Origin: a virus
IMG/VR virus record: IMGVR_UViG_3300012036_000004
Coordinates: 37,736 to 101,735 of that record
Direction: 5' to 3' (one strand)
Length of the DNA: 64,000 bases
Positions 1-64,000 of the stretch are shown here, one piece after another. The position numbers were made by a program, and so were the translations under genes. How positions within the stretch are numbered: the first letter of the stretch is position 1; every line of letters starts with the position of its first letter. The notes beneath the pieces were generated by a model, which ran no database searches, was not told where the DNA came from, and saw nothing but the letters and a program-made list of their open reading frames with translations.

Positions 1-3000
1 TCGGTTCTTCACTTTCTTGCGGGCGTCTGCTGCGCGGTGCCCTGACTGGACCAGTCCTTTGACGAGGAAAGGTTCGTACATCTTCCAGGCCATCTCCTCA
101 GGCATACCGACCTCGTCCATGTTCAGGTTGAGATCCGGAGCAATGGTTGCGCGGCCCGACAGGTCCTGACGTCGCTTCATCATGCGCGACTGGAAGTACC
201 CATGCTTCGGCGAGCCGGTGCCTGTGATTTGCTGAAGATGCCCCTTCGTTCCTCGCCCCTGGTTCTGCGGAGACACGGGGTCATTGAAGCCGAACAAAGC
301 ACCGACCGAGTCGTGCAGGTGTTTGCGTCGCTTCTTCCGATCGTCATCGGTGTCGAGCTCCTCGGGCGTCTCGGTAATGGACTCGTTTGCCAGCATCACG
401 TCTCGGTACAGGTAGTTTGCATCCGAGATGAGCATGGTCCCGTCGCTCGTGGGCATGATGGGGCGAATCGTCGGAGGCACGACCGGTACCTTCGACAGCA
501 CATAGGCGTCGCCCGCGGTCAGGTCTTCTTTGAGCAGAGCGTCGATGTACTTGATGCGCTTGACGGCATCGTCGAGCGTCGCGCCTCGAGCCGTTTTAAT
601 CTCCTGCTTCAGCTTCCGGCGTTCGCTCTTCAGGTCGATCTCGTTGAGCTTCTTTTTGACCTCAGACGCCCCCTTGTCATCTCGGAATGCGCGGAATTCA
701 TTCTTCGTCATCCCCAGCATCCGACGGGCCGGGTCTTCGAACACCGGATTCACCACCGGCTCCGCCAGGTTAATCTTGGAGTACTTCGTGCCGGTCAGTC
801 CGCCTGTCAGCGCGGGGTCAAACAGCCCTCCCTCCTCAGGCTGGAGCTGTGTAACGCCCTGGCGTTTCCGCGGCGTCACGAGCAGTGCGTTCTTCACTTC
901 GGTCTTTGCCATCGAGTCGATGTCGCGGTCGGTGAGCGGGGCCAGGCTGTGTCGTGAACCCTTCTTGTTCACTTTGATGCCTGCTCCGTGCAGCATGTGA
1001 TTGAACTTCTCGTAAGCGAAGTTCTCGCTCGGCATCGGAGCTGGAAGACCCAGTTGAATGCGGCGCCAGTACTCGTCGTTACGCTGTCCTTTAACGACCG
1101 CAGCCTCCTGCAGCACGTTTCGAGCGTTGTGCGCAAGGAGTGCGTTGAACTCCATCTTGCCCAGGGACTTCGCCCCCTCGTCACCGCCTTTGGTGGGCTG
1201 CATGTTGGAGTCGTACCCGGGGCCAATACCGCGAGCAGCGAAGTTGGTGTCGGTCGACTTGAACAGTTTGTAGGTGTACTGCCTCCCCACGTGGATGCCT
1301 GGGATTTTCTTTCCCGACATCGGGTCGTACACGGTTTCCTTGTCCTTGAGTCCGTTGTCCTTGAGTAGCTTCTTCGCCCACTTCACGTTGTCGTGGTCGG
1401 CGAACTGATCGATGATGACTGGCTTGCCTGTCTTTTCAGCGACCTTGCCGACCGCCGTCTCGAGAATCTGACTGGGGTTGATTCGAGTGATCACGCCTGC
1501 AGACGTCATCAACACGTCGATCGGCTTGCCGGCCTCGTCTTTCACCATCTGGTCGTCCGGGACGATCTTAGACACCACGCCTTTGTTCCCGTAACGCCCG
1601 GCCATTTTGTCCCCTACACCCATTGGCGCGTCCATCTTCACCGTGACGGTGATTTGTTTGTTGGTGACTGCGACGTCAATCACGGTGCCGGGATGGTCGT
1701 GATCCCACGTAATGGCCGCGTCCCGGTAAGGCTTCACCAGTGACTTGTGCAAGTTCCCCAGCATCTGCTGCTGGGCAGATGCCTGATCTTTTCGGATCGC
1801 AGAGATGAGGAGCTCACCGTGGTCCACCTGCTGGCCCTTCTTGATGATTCCCTTGGAGTCGAGCCGTTCGTACTCCGGACGCGAGTAGCGCGAGCCGAAG
1901 TAGGCCCGGTGCTTGTCCTTGTCTGTGGAGACCCCCTGGTCCAGCGACAGCGTCTCTTTGTACATGTGCCTCGAAGTCAGCTTCTTGGACGCAGACTCCG
2001 AGATCACGACAGCGTCGTTGGAGTTGTAACCGTAGTAGGGCATGTATCCCACCGACAGATTCTTCCCCAGAGCAAGCGTTCCGTTGCGAGTGAAGTTGGT
2101 CTCCGCCAGGGCCTGCCCCTGTTGGACTCGCTGGCCTTTCTTCACGTTGACGTCGTCGTGCATGTACGTCTTGGACATCAAGGGGAAGTCCGTAGCGTAA
2201 GGCACCTTGACGAGATCGTCTGTCTTGGCCGCGGCGGTCTTCATCCATGCAGAAAGGGATTTTTCCTGAGGCCCTTCAGCGCTTCGCTTGGAGCGATCAG
2301 GTCGGATGTAGATGTAGTCTTTGTCGATCTTCTCCACAGTGCCAGCGGTCGGCGACATGGGAACGATGAGCTCACCCATCTGTTTCTCGACAGTCTTCTC
2401 CGGGTCCCACGACCGAATTTGTACATAAGGCTCGTCTCGATCAATGAGCGGCAACGCCTGGGTGTGCATCTTGGACCCCATGATGTTTCGGTTGCCCTGC
2501 GCGCTGTTCAAAAACGGCACGAGATTCGTCGTCGGGCTGTACATCCGGGAGGGGTCGGGGACTTCATAGTCCACCTCCGAAGAGTTTACTGAGTAAACCT
2601 GTCCGTTCTTCAGTGCGTCGATCTTCTTGCGCCCGCCCAGCTTCTGGTTCGGGAACGCGACGGTTTTCTCCATCAGCTTCGACGCCTTCACGTACTCGAG
2701 TTTCCCGTTCTTGGTGTTGCGCATCTGGGCGTACATGTTTCCTTCGTCGTCACGCCGAGCGAACATCGAAGTTCGCACATCGATGCCTGCTTTCCCTGAT
2801 TCGGGCGTTCGCACCGGGTCAAGGATACCCAGATGGGAGTGATGCACGTCTCGAGCTTCGTCTGGTACGGCCAAAGTCGACGAAATACCCCCCTCACCTA
2901 GCGAGGTGACTTTAACGGCATGATCAACGATCTCCATCGGATTTATCTGCATCGGCGTCGCAGTGAGTGCGGACGTCGTCACAAAAGAGTGGAGGGATTT

Positions 3001-4011
3001 CGTGAAAGGAGACGACGGCATGATGTCCGAGACCTTCGGATTGTCCCCGGCCTTCCGAAGACGCATCTTGACCTTTCGAGAGATGTCTGGCGCTGCGTCT
3101 TTCTCAACTCGTTCCTTCAAAAACGACTCAACCGTGTGGATGGTCTTGAACGCAGTCGAGTCTCGATCGTCCTGCTCCTCTTTGTCGTTGTAGACGTTCA
3201 GAATCTTCTGACTGGCTCGCAGAAGCGTCTTGGGTTCGACCTTAGAGAACTTCTGACCCAGCGTGATGTTGGTGACCTCCGGATCGAGCTGCGTACGGTC
3301 GTACGAGTCCCGGATCGCCTCCAACATCTCCTGGTGATTCGGGTTGTCCTCCTGCAGAAAGCTTGGAATGAGCTTTTTGTAGAGCTTTCGGACGTACCGA
3401 GCTTCCTTGCCGGCGGCGTACTTCTTGTTGAGTTGAAGTACGTCCTTGCCCCAATACTTGGTGATCTCTGTATCCCGCACCCCCAGGGCTGACAGGGCCC
3501 CGTAGAGCGGAATCTTGCTTGAGCCGTACTCCATGAAGATGAGACCGCGGTCTGGGTCGAGCGACAACCGGAAGTTACGTCCCTTGGCGAGGTTGAATGC
3601 GGACTCGAGCTCTCCGTTGCCGCGCTGCCGTGTGTAGACCCCGGGCTTGATTCGAACCTGGTTGGAGACGGTGTAGTCATTGCCCTTCATGATGAAGGTG
3701 TGCCGCTCTGTGAAGTACGGGATCTGCGCCAGAGTTCGCTTGCTCGTATCCAGTATCTTACCCGTCTTCTTGTCACGAACAACGACCGTACCCTTCATCG
3801 GCTCGACCAAGGTCTTGCCCTCCAGGATGGCTTTCTTCTGCTCGGAGGGAGAGAACACTTTGTTCGTCGGTTCGACGTCCTGAATCTCCACAATGTGCTT
3901 ATCTGTCTCGACCCGAAAGTCCTGAATCCCCTTCCTGACGTGGTCTCGAATCATCTCACGCCGTTCTTCAGCGCGCCCCATCAGGGGATAGAGTGTTGGG
4001 TTTTTCGCCAC
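1..4011 (-). CDS. rpoBC: DNA-directed RNA polymerase, fused beta-beta' subunit (3' end truncated by window edge)
   Basis: Absent from the ORF track because it runs off the window. GTG at 4011 follows GGAGG. Beta motifs translated by hand: IPYFTERHTFIMKGNDYTVSNQ, RDVHHSHLGILDPVRTPE, NRNIMGSKMHTQALP, GYNSNDAVVISE, GDKMAGRYGNKGVVSKI, GAKSLGKMEFNAL. Beta' motifs follow in the same frame: GGLFDP, VPVVPPTIRP, SDANYLYRDV, KRRQDLSGRATI, GMPEEMAWKMYEPF. Confidence 0.93.
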   Translation of the reverse strand, partial: MAKNPTLYPLMGRAEERREMIRDHVRKGIQDFRVETDKHIVEIQDVEPTNKVFSPSEQKKAILEGKTLVEPMKGTVVVRDKKTGKILDTSKRTLAQIPYFTERHTFIMKGNDYTVSNQVRIKPGVYTRQRGNGELESAFNLAKGRNFRLSLDPDRGLIFMEYGSSKIPLYGALSALGVRDTEITKYWGKDVLQLNKKYAAGKEARYVRKLYKKLIPSFLQEDNPNHQEMLEAIRDSYDRTQLDPEVTNITLGQKFSKVEPKTLLRASQKILNVYNDKEEQDDRDSTAFKTIHTVESFLKERVEKDAAPDISRKVKMRLRKAGDNPKVSDIMPSSPFTKSLHSFVTTSALTATPMQINPMEIVDHAVKVTSLGEGGISSTLAVPDEARDVHHSHLGILDPVRTPESGKAGIDVRTSMFARRDDEGNMYAQMRNTKNGKLEYVKASKLMEKTVAFPNQKLGGRKKIDALKNGQVYSVNSSEVDYEVPDPSRMYSPTTNLVPFLNSAQGNRNIMGSKMHTQALPLIDRDEPYVQIRSWDPEKTVEKQMGELIVPMSPTAGTVEKIDKDYIYIRPDRSKRSAEGPQEKSLSAWMKTAAAKTDDLVKVPYATDFPLMSKTYMHDDVNVKKGQRVQQGQALAETNFTRNGTLALGKNLSVGYMPYYGYNSNDAVVISESASKKLTSRHMYKETLSLDQGVSTDKDKHRAYFGSRYSRPEYERLDSKGIIKKGQQVDHGELLISAIRKDQASAQQQMLGNLHKSLVKPYRDAAITWDHDHPGTVIDVAVTNKQITVTVKMDAPMGVGDKMAGRYGNKGVVSKIVPDDQMVKDEAGKPIDVLMTSAGVITRINPSQILETAVGKVAEKTGKPVIIDQFADHDNVKWAKKLLKDNGLKDKETVYDPMSGKKIPGIHVGRQYTYKLFKSTDTNFAARGIGPGYDSNMQPTKGGDEGAKSLGKMEFNALLAHNARNVLQEAAVVKGQRNDEYWRRIQLGLPAPMPSENFAYEKFNHMLHGAGIKVNKKGSRHSLAPLTDRDIDSMAKTEVKNALLVTPRKRQGVTQLQPEEGGLFDPALTGGLTGTKYSKINLAEPVVNPVFEDPARRMLGMTKNEFRAFRDDKGASEVKKKLNEIDLKSERRKLKQEIKTARGATLDDAVKRIKYIDALLKEDLTAGDAYVLSKVPVVPPTIRPIMPTSDGTMLISDANYLYRDVMLANESITETPEELDTDDDRKKRRKHLHDSVGALFGFNDPVSPQNQGRGTKGHLQQITGTGSPKHGYFQSRMMKRRQDLSGRATIAPDLNLNMDEVGMPEEMAWKMYEPFLVKGLVQSGHRAADARKKVKNR

Positions 4012-4034
4012 GTGGCCTCCTGGGAAGTTCCGCC

Positions 4035-4040
4035 ATTATA
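4035..4040 (-). promoter_or_regulatory. Candidate -10 element (TATAAT) upstream of the RNAP gene
   Basis: Minus strand reads TGCGTATAAT 24 nt before the GTG start; no canonical -35 seen. Confidence 0.45.
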
Positions 4041-4099
4041 CGCAGTACTACCGCGCATTCCAGCGCCGGAAAACGATCAAAAATCCACCCCCTCGATGC

Positions 4100-4131
4100 G
4101 GTATAAGATATTGATACAGAAAACACGCTCT
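4100..4131 (+). promoter_or_regulatory. Duplicated promoter/leader element, copy 1
   Basis: GGTATAAGATATTGATACAGAAAACACGCTCT is 29/32 identical to 4479-4510 and lies 93 nt before the ATG at 4193. Confidence 0.6.
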
Positions 4132-4192
4132 CGACGACACTGCAATCCTGCAGCGAACTCTCCCATAAGAGCGTACGGAACAGGGAAAACAC

Positions 4193-4369
4193 ATGGAACA
4201 TCTCGACCAGCCGCAGACGAAGCCGAAATCGACCTTCAACAAGGTCGTGGATGGTGTTCTCAAAGGCGCGAAGATTGGCGCCGGAGTCTGGCTGGCGACC
4301 AGCATTGTGAAGCGAGACTGGATGGGGGCATTCAATGCCGTCACCGCGCTCGTCGTGCTCAGGGACTAG
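4193..4369 (+). CDS. Small hypothetical (possibly membrane) protein, 58 aa
   Basis: MEHLDQPQTKPKSTFNKVVDGVLKGAKIGAGVWLATSIVKRDWMGAFNAVTALVVLRD*; purine-rich RBS; below the ORF-track cutoff. Confidence 0.6.
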   Translation: MEHLDQPQTKPKSTFNKVVDGVLKGAKIGAGVWLATSIVKRDWMGAFNAVTALVVLRD

Positions 4370-4391
4370 GGTCTCTAAGCACGTCATTTCA

Positions 4392-4478
4392 CCCAAAAAC
4401 CCCCTATATCGGGGGTTATTTTTTGCCCTAAAAAGGGCCCAAAAACCCCCTAAAATCACAAATATAGGGGTCTTTTTT
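4392..4478. repeat. AT-rich homopolymer region with direct and inverted repeats
   Basis: CCCAAAAACCCCCT occurs twice, with complementary GGGGG/TTTTTT tracts. Confidence 0.55.
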
Positions 4479-4510
4479 GGTATAAGATATTGACACGAAA
4501 AACACGCTCT
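4479..4510 (+). promoter_or_regulatory. Duplicated promoter/leader element, copy 2
   Basis: GGTATAAGATATTGACACGAAAAACACGCTCT; extended -10-like TGnTATAAG; 94 nt before the ATG at 4573. Confidence 0.6.
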
Positions 4511-4572
4511 GACAACTACATCAATTCTGATGGAACGTCTCCCATGAGTGTGTATCAGACAAAGGTAAAACT

Positions 4573-5613
4573 ATGTCAGTCGCAATCAACGTACTCTCAT
4601 CGCTCTTCAGCAGTTCCACGCTCGCCTCGGCGGCGTGGAGTGGATTAAGTACACCGGTTCAGGCGGCCATCGCCTTGGCCGGAATCGGCAGCGCTGGGTG
4701 CACCGCCCACTCCGTGGGCAAAAGAACCATCCTTTCGGTAGCGAACTACCGAAAGAACGGTGCAAAGGTGTTCCTCCCGTGTGGAAACACCGGGAGGGTC
4801 AGCAAAGTCGGCTTCGATTTCATCGAGGCCATCCGAGACCATGACGACACCATCGTCACGGTCCGCGGAGACGACCTCGAGAATCTCCGAGACGCCGAAT
4901 TCAAGCGTGATCCCGAGGCCGGAGCAAAGGCCCGGGAGCGCGTACAGGCACTCAGGTCGAAGACGATCGGAGAACGCCGAAACGAGCGTCTGGGTCAAGA
5001 CGATCGTCAGCTGTCGGACGTCAAGTACGACAACATCCAGCTCACCGGCGAGCTGGGGGCTGCGAAGCAGGTGATGAAAGACCAGCGCGCCAAGTTCGAG
5101 GCGCGTTTCGAGAATTTCCGCGAGGAAATCTTCGGGCAGATGGACGCTGTGACTCCTGAGGACGACGAAGAGGTCGTTCTCGACCTCGGAGACGAGGAAT
5201 CGGACGCTAAGCCCTCAAACGAGGGCGACGCCTCCTCACCCGAGGAAGGTGCTGACGAGTCCCCCACCCAGGAGGACGAAGTCAACGAGAGCACTCCGGC
5301 TCTCAAGTCCGACGCCATCAAGGCGAAGGTCAAAGCGGCTGCCGCCGTCGCTGAATCTGCTGACGAGGCCGTAGAGGCCGCGGAAGCGGAGTTGGATGAA
5401 GCACTCGAGGAAGCGGTCGCGACTGCGGCCGCGTCGGATGAGTCGGACGAGTCGGAAGACTCGGACGAGTCCAGCGAGTCCACGGAGGACTCGGAGAACA
5501 AGGCCAATGCGGCCGCGTCGGATGAGTCGAAAGGCTCAGAAGACAGCGACCCCGCTTCGGCGGAGGTCGCACCGTCGGGAAAGCAACAGGCGAAGGGGGA
5601 GGCGACGGCGTAG
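4573..5613 (+). CDS. Hypothetical protein, hydrophobic N-terminus and very acidic low-complexity C-terminus
   Basis: 346-aa ORF with RBS; D/E/S/A-rich tail. Confidence 0.7.
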   Translation: MSVAINVLSSLFSSSTLASAAWSGLSTPVQAAIALAGIGSAGCTAHSVGKRTILSVANYRKNGAKVFLPCGNTGRVSKVGFDFIEAIRDHDDTIVTVRGDDLENLRDAEFKRDPEAGAKARERVQALRSKTIGERRNERLGQDDRQLSDVKYDNIQLTGELGAAKQVMKDQRAKFEARFENFREEIFGQMDAVTPEDDEEVVLDLGDEESDAKPSNEGDASSPEEGADESPTQEDEVNESTPALKSDAIKAKVKAAAAVAESADEAVEAAEAELDEALEEAVATAAASDESDESEDSDESSESTEDSENKANAAASDESKGSEDSDPASAEVAPSGKQQAKGEATA

Positions 5614-5759
5614 CGTCGAAACCCTCTCCAAAGCCGACCCCGGCCAAGGCGAGACCCTCGCGAAAGCGGGGGAATCGCTGGGAGATCCCCAGAGATGTCC
5701 GAAAGGGCATCGCACTCGCAAACGCGTATGCGGATGCGAAAGGGGACGCCGCCGCAGCG

Positions 5760-6077
5760 GTGGCTGGGCGTGAGTACATGATGTACTACGCCCAGCGCCT
5801 GGTCAAAACGAAGCGTAACCTCGCGGTTGCGCAGCGTTTCGACGCCCACAACCCAGGTTGGACGTGGCCTGCCAATTATGGCAAGGCTACGGGGCGTACC
5901 AAGCTCCTGGAATTCCTCTACGGGGAACTGGCGGACGTCATGCAAGACGTTCAGAAGTTTCTCGACGAGTATGCGAATCGAGTCGCGCCACTTCCTGCAC
6001 GGCGCTACCGACGCTACTCGGATAACGAGTCGCGCGTCACCCTCGGTGAAGGCGCAAAGAAGTCGTCCTTAAAATAA
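5760..6077 (+). CDS. Hypothetical protein
   Basis: 105-aa ORF ending just before a terminator; start uncertain. Confidence 0.55.
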   Translation: MAGREYMMYYAQRLVKTKRNLAVAQRFDAHNPGWTWPANYGKATGRTKLLEFLYGELADVMQDVQKFLDEYANRVAPLPARRYRRYSDNESRVTLGEGAKKSSLK

Positions 6078-6109
6078 GCCCTGTCCCTGCGTGGGACAGG
6101 GGCAGGCAC

Positions 6110-6140
6110 GACGCCCCCGACTCTGGGGGCGTCTTTTTTT
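6110..6140 (+). terminator. Rho-independent terminator
   Basis: GACGCCCCC-gactct-GGGGGCGTC followed by T7. Confidence 0.85.
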
Positions 6141-6142
6141 GA

Positions 6143-6559
6143 TCACTCAGGTTTGGTGACGTGCGCCACCTCGTCGGTGCCGTCCATGTCCTCGTCGGGC
6201 ATCTCGCCGTCGCGGTAGAACTCAGGTCCGGCCTTCTTCTTTTTAGGTGTCACATCCAGCCAGGACACGGTGACCACCGTGAGCCCGTCCTTGTCATGCG
6301 ACCACCGTTCTTCTCGGATCATCTTCGTGCCTCGACACGCCTCTGTCATGAGCGTCTCGAGCTCTTTGACTTGACTGTCTTTGGTGAGGTCGAACATTTT
6401 GTAACGCGCCGAGACGTGGTTGTTCTGGGTGAACGACGAGGCTGATCCCGCAGGGCCTCCCTGTCCGGGGTAGGTCGTACCTCCACCCTGGCGTCGTCGC
6501 GAGGGTCCGCGCCCTTGCATAACATCGTGCGATACTTTGCTGACGAAATCGTCTCCCAT
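6143..6559 (-). CDS. Hypothetical protein coupled to portal
   Basis: 138-aa ORF starting immediately after the portal stop. Confidence 0.7.
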   Translation of the reverse strand: MGDDFVSKVSHDVMQGRGPSRRRQGGGTTYPGQGGPAGSASSFTQNNHVSARYKMFDLTKDSQVKELETLMTEACRGTKMIREERWSHDKDGLTVVTVSWLDVTPKKKKAGPEFYRDGEMPDEDMDGTDEVAHVTKPE

Positions 6560-8281
6560 TTAGCTCACCATCTCCTGCGCTGCGTTTCGTTCCTGCAGCT
6601 GAATCTCTTCGAGTCGTTGAATGACGACGGAGTACATGACGTAGTCTTCGGCCTGTAGCGAAGAGAGCACCGAACGGCGCTGTCCTTCGTCGATCTGGCT
6701 GAGCTCCATCGCCATCTGATCGGCCTCGGCGATGACGGCCTGCTGATCGTACTCGAGACCTGTCGATCCTGCAGAAGCCTCGGCCTGCGCCTGGTCTGCG
6801 AGCGTCGACTGCAGCTCTTCCATCTTTCGGCTGAGCTTCGCCTGTCGTCGCGTCTGCTCGAGCATCTCCTGTTCTTTTTGCTCGATCTCGTCGTCGTAAT
6901 CGAGGTCGAGAATCTCCGATACGGTGCGTCGCGACACCAGGTCGTACTGCGCGTCCGCCTGCATGATGAGAGACTTCTGCTGAATATCGTCGATGAACTT
7001 GAAGTTCGTGATATCCGCCGAAACTTTCGCCCATCCGAGGTAGTCTGCAATCGAGTCGCAGATCCACTGTAGCAGGTCTCTGAGGTCAGCTGAGTGCGAC
7101 AACAGCTGATTCTCCAGCATCCGTAATGTGACCGAACTTCCGGTAAAAGAGAGTCCCCCATATAGGAACTCCCGAGGCACGCCCAGACCGGCGATGATGT
7201 TGTTCTCGACTTCCTGCACCTCTCCGAGCGTCAAGAGCGTGCGGCCCTGTCCGCCCATCTGCGTGACGCCCAGCGCAACCGGGGCGAACATGATATGGAG
7301 CGGGTCTTTTCGCCACTGCTTGATGTTCTGCTTGGTCTCGTCAATCCACTGCGCAAAGGCCAGTGTTTTGACGGGGTCGTTACTGCTCCCCGTCTGGGCG
7401 GGGTGAAGTACACGGAACGGCGTGAGGTGATCGAGTGCAATCGCTTCGTTCGACCTCCGCATGACCTCCGCGTAGTAGAACTGCTTCATCACCGAGATCA
7501 CTGATGGATAGCCCAGTGCTCCTCCAAGCCCCGCCGGTACGTCGCCTTTGAGGTGAAAGATTTTCGTGGGGTCGAAATGGAAAACCTGGTCGTCGTCCGC
7601 GGCTTCCAGGAACGCTTTCGGCGTCCCGTCGATCATGTGCCGATCTCCGTCCTTGATGGCGCTTCTCAGTTCCGCCGGGAGATCATAGTAATACTCAGTG
7701 TTGCCTGTGATGGGGTTGTGTTCGACGTCGATGTGTTTGGGGTCCCAGCAGATGACGTTCATGCGCTTGGGGTCATACACCTTGACGTCGCGCACCTCGC
7801 TCAGACGCGTCGTCGACGACGCCTTGCACTGCATGCAGTTGTACTTGAACGTTCGCTTCTTGTAGTCGAACTTGTAGTCTTTGATGCGCCGAATGTCCCA
7901 CATCATCCCGCAGCCTTTGCACGGGACGATGCGTTTGAACGGGAAGTACAGAGAGTAAAAAGCGTTCCCGTACAGGGTGCGGTTCTTGGACGCACCCTTC
8001 AGCACCACCTTCGCCCGAAGAGTCTCGAGCACAATCTCGGAGTACTTCGTTCGGAGCGACTCGGACTCCGTCTTGAACGTGATGTCCGTGATGACGTAGT
8101 CAGCGAGTTTTTGAAGAGCGATGAAAATGTGGGGGGAGTTGTAGTAAATATACTCCGTCCACCGGTACATATCCTTCAACTTCCGAGGGACGAAGCCCGT
8201 CAGAAAATTGAACATCGGGTTCGGATGCGCATTCGACTGCCCGAGAATGTCGAAAGGCTCTCTGCTGATATCACCACTCAT
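6560..8281 (-). CDS. Phage portal protein with Zn-ribbon-like insertion
   Basis: 573 aa; portal-like segments (YYNSPHIFIALQKL, LYGNAF, IFHLK, IIAGLGVPREFL), coiled-coil C-terminus, CKGC...CMQC insert. Confidence 0.7.
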   Translation of the reverse strand: MSGDISREPFDILGQSNAHPNPMFNFLTGFVPRKLKDMYRWTEYIYYNSPHIFIALQKLADYVITDITFKTESESLRTKYSEIVLETLRAKVVLKGASKNRTLYGNAFYSLYFPFKRIVPCKGCGMMWDIRRIKDYKFDYKKRTFKYNCMQCKASSTTRLSEVRDVKVYDPKRMNVICWDPKHIDVEHNPITGNTEYYYDLPAELRSAIKDGDRHMIDGTPKAFLEAADDDQVFHFDPTKIFHLKGDVPAGLGGALGYPSVISVMKQFYYAEVMRRSNEAIALDHLTPFRVLHPAQTGSSNDPVKTLAFAQWIDETKQNIKQWRKDPLHIMFAPVALGVTQMGGQGRTLLTLGEVQEVENNIIAGLGVPREFLYGGLSFTGSSVTLRMLENQLLSHSADLRDLLQWICDSIADYLGWAKVSADITNFKFIDDIQQKSLIMQADAQYDLVSRRTVSEILDLDYDDEIEQKEQEMLEQTRRQAKLSRKMEELQSTLADQAQAEASAGSTGLEYDQQAVIAEADQMAMELSQIDEGQRRSVLSSLQAEDYVMYSVVIQRLEEIQLQERNAAQEMVS

Positions 8282-8309
8282 CCGAACTCCACATCCTCAA
8301 AAGGCACCT

Positions 8310-10475
8310 ATGCAACCTATACGACTGCAACTGATTCGTCACCATAATACACCGGTGTTCGCCACAAAAGACGATCACTCAGATTTGAATCGAGTGTATG
8401 GCTACACTCGAGTTCGCAAGATGGGCCTCGCCCTCTTCCCCGCATTTCTCCCATTCTCCGAGCACGTGGTCAACGACCTCAACATCGTGTACGGCGAGGA
8501 GAACCTGGACTGGGCACTGGCTGCAAAGAACCACCTTGCCGAGTTAGAGAACGAAAAGCGTCGACAGAACTCTGAGAGCTTACCGGCTGGCTTCGAGTTC
8601 GTCACGGAGCCGTTCGGCCACCAGCGAGAAGGTGTGATACGCGCCATATACGAGCCGCGCACCGCGTTGTATTTCGACTGCGGTCTCGGCAAGACCAAAA
8701 CGGCTATCGATCTCATCCGTGCGTTGAAGTGCAAGATCTCCGACATGCGTGCCCTGGTTATCTGTCCGCCGCACCTTGCGCCGAACTGGGAAGAAGAGTT
8801 CGCTACGCATGATGATGGCGAACTTCGCGTCCGAACGCTACTCGACCACAACTCCAAAACGCTTGGGTCAAAGAAGCGGCGCCATGCCTATCATGGGACG
8901 CGTAAGCACGAGCCGAGTTGGCACCCAGACGAGCCGTGGGGTGAGCTCTTTCCCGATGTCGTATACGAACCCAGCCCTGACCGCGCCTTCCGTGTCGCTG
9001 GTGGCGATAACGAACTCGACTACCTGAAAGCGACGCAACGCGACGACTCCGACGAGCGCGGACGAGCTCGAGCTCGAATGCGTCGTCACGCCAAGAAGAG
9101 GGGCATCGACTTGCCTGCTCCTGCAAAACGAGTCAATCCGGCTCCCGAGCCTGTCAAGAACTTCGATGTGTTGGTGTTGCCATACTCAGTGCTCAAGAAG
9201 GATCTCAATCACATCCTGGACGCCTATCCCTACAACGTCCTGATCTGTGATGAATCGCACATGCTCCGCTCCCACAAATCGAACCGGTCGAAGGCTGTCC
9301 TGAAGTTGGGCGCCAAAGCGAGTCATCGCTACTTGTTGTCCGGGACCCCGGCACTCGGAACGCCGATGCATCTCTACGTGCAGCTTCGTTTGCTCGGCGG
9401 ATTCCTGACCGGCACCTGGTGGGAGTTCTACAAGCGCTACAATGTAGCCATCCGACGCCAGCACCGAGGCGTTGAGCATGACGAGGTCGTGGCCTACAAG
9501 AACCTCAACGTGCTCAATGAGATTGTCACCGAAGTGGCGCTTCGTAAGAAAGCCGATGACTGCCTCGACCTTCCGCCGGTCCGCACGTTGACCTATCCAA
9601 TCTATCCCAGCGACGAGACCAAGGAGATGTACAACGAACTCGTCCGAACACACTCTGCAGCGATTGGTGGTCGACAGATCCGTGTGGCGCACGCTGCAGA
9701 TCGATTGACGAAGCTACTCCAGGTGTTGTCCGGGTTCATCATCGACTCGCAGAAGGACTACGAGCTCTGCGATGGCGGCGACGACCGTCCGCCCTGCCCT
9801 CATCTGATGGACTGCGTTCGCAACAAAATCAACCCCTACACGCCCAAGTGTGCAATCGTGCAGGAGGACCCGCCCAAGCTTACCGAGTTGTTGGACGCGC
9901 AGGACAGGTGCGACCAGAGCATGGAGCTCTTTGAGTCCATCCTGTCCTCGGACGACAACAAGGTCATCGTGTGGGCCACCTTCCAGGCGGAGCTCAACAT
10001 GTTGGACGCAGCTTTCACGAAGGAGGGTTGGGACTTTGTCCGCGTCGACGGGAACACCAAAGACAAGCAGGCGGCCAAGAAGCGCTTCAACACGGACCCG
10101 AACTGTCGCATCTACCTGAGCCAGATCCGCACAGGTGTCGGCATCACGCTGAACGCGGCCAACTACACCGTGTTCTATAACGCCACTTTCGACCTGGGTG
10201 ATTACATTCAGGCGCAGAAGCGAAACGACCGGATCGGACAGGAGCGTCCAGTGACGGTTTACCAGCTGGTTGTTCCTGGTAGTGTGAACGAGTATATTTT
10301 CCGTTCCTTGGAGCGAAAAGAAGATATTTCTGCTGCCCTCACCGACCACGTTCAGTGTATACTGTGCGACCGCAATAAGGAGTGCGACGCTGCCGGAATC
10401 CAGCCGTTCGACAAAGACTGCATCTACTCGTCGAAGGAAGGCCGACTGCGAATGCGCCCTGCGCTGCTTAAATAG
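8310..10475 (+). CDS. SNF2-family (SF2) helicase/translocase
   Basis: CGLGKT, DESH, LSGTP, GVGITL, QAQKRNDRIGQ motifs. Start moved to ATG 8310 to avoid overlap with the portal. Confidence 0.9.
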   Translation: MQPIRLQLIRHHNTPVFATKDDHSDLNRVYGYTRVRKMGLALFPAFLPFSEHVVNDLNIVYGEENLDWALAAKNHLAELENEKRRQNSESLPAGFEFVTEPFGHQREGVIRAIYEPRTALYFDCGLGKTKTAIDLIRALKCKISDMRALVICPPHLAPNWEEEFATHDDGELRVRTLLDHNSKTLGSKKRRHAYHGTRKHEPSWHPDEPWGELFPDVVYEPSPDRAFRVAGGDNELDYLKATQRDDSDERGRARARMRRHAKKRGIDLPAPAKRVNPAPEPVKNFDVLVLPYSVLKKDLNHILDAYPYNVLICDESHMLRSHKSNRSKAVLKLGAKASHRYLLSGTPALGTPMHLYVQLRLLGGFLTGTWWEFYKRYNVAIRRQHRGVEHDEVVAYKNLNVLNEIVTEVALRKKADDCLDLPPVRTLTYPIYPSDETKEMYNELVRTHSAAIGGRQIRVAHAADRLTKLLQVLSGFIIDSQKDYELCDGGDDRPPCPHLMDCVRNKINPYTPKCAIVQEDPPKLTELLDAQDRCDQSMELFESILSSDDNKVIVWATFQAELNMLDAAFTKEGWDFVRVDGNTKDKQAAKKRFNTDPNCRIYLSQIRTGVGITLNAANYTVFYNATFDLGDYIQAQKRNDRIGQERPVTVYQLVVPGSVNEYIFRSLERKEDISAALTDHVQCILCDRNKECDAAGIQPFDKDCIYSSKEGRLRMRPALLK

Positions 10476-10483
10476 GAGATCCG

Positions 10484-11230
10484 ATGCCCCCTACGCTACA
10501 CGCAACCCTATCGTTCGATGACACTGCTGTTGAGGAGCTCGTGCAAGCGCACGTCGAGTCTCAGGGGTACTTCGTCGAGGACATTCACCCCGATGAGAGC
10601 TCTCTGGGGTATCAGGTGTCCGTACGGCCTATGACGCAGGAAGAGCTTCTGCTGCACGATCTGCCGACTGAGTCCGTCGAAGACCGTCTCCAGATTAAGA
10701 TCGATTCTCTGGTAGAAGAGACCCAGCGCGCATTCGGTAGCTTCGCTTCTCACATCGAGAAGCAGGCCCGCGACACAGAGATTGCGCTGGAGTCACGACT
10801 CGACGACCTGCGTGCGTTGAGTAGCAGCGCTCAGCAGACCATGCTCGAGATTCAGAGCCTGGCTGAGAAGCAACGAGCCACCCCGGTCTTCGTAGAAACA
10901 CCTACCGAGACTGTCGTGACACGTTCCGAAGCCGTTACGGAGACACGCCTCCCTGCCCCGAAACCTGAACCTACGATTGACGCCGAGCCTCTCGGTGGCC
11001 CTGTCAGTGTCATGAGCACTGGCGCGCCATCTGGTTCTTACGAGACGCTCAGCTTTGCCGACGCCGTTGCGGCGCTCCAAGAAGATGCGTCTGCATCGAA
11101 CCCGAACGACCACACACGGCAACGCCGATTCACCCAGCTCCACGAGGAGCTGGCCCAAGAAGCCGCGGTGGCTCGAGACCCGATTCCGGGCGAGTCCAGC
11201 GCATTTCCCTCTGACCTTGTGACCCAATAA
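10484..11230 (+). CDS. Hypothetical protein
   Basis: 248-aa ORF with AGGAG RBS, in operon. Confidence 0.7.
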   Translation: MPPTLHATLSFDDTAVEELVQAHVESQGYFVEDIHPDESSLGYQVSVRPMTQEELLLHDLPTESVEDRLQIKIDSLVEETQRAFGSFASHIEKQARDTEIALESRLDDLRALSSSAQQTMLEIQSLAEKQRATPVFVETPTETVVTRSEAVTETRLPAPKPEPTIDAEPLGGPVSVMSTGAPSGSYETLSFADAVAALQEDASASNPNDHTRQRRFTQLHEELAQEAAVARDPIPGESSAFPSDLVTQ

Positions 11231-11235
11231 GGCCT

Positions 11236-12171
11236 ATGACAGACGACATCACAGACGAAGAAGACGAAGACACATCCCGATCACGTGGACGCAGCCGCAA
11301 CCACGATTTCGGGGAGTACGACAAAGTGTACGACCTGCCCAGTGGATACCTCTCGGTGTCCCAGGTGGGGCTGTACCAGAAGTGCGGAGAGCGGTACCGG
11401 CGTCGATACGTCGAAAACCAACGAACGCCGCCTTCCTCGAACCTGGGCCACGGTCGGTTGATCCACAAGGCCGTCGAGACCCTGTTGCAGTACAAGATCG
11501 ACAACGAGCAACGCGTGCCTCCCGCAGACCTGGGGAACGACGCAATCAGTGATCACTTCCAAGAGATGTCACAGGACATCGAGATCTGGGACCCGAAGGT
11601 CCCCGACATCGAGACCTTCGAAGAGACGGCTCGTGAGTTGGTGGGGCTCTACGAAGAGTCGCGCCTGCCCGAAGTACTGCCGCGCGCCGTTGAGCTCAAG
11701 CTCAAGCGCGTTCTCCGTGGGCGCATCCCGTTTGTCGGGTACACTGACCTCATCGAGATGTCCCTGATGGATGTCGACTTCCAGCCTATGAAGTCACTCG
11801 ATGATTTGAAGTCGACAGACAGCGTTCGCGACCTCAAAGCGACCGGTCGAAAGTACGGCGCGCAGCGCGTCAAGAATTCCCTGCAGCTTTCGATGTACGC
11901 CGAGATCACCGGGCTCGAGAACGTTGGGTACGACCTGCTCGTTCAGAAGAAAAAGTCCGAGTTCGCCAAGCAGGACGCCTTCCGCTCCAAGCGGGAGAAA
12001 GAACACGCCGTAGATGTGGTAGAAGATGTCGCCAAGTCCATCTCCGCTGGCGTGTTCATGCGTGCCGATCCGGAGAGCTGGATGTGCACCGAGAAATGGT
12101 GCCCGTACTTTAGCGAGTGCCGAGGCGCCCAGAAGAGCATTCACACTGTCCCTGATGGAGAGAGCGTTTGA
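11236..12171 (+). CDS. PD-(D/E)XK nuclease, Cas4/RecB/AddB-like
   Basis: LSVSQ, N-terminal Cys (KCGERY), GRLIH, GYTD...DLK, QLSMY, C-terminal CTEKWCPYFSEC. Confidence 0.85.
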   Translation: MTDDITDEEDEDTSRSRGRSRNHDFGEYDKVYDLPSGYLSVSQVGLYQKCGERYRRRYVENQRTPPSSNLGHGRLIHKAVETLLQYKIDNEQRVPPADLGNDAISDHFQEMSQDIEIWDPKVPDIETFEETARELVGLYEESRLPEVLPRAVELKLKRVLRGRIPFVGYTDLIEMSLMDVDFQPMKSLDDLKSTDSVRDLKATGRKYGAQRVKNSLQLSMYAEITGLENVGYDLLVQKKKSEFAKQDAFRSKREKEHAVDVVEDVAKSISAGVFMRADPESWMCTEKWCPYFSECRGAQKSIHTVPDGESV

Positions 12172-12383
12172 TGGAGAAATTCGGAGTAGAAACCCATCGC
12201 CCAGGAGAAAAGAATGCCGGAGATAGTCGAACCTGCCCCTGGTGCGGACGTTCTGTCAGCGTTGACGGAGCTGTTCGACGATGCCCTGTACATGGAAGTG
12301 AGCCTTTCGAAGTACAGGGAGAAGCTGCGCCCGCTGACCGTTCCGACGTCAAGCTGGCTGGGGATGATAGCCCCGACGAATAA
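12171..12383 (+). CDS. Small zinc-finger protein
   Basis: CPWCG...CPVHG motif; coupled to the upstream stop. Confidence 0.65.
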   Translation: MEKFGVETHRPGEKNAGDSRTCPWCGRSVSVDGAVRRCPVHGSEPFEVQGEAAPADRSDVKLAGDDSPDE

Positions 12384-12873
12384 CTCGGATTACCCGAGCC
12401 CCGCGCGCGGCTTTGTGCCGCTCGCCCGGGTTCGGAGCTGGGAGCCTGCGGAAGGGGAGAAAACAGGACGACTGCATAACCTGCTCTTTCTGCAGAACAG
12501 CAAGATACTGTACCGAGCAGCACACACCAGCCATGCCGCTGGAAACGGCGACGAACCCTACCTCATATTCGTCACCCCAAGAGCCCTCCCTGAGGGTTGC
12601 CCGATTCAAACCGACACGAGCGACGCTTGTGACAACTGCGCCTTGTGGGCTCATTGCGCCACAGGGCGTCTTCCCTTCGCGGACCTACGCTACGTCAAGA
12701 TCAGCGGCTTTCACTGCATGAAAGTATGCAAGGTCGACGACGAGTGGTTCGATGCAGGGCAATCTGCGAAGCGCCTGAGTTACCGAACCCTAGACGCCAC
12801 TCCTCAGCAGGGGGTGCCTCTCACGGGAGTCGACCTCCGCGCACTACCTCAATTTGAACCATATTGTTATTGA
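12364..12873 (+). CDS. Hypothetical Cys-rich protein
   Basis: CDNCALWAHC motif; start moved to ATG 12364 to minimise overlap. Confidence 0.5.
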   Translation: MIAPTNNSDYPSPARGFVPLARVRSWEPAEGEKTGRLHNLLFLQNSKILYRAAHTSHAAGNGDEPYLIFVTPRALPEGCPIQTDTSDACDNCALWAHCATGRLPFADLRYVKISGFHCMKVCKVDDEWFDAGQSAKRLSYRTLDATPQQGVPLTGVDLRALPQFEPYCY

Positions 12874-13000
12874 ACGGAGAGATCACGAATGACACCGCGG
12901 CTTCGCTTCGCCTTACTCGTCTACTGGTATACTCTTCAGTACGTGAAAGAGGTTGAGCAAGCCCCCACCCAGGACCGGGGCTCAAACATCGTGAGCCTGG

Positions 13001-14224
13001 ATGAATACAGACGGAAAAAACATGCCACATTTACCCATATCTAAGATCTTGGCGGAGGACAATATCCGCCTCAACATCGACCCGGACTCTATCGAGGAGC
13101 TGGCCGAGTCGGTTCTCGCCGTGCACACGTTGAGCAACGGTGAGAAGACTTTGCTGCAGCCAATCACGTTGCAGAAGCTCGACAAACCAACGGAGGAGGG
13201 TCACACCCACCAGCTGCGTTACGGCTTCCGTCGTTACGCCGCCATGAAGTTTCTTCTGGAGAAGCACCCGGAGAAATGTTTCTGGGCCGCCAACGTGCCC
13301 TACCACCTCGACGACGCTGTCTACAACGAGGAGGACAATGCGACGACGCATTTCCGTCTCGTCGAGAACATTCAGCGCGAAGACATGTCGCTGCTCGAGG
13401 AGGCGATGGCGATGAAGCGAATCCAGAAAGAGCAAGGGATGAAGCAGTCCGAGCTCGCCAAGATGCTCGGTAAGAGCAAGGGCTGGGTGTCGCAACGTCT
13501 CGCGCTGCTCCGCATGGACGAGTCCGTACAGCTCGGCGTCCAGGAAGGAAAGCTGGGGCAGGCTCACGTCCGTGAGCTCGCACGCATCAAGAAGAAAAAG
13601 GACCAGGCCGACGTCGCGACCAAGCTTCTCCAAGACGAGTCGCCGTCCGTCGCAAAGGTCAAACGCGCCGTGAAGAAAGCACTCGGCGAGACCGAACCGA
13701 AAGAGAAGACGAAAGAGAAGACGAAAGAGAAGCCTGCCGAGAAGAATGACGACTCCGAAGAGGACTGGGAAATGTCCGAAGAGGAGCGCTCTAAGCAGGA
13801 TATCGATCAGCTCAAGACAGGTAAGAAAAGCAAGCCCGTCGAAGAAGAAAACGACGAGACGCCTGTCGAAGAGGCAGAGGAGTCCGAGGAGTCGGAAGAA
13901 TCGGAGGGAGAAGAGGAGGTGTCCTCAACCACCGCTCCTGCGCCTTCCGAGCCGTCTCGAGGAGACGTGCTGCAGACGATGTCTCACGAGGAGAAACTGA
14001 AGTTTCTCGAGGAAGACACAGAGCGTCGACTCGCAATGGAGTTCGACGGACGTAAGGGCGATCTCGAAGCTGAAATCTTGCGGTGCTCGCAAGCAGCAGT
14101 CGACGCCGTGAAGAAGGGCGACGCAGAGAAGGCCGCATACTACGCCGGAGCAGAGCAAGCGCTCAAATTCGCCCTGGGCTCGATCAAATCGATCCGCTAC
14201 GTAAAGCGAAAAGTAGCAAGTTAG
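13001..14224 (+). CDS. ParB/Spo0J-like protein
   Basis: IEELAESV...LLQPI, GFRRYAA (ParB box II-like), VENIQREDMS.LEEA, HTH QSELAKMLGKSKGWVSQRL. Confidence 0.88.
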   Translation: MNTDGKNMPHLPISKILAEDNIRLNIDPDSIEELAESVLAVHTLSNGEKTLLQPITLQKLDKPTEEGHTHQLRYGFRRYAAMKFLLEKHPEKCFWAANVPYHLDDAVYNEEDNATTHFRLVENIQREDMSLLEEAMAMKRIQKEQGMKQSELAKMLGKSKGWVSQRLALLRMDESVQLGVQEGKLGQAHVRELARIKKKKDQADVATKLLQDESPSVAKVKRAVKKALGETEPKEKTKEKTKEKPAEKNDDSEEDWEMSEEERSKQDIDQLKTGKKSKPVEEENDETPVEEAEESEESEESEGEEEVSSTTAPAPSEPSRGDVLQTMSHEEKLKFLEEDTERRLAMEFDGRKGDLEAEILRCSQAAVDAVKKGDAEKAAYYAGAEQALKFALGSIKSIRYVKRKVAS

Positions 14225-14226
14225 TG

Positions 14227-14267
14227 TTGACGAGTGGGGAGGTCTATCGCTACAACGATAGACCTCC
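14227..14267 (+). promoter_or_regulatory. Sigma70-like promoter overlapped by a perfect 12-bp inverted repeat
   Basis: TTGACG at 14227, an 18-nt spacer, then TACAAC; GGAGGTCTATCG-ctacaa-CGATAGACCTCC at 14238-14267. Confidence 0.5.
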
Positions 14268-14367
14268 TGCCTGGCAGCAGAGGAAAACAAACTAGACAGT
14301 CCACCCGGAGCGTATTCCTCACTCCGAATGTATACGTGTGTCTGTCGAACACCCTTGGAGAAAGATA

Positions 14368-15237
14368 ATGACAACTGAACTCGTTCTCACCGAAACCGTC
14401 CCCGCACTCGCGAATTACGAACTGACTGCGGAGATGGAGCAGCAACTCGAGGACCTCGTTTTCCTGATGACGACGCCTCCCATGGGTCTGGAGAACACGG
14501 ACTGGGAATGGCGTCCCGACATCGTAAAAATCAAGGCCCCTACAACTACAGACGACGCCTGTCCCGGTAACGCCGAGATCGGCGACATCTGGGCTGCAGG
14601 CGAGATCCTGTGGTCACGCAAAGAAGATGGGAAAGACGAGCCGTTTCGGTTCATCCCGATCTATCACTGGAAGCAGCACTCGAAGTTCGTCTACGGAAAG
14701 CGCCAGCCGGACTGCTCGAGCCCCGATGGTGTGACCGCTTATGACGGTACGCCGTGCGTGGAGTGTCCACACCTGCCGTGGAAGGGTAGCGCGAAAGTGC
14801 GTCCTGGAAGCGACAAGACCGCATGCGATGAGACGTTCTCGTTTCTCGTGATGGCCGAAGACATGAGCAACTTCTACGTGCTCAACTTCCGCGGCACCTC
14901 CGCCAAAGCAGGCAAGAACATCTTGCGCAACACACGCCGCGCGCTGTGGGGCAAGGTGTACGGCCTGACGTCCGTCGAGCAATCAACCGACACGAACACC
15001 TGGCAGAAGTATGACGTGGCCCCGATCTCGGGCTCTCGTCCTGCTCCCGAGGTTCAAGCGTTCGCACGCTTCGTCCACGAGCAGAAAGACCAGGCCGCAA
15101 AAGCTCAGAGCGCCGAGCTCAAGGCCGCGCGTGAGGCCATCGAGAAGACGCTCAATGCCGACCTCGAAGAAGGCGGCGCCATCGATGACCTCGAAGCCGA
15201 GCTCAACGCAGACGATGGGTTCAGCGAGTCGATGTAG
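14368..15237 (+). CDS. Putative ssDNA-binding/recombination protein
   Basis: Replication context, aromatic beta-rich core, Cys cluster, acidic C-terminal tail; GGAG RBS before ATG 14368. Confidence 0.45.
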   Translation: MTTELVLTETVPALANYELTAEMEQQLEDLVFLMTTPPMGLENTDWEWRPDIVKIKAPTTTDDACPGNAEIGDIWAAGEILWSRKEDGKDEPFRFIPIYHWKQHSKFVYGKRQPDCSSPDGVTAYDGTPCVECPHLPWKGSAKVRPGSDKTACDETFSFLVMAEDMSNFYVLNFRGTSAKAGKNILRNTRRALWGKVYGLTSVEQSTDTNTWQKYDVAPISGSRPAPEVQAFARFVHEQKDQAAKAQSAELKAAREAIEKTLNADLEEGGAIDDLEAELNADDGFSESM

Positions 15238-15258
15238 TCTCGATTCGCCCTCTCAATC

Positions 15259-15292
15259 GGGAGGGGTCGCTATGCGGCCTCTCCCTTTTTTT
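15259..15292 (+). terminator. Rho-independent terminator
   Basis: GGGAGGGGTCGC-tat-GCGGCCTCTCCC followed by T7. Confidence 0.8.
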
Positions 15293-15315
15293 GCCTCTTT
15301 CCCATCGGACGTATC

Positions 15316-16083
15316 ATGAGCAACGCACCGTGGAGTATCTCCAAAGCCAACATGGCACATGAGTGCACGTATCGATTCCACATGCGCTACACCAAGCGCG
15401 CAAAAGGCCGGCGTATCGAGAACTCCGCGGGCCGGATCGGAACTGCCGTGCACGACATCCTGGACCGCATGCTCCAGGGCACCGAATTCAAACGCGCCTT
15501 CGTCAATGCCTCCATCCAGAAACTGACTCGGAAAGAGATCCTGGAACTGAAGACGCACGAAGAGGGCATCAAACGATTCATCGAGCGGTTCGCAGACTGG
15601 CGCGACAAAATGGGGAAGCCAGAAGTCTACCCCGAAGTTCAGATGGCCATCACCGAAGAACTCGGCGAGACCGGCTACTGGGACAAAGACGCCTACTTCC
15701 GAGGTGTGCTCGACATCAGTACCGTGGTCACCCGCGGCGACCAGAAGTACGCCGTCATCATCGACCACAAGACCGGCATGCCGTCTGATATCGAGAAGTA
15801 CAAGCCGCAGCTCGACTCCTACGTCGCGATGGCGTCGGTAGTCTACCCCGACATCGTCGGCGCGCAGGCGGCCATTCACTGGGTCCGCGCGCAAGAGGCG
15901 GCGGATGAAGAAGTCATCGCCTGGGGCCCTATGTACAAACGCCCTGTCATTGAAAAACTCATACTTCCTCAGTTTTTGGAGCACCTTCAGTCCGCTGAAG
16001 CGCGCGCTCAAGAACGTCCCACACCCACGGAGGGGTGGTATTGCGAGTTCTGTGAATATCAGGATTCGTGCCCAATAAAATAA
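15316..16083 (+). CDS. PD-(D/E)XK nuclease, Cas4/RecB-like (second copy)
   Basis: WSIS...ECTYRF, GTAVH, RGVLD...IIDHKTG, QLDSY, CEFCEYQDSC. Confidence 0.87.
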   Translation: MSNAPWSISKANMAHECTYRFHMRYTKRAKGRRIENSAGRIGTAVHDILDRMLQGTEFKRAFVNASIQKLTRKEILELKTHEEGIKRFIERFADWRDKMGKPEVYPEVQMAITEELGETGYWDKDAYFRGVLDISTVVTRGDQKYAVIIDHKTGMPSDIEKYKPQLDSYVAMASVVYPDIVGAQAAIHWVRAQEAADEEVIAWGPMYKRPVIEKLILPQFLEHLQSAEARAQERPTPTEGWYCEFCEYQDSCPIK

Positions 16084-16108
16084 CCCAAGCCAAGACGGTG
16101 AGGTACCC

Positions 16109-19100
16109 GTGTCAAAATCATATAAAGTCCTGTCCCGGCAGGAGAAGTCGAAAATGCTTGCTGACGTCGGCATCGAAGACGTCCTAGCTCTCTGCCAAGA
16201 AGCTCGCCCCTCGCATCAATGCGAACGGCACGGCAACCGAATCCGTTCGCGCTGCATGTTTCCAGGGCACTCGGACGCCAACCCTTCGATGGACATTGTG
16301 TTCACTGAGGGCCGTGTTTTCGCCAAGTGTTTCAGTTGCGGTCAGTATGAGTCTGACGGCTTTCGCATCGTTGAGCACATCACCGGCATCCACGCCGTTT
16401 CGCGACTGTACGCCGAGATATTCGGACAGCGCTTCGGTCTCAAAGTCGACGCCGAGTTGGACGACGCGCTCGTCCAGGAAGACCTGTTTAGTCACTTCAA
16501 GAACTCGGTGCTGCGTGCCGGCGAACACCTTCTCGTCAACGCCTCATCCACCAAAAGTAAAGAGTACACCTACGCCCAAAGCGCGATCACCTATCTGGCC
16601 CAGCGAGGCTTCCCAGCAACCACGTTCCTGACATTGGGTATTGGCATCTTCCCGACGCTCGAGCACTTCGCTCAGCACGCAGACCAAGACGCACAGATCA
16701 CCATTGGTGAGTATTTCGGCCCTCGTGTCTTCGAGCAGAAGCCCAAGGCCGTCGGGCGCTACGGTGGTTGGTTGATGTTTCCCTACTACACCTCACCCAC
16801 GACGATCGGTCGCCTCAAACTGCGTGACCCCAAGAACAAGGACAATGAAGTCTGGCTGGGTATCCACAAGGAAGAGACGCGCGGCTTCTTCGGACTCAAC
16901 CAGTTCACCACTCTCGTAGGTAAAGACCTCAAGGAAGCCAAAACGGCGTATGTCGTCGAAGGGGAGTTCGACCAACTGGCGATGTTGCAGGCGCAGTTAA
17001 ACCTGAACCCCAACCAGCAGCACATTGTGCTCGGCGGCTCAGGCTCGGCTCCGACCAGCTTGGACATCCTGGCTGATTCCCGTATCAGCCGAGTCACGCT
17101 CGTGGGAGACAACGATGCGGGCGGCGACCAATTCGTTCGACGCATCCTGGAAGTGTCCGAGCAGGAACGTATCCACGACTTCGGGGTCTACGACTGGTCG
17201 ACCCTGCAGACGTATGGCGATCCTGACGACGTCGTTCAAGGTGGGGATTACCCGGACCTCATCCACGGCCTCACCACACGCAGTGACGTCAAAGAGCTCC
17301 ATATGTGGGCGATGGATACCGCCCTCAAAGAGATCGCGACGCTGAGCTCTCCGAGCTCTGTCGAGAAGATTGACGTGCTCGACAAGGGCTGCGCGTTCAT
17401 CAAGAACGACGTCGAGCGCGGGTTGTACGTTTCCGAAGTGTCGGCCACGACAGGTCTCGACGGCGGCGTGCTCTCAAAGCACATGATCTCTATCGACACC
17501 GAGCGAGGTTTCCTGGTCGCGCTCGAGCGTAAGCTGGGTGAGCACGCCTCGCCTGTTGCGATGAAGAACTCAGAAACGGCGCTGATGTTCTGTCGAAACT
17601 CGAACGAGATATTCGAGGTCAACCTCAAGAAGCCGCGCGACATCGAGCTTGCTCTGCAAATGCAGGTCTTCGGATGCACGACCTACGACTTCGTCGAAGA
17701 GAACATCGGCATCCCTGACCGCGTTCGCTACACCCAGGGAAAGGTCCCGACTGAGCGTCCCATCAATCACCAGGCCAAAGACCTGTCCGGTCACGTCGAC
17801 CTCGCCGTGCAGAACTTCGTGGCAGGCTCCAAGCCCTTGTCCAAGTACCGAGTGCGGCGACAGGGCGTTCACTGGAGCGATGTGACCGAAGACCCGGTAC
17901 GAGCCGAGGGTCTCCCCTCCAGCGCTCCTGCCCGCTGCGTTTACGTCGTAAACGGCCACCTTCGTCTCATGGGTACGCCCGGCTCAAACGGCCTGATGTA
18001 CTACGAGGAGCTGTCTGAGCCTGTTCATGGCCTCAATCTGTTGTGGGGAGACGACGAACCTTGGAGCGCAATGCTCACAAGCGCTGACTCCGCCAATAAA
18101 AAGCCCAAGCACACGCGCAAGGAAGTCTACGAACTTCTCCTGGACGTAGTAGACGGGTGGGCTTTTGAGCGGCACGACCTGGTCCGTCATTTCTGGGCGG
18201 CCTACATCATGATGCTGACGCATTGCGACATCTTCGAGAACCTGCCGTACGTGCTGCTGAACGCGCCTTCGCAGTCAGGTAAATCAACGATGCTCAAAGG
18301 TGTTCTTCGCGGAGAGGACCCGGGAGAGATTGGCCTCATCGAACACAGCCGAGGCTACGATGACTACACCGCCGCTGCCGTCATGCAGCACGCTGAGGGC
18401 TCGCCCATTCTGATGGGTCTCGAAGAGTTCGAGGCGGCAGACGACGCCAGCCGCAATGATTCCAAGGCCCGAGCAGTCCGCGCCATCCTAGCCTCTGTGC
18501 GAAACGCCAGCGGCCGAAAAGGGATGCAACGCTCTCGCGGCGGTCGCTACGGGACCCCATCCGATACGCACCTCCGTTTCCCGATCTCCGGGGCCGCCAT
18601 TCAGCCTCTGCAAGAAGAGGCCGACCGAAACCGGTGGTTCACCTTCGAGCTGACGCAGCAGCCAGGCAAGCTTCCGCCCGAAGCCTACATCCGTCAGAAG
18701 CTGGGCTGGGACGGCGTCTCCGACCTTCGCGAATCGATCCTGTTGAACTCACTACAACACGCGCACCGAGACTACCTTTCGGAGCAAGATATTCTGCAGA
18801 ACGTGTGGGACAAGGACGTCCTGACGACCCGCTCGACTCGAGGCGCAAAGTCTGTGGCGCCCATCTTGACCATCATGAAAGACGTGGAGGTCGACTACCT
18901 GAGCTGGGGGCAAACCTTTCTGGACTGGCGTAGCGATTTGCTGCGTGCATCGAACACGTCCGCCGAGCGGACAATGTTCCTGGCCGTCTTCGAAACCAAC
19001 GCCATCACGATTCCGAACGAGTTCCAGCGTCGAAGCCTCATCAACATTCTCGCCAACCCCGATCTGCGAAACCATCTAAGCTACGCAGACTGCGGAGCGT

Positions 19101-19396
19101 ACTACCTGCCGGGGGCGACTTTCGTCGTGCTGTACCCCAAGAAGATTGCCGAGATTCTCAAGTACAACGCCAACTACCGCCACTCCACGAACGCCAACCA
19201 GATCTTCAATCACCTCAAAAGAAACCCCGAGGTGAAATACGATCCGCCGTTCTTCAACGGGAGCAAAAAGACGATGCAGCACCTGCGTCAGTTTATGCCG
19301 AGTGTCCGCGCTGAGGATCTTCTCGCGGTGTCATTCCAGGCATTGGACTTCGACAAAGCGCCGCTCCTGCCCCCTGACCCGGACACCGTACTATGA
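16109..19396 (+). CDS. DNA primase-helicase (Zn finger + TOPRIM + P-loop ATPase)
   Basis: CMFPGH...CFSC, VVEGEFD, GDNDAGG, DPDD; C-terminal APSQSGKST and LEEFE. Confidence 0.85.
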   Translation: MSKSYKVLSRQEKSKMLADVGIEDVLALCQEARPSHQCERHGNRIRSRCMFPGHSDANPSMDIVFTEGRVFAKCFSCGQYESDGFRIVEHITGIHAVSRLYAEIFGQRFGLKVDAELDDALVQEDLFSHFKNSVLRAGEHLLVNASSTKSKEYTYAQSAITYLAQRGFPATTFLTLGIGIFPTLEHFAQHADQDAQITIGEYFGPRVFEQKPKAVGRYGGWLMFPYYTSPTTIGRLKLRDPKNKDNEVWLGIHKEETRGFFGLNQFTTLVGKDLKEAKTAYVVEGEFDQLAMLQAQLNLNPNQQHIVLGGSGSAPTSLDILADSRISRVTLVGDNDAGGDQFVRRILEVSEQERIHDFGVYDWSTLQTYGDPDDVVQGGDYPDLIHGLTTRSDVKELHMWAMDTALKEIATLSSPSSVEKIDVLDKGCAFIKNDVERGLYVSEVSATTGLDGGVLSKHMISIDTERGFLVALERKLGEHASPVAMKNSETALMFCRNSNEIFEVNLKKPRDIELALQMQVFGCTTYDFVEENIGIPDRVRYTQGKVPTERPINHQAKDLSGHVDLAVQNFVAGSKPLSKYRVRRQGVHWSDVTEDPVRAEGLPSSAPARCVYVVNGHLRLMGTPGSNGLMYYEELSEPVHGLNLLWGDDEPWSAMLTSADSANKKPKHTRKEVYELLLDVVDGWAFERHDLVRHFWAAYIMMLTHCDIFENLPYVLLNAPSQSGKSTMLKGVLRGEDPGEIGLIEHSRGYDDYTAAAVMQHAEGSPILMGLEEFEAADDASRNDSKARAVRAILASVRNASGRKGMQRSRGGRYGTPSDTHLRFPISGAAIQPLQEEADRNRWFTFELTQQPGKLPPEAYIRQKLGWDGVSDLRESILLNSLQHAHRDYLSEQDILQNVWDKDVLTTRSTRGAKSVAPILTIMKDVEVDYLSWGQTFLDWRSDLLRASNTSAERTMFLAVFETNAITIPNEFQRRSLINILANPDLRNHLSYADCGAYYLPGATFVVLYPKKIAEILKYNANYRHSTNANQIFNHLKRNPEVKYDPPFFNGSKKTMQHLRQFMPSVRAEDLLAVSFQALDFDKAPLLPPDPDTVL

Positions 19397-19749
19397 CCAC
19401 CCTCAAAGAGAGCATGGACACCGAGAAGCTGAACAATCAGCTCCTCAACCTGACCAACGACCTCAACGGAGTCCTTGGTCTTCGAGCCCTATCTTCCACC
19501 GCCGCCGAGATATGGGTCACTGGTGGCAGCACCAAAAACGAGGTGCTCGCCCGCGCCGAAGAGCATGAAGAGCTGGCTGACGTAGACTTCACCTTCCGAG
19601 AAGAAGTCGACGAAGCCTACTCGCCCGGCGGCGCCACTGACCGACCTCGAACCTGGGAACCTAAAAATGACGACCGAGACAACGACACCGACCCCTTCGA
19701 AGAACTACTCGAGCGCGATCCAAGCAGCCCCCGCACGGTGGACGAGTAA
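19393..19749 (+). CDS. Hypothetical protein
   Basis: ATGA-coupled to primase; overlaps the polymerase start. Confidence 0.5.
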   Translation: MTTLKESMDTEKLNNQLLNLTNDLNGVLGLRALSSTAAEIWVTGGSTKNEVLARAEEHEELADVDFTFREEVDEAYSPGGATDRPRTWEPKNDDRDNDTDPFEELLERDPSSPRTVDE

Positions 19750-22700
19750 CCAAAAGGGGACCTTCTGTAGTACCTGCCCCAACAAAGACGCTTCGTGCCT
19801 GCTGATGGGCCGCTGGTTGAGTCAGGCGAGCATGACCATCATCCTGGCATCGCCGGGGCAAGAATCCATCGACCGTGTGCAGCCGCTGGGGAGCCGAGAC
19901 GAAGCAATCATCGCGCAGCTCATGCAGAACCTGACCGAGAAGCACGGTACAGCCATCGCCTACAACATCGTGTATTTGACAGGAGCAGAATCCCGAAAAG
20001 CCCCCGGCAAAGAGGTGATCGCTGCTTGCTCGCAGTACATGAACCAGAAGCTGCTCGACGCGCGTCGACAATTCGAACACGGCCCGCATGCAGGTCGAAA
20101 CCACGTCCTGGTTCCGCTGGGAAAAGCCTGCACGCAGGCACTTCTTCCTGACGTACGAACCCTCAAAGAGGTTCGCGGAAAAACTGTCGCCACCGAATTC
20201 GGTGGGTACGAGTGGTTGGTCTGTCCGACGTTCAGCAGAGCGCAGCTCTACGTCAAGCCGGGCTACGCTCGAGTGATGAGTCACGACATCTCCAAAGCCT
20301 ACACGCTGTCCCTCAAAGAGGGGCGCGAGGATAAGGTCGACGTCCACTCACTGACGACCGACTACATCATTCCGCAGAACATCGAAGAGGTGCGCGACGT
20401 TTGCACTGACCTGCTCGAGCGTATCGAATCTGGCGACATCACTGCGATGAGCGTCGACATCGAGACGAACACCAAGAACCCGTATCGCACTGACGGTCAC
20501 ACCTCGGTCGTCTCGCTGGCCTGGGACAAGGGGCAGGCTACCGCCATCCTCCTTGACCACCCTCGCTCCTACTACGACGCCGAAGAAGCGTGGGAAGCTG
20601 TGATTCCCATCCTGGAAAGCGACGTCAAGAAAATCTTCCACAACGGAAAGTTCGATCTCCAGTTCCTGCGAAACCGCAAAGGACTCAAGGTCCCCAACCT
20701 GTGGTGGGATACCATTCTTGCCGAGCACTTCCTCGACGAGGACAAGAGCGGTGTCTACGGCCTCAAAGAGGTCATCGGGCTCTACGCTCCCCGTTACATG
20801 GGCTACGAGAAAGAACTTCGAGCGAACTTCGTCAAGAAGGCGCTGGCCGAAGCTAAGGGTCTCGGAGAAGACGAAGACCGCGAACCCGACCACGAAGAAT
20901 CATGGGAGATCATGCCCTTCTTCGCTGACCTCGAATACAAGCCAGTTGCCGAAGACGACAGCATCGACTGGGAAAGTCTTGGAGAGGACGTCCGTATTGA
21001 ACTCTTCGAGAACGAAGTGATTTACCTCAACGCGCACCGCGACGGCGAGAAGAAGTCGAAGACTCGCGCACGAGGTCGCATCCGACGGCGCTGCAAGAAG
21101 TACGACCTCGACCCGCCTGACACCGTCAACGACCGCTCCTTCGACGTCGGCGACAATGGCTACGACGACATCCCGGTCGACATGCTCCTGTGGTACGCCG
21201 CAGTCGACGCTGACGTAACGAGACAGGTATGCGCCGGGCAACGCATGATTGCCGCCCGACGCCAGCGAGACCTGGGCATGACCACGCCGAATGTCACGCT
21301 CCAACGAGACCTGGAGAACGTGATGGCCGACCTGTACGTGCCTGGAACGGATTCACTGTCCACCATGTCGTATCGAGGCACCAAGCTCGACTACGATCTG
21401 CTCGACCAATACGAAGAAGAGATCGGCCAACTTCGAGACGACACACTTCGCATCATCCGAGAGATGGTGTGCCAGCCCGAGTTCAATCCGAACTCCAGCG
21501 CCGAGATGGCAGACCTGGTGGTCAACGTCTTGAGCATCGACCCCGATGCGTTCACCTACACTGCCACGGGAGCCATCAGCGTCACGGACGCCTGGTTGGC
21601 TACACAGCAGGAAGAGTGCGCCGACGAGTTCACGCAGGAAGTCATCTACTACATACGCCTTTACAAGAAGGCAGCGAAGACGATCTCGTCATTCCTCGCG
21701 AAGTTCCGTCGGTTGACTCAGTACGACGGACGTATCCACACCTCGTTCAATCTGAACGGAACCGCGACTGGTCGGCTGTCTTCTTCGTCGCCCAACCTGC
21801 AGAACGTTCCACTGTGGATGTGTCGATTCCCGCCGCACCCCAAGTTCACGAAGGTCTCGAGCCCGGGGTGGAACATCAAGGCATTGTTCATCCCGAGCGA
21901 GCCCGGAAAAGTGTACTTCCAGCTCGATATCTCGGCAGCCGAGATTCGCGTGCTCTGCGCCTACGCAGGCGACGAGCGTCTGATTTCGGCGCTCAAAGCT
22001 GGTCAGGATATTCACTCCTTCGTGGCCTCGCACGTGTTCGACCATACCTACGAAGAGTTCGTGGCTGGAAAGGACACCGACCCCGACCTCAAGCTGAAGC
22101 GAACCGCTACCAAACGCGTGGTGTTCGGCCTGATTTACGGCGCCGGTCCCTACAAGATTGCCGAGCAGATCTACGGCGGTCTGGCTACCGACGAAGCCGA
22201 GCGTGAAACGCAGATTGCCTTCGCGCAGTCTGTCATGGACATGGTCTTCGAGCGCTTCCCGAAGATTCAGGAGTACATCTCCAAGACCATCGCGGAGGTC
22301 CAACTGTTCGACCAGGTCCGAACGTACTTCGGGCGACGTCGTCGCTTCGACCTTCGAAACGCCTCCTGGAAGGAAGCTCGGAAGAGCGAGCGCCAGGCGG
22401 TCAACTTCAAAATCCAATCGTCGGCTTCTGACATCGTCCTCTCGCAGCTCTGTGCGGTCGAGCAAGCCATCAAAGAGATTAGCGGAGAAGTGCTCCTCAC
22501 GGTGCATGACTCCATCGCCGGGGAAATCGATGTCGACAAGGTGCCACTGATGCGTGCCTTCTTCGACCACTATGTCGTGGACGAAGTGAAGCGAAAGTTC
22601 CCCTGGCTGCCCGTTCCGTTCGCCTACGACCTCGAAGTTGGACCTTCGTATGGTGAGCTCGTCGACTTCGGCCTGCTCGAATCCGATCCGGACGACATCC

Positions 22701-22774
22701 CGGACTACGTCCTCAAGAAAGCCCGTCCTCGCATGGAGCGGGCAGGGCTCACCTTCTTCTCGGAGACCGCCTGA
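19667..22774 (+). CDS. polA: Family A DNA polymerase with 3'-5' exonuclease and N-terminal UDG-like domain
   Basis: Exo motifs VDIET, FHNGKFD, YAAVDAD. Pol motifs TGRLSSSSPNLQN, DISAAEIR, RTATKRVVFGLIYG, VNFKIQS, VHDS. N-terminal CSTC...LASPG...VPLGK...PTFS resembles family-4 UDG. Confidence 0.93.
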   Translation: MTTETTTPTPSKNYSSAIQAAPARWTSNQKGTFCSTCPNKDASCLLMGRWLSQASMTIILASPGQESIDRVQPLGSRDEAIIAQLMQNLTEKHGTAIAYNIVYLTGAESRKAPGKEVIAACSQYMNQKLLDARRQFEHGPHAGRNHVLVPLGKACTQALLPDVRTLKEVRGKTVATEFGGYEWLVCPTFSRAQLYVKPGYARVMSHDISKAYTLSLKEGREDKVDVHSLTTDYIIPQNIEEVRDVCTDLLERIESGDITAMSVDIETNTKNPYRTDGHTSVVSLAWDKGQATAILLDHPRSYYDAEEAWEAVIPILESDVKKIFHNGKFDLQFLRNRKGLKVPNLWWDTILAEHFLDEDKSGVYGLKEVIGLYAPRYMGYEKELRANFVKKALAEAKGLGEDEDREPDHEESWEIMPFFADLEYKPVAEDDSIDWESLGEDVRIELFENEVIYLNAHRDGEKKSKTRARGRIRRRCKKYDLDPPDTVNDRSFDVGDNGYDDIPVDMLLWYAAVDADVTRQVCAGQRMIAARRQRDLGMTTPNVTLQRDLENVMADLYVPGTDSLSTMSYRGTKLDYDLLDQYEEEIGQLRDDTLRIIREMVCQPEFNPNSSAEMADLVVNVLSIDPDAFTYTATGAISVTDAWLATQQEECADEFTQEVIYYIRLYKKAAKTISSFLAKFRRLTQYDGRIHTSFNLNGTATGRLSSSSPNLQNVPLWMCRFPPHPKFTKVSSPGWNIKALFIPSEPGKVYFQLDISAAEIRVLCAYAGDERLISALKAGQDIHSFVASHVFDHTYEEFVAGKDTDPDLKLKRTATKRVVFGLIYGAGPYKIAEQIYGGLATDEAERETQIAFAQSVMDMVFERFPKIQEYISKTIAEVQLFDQVRTYFGRRRRFDLRNASWKEARKSERQAVNFKIQSSASDIVLSQLCAVEQAIKEISGEVLLTVHDSIAGEIDVDKVPLMRAFFDHYVVDEVKRKFPWLPVPFAYDLEVGPSYGELVDFGLLESDPDDIPDYVLKKARPRMERAGLTFFSETA

Positions 22775-23070
22775 TGCCTATTTACGCCCTCGCCATGGAG
22801 ACACCCGGTCGCTACATAGTCGGCCAGAGCAGTGCCGCCCCTGACGCTATCCTGTCGACGAACACCGTCGCTCTTCAGGACGCCGCTCACCTCACGGTGC
22901 TCAAAGAACAGAGCATCCTGACGCCGATCGACGTGCTCGATAACTTCCACGCGAAGGTGTCGAGCTACATTGGCTTCGGGGTGCTCAACGAAGACTTCAG
23001 TTCCATCTACGAGTCGTGGCTCGAGATGCACAAAAATCCGCCGGATTTTGAGGTACAAGAGGGTGAATGA
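22774..23070 (+). CDS. Hypothetical protein
   Basis: 98 aa, TGATG-coupled to the polymerase; its stop overlaps the first array inverted repeat. Confidence 0.65.
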   Translation: MPIYALAMETPGRYIVGQSSAAPDAILSTNTVALQDAAHLTVLKEQSILTPIDVLDNFHAKVSSYIGFGVLNEDFSSIYESWLEMHKNPPDFEVQEGE

Positions 23071-23205
23071 ACTAGTACAGACACTTAGCTGTGGGCGATG
23101 TTTCGTCGCCATATCATAGCAGTACTTTAGTACTGGCCGCCGGCTTGAAGCCGAGCACCAGGCCGCCTCGAGCTCACTACTTCGGCGGAAATGGTAGTTC
23201 ATTCA
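23064..23205 (+). ncRNA. Retron-like msr/msd cassette 1
   Basis: IR TGAATGAACTA (23064-74)/TAGTTCATTCA (23195-205), G23075, conserved hairpin 23094-110, hairpin CAGTAC-ttta-GTACTG. Confidence 0.65.
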
Positions 23206-23212
23206 TACGCAC

Positions 23213-23325
23213 GCGCTAGACACTGAGGTGATCAAGGACGATCCCTCGAGGCGATGTTTCGTCGCCACATTTTGTTTCACTATCTCTTCACCTGGTTTAG
23301 CAACCAGGTGTAGAATTAGTAGCGC
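23213..23325 (+). ncRNA. Retron-like msr/msd cassette 2
   Basis: IR GCGCTA/TAGCGC, G23219, conserved hairpin 23250-266, hairpin CACCTGGTT-tagc-AACCAGGTG. Confidence 0.58.
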
Positions 23326-23328
23326 ACT

Positions 23329-23483
23329 TGAGTTGGCACCGATCTCGGTGGGCGATGTTTCGTCGCCATATGAAGTAGGACCGGGAGCAAACGCGAGCGA
23401 GGTCTTCCTGGCCACGCGGTTTTCGTCGCATACGCTCCTCAACCCAGCTAGGCCTGGAAGACCAGGCTCAGCACAGCAACTCA
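23329..23483 (+). ncRNA. Retron-like msr/msd cassette 3
   Basis: IR TGAGTTG/CAACTCA, G23336, hairpin CACCGA-tc-TCGGTG, conserved hairpin 23351-367, long stem GGTCTTCCTGGCC...GGCCTGGAAGACC. Confidence 0.62.
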
Positions 23484-23484
23484 C

Positions 23485-23600
23485 CTCTGATTGGCTCCCG
23501 TTTGTGGAGGGCGATGTTTCGTCGCCATATCTCCCAGACACTTTCGTGTCTGAGCTTTTCTCGAGCTCCTCCGGGAGCTGCGTGATCATGGCAATCAGAG
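23485..23600 (+). ncRNA. Retron-like msr/msd cassette 4
   Basis: IR CTCTGATTG/CAATCAGAG, G23494, hairpin CTCC...GGAG, conserved hairpin 23510-526, hairpins CAGACAC-tttc-GTGTCTG and AGCTCC-tccg-GGAGCT. Confidence 0.63.
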
Positions 23601-25190
23601 AGACATTGGGTAGAACGCTACCTGACCGGTGGCAATCTGCATCGCAAGGCGCCCGAATACCTGGGCGTGAAGAGCATCGTCAGGGGTGGCCGGGAAGCAG
23701 TTCCAAACCCGGCGCCCCTGACCCTGTTTCGTAACTTCCTCATACTCAGCGAGGATATCCTGAATCGCGAGCTTCATCTGCTTCTGCTTCGCAAAGACGA
23801 CGCGGCCTCGCTTGTAGTCCATCATCATCGAATCGATGGCTGCCGTCCGGTCCGCCATATACCGATCTGTGTTGTTCCATCGGAGCATCTTCGAGATCGA
23901 GCCGTACTGAATCTGAACGACCTTGTTTGCCCCAAGCGCGTCGACCAGCATTGCGTTGGAGACTGCGCCAACTCCGGCGTCACCAGCGACCAGAGAGACC
24001 TTGTAGTCTCGACAGATCTCGATGATTTCCTTCACATCATTAACCGGGTTCGAGGTCGGGAAGATGTGGTAGTACAGCGTCTTCATCTGGCCGTTCGGCA
24101 GCAAACCCCAGACGTGAATCGCTGTTCGAGACGTGAACGTCGAGGAGCCGCCTCCCGACCAGTCGACCCCTGCGACAATCTTCGAGACATGCTTGAAGAT
24201 TTTGGGGTCTGGCTTGCGCTCAATCGTGTAGTTCCGGCAGAGCGCTTCGAGCTCTTCGAGCGACACCATGCGCGTGCCGATCGCGTCGCTCATCCCCAGT
24301 ACCTCGTTCCTGAACTGCGAGTCTGGGTAGGTGTTGTACTTGTGAAGGATACGGTCCCACCGGGCCTGCACCTCATTGTTCTGTGGCATGATGAGCTGCG
24401 GGATGTGGAACCCGCGGACGTAGGCGCCCGGATTCATGCTGTACCACTGCCCGTCTCGAGGCCGCAGCTTCTTGCCGCAGTTGACGCAGATAACGCCCGA
24501 CTTACCGATCGAGCGGACCGTGGTCACGTAGTTCCATTTGTTGCACCCCGTGCACTTCATCATCCACACGTCTTGCGTGGATTGCTGCCAAAGGAACTCC
24601 ATGGTGTTTTCCATCGACTTCGGTGTCCCGAAGTACCAGGTCCACCCGTGCTCCGACTCTGCCATGCACTCGTTGACGACCGGCACCACCGACTTGTAAA
24701 TGATGTCCTGGACCTCGTCCCATACGACCTGGTCCGCCGAGACGCCACGTGCGCGGTCCGGGTCGTCCTGGGCGTACGAAAGCACGACCTCCGACCCGTT
24801 CGAGAAGTGTTTCATCAGCACGTTCATCGGCATCGATGTGCTGGTGTAATTCTTGGAGATCAACGGAGAATAGGTGATCGCCTTCTGGAGACGGGAGTGC
24901 GAAAACCGAGTCGTCTGCTGCTGTGTAGGCGACACAAACAGCGTTCGAAAGTAGTCCTGCGAAACCGAGTTCGTCAGGATCATGTTGCAGCCAGTAGTCG
25001 ACTTAGCGACCTGGCGGCCGCATTTCATCACCAGCTCTTGGTGGTACCCATCGTAGATGTCTCGGTAAAACGGGTAGTTCTCAAACGAGAACTTCTTCCC
25101 GTCCAGTACCACCATAGCTTCCGTGAGTTGAGACCGGGTAAACTGCCCGACACTCTCTTCCTCGCGTCTAATCGACTGGAACACACTCAT
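23595..25190 (-). CDS. terL: Terminase large subunit (lambda gpA-like)
   Basis: MKCGRQVAKS (Walker A), RARG...VVWDEVQD (Walker B), FGTP, CTGC...CVNC, AGVDW, DDALHA. Likely start ATG 25190; the ORF extends to 25292. Confidence 0.9.
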   Translation of the reverse strand: MSVFQSIRREEESVGQFTRSQLTEAMVVLDGKKFSFENYPFYRDIYDGYHQELVMKCGRQVAKSTTGCNMILTNSVSQDYFRTLFVSPTQQQTTRFSHSRLQKAITYSPLISKNYTSTSMPMNVLMKHFSNGSEVVLSYAQDDPDRARGVSADQVVWDEVQDIIYKSVVPVVNECMAESEHGWTWYFGTPKSMENTMEFLWQQSTQDVWMMKCTGCNKWNYVTTVRSIGKSGVICVNCGKKLRPRDGQWYSMNPGAYVRGFHIPQLIMPQNNEVQARWDRILHKYNTYPDSQFRNEVLGMSDAIGTRMVSLEELEALCRNYTIERKPDPKIFKHVSKIVAGVDWSGGGSSTFTSRTAIHVWGLLPNGQMKTLYYHIFPTSNPVNDVKEIIEICRDYKVSLVAGDAGVGAVSNAMLVDALGANKVVQIQYGSISKMLRWNNTDRYMADRTAAIDSMMMDYKRGRVVFAKQKQMKLAIQDILAEYEEVTKQGQGRRVWNCFPATPDDALHAQVFGRLAMQIATGQVAFYPMSL

Positions 25191-25386
25191 GAAACTACTC
25201 AAGTTTGCAATTCTAGCGTGGGCAGCGATCGCGCTTCTCGGCGCGTGCATTGCCCACCCGGGTCTCGTGTTCCTGCTTATCATCGCAGGCACGCTTTACG
25301 GCCTGTTCACTCTCACGTTTGGGTCTCTCGATTACTGGCGTCGTTACCACGACCACGTATACGGAGACTCGAGCGATCACCAATAA
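25189..25386 (+). CDS. Small membrane protein
   Basis: 65 aa with two hydrophobic segments. Confidence 0.55.
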   Translation: MKLLKFAILAWAAIALLGACIAHPGLVFLLIIAGTLYGLFTLTFGSLDYWRRYHDHVYGDSSDHQ

Positions 25387-25413
25387 CCACACATTCGTGC
25401 AGTAGGGAAAACC

Positions 25414-26760
25414 ATGACACAAGCATCACCATCCAGCAACAAGACGCTCGACTACGCAGAGGAGATCGGCCTGGTTCCGGTGAGCCTCAAGACGGCCGCC
25501 TGGGTCATCCAGCTCTGTGCATACGACAGGCACGTGCCGCTTCTCATCGGCGAAACATCGACCGGCAAGACGGCCATTCTACGTCAGCTCGCTGAGTACA
25601 ACGAGCTCGACTTCCTCTTCTACGGTCTGGCGCACAAGGAGGCGTCTGATCTCACCGGTCCGATGATGCCTTCTTCGGACGGCGTCACCTTCCAGCACCT
25701 GCCGCCGGCGAACATCCCCATCAAGGGACACGCCGGCGAGGACCGGTTCGTCATGATGGACCTGGCAGAGGTGAACCGTGCCGACAGCACCGTGCACAAT
25801 GCTGCCTTCCAGGTATGGACCGACCGACAGCTCGGCACGCACGAGCTCGGAGAGAATGTCATCGTCGTCTCCGATATGAACCCCCCGGACGGTGACTACG
25901 CCGTCACGTCGAGCTTCAGCAGTGACCCGGCCATGCGTCGGCGTACCTGCCAGATCGTCGTCAACTTCTCGGTCAACGATCTGTTGGCATGGGCGAAGGA
26001 CCCTGCGTCTGCGACGCAATTCAACATGCCGAAGCTCAGCGAAGACGGCGTTCTCGAGCCGGTAGGTTTACACCGTAAACGCCCGTGGCATCCGAGCGTT
26101 GTTGAGTTCCTGCAAGCCAACGTCGACATCGCGCTGGACAGACAGGCGCGCGACGCGGGCAAGATATTCGCCTGCCCGTCGACTTGGCACGCCTGCTCCG
26201 ATACGCTCTACACGTTGGAGCGTCTCGAGATCGACACATCCAGCGCCAGTATGCAGCTTGCTCTTCTGACCAAGCTCGCCGGTCACATCGGTCACACGCA
26301 CGCCAAGTCGCTGCTCGAGTACCACAACCGTGAGGCGTCGGCGCTCGATCCGCGCGACATGCTCCTGCACTTCGCTGATGAGGATAATCGCTCTTGCCGA
26401 CGCGTCGAGAAGCTGCTCGAAGCCGGACATGCCGGTCACGTCGCCGGTGCGCTCAACAACCTGGCCATCGTGTGGGCTGAAGGTGTCGAGGCCGAAGAAT
26501 TCACGTCAGAAGACTGTGCACCGCACCTCGCCAAGATCTTCAACATGGTCCCGACCGACGTCGGCGGGCAGCTGTTGGACGCCATCGTAGACGCAGACTC
26601 AAAGGTCGGCGCGAGTACGGGCGGGCCTTCTCAGCGCTCCACCGGTCTTGTCCGTCTGCTGCACAAACAGCCAGCGTTCAAAGAGTTTCGGGATCGTCGC
26701 ACGGAGAACCTGCGCGACAAACAGCAGCGCGAGCGCGTCGCTGAGGAAGGCCTAGAGTAA
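25414..26760 (+). CDS. MoxR-like AAA+ ATPase
   Basis: LLIGETSTGKT, DLTG, MMDLAEVNRA, MNP, DPAMRRR, PSTW. Confidence 0.8.
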   Translation: MTQASPSSNKTLDYAEEIGLVPVSLKTAAWVIQLCAYDRHVPLLIGETSTGKTAILRQLAEYNELDFLFYGLAHKEASDLTGPMMPSSDGVTFQHLPPANIPIKGHAGEDRFVMMDLAEVNRADSTVHNAAFQVWTDRQLGTHELGENVIVVSDMNPPDGDYAVTSSFSSDPAMRRRTCQIVVNFSVNDLLAWAKDPASATQFNMPKLSEDGVLEPVGLHRKRPWHPSVVEFLQANVDIALDRQARDAGKIFACPSTWHACSDTLYTLERLEIDTSSASMQLALLTKLAGHIGHTHAKSLLEYHNREASALDPRDMLLHFADEDNRSCRRVEKLLEAGHAGHVAGALNNLAIVWAEGVEAEEFTSEDCAPHLAKIFNMVPTDVGGQLLDAIVDADSKVGASTGGPSQRSTGLVRLLHKQPAFKEFRDRRTENLRDKQQRERVAEEGLE

Positions 26761-27426
26761 CCGCTGGAGCTGACGTTCGTGCATCTGCTCGCGCTTCTCG
26801 ACGTACGTCTCTACGGCGTGCATGAGAGCGAGTTGGATGCCGATCGCATCCTCTCCGAACTCAATCTCGCGTGGGTCGAGGCCTTTCTGCTCGCCCCACG
26901 CTTTTTTTACCTCGGCTCGAAGCTTCGAGCATTCAGGCGTGAGCTCGTCGAGTCGGTCTTCGCAAAACGAAAGACTCGGCGGCACGCACACCATGCCGTG
27001 CGCCTGACACATCACAGCCGTGTAGCCTACGGGCTCGTAGTCTAGCCAATCTACGATGGATTCATTGACCAGATCCGCGACGATGGTGTCTGCCTCTCGG
27101 ACAGCCCACGCAATCTCAGCGGGTGCGACAGGTTGGAGACTTCCGGACTCTGCCTCTTTTCCGTTGAACGCGACGATCGTGTTCTCAAACGTCATCGCCT
27201 CGTACATGAAGCGCCCGTCGCCGCGAAGTGCCAGTGCAGCGTAGAGCTCTTCCCAGTTCTGAGAAGGGACGTCGAGCTGCATGTGATTGCACTCAAGCTC
27301 GAGCGTCTCGTACTCGTACTCCTGCAGAGGAGAGCCGAACAACGCCAGCGCGCTCATGTAGACAATGGAGGCGCTGGTGTCGACGTCTTGCAGCAGCCGT
27401 TTTGCGGCTCGCTGTCGTCGGCTCAC
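26752..27426 (-). CDS. Hypothetical protein
   Basis: 224 aa, coupled to the upstream minus-strand gene. Confidence 0.7.
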   Translation of the reverse strand: MSRRQRAAKRLLQDVDTSASIVYMSALALFGSPLQEYEYETLELECNHMQLDVPSQNWEELYAALALRGDGRFMYEAMTFENTIVAFNGKEAESGSLQPVAPAEIAWAVREADTIVADLVNESIVDWLDYEPVGYTAVMCQAHGMVCVPPSLSFCEDRLDELTPECSKLRAEVKKAWGEQKGLDPREIEFGEDAIGIQLALMHAVETYVEKREQMHERQLQRLL

Positions 27427-28436
27427 AGGTACGCCTTCGCGCTGTTGTAGAAAATGTTCTGGAGATCAGCAGGCAGCGTTTCCATCATGGCGATGAGCTG
27501 CTTGGGGTCGGCGTTGCCGTCTGCGCCTTTGACGTGTTGCATGACATCAGGGCCGAGGACTTCTTCCATGAGCTCCGTTGGCAGCGCCTGGAGCTTCCGA
27601 ACGGGTACCTGGTTTCCGGCAATCGTCGCAGTCGCCTCAGCGACTTTGTCCATGTTGAACACCGTCTCGACCGGGTCGAGAAGCGTGCGCCCGTACCGCG
27701 GCGCCATCTTGGCCTTGATGTCGAGGTTCTCGAGGATAGACGCGATCTTGACGAGGTCTTCACGCTCTCGAAGGATACCGTCGTGCGGGACATTCTCTGA
27801 GAGATACACAGCGACCTTCTCGTAGTCGCTTCGCAGCTCTTTGGTCGGAGCAGCGACAGCACGTGCCTCCACCCAATCCGCCAGGACACCTACGTCGCAC
27901 GTCGTCAGACCTGCGTACTTGTAAATATCCGTTGGGAGTGAACTCTGCGGCAGGTTAAATGCCGCTGCTTTCTTCACGAGACCTGTTGCGGCCTTCATCA
28001 CCGAAGGCATAGTGAGCTTGTAGCGCTGCGACAAGAGTGCATTCGCGACCGGCTCGACATGAGCGGCTTCCTTCACCAACAATGCCTTGTGTTGTGGTAG
28101 AAGGTAGTGAGACGACTCATCCTCGGCTTCTTTGGTCACCTGCTCTTCCGACGGGTCTTTCCAATCCACGCCGTAGAGATCGAGTGCCTTGTCGATGCGC
28201 CCCATAACATCGTCAGAAACGTACGCCGCTTGCTTGACTGCGTACAGCTTTGACAGGAGCGCCTGCTCCGGGGAGTGCACTGGAAACAATCGTGAGTCCT
28301 GATCTGCGAACGACGTGGACGGTACAGACTTTCCGTCCAGCGATGCAGTCTTGGCTCGAAGAACCTCGCGCGGAAACTCCCTCTTCAGTTGAAAGAGGAG
28401 TCGATGCTGCGGGTCCGTAAACTGATCAACAATCAT
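27423..28436 (-). CDS. Hypothetical protein with repeated K-x-A motifs (possible head protein)
   Basis: 337 aa; KTAS, KQAA, KEAE, KEAA, KKAA, KVAV, KIAS, KVAE. Confidence 0.65.
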   Translation of the reverse strand: MIVDQFTDPQHRLLFQLKREFPREVLRAKTASLDGKSVPSTSFADQDSRLFPVHSPEQALLSKLYAVKQAAYVSDDVMGRIDKALDLYGVDWKDPSEEQVTKEAEDESSHYLLPQHKALLVKEAAHVEPVANALLSQRYKLTMPSVMKAATGLVKKAAAFNLPQSSLPTDIYKYAGLTTCDVGVLADWVEARAVAAPTKELRSDYEKVAVYLSENVPHDGILREREDLVKIASILENLDIKAKMAPRYGRTLLDPVETVFNMDKVAEATATIAGNQVPVRKLQALPTELMEEVLGPDVMQHVKGADGNADPKQLIAMMETLPADLQNIFYNSAKAYL

Positions 28437-28447
28437 AGGGAGAACCC

Positions 28448-30154
28448 ATGCGAATGAATGACGACAAAAGCCCGCTTAAAGTAGCAGAGCAAGAGGGCAG
28501 TGAGCAAGCAGTACGAAAGGAAGACCCCTTTCGTTCCTGGATTCTGTTCTTCTTGCACAGCTCGACGCAAGCAAAGAATCCGAGGCTGAGCTTCTACGCC
28601 CGCGTGCTATCCGGCATGCAGACTCACGCAACGAAGCAGGTCGGCTACATGGCCGTCGGCTTTCTGCACGGCAGCTACGTGCTGCTGTACAACCCCGAGT
28701 GGACCCGGCGAACAACCTACACGGAGTTCGTCTGTACGCTCGCGCACGAATCGATGCACATCATTCTGCGTCACATCCCGCGAAGTATGCGCCGTCTCGC
28801 AGTTCTCGACCCGAACGATCGAGCCGCTGCGCACCACATCATGAATGTGGCTATGGACGCGACGCTCAACGAGCAGATCGAGCGACACTTTCCCCACATG
28901 CGGACCGGTGCTTCCGGTTACTGGGTTTTCCCAGAGCCGCTGGGGTTGCCTAAAAACGCTGCGTTCGAGGACCTCTTCGAAATCATGTGGAGTTACCGCC
29001 AGGCCCTCATGCAGCGCATGCAAGAAATTCTGGAGGAACGGAAGCAGAAATGCGACGAAGAGGGACAAAGCACCCCGGCGCCAGGCGGCGAAGAGGAAGG
29101 CGACGGCGAGGGTCAGGGTCAAGGCGACGGCGAGGGTCAGGGTCAGGGTCAAAGCCAGGGCGACGGTCAGTCCGGCTCCGGCTCCGGCGAGAGTCAGAAG
29201 TCTCAGGACTCCTGGGCTCCAGGTACCGACGCCTTCGAGAATACCGCCCAGGCAATGGCCGACCTCGCGGAGGCAGGGGCACACGAGTGGTCGATTCGAC
29301 CGGCCGAAGACGGGCAGCCCACCGGAGAGTCGGACGCAGACTACTCTGGCATGGACGCCGGAGAGCTCGACGCCAATGCGACGCTTCTGGAAGAAGCCGG
29401 AAAAGAGCTGGTTAAGCACGCGGTACGTGAGCAAGAAAACGCGCGCGGTACCGTACCGGCCGACCTTCGCGTCGAGATTGACGCCATGCTCGAAGAGCCA
29501 ATCGTGCCATGGGCACGTCTACTCAAGAACATGGTTGTGGCACGTATGCTTGCTCGGCGAAAAAATACCATGACCCGTCCACACAAGCGGCGCCACATTC
29601 TGTGGTTCTTCAATGAGGACACGGGCCTCATTGAGCGATACGCGCGTGCCATTCCACAGTACCCCGGACATACCCGGGACCGCACGTACGTCGCTCTCTT
29701 CGCCATCGACACCTCGGGCTCGATGTCCGAGAACGACATCAAAGAGGGCCTCTCCGAAATGAAAGGAATCCTCGACGCGTATGAGGATGCGCATCTCATC
29801 GCCGTTCAGTGCGACACGCGCATCTCCTCGGTGGAGGTCGTTGGGCCCGACATGGATGTTGACGAGTACGTCAAAACCATCGGCCGCACGTCATACGGCG
29901 GCACGACGTTCGACGACCCGTTCATGCTTGCGAACTACATTCGCGACGAGGGCAGGCCACCTCGCCTTCCGAACCCAGAAGAGACGCGGCGTCTTCTGCG
30001 CGACTACGACACTGTCGACGTGGTGGTCTACCACACCGACGGTTACGCCCCGATGCCCAGCGACAAGGTGCGCCCCAGTTGTCCGACCATCTGGCTCACG
30101 ACCAGTAACTCGCGCACTTCGGACATTTCATTTGGACACGTCATCGAGAGGTAA
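28448..30154 (+). CDS. HExxH metallopeptidase-like + vWA domain protein (DUF2201-like, MoxR partner)
   Basis: LAHESMH, NVAMD..LN, G/Q-rich linker, MIDAS IDTSGSMS, GGT.F, HTDGY. Confidence 0.85.
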   Translation: MRMNDDKSPLKVAEQEGSEQAVRKEDPFRSWILFFLHSSTQAKNPRLSFYARVLSGMQTHATKQVGYMAVGFLHGSYVLLYNPEWTRRTTYTEFVCTLAHESMHIILRHIPRSMRRLAVLDPNDRAAAHHIMNVAMDATLNEQIERHFPHMRTGASGYWVFPEPLGLPKNAAFEDLFEIMWSYRQALMQRMQEILEERKQKCDEEGQSTPAPGGEEEGDGEGQGQGDGEGQGQGQSQGDGQSGSGSGESQKSQDSWAPGTDAFENTAQAMADLAEAGAHEWSIRPAEDGQPTGESDADYSGMDAGELDANATLLEEAGKELVKHAVREQENARGTVPADLRVEIDAMLEEPIVPWARLLKNMVVARMLARRKNTMTRPHKRRHILWFFNEDTGLIERYARAIPQYPGHTRDRTYVALFAIDTSGSMSENDIKEGLSEMKGILDAYEDAHLIAVQCDTRISSVEVVGPDMDVDEYVKTIGRTSYGGTTFDDPFMLANYIRDEGRPPRLPNPEETRRLLRDYDTVDVVVYHTDGYAPMPSDKVRPSCPTIWLTTSNSRTSDISFGHVIER

Positions 30155-30155
30155 C

Positions 30156-30863
30156 ATGCTGAAACTCAAGATTTCCCGGCGCAACGTCCCCGAGTTGGTG
30201 CCGTTCACTGTCGTGTACCTGTACAAAGAGGACGAGCGCGAAGCCATCCGCGCTGCGTTCCCCGCCCTGTTCGAGTTGAGACCCTCTCAGTTGAGGCTCA
30301 AGAACTGGGCGCAGGTGCACGTTCACTCTCAAGAACCCGGATGGAACCACGATGCCCCCGCCTACGAAGACAAGCATGCAGACACGCTCATCGAAGTCCT
30401 GCCTGAGTTCTTCGAGATCGAGTCGGACTGGTACATGGCTGTGCCGACCGTACTGATGTCTGGCTGGCCTCGCATCAAGGAGGCGGAGCGTAGCTCAGGT
30501 GATCCGCTCGACGCTCCGCCGCCTCGGGGTCCTTCCGGTCATGGATCTCCGAAGTACTTCGGTCACCGCTCTGCAGGGAATTGGCGCGGCCGTCGAAACC
30601 AGCCGCCGCGACCTGAGCCCCAAGTCCTGCTCGACCCTGTGCTTGCTGTACAGGGTGAGCCCGACCGAGGCGTCTGCTCTGAGTGTCCTCGATACGCGCA
30701 TAACGCCGCCGGTCGATGTTTCTTCGGCGATCCGATCTGCGCCAAGCATGTGCACACCATCGCCGGTCCAACCTTTCTGCAGCACCTCGCTGCGTACCTA
30801 GAAGAAAACGGAGAATCAGATGACGTACCAGGCAGGGAGTCTAGTCTCCCTGGCGATTCCTGA
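30156..30863 (+). CDS. Hypothetical protein with C-terminal Cys cluster, upstream of RT
   Basis: ATG 30156 after GAGAGG; CSECPRY...C...C..H; overlaps the RT start by 44 nt. Confidence 0.65.
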   Translation: MLKLKISRRNVPELVPFTVVYLYKEDEREAIRAAFPALFELRPSQLRLKNWAQVHVHSQEPGWNHDAPAYEDKHADTLIEVLPEFFEIESDWYMAVPTVLMSGWPRIKEAERSSGDPLDAPPPRGPSGHGSPKYFGHRSAGNWRGRRNQPPRPEPQVLLDPVLAVQGEPDRGVCSECPRYAHNAAGRCFFGDPICAKHVHTIAGPTFLQHLAAYLEENGESDDVPGRESSLPGDS

Positions 30864-31884
30864 GGGATTGCCAGACGGCATGCCCGCCGTATTCGACGAC
30901 ATGAGCTTCGCACTGTCGTTGGGGCTGCAGAACCGAACGGTTTGGTGGCTCATACACGCATCGAAAATCGACTGCATCGCAGCAGGAAGGGGAGCCTACG
31001 ACGTATTTCGGGTTCCCAAAAAAAGCGGCGGGTCTCGCCAAATTCACGCACCTCGAGCCACGCTCAAGCGAGTCCAGCGTGTCCTCTTGCAGGTCTACTT
31101 CAACAAACTCCCGGTCGGTGACTGGGTCGGAGCCTACGTCCCTGGCCGGGACATGGTTTACTCCGTAAACAAGCACACGAACAAAGATGTGGTCGTCTCG
31201 CTCGACCTGTCCAATTTCTTCGGCTCCACCAAGCGGACGTGGGTTCGTGAATGGCTCGAAGGCCTGGGCTACGGTATGGAGGTCGTCGTGCCAATGTCGG
31301 GTCTGATCACCGTGCCAGTTCGTCGACGCCATGGTGTGACGTACGTCGTACCTCAGGGCGCACCCACGTCCGGCGCGGTCACTAACCACGTGGCTTCTGC
31401 TCGACTCGACGCGCCTTTGATGGCGTACCTGGAGAATGCAGGTCTGACTGACTGGGACTACACCCGGTACGCTGACGACCTGACGATCTCGTACAATGGG
31501 TTTCTCCCCAAAGACGAGTTTGATGTGTTCATGGAGGGGGTACGTCAGGTCGTCAAAGACTCTGGCTACTATCTCAACCACAAGAAGACCCGCGTCGCCG
31601 TGTCGCGTCCCGCAGAGAGCGCTCCGCAGCGTATGCTCGGCATGAGCATCCACAAAAAGCCCAACGTCCCCCGAGAGAAGAAGCGCCTGTTGCGTGCACG
31701 TGTTCACCACATGGTGACGCAACGACACCCCTGCTACGACGCGGACAACATCTTTGCCGCGTCCCGTCAGCGATCGCAGGCGCTGGATAAACTCTTCGCG
31801 GAGCTCAGATACTGGGTCCGCATTTCCCCTCAAACAATCGAGCCGCTTTTGACGCAGCTCGAGGAGACATTTCCTAACGAATGA
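30820..31884 (+). CDS. Retron-type reverse transcriptase
   Basis: PKKSGGSRQIHAP, LKRVQR, AYVPG, DLSNFF, PQGAPTSG, YTRYADDLT, KTR, MLG in the VTG position; 354 aa, no maturase or endonuclease domain. Confidence 0.9.
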   Translation: MTYQAGSLVSLAIPEGLPDGMPAVFDDMSFALSLGLQNRTVWWLIHASKIDCIAAGRGAYDVFRVPKKSGGSRQIHAPRATLKRVQRVLLQVYFNKLPVGDWVGAYVPGRDMVYSVNKHTNKDVVVSLDLSNFFGSTKRTWVREWLEGLGYGMEVVVPMSGLITVPVRRRHGVTYVVPQGAPTSGAVTNHVASARLDAPLMAYLENAGLTDWDYTRYADDLTISYNGFLPKDEFDVFMEGVRQVVKDSGYYLNHKKTRVAVSRPAESAPQRMLGMSIHKKPNVPREKKRLLRARVHHMVTQRHPCYDADNIFAASRQRSQALDKLFAELRYWVRISPQTIEPLLTQLEETFPNE

Positions 31885-33569
31885 TGGACTACGAAGATGA
31901 AGATTTCTACTTCTGCGGGACTCACGTCGAGTACGCCGAGGAGTATCGCCCTGAGCATTGTTCCGACGATTTCCGCCCCGAAGACGCCTCTGAAGATTGG
32001 TCTCCGCCAAGAGAAGCTCCGTCTTCCTACCGAACGCGGCAAAAAGCGCCGCTGGTGGCGCTCAGCATTCCGCCTCGAGTCGAGGACCCGGAGAAGAGAA
32101 CCATGGCGTTGCTTGAGGAGATGCAATCACGCATGCGCGCTGAGTTTAGTCTCGACTTCGATCCGACGCTCTATCTCACTCTCCTGCCTCGCGTTCCCGG
32201 GCAGCTTTACCGGTGGATCAACCAGGACCGGTTGCGCGATTTCTACGACAATCACACGCATCCGGGCGTCGACATCTACCGGAAAAAGAATGACCAAAAC
32301 GAATGGGTCTACGCGAAGGCATCCGTCGCACCGCTCCGGTTTGACGAGTCCTGGCAGGCAGTCATCCATTTCGATCCGGCTGTGTTCGCGACGGAAGACT
32401 GGCGAGCAGGGTTTTCTGAGTACGCAATTCACGCCCTGTATCAGGGCGAGCTTCACTCCGTGTCTTTCCAAGACATGCACGACGCCTGCCCTCTCATCGG
32501 GGTCCTCATCGACCCTGGCTTCGATAGCTGCGTAGGCTGCGCACACAACGATATATTCTGCCGAACTCGATTCCTCCGGGAAGCTTTGGACGCCGTGAGC
32601 CCCGACATCCTGGATCGCACGCTCTGGTTCCGGCAATGGCGGCTAGGTAGCGGAGCAGTCAGTCTTCGAGGCGACGCCAGGTGGTCCTCGAAGCAGGTGT
32701 CCAACTTCCTGGATAAAATCGACATCGACGGGTGGTACGGAGTAAGCACCAACGCCGTCAACGCAGGTCGGGACAGCTCGATCTCCCGGATAAAGATGGC
32801 GTGGCCGTCCGTTGATCGTCAGACAAAGAAGAGACGTGATGCAGCGAAAAAAGGCGCCAAGACACGCAAGGCACATGACGAAGTGTGCGGCAGAGGCGAC
32901 GAGGCCTGCGTGCTTAGAAAGTACGACTGCATGGCGTGGAGAGGCTACAGCGTGCGGTGCACGCACCGACGGCAGCACGAAGACGAGCTCAACGAAGAAG
33001 CACTCGCGCGGCTTTCGAAAATGGGTCAGAAGACGCCCGTTCACGAGATCCAGCGAAGCGCTGTGCTGAAAATGAATGAGTTCTCCTACGTCGCCGACAC
33101 AGGACGTATTCGAACCGGTTACTTCGCGGGCGTCTCACGTCCACGCAGCCAGGGTAAAGTACTCTGGCGCATGATGCGCGGCACGCAGCGAGATCGCATG
33201 CTCTACACCTTCCCAAGCTGGGAAGCCATGCGTCGGTGGTTTCGGCGATGGGCTCCTTGGGAGCTTTCACAGCTTGATGAGGCAGATGCTCGAGCCGAAG
33301 AGATCGAAGTCTCTGACCTGATACGGTGCGTGTTCTACGCCGCTCAGAGCATGACCAGCATCAAGGTCAGCGGAGGTTTCGGGGGCTCGTCTTACGCCGT
33401 GGAGTGTTACGAGCCTATCGTATCAACCCGAGACGACGGCACGTCTTACGTCACCGCCGTCATGCCTCAGGGCGGCGGCTACAGTCTCGGACTCCTCAAG
33501 AACATGAAAGATTTCTGGCATGTCCACCGGCGGGGCTTCACACGTCAAGACGGGATTTTGCCTGCATGA
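31881..33569 (+). CDS. Hypothetical protein translationally coupled to RT
   Basis: 562 aa, ATGA overlap with the RT stop, Cys clusters. Confidence 0.7.
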   Translation: MMDYEDEDFYFCGTHVEYAEEYRPEHCSDDFRPEDASEDWSPPREAPSSYRTRQKAPLVALSIPPRVEDPEKRTMALLEEMQSRMRAEFSLDFDPTLYLTLLPRVPGQLYRWINQDRLRDFYDNHTHPGVDIYRKKNDQNEWVYAKASVAPLRFDESWQAVIHFDPAVFATEDWRAGFSEYAIHALYQGELHSVSFQDMHDACPLIGVLIDPGFDSCVGCAHNDIFCRTRFLREALDAVSPDILDRTLWFRQWRLGSGAVSLRGDARWSSKQVSNFLDKIDIDGWYGVSTNAVNAGRDSSISRIKMAWPSVDRQTKKRRDAAKKGAKTRKAHDEVCGRGDEACVLRKYDCMAWRGYSVRCTHRRQHEDELNEEALARLSKMGQKTPVHEIQRSAVLKMNEFSYVADTGRIRTGYFAGVSRPRSQGKVLWRMMRGTQRDRMLYTFPSWEAMRRWFRRWAPWELSQLDEADARAEEIEVSDLIRCVFYAAQSMTSIKVSGGFGGSSYAVECYEPIVSTRDDGTSYVTAVMPQGGGYSLGLLKNMKDFWHVHRRGFTRQDGILPA

Positions 33570-33570
33570 A

Positions 33571-34626
33571 TCAGGGAGGCGTGTAGTTAGGACAGAGCGC
33601 CACGATGTCGGATAGAAGCTGTGCCTGCTCCTGCTGGAGTGTGGCCAGCACCGACGATATCGTGGCCTCTGCCTGCGCGCACGTTTCTTTATCTGACAGA
33701 GCCTGATTGACCTCATTCTGAGCGTCGTCACGTGCAGTAGTCTGCGCTGCGACTCGGGTCCCAATCTCAGAAGACTCAGCAATTGCGACCTGGATGGCCG
33801 TGTCGAACGTAATCTTTGCCGGCGCGTACTCGTCATAGTACCCCGAGTACAGCGTGCCTGCCGGGCCCGGCGGGTCACTCAGCAACTCGTCGTCCATGTC
33901 CTGGACTTCGGGTGCCGGGCTCATCGAACCTCGGTTCAATGCCCACGCTTCCAACGCAGAGACGACGTCTCCCGTCAGGTTCTCACTCACTGTCTTGAAT
34001 GCCTGCATCGCACTCAGTGCAGCGTTGATACTGGTCTGCGTACGCTTGAGCGCGTCGAGTGCAGCTTGCTGGTCGTCTCGAACCTGGAGCGCAACCTGAT
34101 AGGCCGCGTCGAGATCTGCGCAGTCCGCTGTTTTCTCCGTCAGGAATTCTTGCTGTGCCTCGACCTCTTCGGTCTTCGCCACGTAGTCTTCGATAAGCGG
34201 CGTCAGTACACCCACGGAAGGTTCTGGGAACTCGAAGATCTCTGGCGTCGGGTTCGCCTCAAACTGCGTGTCGTAGGTGATGTAATCATCGACCAGGGTG
34301 TTGACCTGTTCGGCAAGGAAATCCTTTGCCGTGATGGCTTCCTGGATGTCTTCGTAGACCTTGGTGACGACGCTGGTTCGGTAGAAGTCCTGGCCGTTTC
34401 GTAGCGCTGTGGGTCGGTCTATCTCCCACTCAAACAAGTCTCCCACGCCGGCAACTCGCTCGAGCTCGTCTTGTTTCGGGTCATCTGTCAAGACGATCCG
34501 CATCAAGAAGAACCCCGCATCTGGGACTTCTCCACGATCCGTGATCGCCATTTCCAATTCATACTTCGCGACCGCGTCACTGACGACGGCCTTTCGAAGC
34601 TGCTGTGCGAACGAGGAGGTAGCCAT
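33571..34626 (-). CDS. Hypothetical coiled-coil (probable virion) protein
   Basis: 351 aa, acidic, at the end of a late operon. Confidence 0.65.
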   Translation of the reverse strand: MATSSFAQQLRKAVVSDAVAKYELEMAITDRGEVPDAGFFLMRIVLTDDPKQDELERVAGVGDLFEWEIDRPTALRNGQDFYRTSVVTKVYEDIQEAITAKDFLAEQVNTLVDDYITYDTQFEANPTPEIFEFPEPSVGVLTPLIEDYVAKTEEVEAQQEFLTEKTADCADLDAAYQVALQVRDDQQAALDALKRTQTSINAALSAMQAFKTVSENLTGDVVSALEAWALNRGSMSPAPEVQDMDDELLSDPPGPAGTLYSGYYDEYAPAKITFDTAIQVAIAESSEIGTRVAAQTTARDDAQNEVNQALSDKETCAQAEATISSVLATLQQEQAQLLSDIVALCPNYTPP

Positions 34627-34985
34627 CAGGGCGTCGGGTCAATGGTGAGTGTGTCTGGCGTCAGAAACGTCGACAGCCCTGCTTCGTACGCGTCGACGAG
34701 CGAGCCCAGGTCCGCCTGCACTTCTGCCTTGGCTGCGTCTGCGGTGTCGATGTCGGGGTAATTCGCCGACGCCGTGGTCAATCGATACCACGCTTTTGTC
34801 GGGTCTTTGGAAGTCGGCCAGATGAGATCTCCAGGATTCGCGACATGGTCGAATTCTTCCGTAGAGAACTTGTGAACGAAAACTGCCGTCGGCATGTCAG
34901 TCGAGCCCGTCGCAGTCCACGTCACCGTGTAGCTGCCGTCGAGCTCGGCGGTGCCGACAACATCAACTATGATTTGAGCAGGCAT
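34626..34985 (-). CDS. Hypothetical (probable virion) protein
   Basis: 119 aa, GAGG RBS; resembles the N-terminal part of the downstream ORF (W..., YR...K/N.Y.DI..A..AK). Confidence 0.65.
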   Translation of the reverse strand: MPAQIIVDVVGTAELDGSYTVTWTATGSTDMPTAVFVHKFSTEEFDHVANPGDLIWPTSKDPTKAWYRLTTASANYPDIDTADAAKAEVQADLGSLVDAYEAGLSTFLTPDTLTIDPTP

Positions 34986-35038
34986 GGCGTATCCTCAGCG
35001 CGGTTTGCTCACTATATGACTTCGGCTCAGGAGGAGCA

Positions 35039-35620
35039 ATGAACAACCCGTCCGCTGACGCTACGACGTACGTCGGTATCGACACCGCGCTTGTAAACGT
35101 GGGTCTTTTTGCCTTCGAGCCCTACGCCTGGTTCCGCTACCTGCCGCTGAACTCCAGCAAACGGAAAGGCCCCCGGCGTCTGGCCTACTTACGCGACGCT
35201 ACCCAGGAGTGGCTGTCTGATCTACCTGCGATTCAATACGCCGCCATCGAAGACGGTGCATTCAGTGCTGCAGGTCGTCTTTACCAACTCGGCGGCATCC
35301 AGCATGTGCTTCAACTCGAAGCCTGGGCCCATCTGTCCGGCGGCCTCATCGAAGTGGCGCCTGCGCAGCTAAAGAAATTCCAGACAGGAAAGCCGGGCGC
35401 TCTCAAGGAGTGGATGGTCGAGGCTGCGAACGAATTCCTGTCTCGACATGCCGGCGGCCCAAAATGGCTCGATGTCGTCATCGAAGACGACAACCTGGCC
35501 GACGCCATTGGCCTCGCCCGAATCGCGCACGCGGTGTATACCGATAAGGTGCAAACACGTGCGGAAGCCGAAGTCGTGCACGCTCTACAAACCTCAACTC
35601 GAATCCATAAGGTGCCCTAA
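35039..35620 (+). CDS. ruvC: RuvC-like Holliday junction resolvase
   Basis: VGID, AIED, LKKF.TGK..A.K..M, DNLADA. Confidence 0.85.
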   Translation: MNNPSADATTYVGIDTALVNVGLFAFEPYAWFRYLPLNSSKRKGPRRLAYLRDATQEWLSDLPAIQYAAIEDGAFSAAGRLYQLGGIQHVLQLEAWAHLSGGLIEVAPAQLKKFQTGKPGALKEWMVEAANEFLSRHAGGPKWLDVVIEDDNLADAIGLARIAHAVYTDKVQTRAEAEVVHALQTSTRIHKVP

Positions 35621-35970
35621 TGGCCCACGATCGCCTTGACCATGTCAGTATTTTTCGCTCCGGCTCCGGCAGCGTCATCATCTCCAACGACACGCTCGGT
35701 CCCATCAACCAGACAACGGCGTGGCTCGTCGAGCATCTGGAGATGGCCCTCGCAGCCTACACCGGCTCGCCTGAAGAAAAGCACGAGATTCTCCATCCGA
35801 TACCCAAGCTGCCCTGGCGGACATCGTCTGGCGAGCGTCTGAACGCGCTACTCATCCGCCTGGCTCGTGTAAGCGATATTGCTGACGCGCTCCCCGCCGA
35901 GTGGTTTGAGGGTTTTCCGGTGAAAAGCGACGACATTTTCTGCGTGTCGCTGACACTGGTGAAGAACTAG
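35620..35970 (+). CDS. Hypothetical protein
   Basis: TAATG-coupled to RuvC. Confidence 0.6.
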   Translation: MAHDRLDHVSIFRSGSGSVIISNDTLGPINQTTAWLVEHLEMALAAYTGSPEEKHEILHPIPKLPWRTSSGERLNALLIRLARVSDIADALPAEWFEGFPVKSDDIFCVSLTLVKN

Positions 35971-36221
35971 GCCTTCGGCGAGTACCGATCGCAGATACCG
36001 TTCGGGTTGATGGAGCCCATCACAATGGCGCACGCCCCGTCCGGTTGGTAGTGGCTGCACTTCGCGCAGTTGGCGTCGGGGTGCGGCGAGCTATCCATGT
36101 ACGCGACGTCTTCGCGCGTGTACTGCTTGCTCTTTCGCTCAGCCGGTACGGGTTCATCCGAAGGGTCGCCGTGGTACGCAAGCTTCATGAAAAGATTGTA
36201 TCCCTGCTCGAACGCCGTCAT
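35967..36221 (-). CDS. HiPIP-like 4Fe-4S protein with shared N-terminal tag
   Basis: VAYMD...CAKCSHY...CAIVMGSINPNGICDRY (four HiPIP-pattern Cys); begins MTAFEQGYNLFMKLA. Confidence 0.75.
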   Translation of the reverse strand: MTAFEQGYNLFMKLAYHGDPSDEPVPAERKSKQYTREDVAYMDSSPHPDANCAKCSHYQPDGACAIVMGSINPNGICDRYSPKA

Positions 36222-36700
36222 TCAGATGCCTTGGATTGGATGTACACGCCTAGCCCGACGCCCGCGCCGAGCCCTACCACGAGTGCCGTGATGAGCCAGG
36301 GCAGTCCCCCGCCCCAGATCGACATCGCCTCTGCTTCGGCGGCTCGAGTCGTTGCGTCTTCATATTTTACGAAGAGCTCGCTGTATGCTGTCTCCCAGCG
36401 TACGGCGTCCTCTTCGTAAACGCCGGCAGCCTTCTCAGAAGCCGCGGCGCTCTTTTTTAGCTCAGACACGATCGCGGGCCACAATGTCATGTGTGCGTCG
36501 AAAAGCCACGCATACTGCACGCGCATCTGGAGGTACCGCTTGAAGTTTTCCTGGTCGAAGCACTTCATGGGCGGCTCGCCACACATCGTCGTACTTGGCT
36601 TCTCGACGAACTCGAGCTCAGGCGCACTGGCCGGCTCTTGCGCAAGGAGCGGTGCCGGGACCAGGAGCAAGACAATCAGAAGTGGCGCAACAAGCTTCAT
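36218..36700 (-). CDS. Secreted/membrane protein (possible spanin-like)
   Basis: N-terminal signal peptide, helical core, C-terminal TM segment. Confidence 0.5.
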   Translation of the reverse strand: MKLVAPLLIVLLLVPAPLLAQEPASAPELEFVEKPSTTMCGEPPMKCFDQENFKRYLQMRVQYAWLFDAHMTLWPAIVSELKKSAAASEKAAGVYEEDAVRWETAYSELFVKYEDATTRAAEAEAMSIWGGGLPWLITALVVGLGAGVGLGVYIQSKASE

Positions 36701-37086
36701 CGGATGTCCTCTTCAATCTCGTCGAGCTCTTCCCAGCTGTCAGCGCCCTTCACCGCAGCTTCGAGCTCGCGTCGACTCTTCGATGACTTGACGAGTTTGG
36801 CGCTGAGTTTGTCCGCTTCCCGCGACGCAAGATGTGCTTCTCGCATGTACTTCTTCGCGAGCTCTCGGTCCTGCTCCGACTGCGCCAAAAGACGTGACTG
36901 GGAGGCGCGTGCTTCAGCGATCTCGAGGGCAGCCCGGTTGCGTGCTTCTTGTTTCTTTGCCAGAGACCACAGGGACAGCACAATAATACCGAGCCCGGCA
37001 GCCGCGACCCACCACACCCACTTGGTGTACCAGGATCGCTCCTCCGTCTTCTTCTTGAGCTTGGTGTAGGTCTTAGCGAGGCTCAT
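36697..37086 (-). CDS. Membrane-anchored coiled-coil protein (possible i-spanin-like)
   Basis: N-terminal TM followed by a coiled coil. Confidence 0.5.
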   Translation of the reverse strand: MSLAKTYTKLKKKTEERSWYTKWVWWVAAAGLGIIVLSLWSLAKKQEARNRAALEIAEARASQSRLLAQSEQDRELAKKYMREAHLASREADKLSAKLVKSSKSRRELEAAVKGADSWEELDEIEEDIR

Positions 37087-37448
37087 TCGTTCTCCTCGAT
37101 GGACTCGAGGTACGCGTCGTAGGCATTTTCTCTGTTGGTACCGTTTCGAAGCGACTCCTCGTCCCGGATACCGAGAATCATCAGCACATCTTTCTGTTGG
37201 TCCGCGTACAGCGCACTGAACTCAGATCCTGTGAGCGGAATATTCGTCAGAAGGTGCGGTTCCTCAGCGACGTCGACTCGAGTCAGCTTCGCCTTTTCCG
37301 CCTTGGCGTAGTTTCGAAGATGAAGCGGTTCGCGAAGCCCTCCGGCCAGCACAAGTGTGCCTCCCGGAGGTGTCGGTTCTCCTTCCATATCGAAGTAGAG
37401 CGGCTCATTGGATGTATTTTCAACGCGGTAAATCATGTCCTGCCTCAA
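37083..37448 (-). CDS. Hypothetical protein
   Basis: 121 aa, coupled on both sides. Confidence 0.65.
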   Translation of the reverse strand: MRQDMIYRVENTSNEPLYFDMEGEPTPPGGTLVLAGGLREPLHLRNYAKAEKAKLTRVDVAEEPHLLTNIPLTGSEFSALYADQQKDVLMILGIRDEESLRNGTNRENAYDAYLESIEENE

Positions 37449-40219
37449 GTATCTGGGTACGCCGAAACCGTTGTAAGCGGAGTGATCGCCTGCGGGATGT
37501 ATTCGCCAGTCGAGAATCCGCGGTTGTTGACAATCCAGTGACCCGATCCGCGTCCCATCTCGTACCGGTACAGCCGCTCATTGTCTCCGCCACCAATGTC
37601 GATTCGAACCAGGGTCAGGTACACGCCGTCGGTTTGCATCTCGTAGAAGAACTGCGAACCGGCGAGCCCCAGGTCGAACTCGAACGCACGCATAGGCTGC
37701 TTGACGGTGTCTGTCTCGAATATTGTCGTACCGTGCAGAGAGTAGCCGCGTACGAAAGCGACGGGTGCAGACTGGTCGGATAGCGACACAAAAAATTCGT
37801 TCTTCGTTCGCGCCAGGCATATCCGGTCTGGTGTGTCAATGCCGAGATCGTCGTCATACATCTCCTGATCTCGTTCGTCGTGGTACCGAAATGAAACCTT
37901 CGGGTCTGAAGACGAGTTGTCTGCGCCGGCGACCGCGACGCCTCGCGCGTTGACGGCAATGTCGTGTACGCTCGTCCAGCTGTCGTACTGCGCCATGTAG
38001 TTCGCGTCGATCGTACCTCCCTGGAGACGTCCAATTGCCAGGCTGTTGGATCCGCTATCCGTCCAGATAGCAATAAACTCTCCCCAGACGTCGATGTACA
38101 GTCCGTTGCCATTCAGGTTCCCGCTCTCCGTGGCGAGCGTAGAGACCGACGCCGTGTCGATAACCGCGAACGCGACGCCTGCTGGTACGCTACCTGCTCC
38201 GTCCGCCTCGTCGCCTACGTAATAGATCCAGCCATTCTGCATGACCATGTCACGGATCCGATCGCCCGGAGTCCCTGAGTGCGTGTAGACTCCCGACGTG
38301 CGCCAGGACGTGTCCAGGACCGGCGGGTCTTGTTCGATGTCCCAGAGCTCAATCTCGGAGTCGTATGCCACCGCCAACGAATACCCGTCACTCGCAAGCG
38401 ACGTGATGCCTGTCCACGCCGGCGACGAGCTGAGCGTGATCGTGGCGTGAAGAGATAGATCGCGCTGGTTGTAGAGTGACACCTTGTCGGTAAAACCTCC
38501 TGAAGTCGCTCCGGGTTCACCCGGAATGATCACGTAGCGGCCATCAGTCGAAAGCGCCGACCAGCCTTCGGTATTTGCGACATCACCAGACCAGTCTCCA
38601 GTGTCGAAAACGACGCCCGCGGGAAATCCGGCACCCTCCGTGTCCTTTGCCAGAAAAAGAGGAAATCGAGCGTCAGGGTCGTTGACCGCGCCATCTCGAG
38701 ACATCGCGGACTTTTCAAAGATGTCCTGGAGCGATGTGTAGCTTCTGAGCCGGTCGTAAATCGCGTCGATACGGTCTTCAACCGTGTTACCGTAGTTACC
38801 GTCCGTGACAGTGGCGAGTTGCGTGTAGTCGTCGGCGATATTCGCGATTCGACCCGCGCCGCTGCCGCCCACATAGGGTGTCCCGAGACCTTGCTGGAGA
38901 AGTGCGAATTCGCCGTCCAAGTCCTCCAGCGCCCCTTGCGCACTGTCGGTGGCAGCGTCGATTACCTGGAACGCGCCCGGGTTGTCGATGCCGATGTGTT
39001 CCGAGCCCTGAGCTGCGACGTCCCCTGGAGACGGAGGTGCGGTGATACCTCGATTCAAATCGAGACGAAGCAGCCCCAGATGCGCGTCCAACTGCGCAAT
39101 CTCGGCGTCGACACTATCGAACACATCCTGCGCCGCACTTCCGGTAATGAGAAGATACCCGGTCGTGTCGATGGGCATCACCGACGCATCGCCAGCCCCC
39201 AGGATAAGCGTGGAGCTCAGGTCACCCACCGTGACGTTGGGCTGCATCACGTACCCGCTGCTCAGCACGAATCGGTCATCGATGACGCGACCCAGCACGA
39301 GAGAGTTTGGTGCCTTGTCGGGCTCTCGAGTCAGGTTCACCAGCGACGCAGATGGAATGAGGTGGTTATTCGCGTTCTCCTCGACGCTCTCGCGACGCAG
39401 TTGCTGGGTGTCGTACCAGATCGCCAGGACGTCCCCTTCTCTCAAAAGGTTGTCCGCGCTGGCGGCGAAAAAGGCCGACAACTCAGCTGGGCTAATCAGG
39501 TGACGAACAGTGTCGAGACCGCCCTCCAGCGATTGGGCCGTGTCGAATGCAAACTCACCCGGTGCAGGCGCGTAGATAACCTCGACCAGCGCATTTGCTA
39601 CAGCGTCAGCAACGATGGCGTCATCGATCTGTCCCCAGGTGTGCGGAACCGTCGAGTCGTACTCGACGACGATCTGAGTTCGACCTGGCTGAAGCGCCGG
39701 GTTTGCGACAGTCGCTTCCCCGTTCACTTCGACGTTGATGGTCCCTGATCCGGGGACGTCTACCGTCTCGAAGGTGATTGTGTTCCCGCCCTCGAAGTCC
39801 AGCTTCTTTGAAATCAGAACGAAGTCCGTTCCGTTGCCATCGTCGAACCGATCCGATGCGTACAGGCTGGGGAAAGACCCGGCGCCTTCAAAATCTCGCC
39901 CTCGCCCAACGCCTGCGCCGTACAGTGGCCAGAGCCCCCAGACAGCGCCGCCCGTCGTGGTGAGCGTGCCGGTGCCGACCCCGTTCCAGGTAAGCGTACC
40001 GCTCAAGACCACATGGGCCATCGTGCCCCGGTCGATGTCTCTCGCCCATCGGTTCTCGTTGATCTCGGCCCGTGCAACTTCGGTGCGGTTGCGCAAATTC
40101 TGTTCTGCGCGCGCCAGCGTCACCTGGTCGAGGTCTTCACCATTCTGGATGGGTTGAATGGACTCCGGACCCGCTTCGCCCGTATCAGTACCCGACTCAT
40201 AGTTGATGGTCTTACTCAT
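37445..40219 (-). CDS. Putative tail fibre/receptor-binding protein
   Basis: 924 aa downstream of baseplate genes; beta-propeller-like C-terminus. Confidence 0.55.
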   Translation of the reverse strand: MSKTINYESGTDTGEAGPESIQPIQNGEDLDQVTLARAEQNLRNRTEVARAEINENRWARDIDRGTMAHVVLSGTLTWNGVGTGTLTTTGGAVWGLWPLYGAGVGRGRDFEGAGSFPSLYASDRFDDGNGTDFVLISKKLDFEGGNTITFETVDVPGSGTINVEVNGEATVANPALQPGRTQIVVEYDSTVPHTWGQIDDAIVADAVANALVEVIYAPAPGEFAFDTAQSLEGGLDTVRHLISPAELSAFFAASADNLLREGDVLAIWYDTQQLRRESVEENANNHLIPSASLVNLTREPDKAPNSLVLGRVIDDRFVLSSGYVMQPNVTVGDLSSTLILGAGDASVMPIDTTGYLLITGSAAQDVFDSVDAEIAQLDAHLGLLRLDLNRGITAPPSPGDVAAQGSEHIGIDNPGAFQVIDAATDSAQGALEDLDGEFALLQQGLGTPYVGGSGAGRIANIADDYTQLATVTDGNYGNTVEDRIDAIYDRLRSYTSLQDIFEKSAMSRDGAVNDPDARFPLFLAKDTEGAGFPAGVVFDTGDWSGDVANTEGWSALSTDGRYVIIPGEPGATSGGFTDKVSLYNQRDLSLHATITLSSSPAWTGITSLASDGYSLAVAYDSEIELWDIEQDPPVLDTSWRTSGVYTHSGTPGDRIRDMVMQNGWIYYVGDEADGAGSVPAGVAFAVIDTASVSTLATESGNLNGNGLYIDVWGEFIAIWTDSGSNSLAIGRLQGGTIDANYMAQYDSWTSVHDIAVNARGVAVAGADNSSSDPKVSFRYHDERDQEMYDDDLGIDTPDRICLARTKNEFFVSLSDQSAPVAFVRGYSLHGTTIFETDTVKQPMRAFEFDLGLAGSQFFYEMQTDGVYLTLVRIDIGGGDNERLYRYEMGRGSGHWIVNNRGFSTGEYIPQAITPLTTVSAYPDT

Positions 40220-40234
40220 TCTTCACTCGCTCAC

Positions 40235-40747
40235 TCAAAGTACGATGGTGTACTGGATGTCCCACTCAAACCGGATGCCGATGTCGGCGGTCTTCACGAT
40301 CGGTGTTGTCAGTTGTCTTGCGGCGAGAACAGGTTGTCCGCCGCTGTTTCCGTCGTCCAGTGTGAACAACGCTACCGCTGAAATCGTCTGACCAACCGCG
40401 TCCAGTTTGCCCATTTCTGCTCGAAACTGCACGAGCCCTTCTACGCCTCCCACATCGATCGACACATCTGCGTCTCGGTCGAACACCTGCGTGAACACAA
40501 CCGTGCCGACCGTGCCTGTGTCTGTTGGAGCGGGCGCCGCCAACGGAGTCAGGCTCGACTCGACTCGAAGCTCATTAATCGCGAGCTCTTCGACCTGGAG
40601 CGTTGAACGCTGCGTAATCAGTTTCGCCAACTGCGTCAGATGCAGATACGTAATCTGATTCGACCGGTCAACGAGTAAATCCTCGCTTCCATCCGAGTTT
40701 ACGCGGTAAACGCGTATATGTCCTCTCGCGCGTGCGGGGTCTTTCAT
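40235..40747 (-). CDS. Baseplate/tail-collar-like structural protein
   Basis: N..T...ALFT...AAR...IVKT..I.I.F.W.I pattern; position between baseplate and fibre genes. Confidence 0.55.
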   Translation of the reverse strand: MKDPARARGHIRVYRVNSDGSEDLLVDRSNQITYLHLTQLAKLITQRSTLQVEELAINELRVESSLTPLAAPAPTDTGTVGTVVFTQVFDRDADVSIDVGGVEGLVQFRAEMGKLDAVGQTISAVALFTLDDGNSGGQPVLAARQLTTPIVKTADIGIRFEWDIQYTIVL

Positions 40748-40750
40748 CCG

Positions 40751-43700
40751 CTAATCCTTGAGCATCATGTGAACAGGCCACGGGACAATGTAGTTGTCTG
40801 GCGTCGTTTTTACCACGTCCGACGGTACCCCACCACAAACAGTGGGTGTTGTTGTTCTCGTCGGGCGACCAATGTACCACTCGAGATCTGTCGTCCCGAC
40901 AAACGACGGCGTCGTTCCTGGGTACGCCTCAACAACCTCGACAGTGTGCTCGTCCACCAGGGCCGTGATTCGATAACGATACTCGGTGAACCCAACTTTG
41001 ACGATCAGTTCTCGAAGCACGTCGGCGACATTGAAGAAGAAATTCGTGTCTTGGAACTGGTTCGTTGAATCGATGTAGGCGCCTGTCGAGCTCGAGAGCG
41101 TCGGGGACACGAAGACGACCGTTCTCGGTACATCTGCGATGAGTCCAAACGACACGCCCGCGCTGTCCGCGTCTGCGGTGCCTGTTTCTGATACCGAGAT
41201 CGCGATACGGTTCCCGACGGTGTCGAGAATGAAGAGGTCGGAGCCTGCCGGGTCTAAGACCTCCACGTCTCCCGTGGGTACCCACATCATTCCCGTCCAC
41301 GCCCAGAACGTGACGGTGAGTGTCGGGGAGGTGCCTCCTTCCAGTGCACTTGAGACGACGACCTTATCCACCTCAGAGGCTTGAGGGATCTCTGTGATAG
41401 ACGAGAACTCGGCACGTCGGACCGAGTCCATCCACGCCACGGCAGGCTGCGAGTAGGCGTAGTGCTCGCCCGCAATCGATCCGCCTCCTGCCGAAACCCG
41501 CCAGTCAACTTCCTGCATCGAATCTGTGTAGTTCAGGACACCGAAGAACTCGACTGAGTCGACGACTTGTACACGGTCTCGAAACTGCGACCGCGGCACA
41601 ACCAGCATGAACGTGTAGGACGGCTTCCCTGCGTCGAGTACGTCGCGAATGTCTTCCTCAGGCCGCGGGTACGCCAGGTCGGGGTAACTTCCGTAGTCGT
41701 AAGACACCTGGAAGATGTGTGCGCGAAGATAGTTGCGCATCATCACGTAACCCGTTGAGTGCCGAAGCGGGGAACGCACTTCCACTTCCCACCGAAGCCC
41801 CAGGCGCGCAGTAAACCCGGGGTCTGCGGGAAACGCTACGGCAGCCCCGGTGTCGTACTCGACAACCTTGACCTGTGTCGGGCTGAGCACTTCCTCAATA
41901 CGGTAAAGGCCCAGCGTAATTGTGACGGCGGCTGTCACTTCAATAAGCCGTCCCACATCCGCTGGTACAAACGTGGCAGCCGCAAACTCCCATTCGTCGC
42001 CGGTCGCGGGGTTCACGCCGCTGTACGTGGCTGCGGCGTACACAGGCGTTAAGTCGAATGGATCGGTCGAACCGTCGGTGACCGTGGCGTACGGGTCTGG
42101 GTCTGTGCCGACGTTTGTAATCTCGTACTCGACGTCTTCGATAGTCAGGATCTTGCCGACGTCCTCGGGCAGGAAAACGGTGTCTCGAAACCGGAGAAAC
42201 GATTCGTCGCCTGTGTGATAAACATCACTCCCCTCTCGTCGTGGCTCTACGAAGCGTGTTTCATCTGCCCCGCAATAGAGTTGCGGATCTCCGCACACCC
42301 ATTTGTCTGAGCCGCACACCAGTGGGTAGAGACGAGGGTCTACGTTGCGACGAAGAACGCTGGGTCCAGATAGGAGCTCCTCAGGTATGACCGCTCCGTA
42401 GTACCACGTTGGTCGGTCCACGTAGTCGGTTGCCTCAAAGATGTCTGTCAGTGCCTGAAACGCGTCGAGCTCGTCACCGATTTCAATCTCAGAGCGCAGA
42501 GACCCTACAGGTATTTCATACGAGTTCCGGTTCGTGTTGACCCGGTCCAGTCCCGAGGGTGCGGTGTCGAGGCTCTGAAATATCTCGCCGTCTTCACGTA
42601 CGACCGGCACACCGACCGCGACGTTCAAAGCGCTCTCAATACGCGCCAGAGACGGTCCCAGCATGAAGTAGCGGAAGATGCCGTCGATCAGCGCCCGATA
42701 CGACTCCGTGCTCGGCTCGAACCGGTTGATGAGGTAGCCGAAGGACAGATACAGGTTCTCCCGGTCAAAGAACGCATCGGGAATCCAGTACGCCAACTGC
42801 CGGACTCTCGACGTCGACTGATGACTCCACTGAATGCGCGCGGTGTCTTCAAACACCGTGTCGATCTGTTCGGTGAAGGTGACGACAAGACTCGTATCCG
42901 TTGGCACTCCGTCATCGACGACGGTGTCGATTGTGTAGAGGTGCGTGTCCCTCGCATCAGACGGGTTCGTGAGCTCAATCTGGCGACCTACATCGAACTC
43001 GTTGAAGTAGCCCTCGTCGCGGAGCGCCCACTGAAGTGCGGCAGGACCCGAGGTCGTGTCTGCGTCGGGTGTGCAGAACACCGTCGTCGAGTTCAGGACA
43101 CCTGTGACCGTTCGCGTCTCCTGAGGTCCGGTTCCCAGCGTGTTGGAGTGTACGATCTGCCGACCAATGTCTTGCGCCGTGAAGTCCGCTGATGGTGATT
43201 CAAACCGGTCAACATTGGTGACTTGTCCGTCCGCCCCCTCCTGCAGGTTCCCAAGAATTGAGAACGTGCTGGTAGGTCCGACTCCTACGACGCCGTCTGT
43301 CCCTTGTCGGTAGATCGTGGGGACGATGTCCAGTTGACGAAGCGGCACCCCATCGGATTGTTCGAATGGGTCGTCTTTCCAGTGCATCTCGTCGTCAACG
43401 AGGACGAAGTCAATATCCTTCTCGAACGACGCTGTCGGGTTGTAGATGCGGTTGAGCAGAAAGACGAATTCACGCAGACCGTCCTGCATGGTCAGGCGGT
43501 ACGGCCAATCTTCACCAGGTTCAAAGAGGAGTTCGTCTTCTCGGATCGTGAACAGGTGCCAGAACTCACGGTTGAACAACGGTACGTTCTGTAAATTCTG
43601 ATTCAGAACCTGCGTAACGATGTCCAGGTAAGCCTGCCCCAGCAGCTCTTCCGTCGCTGAGTACAGTACGTTGAGTTGGTCTTTGTCAGCAAAAAAACGG

Positions 43701-43759
43701 TGCCAGAAATCCGATAGCCCGGTCAGCAACGTCTCGCCAGTTGTAGGCAGCTGAGGCAT
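40751..43759 (-). CDS. Baseplate wedge protein
   Basis: 1002 aa following baseplate J; FG.L...YRALI...GPS...IESALN and KPSYT segments. Confidence 0.6.
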   Translation of the reverse strand: MPQLPTTGETLLTGLSDFWHRFFADKDQLNVLYSATEELLGQAYLDIVTQVLNQNLQNVPLFNREFWHLFTIREDELLFEPGEDWPYRLTMQDGLREFVFLLNRIYNPTASFEKDIDFVLVDDEMHWKDDPFEQSDGVPLRQLDIVPTIYRQGTDGVVGVGPTSTFSILGNLQEGADGQVTNVDRFESPSADFTAQDIGRQIVHSNTLGTGPQETRTVTGVLNSTTVFCTPDADTTSGPAALQWALRDEGYFNEFDVGRQIELTNPSDARDTHLYTIDTVVDDGVPTDTSLVVTFTEQIDTVFEDTARIQWSHQSTSRVRQLAYWIPDAFFDRENLYLSFGYLINRFEPSTESYRALIDGIFRYFMLGPSLARIESALNVAVGVPVVREDGEIFQSLDTAPSGLDRVNTNRNSYEIPVGSLRSEIEIGDELDAFQALTDIFEATDYVDRPTWYYGAVIPEELLSGPSVLRRNVDPRLYPLVCGSDKWVCGDPQLYCGADETRFVEPRREGSDVYHTGDESFLRFRDTVFLPEDVGKILTIEDVEYEITNVGTDPDPYATVTDGSTDPFDLTPVYAAATYSGVNPATGDEWEFAAATFVPADVGRLIEVTAAVTITLGLYRIEEVLSPTQVKVVEYDTGAAVAFPADPGFTARLGLRWEVEVRSPLRHSTGYVMMRNYLRAHIFQVSYDYGSYPDLAYPRPEEDIRDVLDAGKPSYTFMLVVPRSQFRDRVQVVDSVEFFGVLNYTDSMQEVDWRVSAGGGSIAGEHYAYSQPAVAWMDSVRRAEFSSITEIPQASEVDKVVVSSALEGGTSPTLTVTFWAWTGMMWVPTGDVEVLDPAGSDLFILDTVGNRIAISVSETGTADADSAGVSFGLIADVPRTVVFVSPTLSSSTGAYIDSTNQFQDTNFFFNVADVLRELIVKVGFTEYRYRITALVDEHTVEVVEAYPGTTPSFVGTTDLEWYIGRPTRTTTPTVCGGVPSDVVKTTPDNYIVPWPVHMMLKD

Positions 43760-46179
43760 CAGATGATCTCGGTAAGAGTAATCAAATCAGGCGACGTCAG
43801 ATAACGCACATTCCGGTTCACGACACCCTGATTCACGGGCGCCTCCAGGCGGTCCTGGGCCAGGGGTGACGACAGAAGCGCCGCGTCGACGCGTACGACA
43901 TCGTCCGTGCTGTACGGAATCGCGCGGCCGTCCGGTGCGTACAACGTGTAGTTAATCTGAACCGGCAGCCGAACTTTCCCGACTTCCGTAGCGTGCTGAT
44001 TACGAAACTCCGTCACGATGTCGCTCGCATCGAGCACCTGGTCTGTCGGGAAGGTGTTGATGAACGTCACCAGCTCGTCTTTCGCACCTGCGATGTCGAA
44101 GAACGCGTCGAAGGTGTCCAGTAACTCAAACCGCAGCTCGAAGCTCAGGTAGACCGGGTGGTCACCTCGGACAAGAGTGTTCGCGCACGCTACTCGGTTT
44201 TGGCGGTCGGCGACAAAATCGTGAATCCCAGCAAACCCTGAGATCGTGTCGTACGTGACGCGGCACGGTTTGCCGTTGTACTTCGCCTTATTGGTCAGTA
44301 CCCAGGAAAGCTGCGTCTCAGCGACTGCTGTAAACGAGCCTCCCTCGGGGTCTGCCAGCGTCAGGATGTTGGGCGGCGTCACGTTCGTGATGAGGTGCTC
44401 CCCTCGATTCACAGCGTTGACTGCCTGCGGAATGAAGATCCGCTTGCCAACGTCGTTAGCGGTGAATGTCGCGCCCGGCACCGTCAGGATGTTGCCTGCC
44501 GAAAAGATTGCGCCAGAGCCTTCTTGTTCCGCGGCGTACCCGACGTCCACTGCAAACATCTGGTAGGCCGACTGCGCCTCTTGAACCGCTGTGTTCGTCA
44601 GCGTGTACTCCAGGTTCGACCCAGACGCAGATTCGGGTTCTCGGTTGACTCGATTGGGGAACTGAACCCGCTGTGTGACCGGGTCGGTGTCCGGGTCTGC
44701 CGGGTCCAGTACCGAAACATCGTGGATACGGTACACCGGCTCCGATGGGAGCAAGACCTGTCCGTCTCTTCGAAAGACTCGAGTAAACTCGCCCGTTGTT
44801 GCCGGGGGTTTCTTATTGACGTACTCCGGCGCGAAGTCCCCGACAGAGTACTCCACGATGCCTTCGTAGATCTCGAACTCAACAGGCGTCTCGACCGTCA
44901 GAGACGACGTGTTCAGCGTCACTGTGTTGGTAGGAGCATTGACGCTGATGATTTGGTAGTCGCCTTCGTTGGCCGGCGTAGGTGCCGACGTGATTCGTAT
45001 GTAGCGCCCCAGGTCATTACTCGAGAACTGCGCACTCACCGAAGTGAACTCATCTGTATCTGTCACACTCCCGTCAGTCAGCGTCGCCCCGTCACGCTCT
45101 TGAATCGGGCGCAAGCCGGGAAACGCCTGTTGGCGCGCCACACGGAGGTGGTACTTCGTGACTTCCTCAATGATGTAGAGCGAGTTCTCCGACGACTCGG
45201 CGTTGCGAATGCGCAGAATGTCGCCCGGCTCAATCGGAAGTGCGCGCCAGTCCAGTACGTTCGGGTCTCGGAACAATGTCAGCGCGCGACCTGCGTCGAC
45301 AAACGAGCCTCCAACAATGCCTTCGAAGGTGCGGCGCTCGAGCAGAGGCGTCGAGATGTAGGCGTCAATGTAGCCGCCAAGATGAAGTTCGATGGCGCTC
45401 GAGAATAGTGCGAGGTCGCGCCGCATTCCATCATCGCCGAATCCCACGACGACGACTGAGTCGATGACAGCGAATTCCTCCTGGAGCACGGTGACAATGG
45501 ATCGGTCCGAGTTCAGGTCGCGCACCGTAATGGCTTCCGGGACGCGCTGGAGAAGCTCTTCGGGTGTCTCCGTGTCGGTCGCCCCGGAGAACCGGAAATC
45601 GTTTTCGACGAAGGTGGCGAATCGGTTGAACTTGTCGAAGAAGGCGAAGGTACCCGGCTCGATCTCGTAGTCACGGCCGGGGAGCTCAGCAATCACGGGC
45701 ACGCGCAGCGTGTAGTCGACGATCTGTCCGTCTGTGTCGACGGTAGGAATGAGCTCATCTGCGGAGTAGACCAGGTTGAGCGTCGTATCGAGTGTGAAGC
45801 GAAGCCCCGCCTCGCGAGTGAAGGTCGTGCTAAACGGGATCGTGCCTGAGTGGCGCTCAGAGAAGTGAATCACCACCGAGCCGCGGGCCGGGCGTCCATC
45901 TCGCTTGGTGACGTACCAGTTTGCGACGATGTTCTCGACGGCCTCTGCGAAATCGGTCGGGTTCTCGAGTCCATTGACCAGGTTGAGGCTTGTACCTCGT
46001 CTAATGTCGTCTGCTTCGCCGCGGAGCACCGAGAAAAGAGCGCTGAGCGCACCGATCGTGTGGTCTCGGGTCACCGAGCCTGGTGTGAAATCCGCGTCGG
46101 GGTAAAGCTCTGTGAGAACCGCCGTCATGAACGCCTCGGCGTTCGCGCGGTCCTGGTCGTCAATCGTGATGTCTGCCAT
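43759..46179 (-). CDS. Baseplate J-like protein
   Basis: DFTPGSVTRD, R..G..ARGSV, VIAE.PG.DY.I, F.GATDTET.EEL..R. Confidence 0.8.
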   Translation of the reverse strand: MADITIDDQDRANAEAFMTAVLTELYPDADFTPGSVTRDHTIGALSALFSVLRGEADDIRRGTSLNLVNGLENPTDFAEAVENIVANWYVTKRDGRPARGSVVIHFSERHSGTIPFSTTFTREAGLRFTLDTTLNLVYSADELIPTVDTDGQIVDYTLRVPVIAELPGRDYEIEPGTFAFFDKFNRFATFVENDFRFSGATDTETPEELLQRVPEAITVRDLNSDRSIVTVLQEEFAVIDSVVVVGFGDDGMRRDLALFSSAIELHLGGYIDAYISTPLLERRTFEGIVGGSFVDAGRALTLFRDPNVLDWRALPIEPGDILRIRNAESSENSLYIIEEVTKYHLRVARQQAFPGLRPIQERDGATLTDGSVTDTDEFTSVSAQFSSNDLGRYIRITSAPTPANEGDYQIISVNAPTNTVTLNTSSLTVETPVEFEIYEGIVEYSVGDFAPEYVNKKPPATTGEFTRVFRRDGQVLLPSEPVYRIHDVSVLDPADPDTDPVTQRVQFPNRVNREPESASGSNLEYTLTNTAVQEAQSAYQMFAVDVGYAAEQEGSGAIFSAGNILTVPGATFTANDVGKRIFIPQAVNAVNRGEHLITNVTPPNILTLADPEGGSFTAVAETQLSWVLTNKAKYNGKPCRVTYDTISGFAGIHDFVADRQNRVACANTLVRGDHPVYLSFELRFELLDTFDAFFDIAGAKDELVTFINTFPTDQVLDASDIVTEFRNQHATEVGKVRLPVQINYTLYAPDGRAIPYSTDDVVRVDAALLSSPLAQDRLEAPVNQGVVNRNVRYLTSPDLITLTEII

Positions 46180-46631
46180 TACGTACTCACCTTCCCTGCA
46201 AGGATGACCTGCAGGCGCTGGCCCGCTTGATTCTGTATCAGAACATACACAGATACCGAGCTGTTGTCCTCGAAGATGATGGACGTCAACTCTGCCGACT
46301 GTAGGATCTCCGTAGGGTCCTCAGGCGGAAAGCGAGACTGAATCGAATTGATGTCGGCCGTCGCCTTGGCCACCGAGCTGTATACGATCTGCTGGATGTC
46401 TGCCCGGTCCGTCACGTTCGAGCCGATGAGCCCTGCGAACGACGTTCCGTACTGGCGGCTGCTCAGGTCCGTTCCCTCTTCAGTGAGAAACGCCTTTATC
46501 CACTTGTTGATGAGCTTCTGAAGCCCGGCGATGCCGATGTGTTTCTGATAGCCATACGTGAACGTGCCTCGTTGTACGCCTTGCTCCACTTCCGGAAGGA
46601 GCTCAAAGTATGTGTCGTAGGTCGTAGGCAT
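46179..46631 (-). CDS. Baseplate wedge GPW/gp25-like protein
   Basis: G.QKL...IKAFLT..GTD....YGT.F..LIGS motif; directly upstream of baseplate J. Confidence 0.7.
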   Translation of the reverse strand: MPTTYDTYFELLPEVEQGVQRGTFTYGYQKHIGIAGLQKLINKWIKAFLTEEGTDLSSRQYGTSFAGLIGSNVTDRADIQQIVYSSVAKATADINSIQSRFPPEDPTEILQSAELTSIIFEDNSSVSVYVLIQNQAGQRLQVILAGKVST

Positions 46632-48217
46632 CAGAACTCCGATCCGTCCAGGGCGAGGGCTGTATTACCAAATGCAGTGCGAACTTGCCGCTGCGAATCT
46701 TCCTGAGAAGTGTAGGCGGATCGAGGCAGCGAAGCGATCTGGTCTGCGCGGCTCAGTGCCACCGACATGTCATAGGCCGTTTGTGCCGACGTCTGTGCAT
46801 TCGGGGTCGACGCCGTCAACGCCAGTGATGCGTACGACTCTCTTGCCTCGTTGAGCTTCTTCGTCTCCGCCTTCGTGACGGCGCGTACCTCGCCCGGTGC
46901 CGGCGCTGTCCGCAGAATGCCGCTGGGGTCAATCGGTACAGGGCGTGTCGAGATGTTGGCGTTCTCAGACGTCTCTCCGTCGAACAGAAGTGAGGCGTCG
47001 CCTCGGAGCTCGAAGTAGAGGACGGGGTCTTGTCGTGCTCTCGAGATGGCCAGAAACTCCTGGAACACTTCATCGAACGCGCCCTTTGTTTGACCTGCTC
47101 GAGCGATGACGTCTCCTGGCAGAACCGAATCACCTGTCGAGACAAGCACTTCTCCGAGATGTCCATACGACGACACCAAAAACCCCTCGTGGTTGATGGT
47201 GACGACGTTGCCTCGCTCTTTGGTGACGGTGACGCTGACGACCTGGCCTCTCGCCACGGCGTGTACGAACTGATTGGGGTCGCCGGCTGTGTCGTACTCC
47301 ACGCCTTCAAAGAACTCGCCCTCAAACCCGGACGGCGTGCCGAATCCTTTGACAACTGCAATCGCAGCCAGCGGCAGCGAGTAGCTGACGCGGTCGACCT
47401 CCGATGGGAACTCTGCAGTCAGCGTCTCGAATCGACCCTGACGCAGGACGCGGATGGTGCGTGTTCTCGACCCTGACGCAGCAGCCGGGTCCGCTGGGTC
47501 TGTTTTGAACCCGGTGGCGCCGCCTTGCTGTGTGATGGACAAAGCTTCCTGAGCGGTAGCCTGAGCCGCCTGAGCAGCGCTCTGGCTTGGGACAAGTATC
47601 TGCGGCGAGCCTGCTTTGGGTGGACAATCCGGAAGCCCGGACGCTGACGGTGCGTTGTACTGACGCCGACTGGAGCTCGGCAGGACCAATGTCGGGTCTG
47701 CGACCTGCGCTTTTCCGTCGGACCACTTCTTGGCGAGACGTCGGAACTTGTTGAGGTACGCGAGTGACGAGCCGCCGAACCGCTCGGAGAGATACTGCTC
47801 CCCCGCTTGCTGGCCCAGGTTGTTCTGAGTCTGAATGTAGCGTTTGAGCGTACCTGGTCCGGATTTCCAGAGAATGGAGATCTTTTCCGGGTCGTAGTTG
47901 TGTCGAGTCGGGCCGCGGGCGTAGCGCTCGGCGTATCGAAGAAACGAATCGATCGAGAGATGTCCATCGCCGTCATGGTCGGTGTTGCGTCGTCCAACGT
48001 CCTTGGCGTTAGCGACGCCGATCTGAAGAAGACCGTAGTACTGCGACGGCTTTCCATTGCGGATGCTGTGCGCGTCCTGGTCCCCTTTTGACTCGATGCT
48101 GATGAGGGTCAGTATGACCCAGTTCGGATACTGCTTGGCTGTGAGGCCCTGGTCCTCTCGGATCTCCTCGATCGCAGGAATCCAACGCCGAATCCTGTCA
48201 TCCGTCGCTTTACCCAC
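46631..48217 (-). CDS. Tail-associated lysin: SLT-like transglycosylase + degenerate M23-like domain
   Basis: ISIESKG...YGLLQI; HAVARGQV...GNVVTINH...YGHL...V..GD.V..GDVIA..G...LYFELR. Confidence 0.7.
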   Translation of the reverse strand: MGKATDDRIRRWIPAIEEIREDQGLTAKQYPNWVILTLISIESKGDQDAHSIRNGKPSQYYGLLQIGVANAKDVGRRNTDHDGDGHLSIDSFLRYAERYARGPTRHNYDPEKISILWKSGPGTLKRYIQTQNNLGQQAGEQYLSERFGGSSLAYLNKFRRLAKKWSDGKAQVADPTLVLPSSSRRQYNAPSASGLPDCPPKAGSPQILVPSQSAAQAAQATAQEALSITQQGGATGFKTDPADPAAASGSRTRTIRVLRQGRFETLTAEFPSEVDRVSYSLPLAAIAVVKGFGTPSGFEGEFFEGVEYDTAGDPNQFVHAVARGQVVSVTVTKERGNVVTINHEGFLVSSYGHLGEVLVSTGDSVLPGDVIARAGQTKGAFDEVFQEFLAISRARQDPVLYFELRGDASLLFDGETSENANISTRPVPIDPSGILRTAPAPGEVRAVTKAETKKLNEARESYASLALTASTPNAQTSAQTAYDMSVALSRADQIASLPRSAYTSQEDSQRQVRTAFGNTALALDGSEF

Positions 48218-48229
48218 GGCCGTCTCCTA

Positions 48230-49306
48230 CTACACCATTTGGTCCTGAAACATGTCGACCAGTTGTCGCTTTCGGTACGACAGTTGCCCCTGCGTCAAGT
48301 TGGTCTTCTTACGCAATTCCTTGTTCGAGAGAATAGGCTTCCCCGAGTATCCTGTCGAGTGTTCGAAGATGAGCTTGTCTTCCGGATTCATGTCGTAATA
48401 GAGCATGTCGACCATGCCGTCGCCCGAATCTGAACCCCACACGCTCTGGTTCTCGAACATCCCCGCGCCCATGTCTCCGGACTCGATGAGCTCGGCATGC
48501 TGGGCCTGTTGCACTTTCGACAGCGTCTTGGGAGCCCACGCCAGGTGGTCCGCCAACTCCTGGTTGGTCGGCTCGCGCCCGTGGACGTCCATGAGTTGTT
48601 GATTCGCCTTGTGCAGATTCTGAACCTTGAGCTTCTTGTACTCAGGCAATCGCACTGCATCCTGGTGCGTGTAGACTTTGCGGGACAGCTTCTTGAGTCG
48701 ATTGGTGACGTGCGTTGCGAGCGCAGCCCCCGCATACGGGTCGTATGACTTGATGGCCTCGAGCGCCAAAGACTTCGCTTTCGACTCCAGCACCGGTCGT
48801 GCAATCGCTCCACTCCACTTGTTCACTTCGACCTGAATCACCGGGTCGAGTGCTTTCATCAGGGGCTTGAGATTCTGTTTGGACGGGTTCTTATTGTACT
48901 CCCGCCACAACTCGAGGTCCTTCTCTTTGCGCTCAGCCCGGGTCATCGAAGTCTTCTCGACTTCAGCCTCCGGGCGAAACCCAACCATGCCGAGTACGTC
49001 GTCGTCGGCACCTTTTCTCGGGTCGTGCGTCTCGTGCGTTGCTCGAGCCTCGAAGAATTGCGTTCGTGACTTGTTCGTGACGACGTCGGGCTTTCGACTG
49101 GACTCGATATTCGTGATCTTGACGCCTGTTTCTTCGGCGACTTCCCGCTCGGCGGCCTCCCGGGGTGTCTCGCCTGCTTCAATACCGCCGCCGGGTCGCT
49201 TAATCTCGTCGTCACCGGGCTCGGCGCCGGACAGCACATTGCCCTCATCGTCTCGGATGTTGACTTCGACGCGTTGGCGAAGTGCTTCGCTAAGTTTGTG
49301 GATCAT
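48230..49306 (-). CDS. Nudix hydrolase - sigma-70-family sigma factor fusion
   Basis: Nudix box GGIEAGETPREAAEREVAEETG. Sigma region 2 (LEAIKSYDP..GA.LATH), VRLP, region 3 (GREPTNQELA), region 4 (EDKLIF...Y...LSNKEL...LTQGQLS). Confidence 0.8.
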   Translation of the reverse strand: MIHKLSEALRQRVEVNIRDDEGNVLSGAEPGDDEIKRPGGGIEAGETPREAAEREVAEETGVKITNIESSRKPDVVTNKSRTQFFEARATHETHDPRKGADDDVLGMVGFRPEAEVEKTSMTRAERKEKDLELWREYNKNPSKQNLKPLMKALDPVIQVEVNKWSGAIARPVLESKAKSLALEAIKSYDPYAGAALATHVTNRLKKLSRKVYTHQDAVRLPEYKKLKVQNLHKANQQLMDVHGREPTNQELADHLAWAPKTLSKVQQAQHAELIESGDMGAGMFENQSVWGSDSGDGMVDMLYYDMNPEDKLIFEHSTGYSGKPILSNKELRKKTNLTQGQLSYRKRQLVDMFQDQMV

Positions 49307-49917
49307 TTCGAGCCTCGTGGCTTCATCTGGTCGAGGAACTCCTGTGCCTTCTCGTAATGGGACCGTGGCTCAGCGAACTCGAGCGACGGCTTCGGCTTGT
49401 CGAGCCTCTCTTTCTTCTTCGCCACCTTCTTTCGCTGATGCTCCTCCTCTTCGGCCCGTTCTTCTTCTTCCACAAGCGCCGGGTCGAGTGTCACCCCTGC
49501 TATCGGCTCAGAGAACTCGCCTTGTACGCTCCAGCCGCCGTACTCCGTCACGCTCTCCTGTGTCATGCCGCCGATGCTTCCTTCCATCGGAAAGCCAGCA
49601 GGAGGCATCGCCCCATACATGAACCGTTGGTTCGCGCGGTCAGACACCTGAAGCTCGAACAGCACCTCGTCCTGCTCATCGACGATTGCCTCGAGCGCTT
49701 CGATGCGTTCGTACAGGTCCCCAAACGTTTGACGTGACTTGTCTTGAATGTCTTTGTCGACCCGCACGCGGTCTTTCGCTTCCAGTGCTGCGCGCTCTCG
49801 CTCGTTGCACGACTTCACACCTTCGCCCACCGCCGTGACAGACACCAGCACCGCCAGCGCGAATGTGCCCCAGGTGAATTTATTCGTCTTCTTCTTCTGC
49901 TCGGGTTCTTCGGACAC
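49303..49917 (-). CDS. Membrane-anchored hypothetical protein
   Basis: N-terminal TM and coiled coil. Confidence 0.65.
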   Translation of the reverse strand: MSEEPEQKKKTNKFTWGTFALAVLVSVTAVGEGVKSCNERERAALEAKDRVRVDKDIQDKSRQTFGDLYERIEALEAIVDEQDEVLFELQVSDRANQRFMYGAMPPAGFPMEGSIGGMTQESVTEYGGWSVQGEFSEPIAGVTLDPALVEEEERAEEEEHQRKKVAKKKERLDKPKPSLEFAEPRSHYEKAQEFLDQMKPRGSK

Positions 49918-49935
49918 GGGAGCTCTCCTCGACGT

Positions 49936-50196
49936 TCATTGATTTGCGTTGAGCGCCAGGAGCATCAGCTGCGCTTTGGGGTCCATGCCCCATTGCTCCG
50001 GAAGGTTGTCCGGCATCTGATACGCGTCTTCATCTTCCTGGAGACGTTTGTGAAGCCCCATCGAGCCCAGGCCCACTGCAGCGACAGTCGGGATGGTCGC
50101 TCCGCTGCCTATCGCGCGTCTCGCCACAGAAGATGCTTCGTCCGTCAGGCCAGCGAGCTTCATGAAATTGATATACCCTTTTTCGAAATTAGTCAT
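49936..50196 (-). CDS. Tag-family small protein
   Basis: Starts MTNFEKGYINFMKLA. Confidence 0.7.
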   Translation of the reverse strand: MTNFEKGYINFMKLAGLTDEASSVARRAIGSGATIPTVAAVGLGSMGLHKRLQEDEDAYQMPDNLPEQWGMDPKAQLMLLALNANQ

Positions 50197-50197
50197 A

Positions 50198-50500
50198 TCA
50201 ACTGAAGGCTCCCTGATAGGTCCGCATGCGTGGGTCTGCCGGGAGGCTTCTACGCATAGCACCTGCCGACGGCGACGCCTTGGCGATGTCGTCGAGCTTG
50301 CCTGTCATCTTGGGCGCCTTGCCGAGCGCACCTCGAAATGCATCTGCAACCGCATGCACGCCTTCGCGCCAGGGCATCTGGGTCCCTGCTTCGAAGAGCT
50401 CGTCTTTCAGACCGGCGTCTTTGTACAGCTCAACAAGGACGTCGTCCTCGTAGCCGGCGACTTTCAAGAAGCTGATGTATCCGTCTTCGAAATGCGTCAT
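50198..50500 (-). CDS. Tag-family small protein
   Basis: Starts MTHFEDGYISFLKVA. Confidence 0.7.
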   Translation of the reverse strand: MTHFEDGYISFLKVAGYEDDVLVELYKDAGLKDELFEAGTQMPWREGVHAVADAFRGALGKAPKMTGKLDDIAKASPSAGAMRRSLPADPRMRTYQGAFS

Positions 50501-50501
50501 G

Positions 50502-51713
50502 TCAGTCGTCCAGTACTTTGCCCAGAAGCCCAGCACCTAGCGTGCCTGCTCCCAGGATAGCGCCAGCTCGGCCTAGTTGTCGAATCTTAGGTTTCGCTTC
50601 GAGAAACGATGCTACGTGCGGGATGGTCTGGCCATACCGACGGTGCTTGACCTTCGTGTGGTCAACAGTCGCCTGAAGAATGTCATCCGGCAACTCTTTC
50701 AGGGACGTGGCAGGATTCGCGTGCGGAAGCTCCGTCTCGCGAATCAGCTGAGAGACTGCTTCCTGCGGCGATTTGTAGAACGCGTCATAGTGTTCGGCAG
50801 ATCCAGGTCCCCACTTCACCGGACCGCCGATGGTGTTCGGCAAGAATCCGCTTCGCATCTCTTCGATGTACTTACGCCCGGAGACGGGAGGGCGGCCCAC
50901 GGGGTTGACGACGTTCTCACGCAAAATGTTGTGTCCCCGAGTCGCGTAGTCGTCGATGAACTTTTCCAGATCTGCTCGACTGGCGCCTTCGCCTGGCGCC
51001 GCGATGTCCATGAACTCCTCCAGACGGGCTTTGCCGCCTTGCGCCACGTTCGGAAGACGCGCGCCGACCTCGTCTGCACCTAATCCACCTGCGCCGCCCG
51101 CCACGCCTACGCCGATGAGCGCATCGTTGGCGTCGAGGCCTTCTTCGGCGAGCTTCATGAAGCTGTAGTAGCCCCGCTCGAATGGTGACATGTGTGCTTC
51201 CTTCTCAGTGGGGCCCAGGCGAGCTCGGCCAATTTCTTTGTTGCCCTGAACAACCCGAACGTCTTTCACCGTCCAGCGCCCAAAGGGGAGTTTTGCGACC
51301 CGCTCCCAGTTCTCAGGGAGTTTCCGGTCCTCATGGTACTCGAGCGTCATGTGCGGCACGAAGCCGTGTTTTTGCTCATCGAGTAGGTCCGCTTCGTTGA
51401 GCGCCTTGTAGATCGACGCGCGGAGCTCGTTGAGTCCTACGCCGTTTGGCTGAAGGACGCGGACAACGGCATCCGGGTTGTCGAACGCCGCAGCACCGTT
51501 GCACTTCATCTGAAACGGTTCGTGGTTCTGCACCACCGGCTCGATGATCTCAAGCGCTCGCTTCGCTTCCTCACGAGTTTTCTGGCCCAAGTACACCAAC
51601 GTGACGTGCAGATTATCCCACTGCGCAAGGTGCGTATGCGGACCCAGCAAATCGCGCCACCCCTTGGGAGGGTAGATCGCGACCATCGTGCTGTTCTCGC
51701 CTACGTCTGCCAC
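50502..51713 (-). CDS. 2H phosphoesterase (LigT/Acb1-like fold) fused to a tag-family domain
   Basis: LHVTL...PHMTL; internal MSPFERGYYSFMKLA at 51191. Confidence 0.8.
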   Translation of the reverse strand: MADVGENSTMVAIYPPKGWRDLLGPHTHLAQWDNLHVTLVYLGQKTREEAKRALEIIEPVVQNHEPFQMKCNGAAAFDNPDAVVRVLQPNGVGLNELRASIYKALNEADLLDEQKHGFVPHMTLEYHEDRKLPENWERVAKLPFGRWTVKDVRVVQGNKEIGRARLGPTEKEAHMSPFERGYYSFMKLAEEGLDANDALIGVGVAGGAGGLGADEVGARLPNVAQGGKARLEEFMDIAAPGEGASRADLEKFIDDYATRGHNILRENVVNPVGRPPVSGRKYIEEMRSGFLPNTIGGPVKWGPGSAEHYDAFYKSPQEAVSQLIRETELPHANPATSLKELPDDILQATVDHTKVKHRRYGQTIPHVASFLEAKPKIRQLGRAGAILGAGTLGAGLLGKVLDD

Positions 51714-51727
51714 GGGTGTCTCCGTTG

Positions 51728-52015
51728 TTACTCGTCGTCTGCCATCGCGCTCATCGCTGCGCCTGTTCCCAGCGCGCCAACACCGAGTCCGCCGAGGCGG
51801 TTCATCGCATCACGGTCCTTGACCATCTGGAGCACTTCCGGCGTGATTTGATGCTTGATTTTGGGGTGACGCATCGTCTCTTGGAGTAGCGCGGGCAGAA
51901 GTGCTGCCTGCCCCATACGCGAGCGAGCTGCCTGGCTCATCGCGTCCATGGCACTCTCAGGTAAGCGCATCGCGAGCTTCATGAAGCTGTTGTAGCCTTC
52001 TTCGTACGGTGTCAT
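51728..52015 (-). CDS. Tag-family small protein
   Basis: Starts MTPYEEGYNSFMKLA; Gly-rich hydrophobic C-terminus. Confidence 0.7.
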   Translation of the reverse strand: MTPYEEGYNSFMKLAMRLPESAMDAMSQAARSRMGQAALLPALLQETMRHPKIKHQITPEVLQMVKDRDAMNRLGGLGVGALGTGAAMSAMADDE

Positions 52016-52230
52016 TGGTTGCCCATCGCCATGTTCATGAACTGCGTGTACCCGCGCTGAAATGGGGACAGTTGGCTCTCTTTTTCGAAGTCATGAGACG
52101 GGTCCATCTTCTTGTACAGACTCATGATGTACGCATGGTTATCGCCTTTATCCTCATTCTCGGCGATCGCCTTGGCCTTCTCCCACTTCTCTTCGTCTTT
52201 GTCGGTATGCACCACGTTGTTCGGCATCAC
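52012..52230 (-). CDS. Small protein with C-terminal copy of the tag
   Basis: DEEKWEKAK...AYIMSLYKKM; ends LSPFQRGYTQFMNMAMGNQ. Confidence 0.7.
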   Translation of the reverse strand: MMPNNVVHTDKDEEKWEKAKAIAENEDKGDNHAYIMSLYKKMDPSHDFEKESQLSPFQRGYTQFMNMAMGNQ

Positions 52231-52610
52231 TCACCTATCCCTTGGCGTGCTCCAACGATGTTACCGCCGAATGCACCGCCTGCTAGTCCCAGAAGTCCCA
52301 GACCCAACGCTTTGCGCGGGTCTCCTTTCATTGCTCGACCGATACCGTATCCGATACCGCCGCCTGCTGCACCTCCCCCGATCATACCCACGCCAGAGCC
52401 GAAACCGGCCGACGCTACGTCGCCCATGTCGCCGCCTCCGAGTCCTGCGCCGATTGCAGCGCCGAGCGGTCCGGGAACAAACGTCGCTCCCAGGGTTGCA
52501 CCGGTTCGCGCGCCTGATTTGTCTTCTTCCATGCCGAGTGCGCCTTTGGCTTCGTCCAGAATGCCTGCGCACTTCATGAAGGTGTAATAGCCGTTTTCGA
52601 AGGGAGTCAT
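52227..52610 (-). CDS. Tag-family glycine-zipper protein
   Basis: Starts MTPFENGYYTFMKCA; GxxxG repeats. Confidence 0.72.
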   Translation of the reverse strand: MTPFENGYYTFMKCAGILDEAKGALGMEEDKSGARTGATLGATFVPGPLGAAIGAGLGGGDMGDVASAGFGSGVGMIGGGAAGGGIGYGIGRAMKGDPRKALGLGLLGLAGGAFGGNIVGARQGIGE

Positions 52611-52840
52611 GTCGCGTCCTTTACTTGTGCGGTGTCCATGCTTCCTGCTCCAGGTCCAGTGCCCGCAGCAGTGACGTGCTCACTCAGGTCTTCCATCTTA
52701 ATGTCTTTGATTTCGTCGGGAACGTCGAGCTCGACTTCCGCGTCGCCCATAAGCGTCTCGAGCTTGGCGCCAATCAGATCGGCCGCCATGTCCGAGGCGA
52801 GCTTCATGAAACTGTAGTAGCCTTGTTCGTACGGTGTCAT
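52607..52840 (-). CDS. Tag-family small protein
   Basis: Starts MTPYEQGYYSFMKLA. Confidence 0.7.
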   Translation of the reverse strand: MTPYEQGYYSFMKLASDMAADLIGAKLETLMGDAEVELDVPDEIKDIKMEDLSEHVTAAGTGPGAGSMDTAQVKDAT

Positions 52841-52848
52841 CGTGTGTC

Positions 52849-53625
52849 CTAGCTCCAATAGCTCTCATTCGACGCCCAGGCAGGTTGAGCTGCTTGCCGC
52901 TTAAACTCCGGCGCCTCCGAAGGAAGCGGGCTGCTACGTACCTTGTTGCGGATGAACCGATCGGGTCGTGTGATTTTGTCGAGAAGACCGGCATGTTTGA
53001 GGTGCTCAGGCATCTCAACGTCGAGGCGGACCCGAGGAAGCATGCCACGTTCGTTGGCGTGGTGAAGACCGGCCGCTCCTGCGCCGAGTGCGCCGAGTCC
53101 GCCGGCAGCCATCAACGCCGGGGTGTAGTCAGGCTCTGCATTGCGCTCCATCACGCCCTTGCCCACGTTGTAGGCGGCGTGCCCGGTCGCTGCGGCGCCC
53201 AGAAGACCCAAAAGTGCAGTACCCGGATGGCGTCGAAGGTGTTGCGGGAGGTCGCTGAGCGCTCGACTCAGGACTTTTCCGCGTCGGCCTTGTCCTTGAA
53301 CCAGGTCTACGAGGTCTTCGACTGGGAGTCCGTCCTCCATCGCTACTTGCGGGAGTCGTTTCCCGGTGTAAACGTTTTTGAGGCCTTCGAGAACACCTGC
53401 GCCGCTGTCGGGCGGAATTCTTTTCAGTCCCAGAAGCTGATCTGCAGTCACCGGTGCGTGTGCGAGACCTACCCCGAGACCCAAACCGTGCAGTGCCATC
53501 TGCGAGTCGGTTTGCTCCCCTTTGACGGCACGAATCGTATTCTTCAGGTCATCGCCGTTTCCAGCGAACCCGGCGAATCCAGCCGTCTTTAGAAACAAAA
53601 AATAACCCTGCTCGAACGGGTCCAT
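52849..53625 (-). CDS. Tag-family protein with Gly/Ala-rich hydrophobic segments
   Basis: Starts MDPFEQGYFLFLKTA; GAGGAG RBS. Confidence 0.72.
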   Translation of the reverse strand: MDPFEQGYFLFLKTAGFAGFAGNGDDLKNTIRAVKGEQTDSQMALHGLGLGVGLAHAPVTADQLLGLKRIPPDSGAGVLEGLKNVYTGKRLPQVAMEDGLPVEDLVDLVQGQGRRGKVLSRALSDLPQHLRRHPGTALLGLLGAAATGHAAYNVGKGVMERNAEPDYTPALMAAGGLGALGAGAAGLHHANERGMLPRVRLDVEMPEHLKHAGLLDKITRPDRFIRNKVRSSPLPSEAPEFKRQAAQPAWASNESYWS

Positions 53626-53699
53626 AAAATCTCCTCTGTGATGGAGACACCATACCGTCGAGCAGGGTCCAAGCCAAGCGGTCGTTTACGGGGTAAACG

Positions 53700-53942
53700 C
53701 TACTCGGACTCGTCGGCCTCCTTGGCCTCTTCCGTGGCAGCCTTGCTGGCACCATCCGTGGCTTCTTCCGTGGCGGCATCTGCGCCAGTGTCACCCGATG
53801 GGGTGGCAGCGGCATCTTCTTGTGCTCCTGCGTCGACTTCGGCGACTGCATCGCTGTCCGGCATGACGTCGGACGACTTCTTCTCACATGCAGTGGCCAT
53901 AACGGCGAACACGGCAAACATAATCAGTAGGTGCTTTTTCAT
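53700..53942 (-). CDS. Small acidic lipoprotein
   Basis: MKK + hydrophobic stretch + ATAC lipobox. Confidence 0.75.
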   Translation of the reverse strand: MKKHLLIMFAVFAVMATACEKKSSDVMPDSDAVAEVDAGAQEDAAATPSGDTGADAATEEATDGASKAATEEAKEADESE

Positions 53943-53974
53943 GATGTTCCTTGGGTTCTATTCATACGCCGTCG

Positions 53975-56821
53975 CTACGCCTTGAATGGCTGCAGCGAGT
54001 TGTAGACCTTGCGTCGAAATGCGAGCAGTCTCTCTTCCCAATTGCGGCGCGTGTCCGTTCCAACGGGTCCGCAGGGTAGACCGTCTGCGCTCAGATTAAT
54101 AGGCTCAACAGGAACAGCGCTGAGGTTGAAGATTTTCACGTAATATTGCGCGCCTTTACCTTCCTTCTTGTTGCTCGGAGATCGGACTCCGTCTCGAACT
54201 CCTCGTGCTCCCTGAAGGTCGATGTACTGGTCAAGCGTGCAGATGGGGCGGCTTCCGTACGCAAAGGCTTTCAGCGAGTTGTTCATCAGCGGCTGGTATG
54301 AATCGTTGACGACGTAGGTCGGCGGCTCGGCGGTCTCGATATTCGGCGTGCCTTTGAGTAGCGGCTGCCCCGAGCTCCCCCGGAGTTCGCGGTTCAACTG
54401 GGCCGCATCGCGTTTTTTAGCTGCCTCGAGCTCAGCAGTCAGCTCAGAGAACTCTTCAACCTTTCGGTCGTAGGCATCTCGCGTCCCTGGCGAGTACTGA
54501 CGACGCTGAGCAGCGACAATCGTCGACAGGTCCTTCTTCGCCTGCTCGATGTCCGACGCGATGTCTTGCGGAGACCGATCGGTCTGCACTGCGTCTTCAG
54601 GGGGCTCCGTGAACCCGATGCGTTCCACTGTTCCATCCGGCTGGCGAATGCTGAGCACGTTGAAGATGTCGAAAATGATGGGGTCAGGCGTCGTAACCCC
54701 GGTGTCGCCCCAAAACATCGTCTGATAGTACTCGCGCGCCGGGTTGTTCACCTGGAAACGCTCTCGCAGCTCTCGAATCGGGTGTTGCGGGACCGCAGAC
54801 GGGGTCTCGGCCGTAATCTCAGTTACCCCGTCTTCGAAGTACTGGTCGCTCAGCGTCTGAAAGAACTCGCCGAACGTCTGCGCGTGGGTAAACGACACGC
54901 TCGTCGACATGCTCTCCTGTCCAAACTGGTGCTGGACCGATGTGAAGTAGCAGAACACGTGGTTGTTCGATTCTTCGTTGTCGATGACTACGCCAGGCAG
55001 CCCAGCCACCACATTCGGGTTGTACGGACCTGCGATGCCTCCGTTTCGCCGGCTTGCACGGGTTCGTTCGTGTTCGTAACGAGCGTAGATGCGCTGAATC
55101 GAGCCTTCCTGGTTCGGTGGACCCGAGCCGCGGTTTGCGAGGTGCCCAAACCAGGGCGGCGTCGTAATCTGATTGTAGACAGGGCCCTTGAAGTACTCCT
55201 CGAACTGAATCAGGAAGTTGTGGTGGTTGATTTTGGCGCCGGTTTGCCGGTCCACCAGGCGTTGGTTAGCCTGAAGCGGGTAACCCACTGTCAGAGCAAA
55301 CTTATCAAGCGCTGTCTTCGACGCTGACTGGCCTCCGTCGTTCAAAAGGTTGTAGATGTGCGGATCACCGATATAGGTCCGGGTCGGCTGAAGTGCAAAG
55401 TTCTCATCGTAGGTGAACTGCTCGTACATGCTCGGCCAGTAGACATTGAAACTCGGCGGCACCGAGAAAATCGTCTGCGGCTTCGTCATGTAGGACGCTA
55501 GCACCTTCTCAGACCCCTGCGCGTTGCTGGTAAGAAACCGCGTCTTCGTAACGGCTTCTTCTTTGGCCTGCTCCGCCTGTGCGACCCGTTGCTTTTGTCG
55601 CTCGAGCGCATCTTTGGTGCCGGGCGTCGGGTTTCGTTCTACAACGGCTTCCTGCTTCTTGAGCGCCTCTCGCGCATCCCGTAGCGCCTGGTCTGCTTCG
55701 ACGACGGGCTCCTGGAACGCGCTGTAGTCTCCTCCCTGAATCTTGAAGTTCTCCAGGTCCTCCTGCAGCGACACCACGAGCTGTGCTTGCTGTCGAAATA
55801 GCTCGTTGATCTCTTCAGTGGCGTTACTGCGTTGTGCGGCCGAAATCTCGGTCAGGCGTGCCCGCTCTTGCTTGAGTTCGTTCTGCAGTTCTTCGAGACT
55901 GACGTCGGAACGCTGTGTGTTCTGGAACTCTACCGAGGCAGGCTCGTTCGCGTCTGATTTGAATCCACCGATCACCTCTCGAGTGGCCTGATTGACGTTG
56001 AGCACCGGAGGATTCGGCAGCATCGCCAGCTCGTAGTAGACGTGCTGGAAGATGTTCTGGATAACCTGGTACATCGACCCGGTCATACCCAGTCGAGACG
56101 CTGCATCGGCCAATGCGTTGGTGCCCTCGGTGTACTGAGCCGCCCGGAAGATGGGAAACGCCGGCACTTCGCCTGTCGGAGCTACGGTCTCCACGTAGGC
56201 GCTGGGCACGAAGCGTTTACTGAACTGGGTTCGCTGGTTCCACGGCTTGAACCACTCCGTGATGATGACCGAGCGCTCGTTAGTAATGACCGTGTCGTCA
56301 AGCAGCAGGCGAAGCACGTTCTCGACGACGTCGTAAGGTCGCTTGATGTCGCCGTCGCCCGTCAGACCTGCACGCAGCAGAGAATGGTGCGGGGCAAACG
56401 GATTGACGACGCCACTGGCTGCCGCCTGGTCTTGTCCGACAGACCCTTTGGAGATAGACGCCAGGGTGGCGATGAAATGCGGGAAGATGCGCCCCAGTGC
56501 CTCGATCAGGTCGACTGCGGTGAACGAAATCGAGCGGCCTGTTGCTGTAGAGCGGTACTGGTACGCTACAATCTCGCCGTCAAACGCCAGGCGGAACGGA
56601 TCGCCTTCTTCAGGGTTGTTCGTCGAGCGGTACGGGTCGATGGCGAAGATAGTGACGCGCACGCGGTCGTCTGCCCCGACGCGCTGCATGATTTTGTCGG
56701 CCGGAATGGAGATCGACGCCTGCGGTATCTGCCACACACCGCTACTGACGCTGCAGCTCGTCGCAGGGATCTCAATCCCGTTGAAATAGACCACCCAACC
56801 CGCTCTGACATGATCTGACAT
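53975..56821 (-). CDS. Putative baseplate hub/tail protein
   Basis: Start MSDHVR (TAATG-coupled); VYFNGIEIP...FDGEIV...SF.AVD and NP.VVAGLPGVV...V.H.F patterns; tail-module context. Confidence 0.55.
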   Translation of the reverse strand: MSDHVRAGWVVYFNGIEIPATSCSVSSGVWQIPQASISIPADKIMQRVGADDRVRVTIFAIDPYRSTNNPEEGDPFRLAFDGEIVAYQYRSTATGRSISFTAVDLIEALGRIFPHFIATLASISKGSVGQDQAAASGVVNPFAPHHSLLRAGLTGDGDIKRPYDVVENVLRLLLDDTVITNERSVIITEWFKPWNQRTQFSKRFVPSAYVETVAPTGEVPAFPIFRAAQYTEGTNALADAASRLGMTGSMYQVIQNIFQHVYYELAMLPNPPVLNVNQATREVIGGFKSDANEPASVEFQNTQRSDVSLEELQNELKQERARLTEISAAQRSNATEEINELFRQQAQLVVSLQEDLENFKIQGGDYSAFQEPVVEADQALRDAREALKKQEAVVERNPTPGTKDALERQKQRVAQAEQAKEEAVTKTRFLTSNAQGSEKVLASYMTKPQTIFSVPPSFNVYWPSMYEQFTYDENFALQPTRTYIGDPHIYNLLNDGGQSASKTALDKFALTVGYPLQANQRLVDRQTGAKINHHNFLIQFEEYFKGPVYNQITTPPWFGHLANRGSGPPNQEGSIQRIYARYEHERTRASRRNGGIAGPYNPNVVAGLPGVVIDNEESNNHVFCYFTSVQHQFGQESMSTSVSFTHAQTFGEFFQTLSDQYFEDGVTEITAETPSAVPQHPIRELRERFQVNNPAREYYQTMFWGDTGVTTPDPIIFDIFNVLSIRQPDGTVERIGFTEPPEDAVQTDRSPQDIASDIEQAKKDLSTIVAAQRRQYSPGTRDAYDRKVEEFSELTAELEAAKKRDAAQLNRELRGSSGQPLLKGTPNIETAEPPTYVVNDSYQPLMNNSLKAFAYGSRPICTLDQYIDLQGARGVRDGVRSPSNKKEGKGAQYYVKIFNLSAVPVEPINLSADGLPCGPVGTDTRRNWEERLLAFRRKVYNSLQPFKA

Positions 56822-57282
56822 TATACGCTGACCAAGAATCCGAGATCGTTGTACGCACCTACGACACACATCCCAGCAACGACCTGAACTCGGTATCGCC
56901 CGTCGTCCTGAAGGAACGTATCGAGCCACATGTCCGTAATTGCCGGGTCCAGCCCCGCATTGCGAAGGTCAGCCATCGCAGGCCGCACCACTCCGTAGTA
57001 TGGGGCAAGCGTTCGGTCAACCTCGAGCAGACGACGCTTCGTTCTAAAAAGAGTCGACCGGTAGACGTCGGAGAAGTAACCCTCGAACAGCGCCCCGGGC
57101 TCAAACTGCGCCGCAATCTGCACCAGTCGGCGTGCGCGAGCCGTAGCGTTGTTGTCCGTCAGAGTCAGGGGCAGTGCGACTTGCAGCAGATTATCGAGAC
57201 GGCGAATGCTTACGCCGTTGATGAGCTGCTCTTCGAGTGCTGTCGTCACCAGGTCTGTGTCCTCGGCGTACTCATCAGGCAT
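56821..57282 (-). CDS. Hypothetical tail-module protein
   Basis: 153 aa, coupled. Confidence 0.65.
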   Translation of the reverse strand: MPDEYAEDTDLVTTALEEQLINGVSIRRLDNLLQVALPLTLTDNNATARARRLVQIAAQFEPGALFEGYFSDVYRSTLFRTKRRLLEVDRTLAPYYGVVRPAMADLRNAGLDPAITDMWLDTFLQDDGRYRVQVVAGMCVVGAYNDLGFLVSV

Positions 57283-58225
57283 TCAAGAGCTCCGGTGGAG
57301 GAAGCGGCACCTGCGAGCCTGAGCGGAACAGGTCTTCTGTGCGCTGGTTGGTGGGTACCACGCCGGTCTTCTCTTCGATTTCAGCCGGGTTGTAGCCCGT
57401 ACGAATCCCCAGGTCGAGGTCAGGGACCAGATTGCCTGTCTGAGCGCGTTGCCGAGCGTCCCCAAGCGAGGGAAGCGTCAGTGTTTCGCTCTGCAGCGTC
57501 TGGTCATCCAGCGAATCGAGCTGCGAGTCCTGCTGTTGACGTAGAATGTCTCGTGCGCTTGCGAGCTCGAGCGACTCCGTGACTCGAACGGCGACCTGGA
57601 CCTCTTTGACCAACAGCGAGAAGCTACCGGAGACCGAGAGCTCGTTGCTCGCCCTGAGCGCTGTCTGCGTATTGGTCAGAGAACCGATGACACGTCGAGT
57701 GTCGTAGGCCAACGTGACGGGCGTACCTGCCTCAGCGAGTCGAGTTCCGCGGATGATGTTCTCGTAGACGATGTTCCAGGCGTCGTACCACTCATCCTGC
57801 TGCGAGTTGATGAGCCCGATCTGATAGGACCACACCGGAGCGGCCTGCCCGAAGAAATAAGCGATGTGCCCGTCGCTCAGAACCTCGGAGACCTGTACCT
57901 TCTCGCGAAGTGGCTCTTGGGCTGCCTGCAGGAAGAAGCTCAGGTAGCCCTTTCCGCCGCTCGAGCCGAACGTTCGTGCCATCGCCTGTGCGTACCCTCT
58001 CGCTCGAGGCGGGATAGCATCCAGGTAGTTCCGGTAGGCTGCCGGGTCCGAAATATCGATGTACAGCCGAGCCTGTGTATCCAGCGTCTCCAGGTGGTTC
58101 GATGCGTTGTACTTCGGCGTAGCTGCCGGGTACGTCGCATAGACTCCTTTCTGCGCGTTGGGGTCGTCGCTGTTGAGCTGTTTGTCGGGCGCCGGATCAT
58201 TTCCGCCGTAAATAGGACCGCTCAT
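57275..58225 (-). CDS. Putative tail-tube initiator/baseplate protein
   Basis: FFLQ..QE..REK.Q...AYFFG; follows the tape measure. Confidence 0.5.
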   Translation of the reverse strand: MSGPIYGGNDPAPDKQLNSDDPNAQKGVYATYPAATPKYNASNHLETLDTQARLYIDISDPAAYRNYLDAIPPRARGYAQAMARTFGSSGGKGYLSFFLQAAQEPLREKVQVSEVLSDGHIAYFFGQAAPVWSYQIGLINSQQDEWYDAWNIVYENIIRGTRLAEAGTPVTLAYDTRRVIGSLTNTQTALRASNELSVSGSFSLLVKEVQVAVRVTESLELASARDILRQQQDSQLDSLDDQTLQSETLTLPSLGDARQRAQTGNLVPDLDLGIRTGYNPAEIEEKTGVVPTNQRTEDLFRSGSQVPLPPPELLNA

Positions 58226-58452
58226 CGGGACACCCTCTGGGTCACAGTCGGAATGAAGGTCTTCTGGTCAACCAGAAGCTGCGCTCGAGACACCAGGCTC
58301 GGCATGGTAATCTTGGCTCGCTGTCGAACGCGGTGGTTCTGCGTGATATTGCGGTGATACATGCGAAGAACCTCAGGCGCGCGGGCGTGCACGAGCTTGT
58401 AGGTCTGCTGTCGAATCTGAGGACGCTGTGCTGTGGAGTTGATGACTGGCAT
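58222..58452 (-). CDS. Small basic hypothetical protein
   Basis: 76 aa, coupled on both sides. Confidence 0.6.
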   Translation of the reverse strand: MPVINSTAQRPQIRQQTYKLVHARAPEVLRMYHRNITQNHRVRQRAKITMPSLVSRAQLLVDQKTFIPTVTQRVSR

Positions 58453-61400
58453 CAGAAGTTCCTGGGTGTCTTAGGTGTTTCACGGGGAGAGCCGCCGCTT
58501 CCTCGTTGCTTCTCCATCATGGAGTCCGCTCCGCTCTTTGACAAATTCGAGTTCAGCGTGTTCACAGCGCTTGTCAGGTTGCCTATCGCGCCTGTGTTCT
58601 GCCGGGTCGCGCCGTTGAGCGAAGCGAAGATCTTACGCTGAGCCTGGATTCTGGCCGCTTGTTCTTGAGTCGCTGCGTTCGTAGCGCCTTTCTTCGAGGA
58701 CAGCTCGATGCTGCCTGAGCCTGCACCCGTCTCCTGAGCGGTGAGTGCTGCAAATTCATTGAGGGCCTCGTCCGACATGTCACCTGATTTGGCCAATGCG
58801 ACAGCTTCGTCGCCGAGCACCGATCGGTACTGCTCCAGCGTGTCTCCTTCGGCCGTTGCAACGCGGGACATCAAGTCTTCATCGTCCTCCACGCCCTCTG
58901 TAAGCGACCCATCGACGTCTCCGAGTGCCGCCCGTGTTGCTGCGAAGCGTTCTACTGATTTGACGCCTTCCCCAGCAGTCTGGACCTGGCCGAGCGTCTG
59001 CTCCATGTGCTTGAGCATCTCTTCGGGAGACATCTTGTTCATGTCGCCCATCGACTTGCCGCCGCCAACGAATCCCTCGATGTTGGCGATGAGCGCATCC
59101 CGCGTCTCGGGCTTCATATTCGCAACGAGCTTCTTGGCGTTCTCGAACTTCGCATGAGCCTGGTCGTCGACTTTTACGAGCTCTTTGAACAGACGTTCGG
59201 CTACCTGACGGTTCTCAGAGCCGCCTTTCTGCAACAGAGCAGCGATAGCGAGATACTTCCGTGATCCCTCGGTGCCTGATCCAGCGATAGCTGTGACCGC
59301 TTCCTTTTCCCCTCGGCTCAGGTCGTCATATTCATCCAGACCCACGGTGTCGAGTGCCTCGTTCAGGCGATCTCCCGCTGCAGCGCCGCTTCTGAGGTAC
59401 TGCTGACCAATGCGTTCTGTCATTCCAGCACGCGTCACGTCTCGGAACTTCGTTTCGAACTCCTGAGCGTCCTCGTTGGTCATAAACAGGGTCGCTTCTT
59501 TGATGAGAGCGCCTTTAGCCTCTGGGCTCAGATTGCGAATCTCTCGAACCGACTTGCCAGTGGCTTCGGCGAGTCGTTCGTCGCTCATCGCCTTGTCGTC
59601 CGTATCGAACACATTCGTGTCGAACAACATCTTCACGCCGCTCTGGCCAAGACCCTTCGACTCGAGCCATTCTTCGCCCTGGCCTGCGCCTAGCGCCGAG
59701 CCTGCTTCTACGAGGCCATCTCGTCCTAGTAGTGACTCGAGCTCCGCGCGTCCCTCCGCAAGGGCTTCTGTGTCCCCTCCGAACGCTATTTTGTGTGCGC
59801 GGATCAGTGCGTCGTCCTGGCGTCGTCTGTCTTCGGTGGACTGTGTGCCTTGCCCGGCGAGACCCATGATATTCAGCAGGCTATCTTCGTTCTGCCCTGC
59901 CATGTCCTGAATCGTCCCAATGACGCCGCCTCGATTGCGTAGATACCGACTCATGGCTCGCTCATCGCCAAAGACGGCAGTCTGGCGATCGATGGCGCCG
60001 CCTGCAGCTTCCAGTCCGCCTCGAAGCCCTTGCCCTACCGCAGTGTCTCCGAGTAAGGCTCGTTGATGCTCCGTCACACCCAGCGTTCCGAGCGCCATCG
60101 AGCCTCGAACGAGTTTGTTGTCGAAGATCTGCGTGACGGTATCGCTTCGGTATTCTTGCGTAGTGCCCTGGTCGCCTCGAAGGCCCTGCACGCCAGAGAA
60201 TCCTTCGACATCGACCCCGCGAGTGAAGCGCGTCACGCCGACTGCTTGCAAACGTCGGTCTTCTTCGAGCTGGGTAAAGAAATCCGACACCTCTCGTTGT
60301 TTGCGATCGAGGAAACTTGTCGGGCCTTCGAAATTGATGCCCTGTCTGGCCAAAAACCCTGCGCTTCCCACTCCCGCTCGATCTTGCTTATCCGCCTCGA
60401 ACTCTCTGCGTCGCATTTCGGCGTCCATCTGGGACACCACGCCCTGCTGAAATTTCCGATCGGACATTCGACCGACGAGGGCGCCGACCTCTTCGTCGTA
60501 GAGGCTCGTAGCGGCGGCTCGCACGCTTAGCTGACCTCCGGTTTGCTTGGACAGGTCCATAGCGGCCTGTAGCGCAGCACGTTGCACGCCTTCCGGGCCC
60601 ATTTGCTTGCCGAGCTGCGTCGTGAGCTCCTTCATTTGACTGAGCATGTCGGCCAGGTCCGTTGGCGACATGTCTCGATTGGCTCCCTGGCGTAGTGCTT
60701 CCTCGTACCCGATCTCTCCGGACGTCAGCTTGTCGACGCGGCTCTGGTCGATGGTAAATCGTCCCGTGTTCGGGTTCCGGTCTCCTACGACGTAGCTCAT
60801 CAACGGTTTGGACACCTTCGATAAGTACGCGGCGTTGAGTTCGGCCATCGTCTGGCCTACGCCTTCGGTACCGCCGTACAAGTCGAGGTCTTGCTCACTG
60901 AATGCGCCTCCAGCTACGAGTTGGCGTGACTGCGATGCCGTAAACATCCGGGTCTGCATACCGATGCCTGCGCCGAGTCCCGATGCCTTGAACATCTGCG
61001 CGCCTTGCAGGCCTTCGTTCTGCATGAGCTGGTCAATGTCCATGCCAGCCATGCGAGCGTACTGATCCATGTTGCGAACTGCCTGCTGCTGGTCAGCGAG
61101 GCCGATTCCCATTCGACTGAGTGCTCCCATCTTCTTGATGTTGTTCATGAAGTCCGGGTCGCCCGTAATCTCGGCGATAGACCCTAACACCTTGGACATC
61201 GTCTTCGTCGTCTCAACGATCTGGTCTGCATTCTGAGCCCAGTCCATCAGACCCTGCTCACCGCCTGCCTGCATGAGGTTGATCGCGTCTTTTCGCGTCA
61301 GATTCCCGCCGCTCTGGTCTGCAATCGAATCCATGCCGCGCGTTAGGCGCTGCGCGGCTACGCCAGAGAGCCCGGTGCCGCTAATGTCGACATCTGTCCC

Positions 61401-62360
61401 TCCGCCAATCAAAAATTGACGAGATGCATACTGCCCCTGGATTGCATCAGCACGTCGCTGCAACGCAGGCTCGAAAATCGCCTGGGTCGCCTGAGTAACG
61501 CCCGGAATGTCCTTGGCGAAGCCCGCCATCGAAAGACCGATCTCTGCGCCTGTGATAGCGCCGCCAGGGCCGGCCAGCCATCCACCGATGGTTGCGCCTG
61601 CTGCCGTCGTGACTGGAGCAGCGACAGCGCTAACGCCAAGACCTGCGACCTCTTCTGCGTAGGCGTTGTAGCCCTGCTCGAGCAGTCGAGATGTCTCCAG
61701 GCCCTCATACAGCGCAGAGTCGTAGGCTCGATTGAACTGCAGCGACGGGCGCGTTCGCTGGAAGACGTCCATCGGCAAGAATGCGTTCGGAACACCCTGG
61801 CCTCCTCCCGGTAGCCCCAGTGGAACGGTCGTCCGGCGGTCCATCAGCACGTCTCGACGCATGTTGCCGTACTGCGCCCCCATCATCATGTTGGTGTCGG
61901 GCATCATGCCGCCCTGCTGCGACATGTACTGCGCCATAGCAGGGTTGGAGATCTGATTCATCTGTGCCTGCATCATGCCCTGTTGGAACATGCCCCCTTG
62001 CGGTGCCATAGGCATCGGCGGGGGAGGCGGCGCCATCATGGGAGGCGGCTGTGTCGCCATCATCGGCACAGGACCCGCAGTCGGCGGGCCCATCTGCACG
62101 CCAGGCATCTGATTCGATGCGAATGCCTGCGACGGATTGACTGCTCCTGCCGGGTTGGGAGGCGCAGCGGGTTGTTGGATGTAGTTCGGCAGCACCGGAG
62201 GAGGTGGTGGCACGAACGTGGGGGCAGGCGGAGGCGGCGGAATGGTCGACGCCGAGCCAAGAGGGGTCATCACCGACTGATTCAGCAAGGCAGCAGTCTG
62301 CTGACCGCCTTCAAAGCCGGTGATAACCTCGCTGAGTGTTCTTGCGTAGTCTTCTGCCAC
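58452..62360 (-). CDS. Putative tail tape measure protein
   Basis: 1302 aa, A/G/Q/M-rich helical, upstream of hub genes; Pro-rich N-terminus. Confidence 0.65.
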   Translation of the reverse strand: MAEDYARTLSEVITGFEGGQQTAALLNQSVMTPLGSASTIPPPPPAPTFVPPPPPVLPNYIQQPAAPPNPAGAVNPSQAFASNQMPGVQMGPPTAGPVPMMATQPPPMMAPPPPPMPMAPQGGMFQQGMMQAQMNQISNPAMAQYMSQQGGMMPDTNMMMGAQYGNMRRDVLMDRRTTVPLGLPGGGQGVPNAFLPMDVFQRTRPSLQFNRAYDSALYEGLETSRLLEQGYNAYAEEVAGLGVSAVAAPVTTAAGATIGGWLAGPGGAITGAEIGLSMAGFAKDIPGVTQATQAIFEPALQRRADAIQGQYASRQFLIGGGTDVDISGTGLSGVAAQRLTRGMDSIADQSGGNLTRKDAINLMQAGGEQGLMDWAQNADQIVETTKTMSKVLGSIAEITGDPDFMNNIKKMGALSRMGIGLADQQQAVRNMDQYARMAGMDIDQLMQNEGLQGAQMFKASGLGAGIGMQTRMFTASQSRQLVAGGAFSEQDLDLYGGTEGVGQTMAELNAAYLSKVSKPLMSYVVGDRNPNTGRFTIDQSRVDKLTSGEIGYEEALRQGANRDMSPTDLADMLSQMKELTTQLGKQMGPEGVQRAALQAAMDLSKQTGGQLSVRAAATSLYDEEVGALVGRMSDRKFQQGVVSQMDAEMRRREFEADKQDRAGVGSAGFLARQGINFEGPTSFLDRKQREVSDFFTQLEEDRRLQAVGVTRFTRGVDVEGFSGVQGLRGDQGTTQEYRSDTVTQIFDNKLVRGSMALGTLGVTEHQRALLGDTAVGQGLRGGLEAAGGAIDRQTAVFGDERAMSRYLRNRGGVIGTIQDMAGQNEDSLLNIMGLAGQGTQSTEDRRRQDDALIRAHKIAFGGDTEALAEGRAELESLLGRDGLVEAGSALGAGQGEEWLESKGLGQSGVKMLFDTNVFDTDDKAMSDERLAEATGKSVREIRNLSPEAKGALIKEATLFMTNEDAQEFETKFRDVTRAGMTERIGQQYLRSGAAAGDRLNEALDTVGLDEYDDLSRGEKEAVTAIAGSGTEGSRKYLAIAALLQKGGSENRQVAERLFKELVKVDDQAHAKFENAKKLVANMKPETRDALIANIEGFVGGGKSMGDMNKMSPEEMLKHMEQTLGQVQTAGEGVKSVERFAATRAALGDVDGSLTEGVEDDEDLMSRVATAEGDTLEQYRSVLGDEAVALAKSGDMSDEALNEFAALTAQETGAGSGSIELSSKKGATNAATQEQAARIQAQRKIFASLNGATRQNTGAIGNLTSAVNTLNSNLSKSGADSMMEKQRGSGGSPRETPKTPRNF

Positions 62361-62419
62361 GTGCGCCTCCGGAACTCGGTGGAGTCTACCAGACGACCAC
62401 GCTCAGCAGAAGATGTGCC

Positions 62420-62716
62420 TTACTCGTTGACGAGATCTTTGAACGTGGGAGCGGGCTTGAACTTCACCACGTTACGCGCTGCGATGGTCATCGGCTCGCC
62501 GGTCTGAGGATTTCGGCCCTGTCGTTCTTTGCGATGACCTCGCTTGAACGTTCCGAAGCCTGGATAGGCGAAGCGGCCCGTCGTTGCGACCTCTTTGGAC
62601 ATCAGATCGAAGACGCTGTCGAGGATTTCCCCGGTAGCCTTCTTGGTGAGCTCCACGCCGGCATCTTCTGCGCGGCTTTGAACAGCGTCGATTACTTCTT
62701 GCTTGGTCAAACTCAT
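62420..62716 (-). CDS. hup: HU/IHF-family DNA-binding protein
   Basis: GFGTF...R.ERQGRNPQTGE.M.IAA..VVKFKP...KD.VN. Confidence 0.93.
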   Translation of the reverse strand: MSLTKQEVIDAVQSRAEDAGVELTKKATGEILDSVFDLMSKEVATTGRFAYPGFGTFKRGHRKERQGRNPQTGEPMTIAARNVVKFKPAPTFKDLVNE

Positions 62717-62755
62717 ACGTTTCTCCTGTGTTGAGGGGTGTATCTACCCAGATGG

Positions 62756-63232
62756 TTAGTACGTGACAGGTTCGGCGTGTCCAGTACGGACCAGCGCTTC
62801 ATTGAGCGACTCACCTTCACCGTCGGTGCGGTGTACGGAGCAAATCCAGCGTCCGTACTTGCCCTTGCCGGCATCAAACGTTCGGATGACGACTCGAGGG
62901 AACTTAGAAGACCCCAGCGGAGTCTCGAACTCTTCAATCTCGGCGTGCTCTTCAATCCACGCCCGTGTGTACTCGGTAGCGGACACGCCAGCCTTGTATT
63001 CAGCGCTCGACTTCTTCACGCCGTACTTCTCAGGTGTGTCGACCCCTGCAAGACGGAACTTGTCCTGGTGCCACTCTCCGAAGCCCAGATCCACGAGCAG
63101 CTCGAGCGTATCACCATCAACGACACGCAGTACTCGAGCGTAGCGTTCATAGCGGTCCTGTACTTTCTCCTCGGTTTTCAGCAAGAATGCCTTTGCCTTG
63201 CCGTGTGCGAACTTGCGTTTTTTGCGTCCCAT
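62756..63232 (-). CDS. Thermonuclease (SNase-like)
   Basis: RVVDGDT...DLGF...RLAGVDTPE...GKYGRW...LNEALV..GHA. Confidence 0.9.
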   Translation of the reverse strand: MGRKKRKFAHGKAKAFLLKTEEKVQDRYERYARVLRVVDGDTLELLVDLGFGEWHQDKFRLAGVDTPEKYGVKKSSAEYKAGVSATEYTRAWIEEHAEIEEFETPLGSSKFPRVVIRTFDAGKGKYGRWICSVHRTDGEGESLNEALVRTGHAEPVTY

Positions 63233-63269
63233 CAGATCTCCGTAGTAGGTAGCCTAGTGGCCTTGGATT

Positions 63270-63497
63270 ATGTCAGACGAAATCACAAAAGTAAGCCCAC
63301 CGAAGGCCGCCATCCTGATTCCTAAAATCATCGGAAAAGTGAGTGAAATGAGCACCCTATCGGAAATGAGCGAAGACGAATTTGAAGACTTCATGGACGA
63401 AATAGAATACTGGGCGCAGAAGCCAGCGCCACCCGAAGGCCAGGAGCCGATTGCAGCGCCACCTGGCGGGCACCCGGAGTCCGCGTCGCTCGAGTGA
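63270..63497 (+). CDS. Hypothetical protein (conflicts with the minus-strand ORF 63357-63635)
   Basis: 75-aa acidic ORF; which strand is coding is ambiguous. Confidence 0.35.
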   Translation: MSDEITKVSPPKAAILIPKIIGKVSEMSTLSEMSEDEFEDFMDEIEYWAQKPAPPEGQEPIAAPPGGHPESASLE

Positions 63498-63631
63498 CTT
63501 GCGATACCGGTAGCGCCGGAACGCTCCGTAGAGCTGACGAAGCGCAGCGCTCCATATCTCGATCGTGATGACAGCTGCTGCCATCCCACCGAAAACGAAC
63601 AAAAGAAGCGTAGTCTCAGCGTCGATTGGTC

Positions 63632-63787
63632 TCATTTTAGCTTATCCTCTTGGTCTTCACGCCAGTCTTCCATACGACGGTGGTGTCTCACGTTCGTCAG
63701 CATCAGTACGACGTGAAGAATGACGGCAATCGCAGCGAATCCTGTTCCAATGAGGAGTAGTCCGTGCTGTTGGAGAAACTCTTCCAT
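63632..63787 (-). CDS. Small membrane protein, 51 aa
   Basis: MEEFLQQHGLLLIGTGFAAIAVILHVVLMLTNVRHHRR...; follows the Tad1-like gene. Confidence 0.55.
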   Translation of the reverse strand: MEEFLQQHGLLLIGTGFAAIAVILHVVLMLTNVRHHRRMEDWREDQEDKLK

Positions 63788-63789
63788 GT

Positions 63790-63999
63790 CTACTTCGTGT
63801 TGGTGCCGAGGACACCACGTTTAGCCCGGTTTTCCACGCGCTCCTGGGTCGCTTCGAGCGCTCCCTTGAGGCGCATGAGCATTCGGTCGTTTTCTTCGCA
63901 GGGATACGGCCCTGCCTGGAAACTCTCGATGCGATCGATGAGCACGACGAGGACGGCGGCTTCTGTGACGCCGTGTATGCTATTCTCGCCCAGGGGCGG
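63790..63999 (-). CDS. tad1: Tad1-like anti-Thoeris sponge protein (5' truncated)
   Basis: Manual translation ...HGVTEAAVLVVLIDRIESFQAGPYPCEEN...ALE..QERVENRAKRGVLGTNTK* matches the Tad1 C-terminal pattern as I recall it. Confidence 0.75.
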   Translation of the reverse strand, partial: PPLGENSIHGVTEAAVLVVLIDRIESFQAGPYPCEENDRMLMRLKGALEATQERVENRAKRGVLGTNTK

Positions 64000-64000
64000 C

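What the first reader, a model, noticed from the sequence alone, without database searches (positions are those of the whole stretch)
1..4011. Streamlined single-polypeptide beta-beta' RNA polymerase
Seen: a ~1010-aa beta moiety runs without a stop (...HGAGIKV-NKKGSRHSLAPLT, junction near 970) into beta' sequence. The beta' N-terminal Cys4 zinc-binding domain is missing (GGLFDPALTGG leads straight to KINLAEP), and the conserved beta KLxH reads KLFK. Established: bacterial rpoB/rpoC are separate except in a few lineages (Helicobacter, Wolbachia), and phiKZ-like phages split these subunits rather than fuse them. Inference: a bacterial-like but minimal phage RNAP, possibly alpha-independent.
Basis: partly seen in the sequence, partly recalled or inferred. 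Interest (0 to 1): 0.75.

Follow-up and report, generated by a model that had tools for sequence, protein, structure and literature searches.

The report
Two-chain phage RNA polymerase, beta-beta'N fusion
This uncultured ~180-kb phage builds a bacterial-type RNA polymerase from two unusual chains (all of beta joined to the front half of beta-prime, and the back half made separately), with no alpha or omega gene found and its own sigma-like factor; it is the split branch of a large, apparently undescribed phage family whose deeper branches really do make the enzyme as one ~2,000-residue chain.

Summary
On the minus strand an ORF starts at window 4011 and runs off the window start. Beta (residues 1-1018) continues without stop or linker into beta-prime. 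The Cys4 zinc ribbon is replaced by a 7-residue loop, and the chain has no cysteine. KLNH reads KLFK.

The reading as one complete polypeptide is wrong for this phage. In the full 101.7-kb record the ORF ends at residue 1484, 87 residues after NADYDGD. A coupled 219-aa gene follows, then a separate gene for the beta-prime back half, which here carries a ~500-aa extra tail.

Contigs from four other runs cover the junction without indels. The 150 best of 711 strongly matching 50%-identity clusters span the junction. These include Salmonella phage Arash gp206/gp216 and Vibrio phages D69, D181 and D148.

True single-chain relatives of about 2,000 aa exist and branch basally, so the split looks derived. 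No alpha, omega or second RNAP gene was found in five records. A sigma-like gene, here fused to NUDIX, is present, and a complex model docks it on the clamp helices.

Virion packaging is inferred only.

This scan has noted the same layout in at least six other genomes. I found no paper describing it.

The parts
1..4011 (-). First 1,337 codons of the 1,484-codon beta-beta'N gene. The whole gene is G000 37292-41746 and ends 444 nt before the window start.
   Evidence: Pfam; PDB hits to bacterial beta (E 1e-69) and beta' (E 1e-53)
958..4011 (-). Beta moiety, residues 1-1018, lacking the large lineage-specific inserts of E. coli beta (1342 aa)
1..957 (-). Beta-prime N-terminal moiety, residues 1019-1337 within the window. 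It continues to residue 1484 outside the window, with NADYDGD at 1391-1397.
925..987 (-). Fusion junction, residues ~1009-1029. The last beta strand and the first beta-prime strand are modelled as one hairpin. There is no linker, and beta-prime residues 1-17 are deleted.
   Evidence: Alignment. AF2 model pLDDT 86-89 at the junction. Independent contigs without indels.
757..831 (-). Site of the lost beta-prime zinc-binding domain: GGLFDPALTGG, then LTGTKYS, then KINLAEP (residues 1061-1085), with no Cys
1258..1269 (-). KLFK (residues 915-918), where cellular beta has KLNH. E. coli H1237 is replaced by Lys.
1579..1614 (-). Beta active-site motif GDKMAGRYGNKG (residues 800-811). The equivalents of E. 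coli K1065 and K1073 are kept.
2899..2979 (-). Equivalent of rifampicin cluster I (residues 345-371): Q513->A, F514->T, D516->M, S531->T, H526 kept
   Evidence: Alignment. Drug insensitivity is an inference from known resistance positions.
4009..4040 (-). Start region: GTG start (4011-4009), AGGAGG (4021-4016) 4 nt upstream, TATAAT-like hexamer (4040-4035)
4100..4114 (-). Repeated 15-mer TCAATATCTTATACC ~90 nt upstream of the RNAP start. A second exact copy lies at 4479-4493, and a 1-mismatch copy at G000 3657. Candidate phage promoter element.
6560..8281 (-). Portal gene, upstream on the same strand as the RNAP gene. Arash and the Vibrio phages also have the portal just upstream of their RNAP gene.
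   Evidence: 28% to Arash portal gp204, 33% to D69
48230..49306 (-). Candidate specificity subunit. 358-aa protein made of a NUDIX domain (residues 15-105) and a sigma-70-like module (region 3 at 230-268, HTH at 324-351). Homologue of the Arash gp10-like sigma.
   Evidence: complex model

Best explanation
The gene encodes the large chain of a two-chain, bacterial-type, DNA-dependent RNA polymerase of a ~180-kb tailed phage.

Chain 1 (1,484 aa) is all of beta joined head-to-tail to the first third of beta-prime. It therefore carries both double-psi beta-barrels and all residues of the catalytic centre: the GDK..GNKG lysines and NADYDGD. Chain 2 is translated from a coupled gene two ORFs downstream. 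It supplies the bridge helix, the trigger loop, the second zinc site and the rest of the clamp and jaw.

The covalent beta-beta-prime tether plausibly replaces the alpha-dimer assembly platform and omega, for which no gene was found. The clamp zinc ribbon is deleted.

Promoter specificity most likely comes from a phage sigma-like protein docking on the retained beta-prime clamp helices. In this phage that protein is fused to a NUDIX hydrolase.

In evolutionary terms, this is the split branch of a large phage family whose basal members make the whole enzyme as one chain. The likely order was separate beta and beta-prime, then a full fusion, then a secondary split after the beta-prime barrel.

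Shown: the architecture, motif conservation, family distribution, no alpha or omega gene detected, and a single RNAP set per genome. Inferred: catalytic activity, alpha-independent assembly, sigma use, rifampicin insensitivity, and delivery inside the virion. I put virion delivery at about 0.55.
For: ORF structure and stops. The TAATG overlap to the 219-aa gene, and GGAGG-N5-GTG overlapping its stop for beta'C, indicate one coupled operon.

Domains and homology. P0004 has exactly four Cys, which align with the Zn2 site.

Junction reality: four independent assemblies without indels. It is conserved in 120 homologues that end 84-94 aa after the NADxDGD motif. The representatives search gave 711 clusters at E<=1e-30, and all of the best 150 span the junction. 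The AF2 model is confident at the junction, and Foldseek's top hits are bacterial beta-prime and cyanobacterial gamma.

Cultured relatives with the same two genes: Arash gp206 (1525 aa) and gp216 (606 aa), and Vibrio D69/D181/D148. gp206 had the most spectra in the Arash particle proteome, with gp216 and sigma gp10 also detected (PMC10585845).

No alpha or omega gene, and one RNAP set.

Full-length cousins and polarity. Split forms make a nested clade of 93 with support 0.965. The Fitch root state is full-length, with 3 changes.

Sigma-like partner. The complex model scored 0.68 against a best control of 0.00. That mark was reached by 58 of 80 solved complexes and 2 of 110 mismatched pairs. 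Runs agreed in at least 40% of contacts, and partner pLDDT was at least 67. The interface lies on the clamp coiled-coil, P0002 ~1192-1235. This may reflect likeness to solved sigma-RNAP complexes.
Against: No biochemistry exists for any member of the family. No RNA run was available.

This record is only about 57% complete, so the absence of alpha, omega or a second RNAP rests on relatives: Arash and D181 (complete) and one record at 95%.

Host alpha or omega could still be borrowed.

The tree is rooted on only five cellular sequences, deep nodes are weak (0.37-0.45), and sampling was biased towards the query.

The Arash particle proteome came from a sucrose gradient and listed 116 proteins, including ribonucleotide reductases, so carry-over is possible.

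The sigma-like protein passes Pfam's cut-off only for region 3.
Confidence: 0.8

Rival explanations
1. One reading: a complete single-polypeptide beta-beta-prime RNAP in this phage, continuing upstream of the window into the rest of beta-prime.
For: The frame is open at the window edge. True single-chain relatives exist elsewhere in the family.
Against: A TAA stop follows residue 1484. Eight further stops lie in that frame before the beta'C gene. A 219-aa gene in another frame sits between them. All 66 motif-matched close homologues end 84-94 aa after the catalytic motif. Arash has nine genes between its two RNAP genes.
Confidence: 0.02
2. The fusion is an assembly, frameshift or gene-calling artefact, and beta and beta-prime are really separate genes.
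For: None found. It was considered only because this is a single metagenomic contig.
Against: Contigs from four other runs, of different studies, cover the junction with no indels. The junction is conserved in isolates and in hundreds of clusters. There is no stop and no linker, and the junction is confidently modelled.
Confidence: 0.01
3. Same two-chain enzyme, but not packaged. It is made after infection, from host-type promoters, and serves middle and late transcription only, like a jumbo-phage non-virion RNAP.
For: A TATAAT-like hexamer and a strong ribosome-binding site lie upstream of the gene. It is the only RNAP in the genome, so it must also work inside the cell. The Arash particle preparation plainly carried non-structural enzymes.
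Against: The genes lie between the portal and the head protease on the same strand. gp206 gave the most spectra of any Arash protein, more than the major capsid protein. In this subclade beta'C carries a ~500-aa Gly/Ala/Gln-rich tail like the neighbouring head-operon proteins. The sigma-like gene sits beside an M23/SLT wall hydrolase, as Arash gp10 sits near gp8.
Confidence: 0.4
4. The enzyme needs host alpha, and perhaps omega, as its assembly platform. It would then be a hybrid phage-host core rather than an alpha-independent one.
For: No phage alpha was found, yet the enzyme is closer to bacterial enzymes than to other phage ones.
Against: Jumbo-phage RNAPs work without alpha (PMC7598289). 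The covalent tether gives a simpler route to assembly. The family infects hosts as far apart as Salmonella, Vibrio and lake or salt-lake bacteria at 35% identity, which argues against dependence on one host's alpha.
Confidence: 0.12

Closest known systems
Salmonella phage Arash gp206 + gp216, with sigma factors gp10 and gp196 (OQ632216; PMC10585845), and Vibrio phages D69/D181/D148
   Same: Same two-gene layout, same Cys-less junction, same end point after the catalytic motif, portal just upstream, and a gp10-like sigma. Identity is 35.8% over the whole large chain and 29.6% over beta'C.
   Different: The records annotate the genes only as 'RNA polymerase subunit beta', or as hypothetical in the Vibrio phages. 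The paper does not remark on the fusion. Arash beta'C is 606 aa and lacks the ~500-aa tail. Its two RNAP genes are 10 genes apart rather than coupled. Its sigma has no NUDIX domain, and a second sigma with a clear region 2 is present.
Natural RpoB-RpoC fusions of Helicobacter and Wolbachia, and the engineered E. coli fusion (from established knowledge)
   Same: The beta C-terminus is joined to the beta-prime N-terminus. Cellular-type fusions appear as distant hits at 26-30% identity (P0213-P0216).
   Different: Those are full-length (~2,900 aa), keep the zinc ribbon and the full domain set, and work with alpha2 and omega. Here beta-prime is cut after its barrel, the ribbon and beta-prime residues 1-17 are deleted, and no alpha or omega gene was found.
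Jumbo-phage (phiKZ, AR9) multisubunit RNAPs
   Same: Phage-encoded, no alpha or omega, and beta-prime split after the catalytic barrel (PMC7598289).
   Different: Those split beta into two or three pieces and never fuse it to beta-prime. They come as two paralogous sets (virion and non-virion). They have no sigma, using gp68 or gp226 instead, and are far more diverged. Here there is one set, beta is intact and fused, a sigma-like factor is present, and similarity is clearly higher to bacterial enzymes.
Cyanobacterial and plastid gamma (RpoC1) / beta-prime (RpoC2) split
   Same: Beta-prime is divided downstream of the NADFDGD barrel. Gamma chains are among the best sequence and fold matches.
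   Different: The cut here lies about 65-70 residues earlier: query end ~ gamma 552-558 of 624, or E. coli ~553. Beta is also a separate subunit in cyanobacteria.
mReC clade (Weinheimer & Aylward 2020, PMC7481178)
   Same: Metagenomic tailed phages with bacterial-like RNAP large subunits that branch outside cellular lineages.
   Different: mReC entries list separate beta and beta-prime proteins, each at least 800 aa with the motif in beta-prime, and gp23-type capsids (PF07068). None of five records of this family has PF07068. The paper does not mention a beta-beta'N fusion. A few listed pairs (for example 1487/1303 aa) might belong to this family, but I could not test this.

Membership tests
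Bacterial-type multisubunit RNAP catalytic core (beta/beta-prime) | Beta double-psi barrel with the two active-site lysines (GDK..GNKG) | tested here: met
   GDKMAGRYGNKG at residues 800-811 aligns with E. coli K1065/K1073. Rpb2_6 E 1.5e-50.
Bacterial-type multisubunit RNAP catalytic core (beta/beta-prime) | Beta-prime barrel with NADFDGD | tested here: met
   NADYDGD at residues 1391-1397. The family uses NADYDGD or NLDYDGD.
Bacterial-type multisubunit RNAP catalytic core (beta/beta-prime) | Bridge helix, trigger loop and second zinc site | tested here: met
   These lie on the separate chain P0004. Rpb1_4 and Rpb1_5 hits, and alignment to beta-prime 720-936 and 1198-1286. Four Cys at 218/274/281/284.
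Bacterial-type multisubunit RNAP catalytic core (beta/beta-prime) | Alpha dimer and omega encoded alongside or used | tested here: not met
   PF01000, PF01193 and PF01192 gave no hit in 5 records, while all 14 control genomes hit. Use of host alpha is not testable here.
Bacterial-type multisubunit RNAP catalytic core (beta/beta-prime) | Beta-prime N-terminal Cys4 zinc-binding domain | tested here: not met
   It is replaced by a 7-aa loop, and the chain has 0 Cys. The loop region is Cys-free in 119 of 120 relatives.
Full-length RpoB-RpoC fusion (Helicobacter/Wolbachia type) | One ORF covering all of beta and all of beta-prime | tested here: not met
   A stop follows residue 1484, with 8 stops before beta'C in that frame.
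Jumbo-phage phiKZ/AR9-type RNAP | Beta split into two or more polypeptides, with two paralogous enzyme sets | tested here: not met
   Beta is intact and fused. There is a single Rpb1_2-bearing ORF per genome.
Jumbo-phage phiKZ/AR9-type RNAP | Beta-prime split after the barrel, with no alpha or omega | tested here: met
   PMC7598289
Arash-like two-chain phage RNAP family (defined here) | Direct beta to beta-prime junction with a Cys-less loop in place of the zinc ribbon | tested here: met
Arash-like two-chain phage RNAP family (defined here) | Large chain ends ~85-95 aa after NADxDGD, with a separate beta'C gene downstream | tested here: met
Arash-like two-chain phage RNAP family (defined here) | gp10-like sigma companion, and portal just upstream | tested here: met
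mReC (PMC7481178) | Separate beta and beta-prime of at least 800 aa each, and a gp23-type major capsid protein (PF07068) | tested here: not met
   The PF07068 search had no positive control, so that part is weak.
crAss-like gp66 / YonO single-chain two-barrel RNAPs | Highly diverged two-barrel enzyme without recognisable cellular beta/beta-prime domain sets | tested here: not met
   Canonical Pfam Rpb1 and Rpb2 domains, with E 1e-69 to bacterial beta.

The most novel reading that the evidence does not exclude
The family began as a self-sufficient single-chain (~2,000-aa) bacterial-type RNAP that needs neither alpha nor omega nor the clamp zinc ribbon. It uses only a ~235-aa sigma-like factor. 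In this phage the derived two-chain version, together with its NUDIX-sigma factor, is loaded into the capsid, with the beta'C tail and the coupled 219-aa protein acting as packaging or ejection modules. It is then injected to start transcription independently of the host. That would make it the simplest known sigma-dependent cellular-type transcription machine, and a virion enzyme of a new kind.
Probability: 0.3. Interest if true: 0.8.

Novelty: new variant of a known kind. Interest (0 to 1): 0.6.

Why it matters
All cellular RNAPs use an alpha-like platform. The only known exceptions, the jumbo-phage enzymes, are fragmented and very diverged.

This family stays close enough to bacterial enzymes to align residue by residue. 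Yet no alpha or omega gene was found, the clamp zinc ribbon is gone, both catalytic barrels are tethered in one chain, and a sigma-like factor is kept.

Because it has culturable members (Arash on Salmonella, D69-type phages on Vibrio), several questions become directly testable. How little is needed for sigma-dependent transcription? What do alpha and the zinc ribbon really contribute? Why was a one-chain enzyme later cut at nearly the same place as in cyanobacteria and jumbo phages?

A compact one- or two-gene bacterial-type RNAP could also be a useful tool.

Tried and rejected
- No RNA holder was listed among the sequencing runs, so nothing can be said on expression.
- Sigma70 region 2 (PF04542) and Arash gp196 found nothing in this record or its two close relatives.
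- The weak region 4 hit at window 13430-13501 lies in a ParB-like HTH protein, not a sigma.
- PHROGs on ten neighbouring proteins named only a head protease.
- The protein Atlas gave no usable lead for the beta'C tail.
- Foldseek of the isolated 605-aa fragment only recovered bacterial beta-prime and gamma, at low TM.
- Ralstonia phage RP13, YerA41 and Carin-5 belong to a different, fully split RNAP group.
- The mReC paper, the jumbo-phage RNAP review, the Iyer et al. jumbo-phage survey, the Arash paper and keyword searches gave no description of a beta-beta'N fusion. The library is not exhaustive.
- The PF07068 search had no positive control.
- No broad phylogeny against many bacterial phyla was attempted. 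Only five cellular outgroups were used.
- Read-through of the TAA was checked and rejected.


Full report
WHAT IS THERE

The window is the last 64 kb of a 101,735-bp IMG/VR virus record that CheckV rates 57% complete. The DNA before the window start could therefore be read. The minus-strand frame that is open from window 4011 to 1 continues for 444 nt and ends at TAA. This gives a 1,484-aa protein, P0002, at G000 37292-41746. The GTG start is preceded by AGGAGG four bases upstream and by a TATAAT-like hexamer.

Pfam finds the beta domains Rpb2_2, Rpb2_3 and Rpb2_6 at residues 141-942. It then finds the beta-prime domains Rpb1_1 and Rpb1_2 from residue 1130 to 1417 in the same chain. The best solved relatives are bacterial beta (E 1e-69) and bacterial beta-prime or cyanobacterial gamma (E 1e-53 to 1e-50).

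I aligned the chain to Salmonella RpoB plus RpoC, which share E. coli numbering. The end of beta (residue 1342) falls on residue 1018. Beta-prime residues 1-17 are missing and there is no linker.

The beta-prime zinc-binding domain (C70, C72, C85, C88) is replaced by the loop LTGTKYS, between GGLFDPALTGG and KINLAEPVVNP. The whole chain has no cysteine. KLNH reads KLFK, so H1237 becomes Lys. The active-site lysines (GDKMAGRYGNKG) are kept.

In the rifampicin pocket, Q513, F514 and D516 are replaced by A, T and M. Drug insensitivity is an inference from known resistance positions.

An AlphaFold2 model of residues 880-1484 has mean pLDDT 80.6. It models the junction confidently (86-89) as a hairpin formed by the last beta strand and the first beta-prime strand. 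Its fold matches are bacterial beta-prime and gamma.

NADYDGD lies at residues 1391-1397, and the chain stops 87 residues later, at about E. coli beta-prime 553.

The stop overlaps the ATG of a 219-aa Gly/Lys-rich gene as TAATG. That gene's stop is overlapped by the start of the next gene, most likely GTG behind GGAGG-N5. This next gene encodes a protein of 1,103-1,107 aa, P0004.

The first ~610 residues of P0004 are the rest of beta-prime. They begin at about E. coli residue 572 and carry Rpb1_4, Rpb1_5, the bridge helix and trigger loop region. Exactly four cysteines align with the second zinc site.

In the frame of the large chain, eight stops lie between the two RNAP genes, so read-through is excluded.

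The last ~500 residues of P0004 are a Gly/Ala/Gln-rich tail with no family match. This tail is conserved only in the two closest relatives and is absent from Arash and the Vibrio phages.

The enzyme is therefore made of two chains, not one.

IS IT REAL

Logan contigs of four other runs, from salt-lake and lake-water metagenomes of different studies, cover window 845-1919 and most of the gene. They show single-base differences only, with no indels or joints.

The 120 best database homologues (at least 51% identical over residues 850-1484) all span the junction, and 119 of them lack cysteine there. The 66 with a regex-matched motif end 84-94 residues after it.

A search of 1.84 billion cluster representatives with residues 930-1200 gave 1,203 hits, 711 of them at E<=1e-30. 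All of the best 150 match across the junction in one stretch.

RELATIVES WITH NAMES

In the phage collection, only Salmonella phage Arash (gp206, 1,525 aa, 35.8% identical) and Vibrio phages D69, D181 and D148 cover the whole chain. Arash gp216 (606 aa) and the Vibrio homologues match the beta'C part.

The portal gene lies just upstream of the RNAP gene in all of them and also here, at window 6560-8281. A head-protease gene lies further down the same strand.

The Arash paper reports gp206 as the protein with the most spectra in gradient-purified particles. It also detected gp216 and the sigma-like gp10. However, it lists 116 proteins including metabolic enzymes, and the authors themselves allow for carry-over.

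Neither that paper nor the GenBank records note that 'beta' is a beta-beta'N fusion.

NO ALPHA OR OMEGA GENE FOUND, ONE ENZYME, A SIGMA-LIKE PARTNER

Profiles for alpha (PF01000, PF01193) and omega (PF01192) hit nothing in this record, its two relatives (one 95% complete), Arash or D181. They hit all 14 control genomes.

Each genome has a single beta-prime barrel gene and no T7-type polymerase above cut-off.

Using the Arash gp10-like protein as query, I found a homologue here at window 48230-49306 (E 1.7e-28). It is a 358-aa protein with three parts:
- a NUDIX domain at residues 15-105 (44 bits);
- sigma-70 region 3 at residues 230-268 (28.5 bits, above the cut-off);
- a C-terminal HTH.

It has weak PDB matches to SigA/RpoD regions 2.4-3. 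It sits beside an M23/SLT wall hydrolase.

Its ~235-aa sigma-like module occurs on contigs of the same length as those bearing fused RNAPs. The NUDIX fusion is seen only here and in one relative.

A complex prediction of beta'N (residues 1019-1484) with the sigma-like module gave these figures:
- score 0.68 against a best control of 0.00;
- that mark was reached by 58 of 80 solved complexes and 2 of 110 mismatched pairs;
- runs agreed in at least 40% of contacts, and partner pLDDT was at least 67.

The interface falls on the beta-prime clamp coiled-coil (about residues 1192-1235), which is the canonical sigma region 2 site. Because sigma-RNAP complexes are solved, this shows likeness rather than proven binding.

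SINGLE-CHAIN COUSINS AND POLARITY

A search for longer proteins found 93 relatives of 2,598-3,357 aa.
- Forty-four contain the beta'C part; four of them (P0213-P0216) are cellular-type fusions. In the nine phage-type forms I aligned segment by segment, it follows beta'N colinearly within about 5-20 residues. Many also contain inteins or homing-endonuclease domains, and in several the intein sits at the NADxDGD motif.
- The rest are two-chain-type large subunits lengthened by inteins.

Among the 150 best representatives, 97 end where this chain ends, 32 are full-length (many 1,990-2,080 aa), and 20 are fragments. All share the same Cys-less junction.

I built a FastTree (LG+gamma, 149 sequences, 1,415 columns, rooted on five cellular sequences). 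The full-length forms are basal and paraphyletic. The split forms, including Arash, make up a nested clade of 93 with support 0.965. Two small full-length pairs sit inside that clade. Fitch parsimony gives a full-length root and three changes.

Since cellular beta-prime is unsplit, the simplest history is separate genes, then a full fusion, then a split after the barrel. Deep nodes are weak and sampling was biased towards the query, so I hold this at about 0.7.

COMPARISON WITH WHAT IS KNOWN

The enzyme works like a bacterial core plus sigma, but it fails three membership features of that family: alpha, omega and the zinc ribbon.

It shares the lack of alpha and omega and the post-barrel beta-prime split with phiKZ/AR9 enzymes (PMC7598289). 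It differs from them in having an intact, fused beta, a single enzyme set and a sigma-like factor.

The cut lies about 65-70 residues before the cyanobacterial gamma/beta-prime boundary.

It is not the Helicobacter/Wolbachia type, which is full-length and keeps the ribbon.

It does not fit the published mReC description, which has separate subunits and gp23-type capsids.

I found no paper describing the architecture.

This scan has noted it before. The other window of this genome (e1-6010801) and at least six other genomes carry notes on it, and two were followed up with the same main conclusions. The additions here are the single-chain cousins and the polarity of the split, the read-level check, the NUDIX-sigma companion and its docking model.

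VERDICT

This is a new variant of a known kind: a phage multisubunit RNAP for which no alpha or omega gene was found. It belongs to a large family that seems undescribed in the literature but has sequenced, culturable members. Virion delivery, alpha independence, sigma use and rifampicin insensitivity remain inferences.

Noticed in passing
window 48230-49306 (-): Sigma-like factor fused to an N-terminal NUDIX hydrolase domain. Relatives have only the ~235-aa sigma-like module, and the fusion is seen only here and in P0366. It could couple initiation to RNA 5'-end or nucleotide hydrolysis.
   Followed up: partly
G000 33329-34800 (before the window; L002 5594-7090, -): The beta'C protein carries a ~500-aa C-terminal tail: a glycine-zipper-like hydrophobic stretch, four PTQGQP repeats and a Gln-rich end. 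It is conserved (30-50% identity) only in the two closest relatives and is absent in Arash and the Vibrio phages.
   Followed up: partly
G000 36633-37292 (L002 8898-9557, -): A 219-aa Gly/Lys-rich protein with GVGK repeats is translationally coupled between the two RNAP genes (TAATG at its start, and an overlapped stop). It has no family match and is weakly conserved in the two closest relatives only.
   Followed up: partly
window 4100-4114 and 4479-4493 (-); G000 3657-3671 (-): The 15-mer TCAATATCTTATACC occurs with conserved upstream GAGCGTGTTTT in the two window copies. One copy lies ~90 nt before the RNAP start. Between the two window copies lie GC-rich hairpins with T runs (about 4380-4470) and a small plus-strand ORF (about 4193-4385).
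   Followed up: partly
relatives P0125-P0212; L010 10525-11473 (Vibrio phage D181): The RNAP genes of this family are hot spots for mobile insertions. Inteins (PF14528, PF14890, PF05204) are common, and in several aligned relatives one sits at the NADxDGD motif. In Vibrio phages D181 and D148 a ~950-nt insertion with a homing endonuclease interrupts the gene; D69 lacks it.
   Followed up: partly
L007 9740-10083; L008 2829-3145; proteins P0009, P0013, P0052: In-frame domain insertions occur in the beta part of relatives. There is a ~110-aa insertion after residue ~580 in the two closest relatives. Other relatives (P0009, P0013, P0072) carry GNAT acetyltransferase domains (PF13508/PF00583). Some carry PF18823 and PF00719 (the latter is the pyrophosphatase family, from memory). 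This phage has none of them.
   Followed up: no
window 46631-48217 (-): A 528-aa protein with SLT transglycosylase and M23 peptidase domains lies next to the sigma-like gene. This mirrors the Arash arrangement of cell-wall hydrolase gp8 near gp10.
   Followed up: no
window 13001-14224 (+): A 407-aa ParB-like HTH protein with an acidic, Glu/Lys-rich middle. It gave a sub-threshold sigma region 4 hit but is not a sigma factor.
   Followed up: partly

Follow-up and report, generated by a model that had tools for sequence, protein, structure and literature searches.

Why should small proteins of one phage, otherwise dissimilar, share the same 15-residue peptide? The question is raised by a window of 64,000 nucleotides (positions 37,736 to 101,735 of IMG/VR record IMGVR_UViG_3300012036_000004), to which all coordinates refer unless stated. 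A first-pass annotation had read the shared peptide, or tag, as a capsid-targeting or processing signal. On the sequence evidence, we give roughly even chances to the reading that the tag is a prohead-targeting propeptide, comparable to the T4 CTS and taken off at K-Φ-A. The tagged genes and their neighbours are as follows.

53975..56929, minus strand: baseplate-hub-like protein of 984 aa, immediately upstream of the tag cluster; weak blastp match to gp8 of phage Arash
52849..53625, minus strand: t258, 258 aa, first in the cluster; tag 53581-53625, glycine zipper at aa 167-191
52607..52840, minus strand: t77, 77 aa, acidic; tag 52796-52840
52227..52610, minus strand: t127, 127 aa; tag 52566-52610, three glycine-zipper segments; orthologue P0012
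52012..52230, minus strand: c72, 72-aa ORF; degenerate C-terminal tag 52027-52071, first tag codon CTG
51728..52015, minus strand: t95, 95 aa; tag 51971-52015, glycine zipper at the C-terminus
50502..51713, minus strand: f403; 2H domain (aa 29-156), K-E-A, tag at aa 175-189 (51147-51191), body
50198..50500, minus strand: t100, 100 aa; tag 50456-50500
49936..50196, minus strand: t86, 86 aa; tag 50152-50196, glycine zipper; orthologues P0007 and P0011
48230..49306, minus strand: Nudix-sigma fusion (Pfam NUDIX and Sigma70_r3), 37% identical to Arash gp10
46631..48217, minus strand: SLT and M23 peptidoglycan hydrolase (Pfam Peptidase_M23, E=4e-14)
43759..46179, minus strand: baseplate J-like wedge protein (PF04865; phrog_6, E=7e-15), matching Arash gp13
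35967..36221, minus strand: t84, tagged HiPIP; tag 36177-36221, HiPIP domain at aa 32-84; orthologue P0013

The nine copies listed by the first-pass annotation were all recovered where it had placed them, every one on the minus strand, with the consensus M-[TSD]-x-[FY]-E-x-G-Y-x-x-F-[ML]-K-x-A. Seven are N-terminal and begin with an ATG (first codon at 53625, 52840, 52610, 52015, 50500, 50196 and 36221), one is internal (first codon at 51191, inside ORF 50502-51713) and one is C-terminal (first codon 52071, a CTG, 19 codons ahead of the stop of ORF 52012-52230). Seven of the copies have their ATG -4 to +8 nt after the stop of the upstream gene, so that the longer GTG/TTG extensions of these ORFs are regarded as calling artefacts. 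A tag profile HMM, the check that had been proposed, was run over the entire 101,735-base record and gave 32-41 bits for the nine copies and at most 5.6 bits for everything else; neither the HMM nor loose regular expressions revealed a further canonical copy in the record. When viral, metagenome and genome collections were scanned with degenerate DNA patterns, only single matches at chance level came up, and a promoter and terminator scan was likewise at chance level.

Across 17 tags G7, Y8, F11 and A15 are invariant, K13 is kept in 16/17, and 16/17 terminate in K-[LVCMT]-A. Four more divergent N-terminal variants with a K-x-A end (K-Φ-A), all located outside the window, were also found: one on the protein in scaffold position, between the protease and the MCP, and three on glycine-zipper proteins near a gp5-like spike gene. 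L013/L015, with the N-terminus MTSFDEGYNFFVKQAG, score 11-12 bits by the tag profile. A Sec, Tat or lipoprotein signal was considered and rejected, as the tag has no hydrophobic core, RR motif or lipobox.

The conservation is found in the peptide. Same-residue codon pairs among the nine copies differ in 148/280 cases, where 149.1 are expected from genome codon usage, and the invariant positions use all four Gly codons and all four Ala codons. Conservation at synonymous sites, named in advance as the result that would point to a DNA repeat, is thus absent, and selection acts on the tag peptide rather than on the DNA. The tags of the paralogues share 8-13 of 15 residues, whereas the bodies behind them are dissimilar (global scores <=24), confirming the earlier description of unrelated cargoes. 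Pfam and PHROGs searches left the tagged bodies and the majority of structural genes without a match.

Glycine-zipper, TM-like helices are present on most tagged bodies, and the zippers reported previously were verified in four tagged proteins. The HiPIP assignment of t84 also held, with E=2.5e-8 to PDB 3h31 and all four Cys aligned; a comparison with PioC (6xyv) gave E=1.2e-4 with aligned Cys ligands in HiPIP spacing, and Pfam gave no match to t84 at E<=1. HiPIPs require cofactor insertion and are normally periplasmic. The N-terminus of t84 holds no twin-arginine (Tat) leader or RR motif and consists of the tag and an acidic linker. Lying 14 kb from the tag cluster, this gene closes the late operon. 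A role for a HiPIP as capsid cargo is left unexplained by the packaging reading, which counts against it.

The 2H phosphoesterase had also been listed as cargo. The domain itself is well supported at the N-terminus of f403 (PF13563 E=9e-18, PF02834 E=6e-9, with the H-x-T motifs H-V-T and H-M-T in the translation), but it precedes the tag and is not downstream cargo. After the internal tag follows a 214-aa body with a glycine-zipper-like helix at its C-terminus, and a Shine-Dalgarno-like GAGAAGGAAG is found 7 nt before the internal ATG. For the 403-aa fusion AF2 gave a poor model (pLDDT 47), which has the tag in a low-confidence helix at aa 177-190.

The first-pass annotation had called the tag position-independent, and this part of its proposal could not be upheld. 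The stand-alone orthologues of f403, P0015 and P0020, are 54% identical to it and begin at the tag, which argues that the internal tag of f403 was N-terminal in the ancestor and was taken in by fusion of the 2H domain. The C-terminal copy is degenerate, with Leu for Met and Asn for Lys (33 bits); the stop of its ORF overlaps the ATG of the next tagged gene, and c72 is probably a remnant. As the tag is N-terminal in 10/10 tagged proteins of relatives, it is, to judge from these comparisons, a modular element that is N-terminal by ancestry.

In rare metagenomic relatives the tags of the orthologues are 73-87% identical, the bodies 26-53%. For the t258 orthologue P0016 the tag identity is 11/15 and the body identity 41%, and the HiPIP orthologue P0013 is likewise tagged. 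The relatives hold at least one additional tagged cargo type (P0010/P0014). P0015 and P0011 are on an 83-kb and P0012 and P0013 on a 116-kb JGI contig. A protein homology search with the tag alignment had the window's own proteins among the matches listed, and one with the b229 body led to a single relative. A protein search with the 2H domain alone gave no relatives, and searching IMG/VR and JGI metagenomes for related loci with the 984-aa protein or alignment A2 found nothing.

The end of the tag connects it with the head genes. For K-[VLIM]-A the head block of 12 genes has 27 occurrences, where shuffles have 5.7±2.2; the corresponding figures for the remaining genome are 24 and 22.2±4.5, and those for the reversed triplet 9 and 5.9. 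Within the first 36 residues K-x-A is found in 9/12 head-block genes (2.4 expected), including those of the capsid protein and the protease, versus 8/80 genes elsewhere (Fisher p=4.7e-6), all of these K-x-A statistics being based on crude gene calls and on a head block delimited after the data were seen. MCP residues 27-29 are K-x-A in the studied phage, which is uncultured, and in two distant cultured relatives, Salmonella phage Arash and Vibrio phage D69, and N-terminal K-x-A is present in 6/7 head genes versus 0/13 downstream tail genes of Arash and in 7/8 head genes of D69. The K-Φ-A signature is head-block-specific and conserved over three divergent phages. These statistics are the basis for viewing K-x-A as a putative cleavage site. 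Because the K-x-A of the tag matches the head-module triplet conserved at MCP 27-29, the end of the tag is a candidate processing site.

Other features of the head and RNA polymerase genes include glycine zippers visible in the C-terminal region of the protease, and a beta'C extension of the RNA polymerase that contains glycine zippers and has two K-Φ-A sites at its junction. An Atlas search with the protein in scaffold position gave no matches. T4-like head genes were not detected, the nearest MCPs being those of Arash and Vibrio D69, and single-sequence AF2 modelling of the MCP reached a pLDDT of 29.

The tag cluster is located within the baseplate operon (hub, then sigma, lysin and baseplate J) and outside the head module. 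For the 984-aa protein, the Atlas feature and structure neighbours were gpD/gp44/VgrG-like, which is a lead only. The Nudix-sigma gene is one gene downstream of the cluster, a 204-aa ORF (49303-49917) lying in between. A lipoprotein gene and a gene for a TM coiled-coil protein neighbour the cluster. LC-MS of Arash virions detected RNAP beta, beta', sigma gp10 and hydrolase gp8 (PMC10585845), and homologues of Arash virion proteins flank the tag cluster in the studied phage. No canonical tag and no homologue of a tagged protein was found in Arash or D69 despite the shared K-x-A head signature; a head of this architecture can therefore do without the tag.

We infer docking, cleavage, packaging and ejection as follows. 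The 15-residue label would bring varied small proteins into the virion during assembly, with the prohead core as their most likely destination. Its aromatic face (F/Y4, Y8, F11 and M12 around the invariant Gly7) may dock on a common partner, which could be a scaffold or core protein, the protease, the portal, or like helices of other core proteins. The head-maturation protease would then cut after the terminal K-Φ-A, leaving the cargo free inside the capsid, from where it would exit with the DNA at infection. Glycine-zipper proteins, the majority of the cargo, could form or pierce a membrane conduit; the remaining cargo would be acidic peptides, the HiPIP, and the body that in the studied phage is fused to the 2H phosphoesterase.

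An unlikely alternative is that the tagged proteins act outside the virion: the tag would be an interaction or oligomerisation helix of fast-diverging small membrane or envelope proteins of the infected cell, with roles such as superinfection exclusion, lysis control or an assembly platform, and K-x-A would be coincidental. The glycine-zipper, TM-like helices on most bodies are consistent with this, as are the amphipathic character of the tag (hydrophobic moment 0.4-0.6), the lipoprotein and TM coiled-coil genes next to the cluster, and the absence of the tag from Arash though the head type is shared. However, the net charge of the tag is -1 to +1, being 0 or -1 in 14/17, and acidic residues follow it, whereas the membrane-targeting amphipathic helices of MinD and FtsA are cationic; a cationic anchor of that type was rejected on this ground. 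The soluble HiPIP and acidic peptides bear the same tag, and both A15 and K13, with the conservation given above, match the head signature.

Alternatively, and distinctly unlikely, the tag is a loading signal for the tail lumen or baseplate, with cargo docked in the hub, tube or spike and expelled first on contraction, in the manner of N-terminal signal peptides in extracellular contractile injection systems or of effector motifs in T6SS. The order of genes in the baseplate operon fits such a destination equally well, which counts against the prohead. Eight of the nine tagged genes are bracketed by the hub-like gene on one side and by those for sigma, lysin and baseplate J on the other, the divergent glycine-zipper genes adjoin the gp5-like spike gene, and PVC and Afp payloads enter the tube by means of N-terminal signals (PMC9054023, PMC11495950). 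Against this, the K-Φ-A end of the tag matches a signature that is specific to the head block and absent from tail proteins, and a tag-like N-terminus is carried by the protein between protease and MCP. The lumen of a phage tube is normally occupied by the tape-measure protein. Furthermore, no Pvc15-like loading ATPase adjoins the cluster: no AAA+ match was found among the genes from 43759 to 62360, and the sole AAA_5 signal, a weak one (E=0.004), comes from another module (25414-26760).

A repeat at the DNA or RNA level (a regulatory, recombination or structured 5' coding element, with peptide conservation secondary) could account for the F-M-K codons forming an 8-bp palindrome TTCATGAA in 7 copies, extended to 10 bp in 4, of which 2 reach 14 bp (AGCTTCATGAAGCT), and for AGY being used in 4/4 Ser codons before the palindrome (genome AGY share 0.285), but it was rejected as very improbable, given that synonymous sites are fully randomised, that preference for the codons TTC (75%) and AAG (65%) accounts for the palindrome, that conservation is just as strong in the N-terminal half of the tag, which is not palindromic, and that relatives vary tag residue 14 yet keep the peptide.

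Of the original proposal of a capsid-targeting or processing signal, what survives is a modular N-terminal element conserved as peptide, whose K-x-A end matches the head triplet; position independence and the 2H domain as downstream cargo do not. As a packaging signal, if it is one, the tag would be the capsid-targeting label most clearly defined by sequence outside the T4 group and, being longer, more conserved and used at least nine times in this one genome, directly testable as a portable tag that loads foreign proteins into phage particles. The K-x-A signature, conserved to Arash and D69, predicts the cleavage specificity of an uncharacterised family of prohead proteases and may serve as a rule for reading processed head and ejection proteins in these phages of roughly 180 kb. 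A bolder version, which we consider distinctly unlikely, is that the tag and K-Φ-A form a two-part code, address plus P1-Ala cut site, defining the packaged proteome of an undescribed lineage related to Arash; the code would be an expandable cargo cassette in the baseplate operon, and among the cargo handed to the next host would be glycine-zipper proteins that form pores and a HiPIP, an Fe-S redox protein that would arrive ready-made and reach the envelope by ejection and not by Tat export. Were this true, the 15-mer would be a compact, transferable packaging tag for phage protein delivery.

Several known systems resemble the proposed one. The payload signals of PVC and Afp are N-terminal, sit on diverse cargo and belong to genes beside contractile-tail genes (PMC9054023, PMC11495950). 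They are of about 20-50 residues, however, and are not described in these accounts as one shared 15-mer, and the payloads need the Pvc15 ATPase and fill the tube lumen of a DNA-free particle. In P1 DarB an N-terminal signal of at most 30 residues is sufficient for capsid entry (PMC9024508), but it is known from one protein and, unlike the tag, is not a motif conserved across a family. The phiKZ-like giant phages SPN3US and 201phi2-1 (PMC10052503, PMC5694885) are similarly large, have a virion RNA polymerase, which for the studied phage is assumed by analogy with Arash, and have many head proteins with several copies of a short motif in their N-terminal regions. Their propeptides are long, mutually dissimilar and cut after Glu, whereas the studied phage reuses one conserved 15-mer; its RNA polymerase is a beta-beta' fusion, in contrast to the split type of phiKZ.

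The closest parallel is the T4 CTS, 10 residues with the gp21 cleavage site at its end, common to otherwise diverse internal proteins (PMC9026906, PMC3012670). As in IPI, II and III, a short N-terminal peptide is found on otherwise unrelated proteins, and its terminal triplet, in T4 the gp21 cleavage site, marks head proteins; in both systems cargo sets vary among related phages and the genes are located outside the head module. The two differ in length (15 vs 10 residues), in sequence, which is dissimilar, and in the putative P1 residue, Ala in K-Φ-A and Glu in the L/I-x-E of T4. Unlike T4, the studied phage has at least nine copies and one tight operon inside baseplate genes, and instead of basic anti-restriction proteins its cargo would consist of glycine-zipper proteins and a HiPIP, for which packaging and cleavage are predicted only. 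Judged by these comparisons, the tag is an analogue of the T4 CTS and not a homologue.

A six-frame motif scan returned exactly nine matches to the 15-aa tag, M-[TSD]-x-[FY]-E-x-G-Y-x-x-F-[ML]-K-x-A, all on the minus strand and at the positions where the first-pass annotation had placed them; a separate six-frame search of the record found nine copies once more. When the whole record was scanned with a profile derived from 17 tags (nine in the window, eight from relatives), these copies scored 32–41 bits and everything else at most 5.6 bits. Seven of them are true N-termini, since the gap between the preceding stop and their ATG is -4 to +8 nt. G7, Y8, F11 and A15 are invariant in 17/17 tags and K13 is kept in 16/17. 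Conservation at synonymous sites had been named beforehand as one refuting outcome, but 148 of 280 same-residue codon pairs differ, against 149.1 expected from genome codon usage, which rules out conservation at the DNA level. At the invariant Gly and Ala positions all four Gly and all four Ala codons are used. The tag is a real feature, selected at the peptide level.

The codons for S-F-M-K-L within the tag form a palindrome, TTCATGAA, in seven copies, and this grows to 14 bp in two:

Window 51151-51164, perfect 14-bp palindrome AGCTTCATGAAGCT over the S-F-M-K-L codons
Window 51975-51988, the same 14-bp palindrome over the S-F-M-K-L codons

The octamer has only two other occurrences in the record and arises because TTC and AAG are preferred codons. 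The Ser codons at this position are AGY in 4/4 cases, compared with a genome AGY share of 0.285. The palindrome is probably a codon by-product.

No similarity was detectable between the bodies of the paralogues, whereas the tags of the same proteins share 8–13 of 15 residues. Orthologue pairs have 73–87% identity in the tag versus 26–53% in the body. By these comparisons the tag is a modular element. The proposed HiPIP cargo is real, as the 84-aa protein aligns with PDB 3h31 (E=2.5e-8), including at the four Cys; a Tat leader is absent from this protein. Glycine-zipper cargoes were likewise found, with segments passing a strict rule in four tagged proteins. The suggestion of a 2H phosphoesterase cargo held only in part: the domain is present in the 403-aa ORF (PF13563, E=9e-18) but is placed before the tag, and the C-terminal end of this ORF is a helix similar to a glycine zipper. 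Window 36218-37086, which adjoins the tagged HiPIP gene on its upstream side, encodes two small membrane proteins that together resemble a spanin or lysis pair: a 160-aa protein combining a signal peptide with a C-terminal Gly-zipper TM, and a 129-aa protein in which an N-terminal TM is accompanied by a coiled coil.

The tag had been taken to be position-independent, a view that the internal and C-terminal copies do not bear out. P0015 and P0020, stand-alone 231-aa proteins from metagenomic relatives whose first residues are the tag, are 54% identical to the part of the 403-aa ORF after its internal tag, and a good Shine-Dalgarno sequence is retained before the internal ATG of this ORF. The internal copy is therefore an ancestral N-terminus that was captured when its gene fused with that of the 2H domain. 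In the C-terminal copy Leu replaces Met and Asn replaces Lys, and four residues separate it from the stop; this copy overlaps the start of the next tagged gene and looks like a remnant.

Searching 1.84 billion representative proteins with the tag profile gave 16 matches, six being the window's own proteins and two short fragments of these. The remaining eight, and P0020 from a later search, all carry the tag at the N-terminus. Two of the relatives' proteins, P0010 and P0014, have no counterpart in this phage, so the cargo set varies among relatives. P0015 and P0011 are encoded on a JGI contig of 83 kb, P0012 and P0013 on one of 116 kb, and tag-bearing relatives are rare. An AT-rich metagenome contig pair (L013:638-681 and L015:3880-3923; OBII01000061.1 and ERZ894203 NODE-1006) encodes a protein starting M-T-S-F-D-E-G-Y-N-F-F-V-K-Q-A-G, with one copy per locus and 11–12 bits against the profile. 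Either the resemblance is due to chance or the tag is a very distant one.

The 101,735-base IMG/VR virus record, the final 64 kb of which form the window, is 57% complete (CheckV). It codes for a beta-beta' fused RNA polymerase, PolA, primase, SNF2 helicase and reverse transcriptase, for contractile-tail baseplate genes (baseplate J, SLT+M23 lysin, gp5-like spike), and for a head block that includes a capsid protein and the prohead protease (phrog_18299, E=9e-10). Head modules rich in K-x-A were found in this record and in two cultured phages:

G000 (whole record) 19324-33260, minus, 12 genes, running from that of the capsid protein up to the one preceding RNAP beta'C, lying before the window
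Salmonella phage Arash OQ632216.1 145210-151607, head module
Vibrio phage D69 L035:14771-20984, head module

The last three residues of the tag are K-Φ-A (Φ, V/L/I/M-type residue). With block limits set after seeing the data and crude gene calls, K-[VLIM]-A occurs 27 times in the head block versus 5.7±2.2 in within-protein shuffles (reversed triplet, 9 versus 5.9) and 24 versus 22.2±4.5 times in the rest of the genome, and K-x-A falls within the first 36 residues in 9/12 head-block genes (2.4 expected; 0/400 shuffles reach nine) versus 8/80 genes elsewhere (Fisher p=4.7e-6). The capsid protein has its sole K-x-A at residues 27–29. The 299-aa protein in the scaffold position, between the protease and capsid genes, has glycine zippers and a divergent tag start, M-T-T-L-L-T-E-Y-A-E-L-Y-K-L-A, and three Gly-zipper proteins near the gp5-like spike have N-terminal tag variants ending K-M-A or K-T-A:

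G000 22475 (L005:3475), minus, divergent tag-like start
G000 10848 (L004:10848), minus, divergent tag-like start
G000 10258 (L004:10258), minus, divergent tag-like start
G000 9693 (L004:9693), minus, divergent tag-like start

Gly/Ala-rich zipper-like stretches are present in all four of these proteins, two of which pass the strict glycine-zipper rule. RNAP beta'C has two K-Φ-A sites where a Gly-zipper extension joins. The only strongly K-x-A-enriched protein outside the head block is a 337-aa replication-module protein (window 27423-28436, minus; 13 versus 3.0 expected, z=6.3), the gene for which adjoins a DUF2201 metallopeptidase/VWA gene.

The capsid protein matched Arash (180.8 kb; 41.7% identity) and Vibrio phages D69, D181 and D148 (35.7%) in tblastn, and a protease-domain search matched the same phages. 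Capsid residues 27–29 are K-E-A in both Arash and D69. An N-terminal K-x-A is found in 6/7 Arash head genes (gp220–226) versus 0/13 tail genes after them, and in 7/8 head genes of D69. That this head signature is kept across deep divergence fits a protease site, and K-x-A is a candidate for the motif, with P1 Ala, at which an uncharacterised family of prohead proteases cuts. The canonical tag was not found in either complete genome, nor were homologues of the tagged bodies in Arash. Arash gp95–gp100 (OQ632216.1 54867-58971), abundant virion proteins encoded among tRNA and early genes, have K-x-A within 3–27 residues of the start (e.g. M-S-L-H-K-L-A, M-E-K-Q-A) and hydrophobic stretches rich in Gly/Ala; they are candidates for proteins that are internal or ejected.

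Four window proteins have Arash matches: the 984-aa hub-like protein (gp8), the Nudix-sigma fusion (gp10), the 316-aa protein (gp6) and baseplate J (gp13). The slot of the tag cluster is filled in Arash solely by the 96-aa gp9. In the interval that separates the hub gene from the first of the tagged genes, window 53700-53942 encodes an acidic 80-aa protein with a lipoprotein-like leader (…V-M-A-T-A-C). LC-MS of Arash virions detected RNAP beta, with the highest spectra count of all proteins, as well as beta', sigma gp10 and hydrolase gp8, in a list of 116 proteins, some of which are therefore probably carry-over (PMC10585845). On these data the operon codes for packaged, non-structural proteins in a relative.

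The tag is best read as a putative variant capsid-targeting and processing propeptide, a reading to which we give an even chance. Loading into the tail lumen, in the manner of PVC/Afp (PMC9054023, PMC11495950), fits in part, agreeing with the gene position of the tag cluster but not with the head-specific K-Φ-A triplet. A purely cellular membrane role also fits in part, through the glycine zippers, yet it is at odds with the neutral-to-acidic tag and the soluble cargoes.

Under the capsid-targeting reading, the known system that the tag most resembles is the T4 capsid targeting sequence (CTS), ten N-terminal residues which bind the prohead core, end in the gp21 site and are all that a diverse set of internal proteins has in common (PMC9026906, PMC3012670). 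The two differ in sequence and in the last residue, Glu in T4 but Ala here, and the T4 head genes are unrelated to those of this phage, so the tag is not a homologue of the T4 CTS. On the evidence available, it would be an analogue that works like it.
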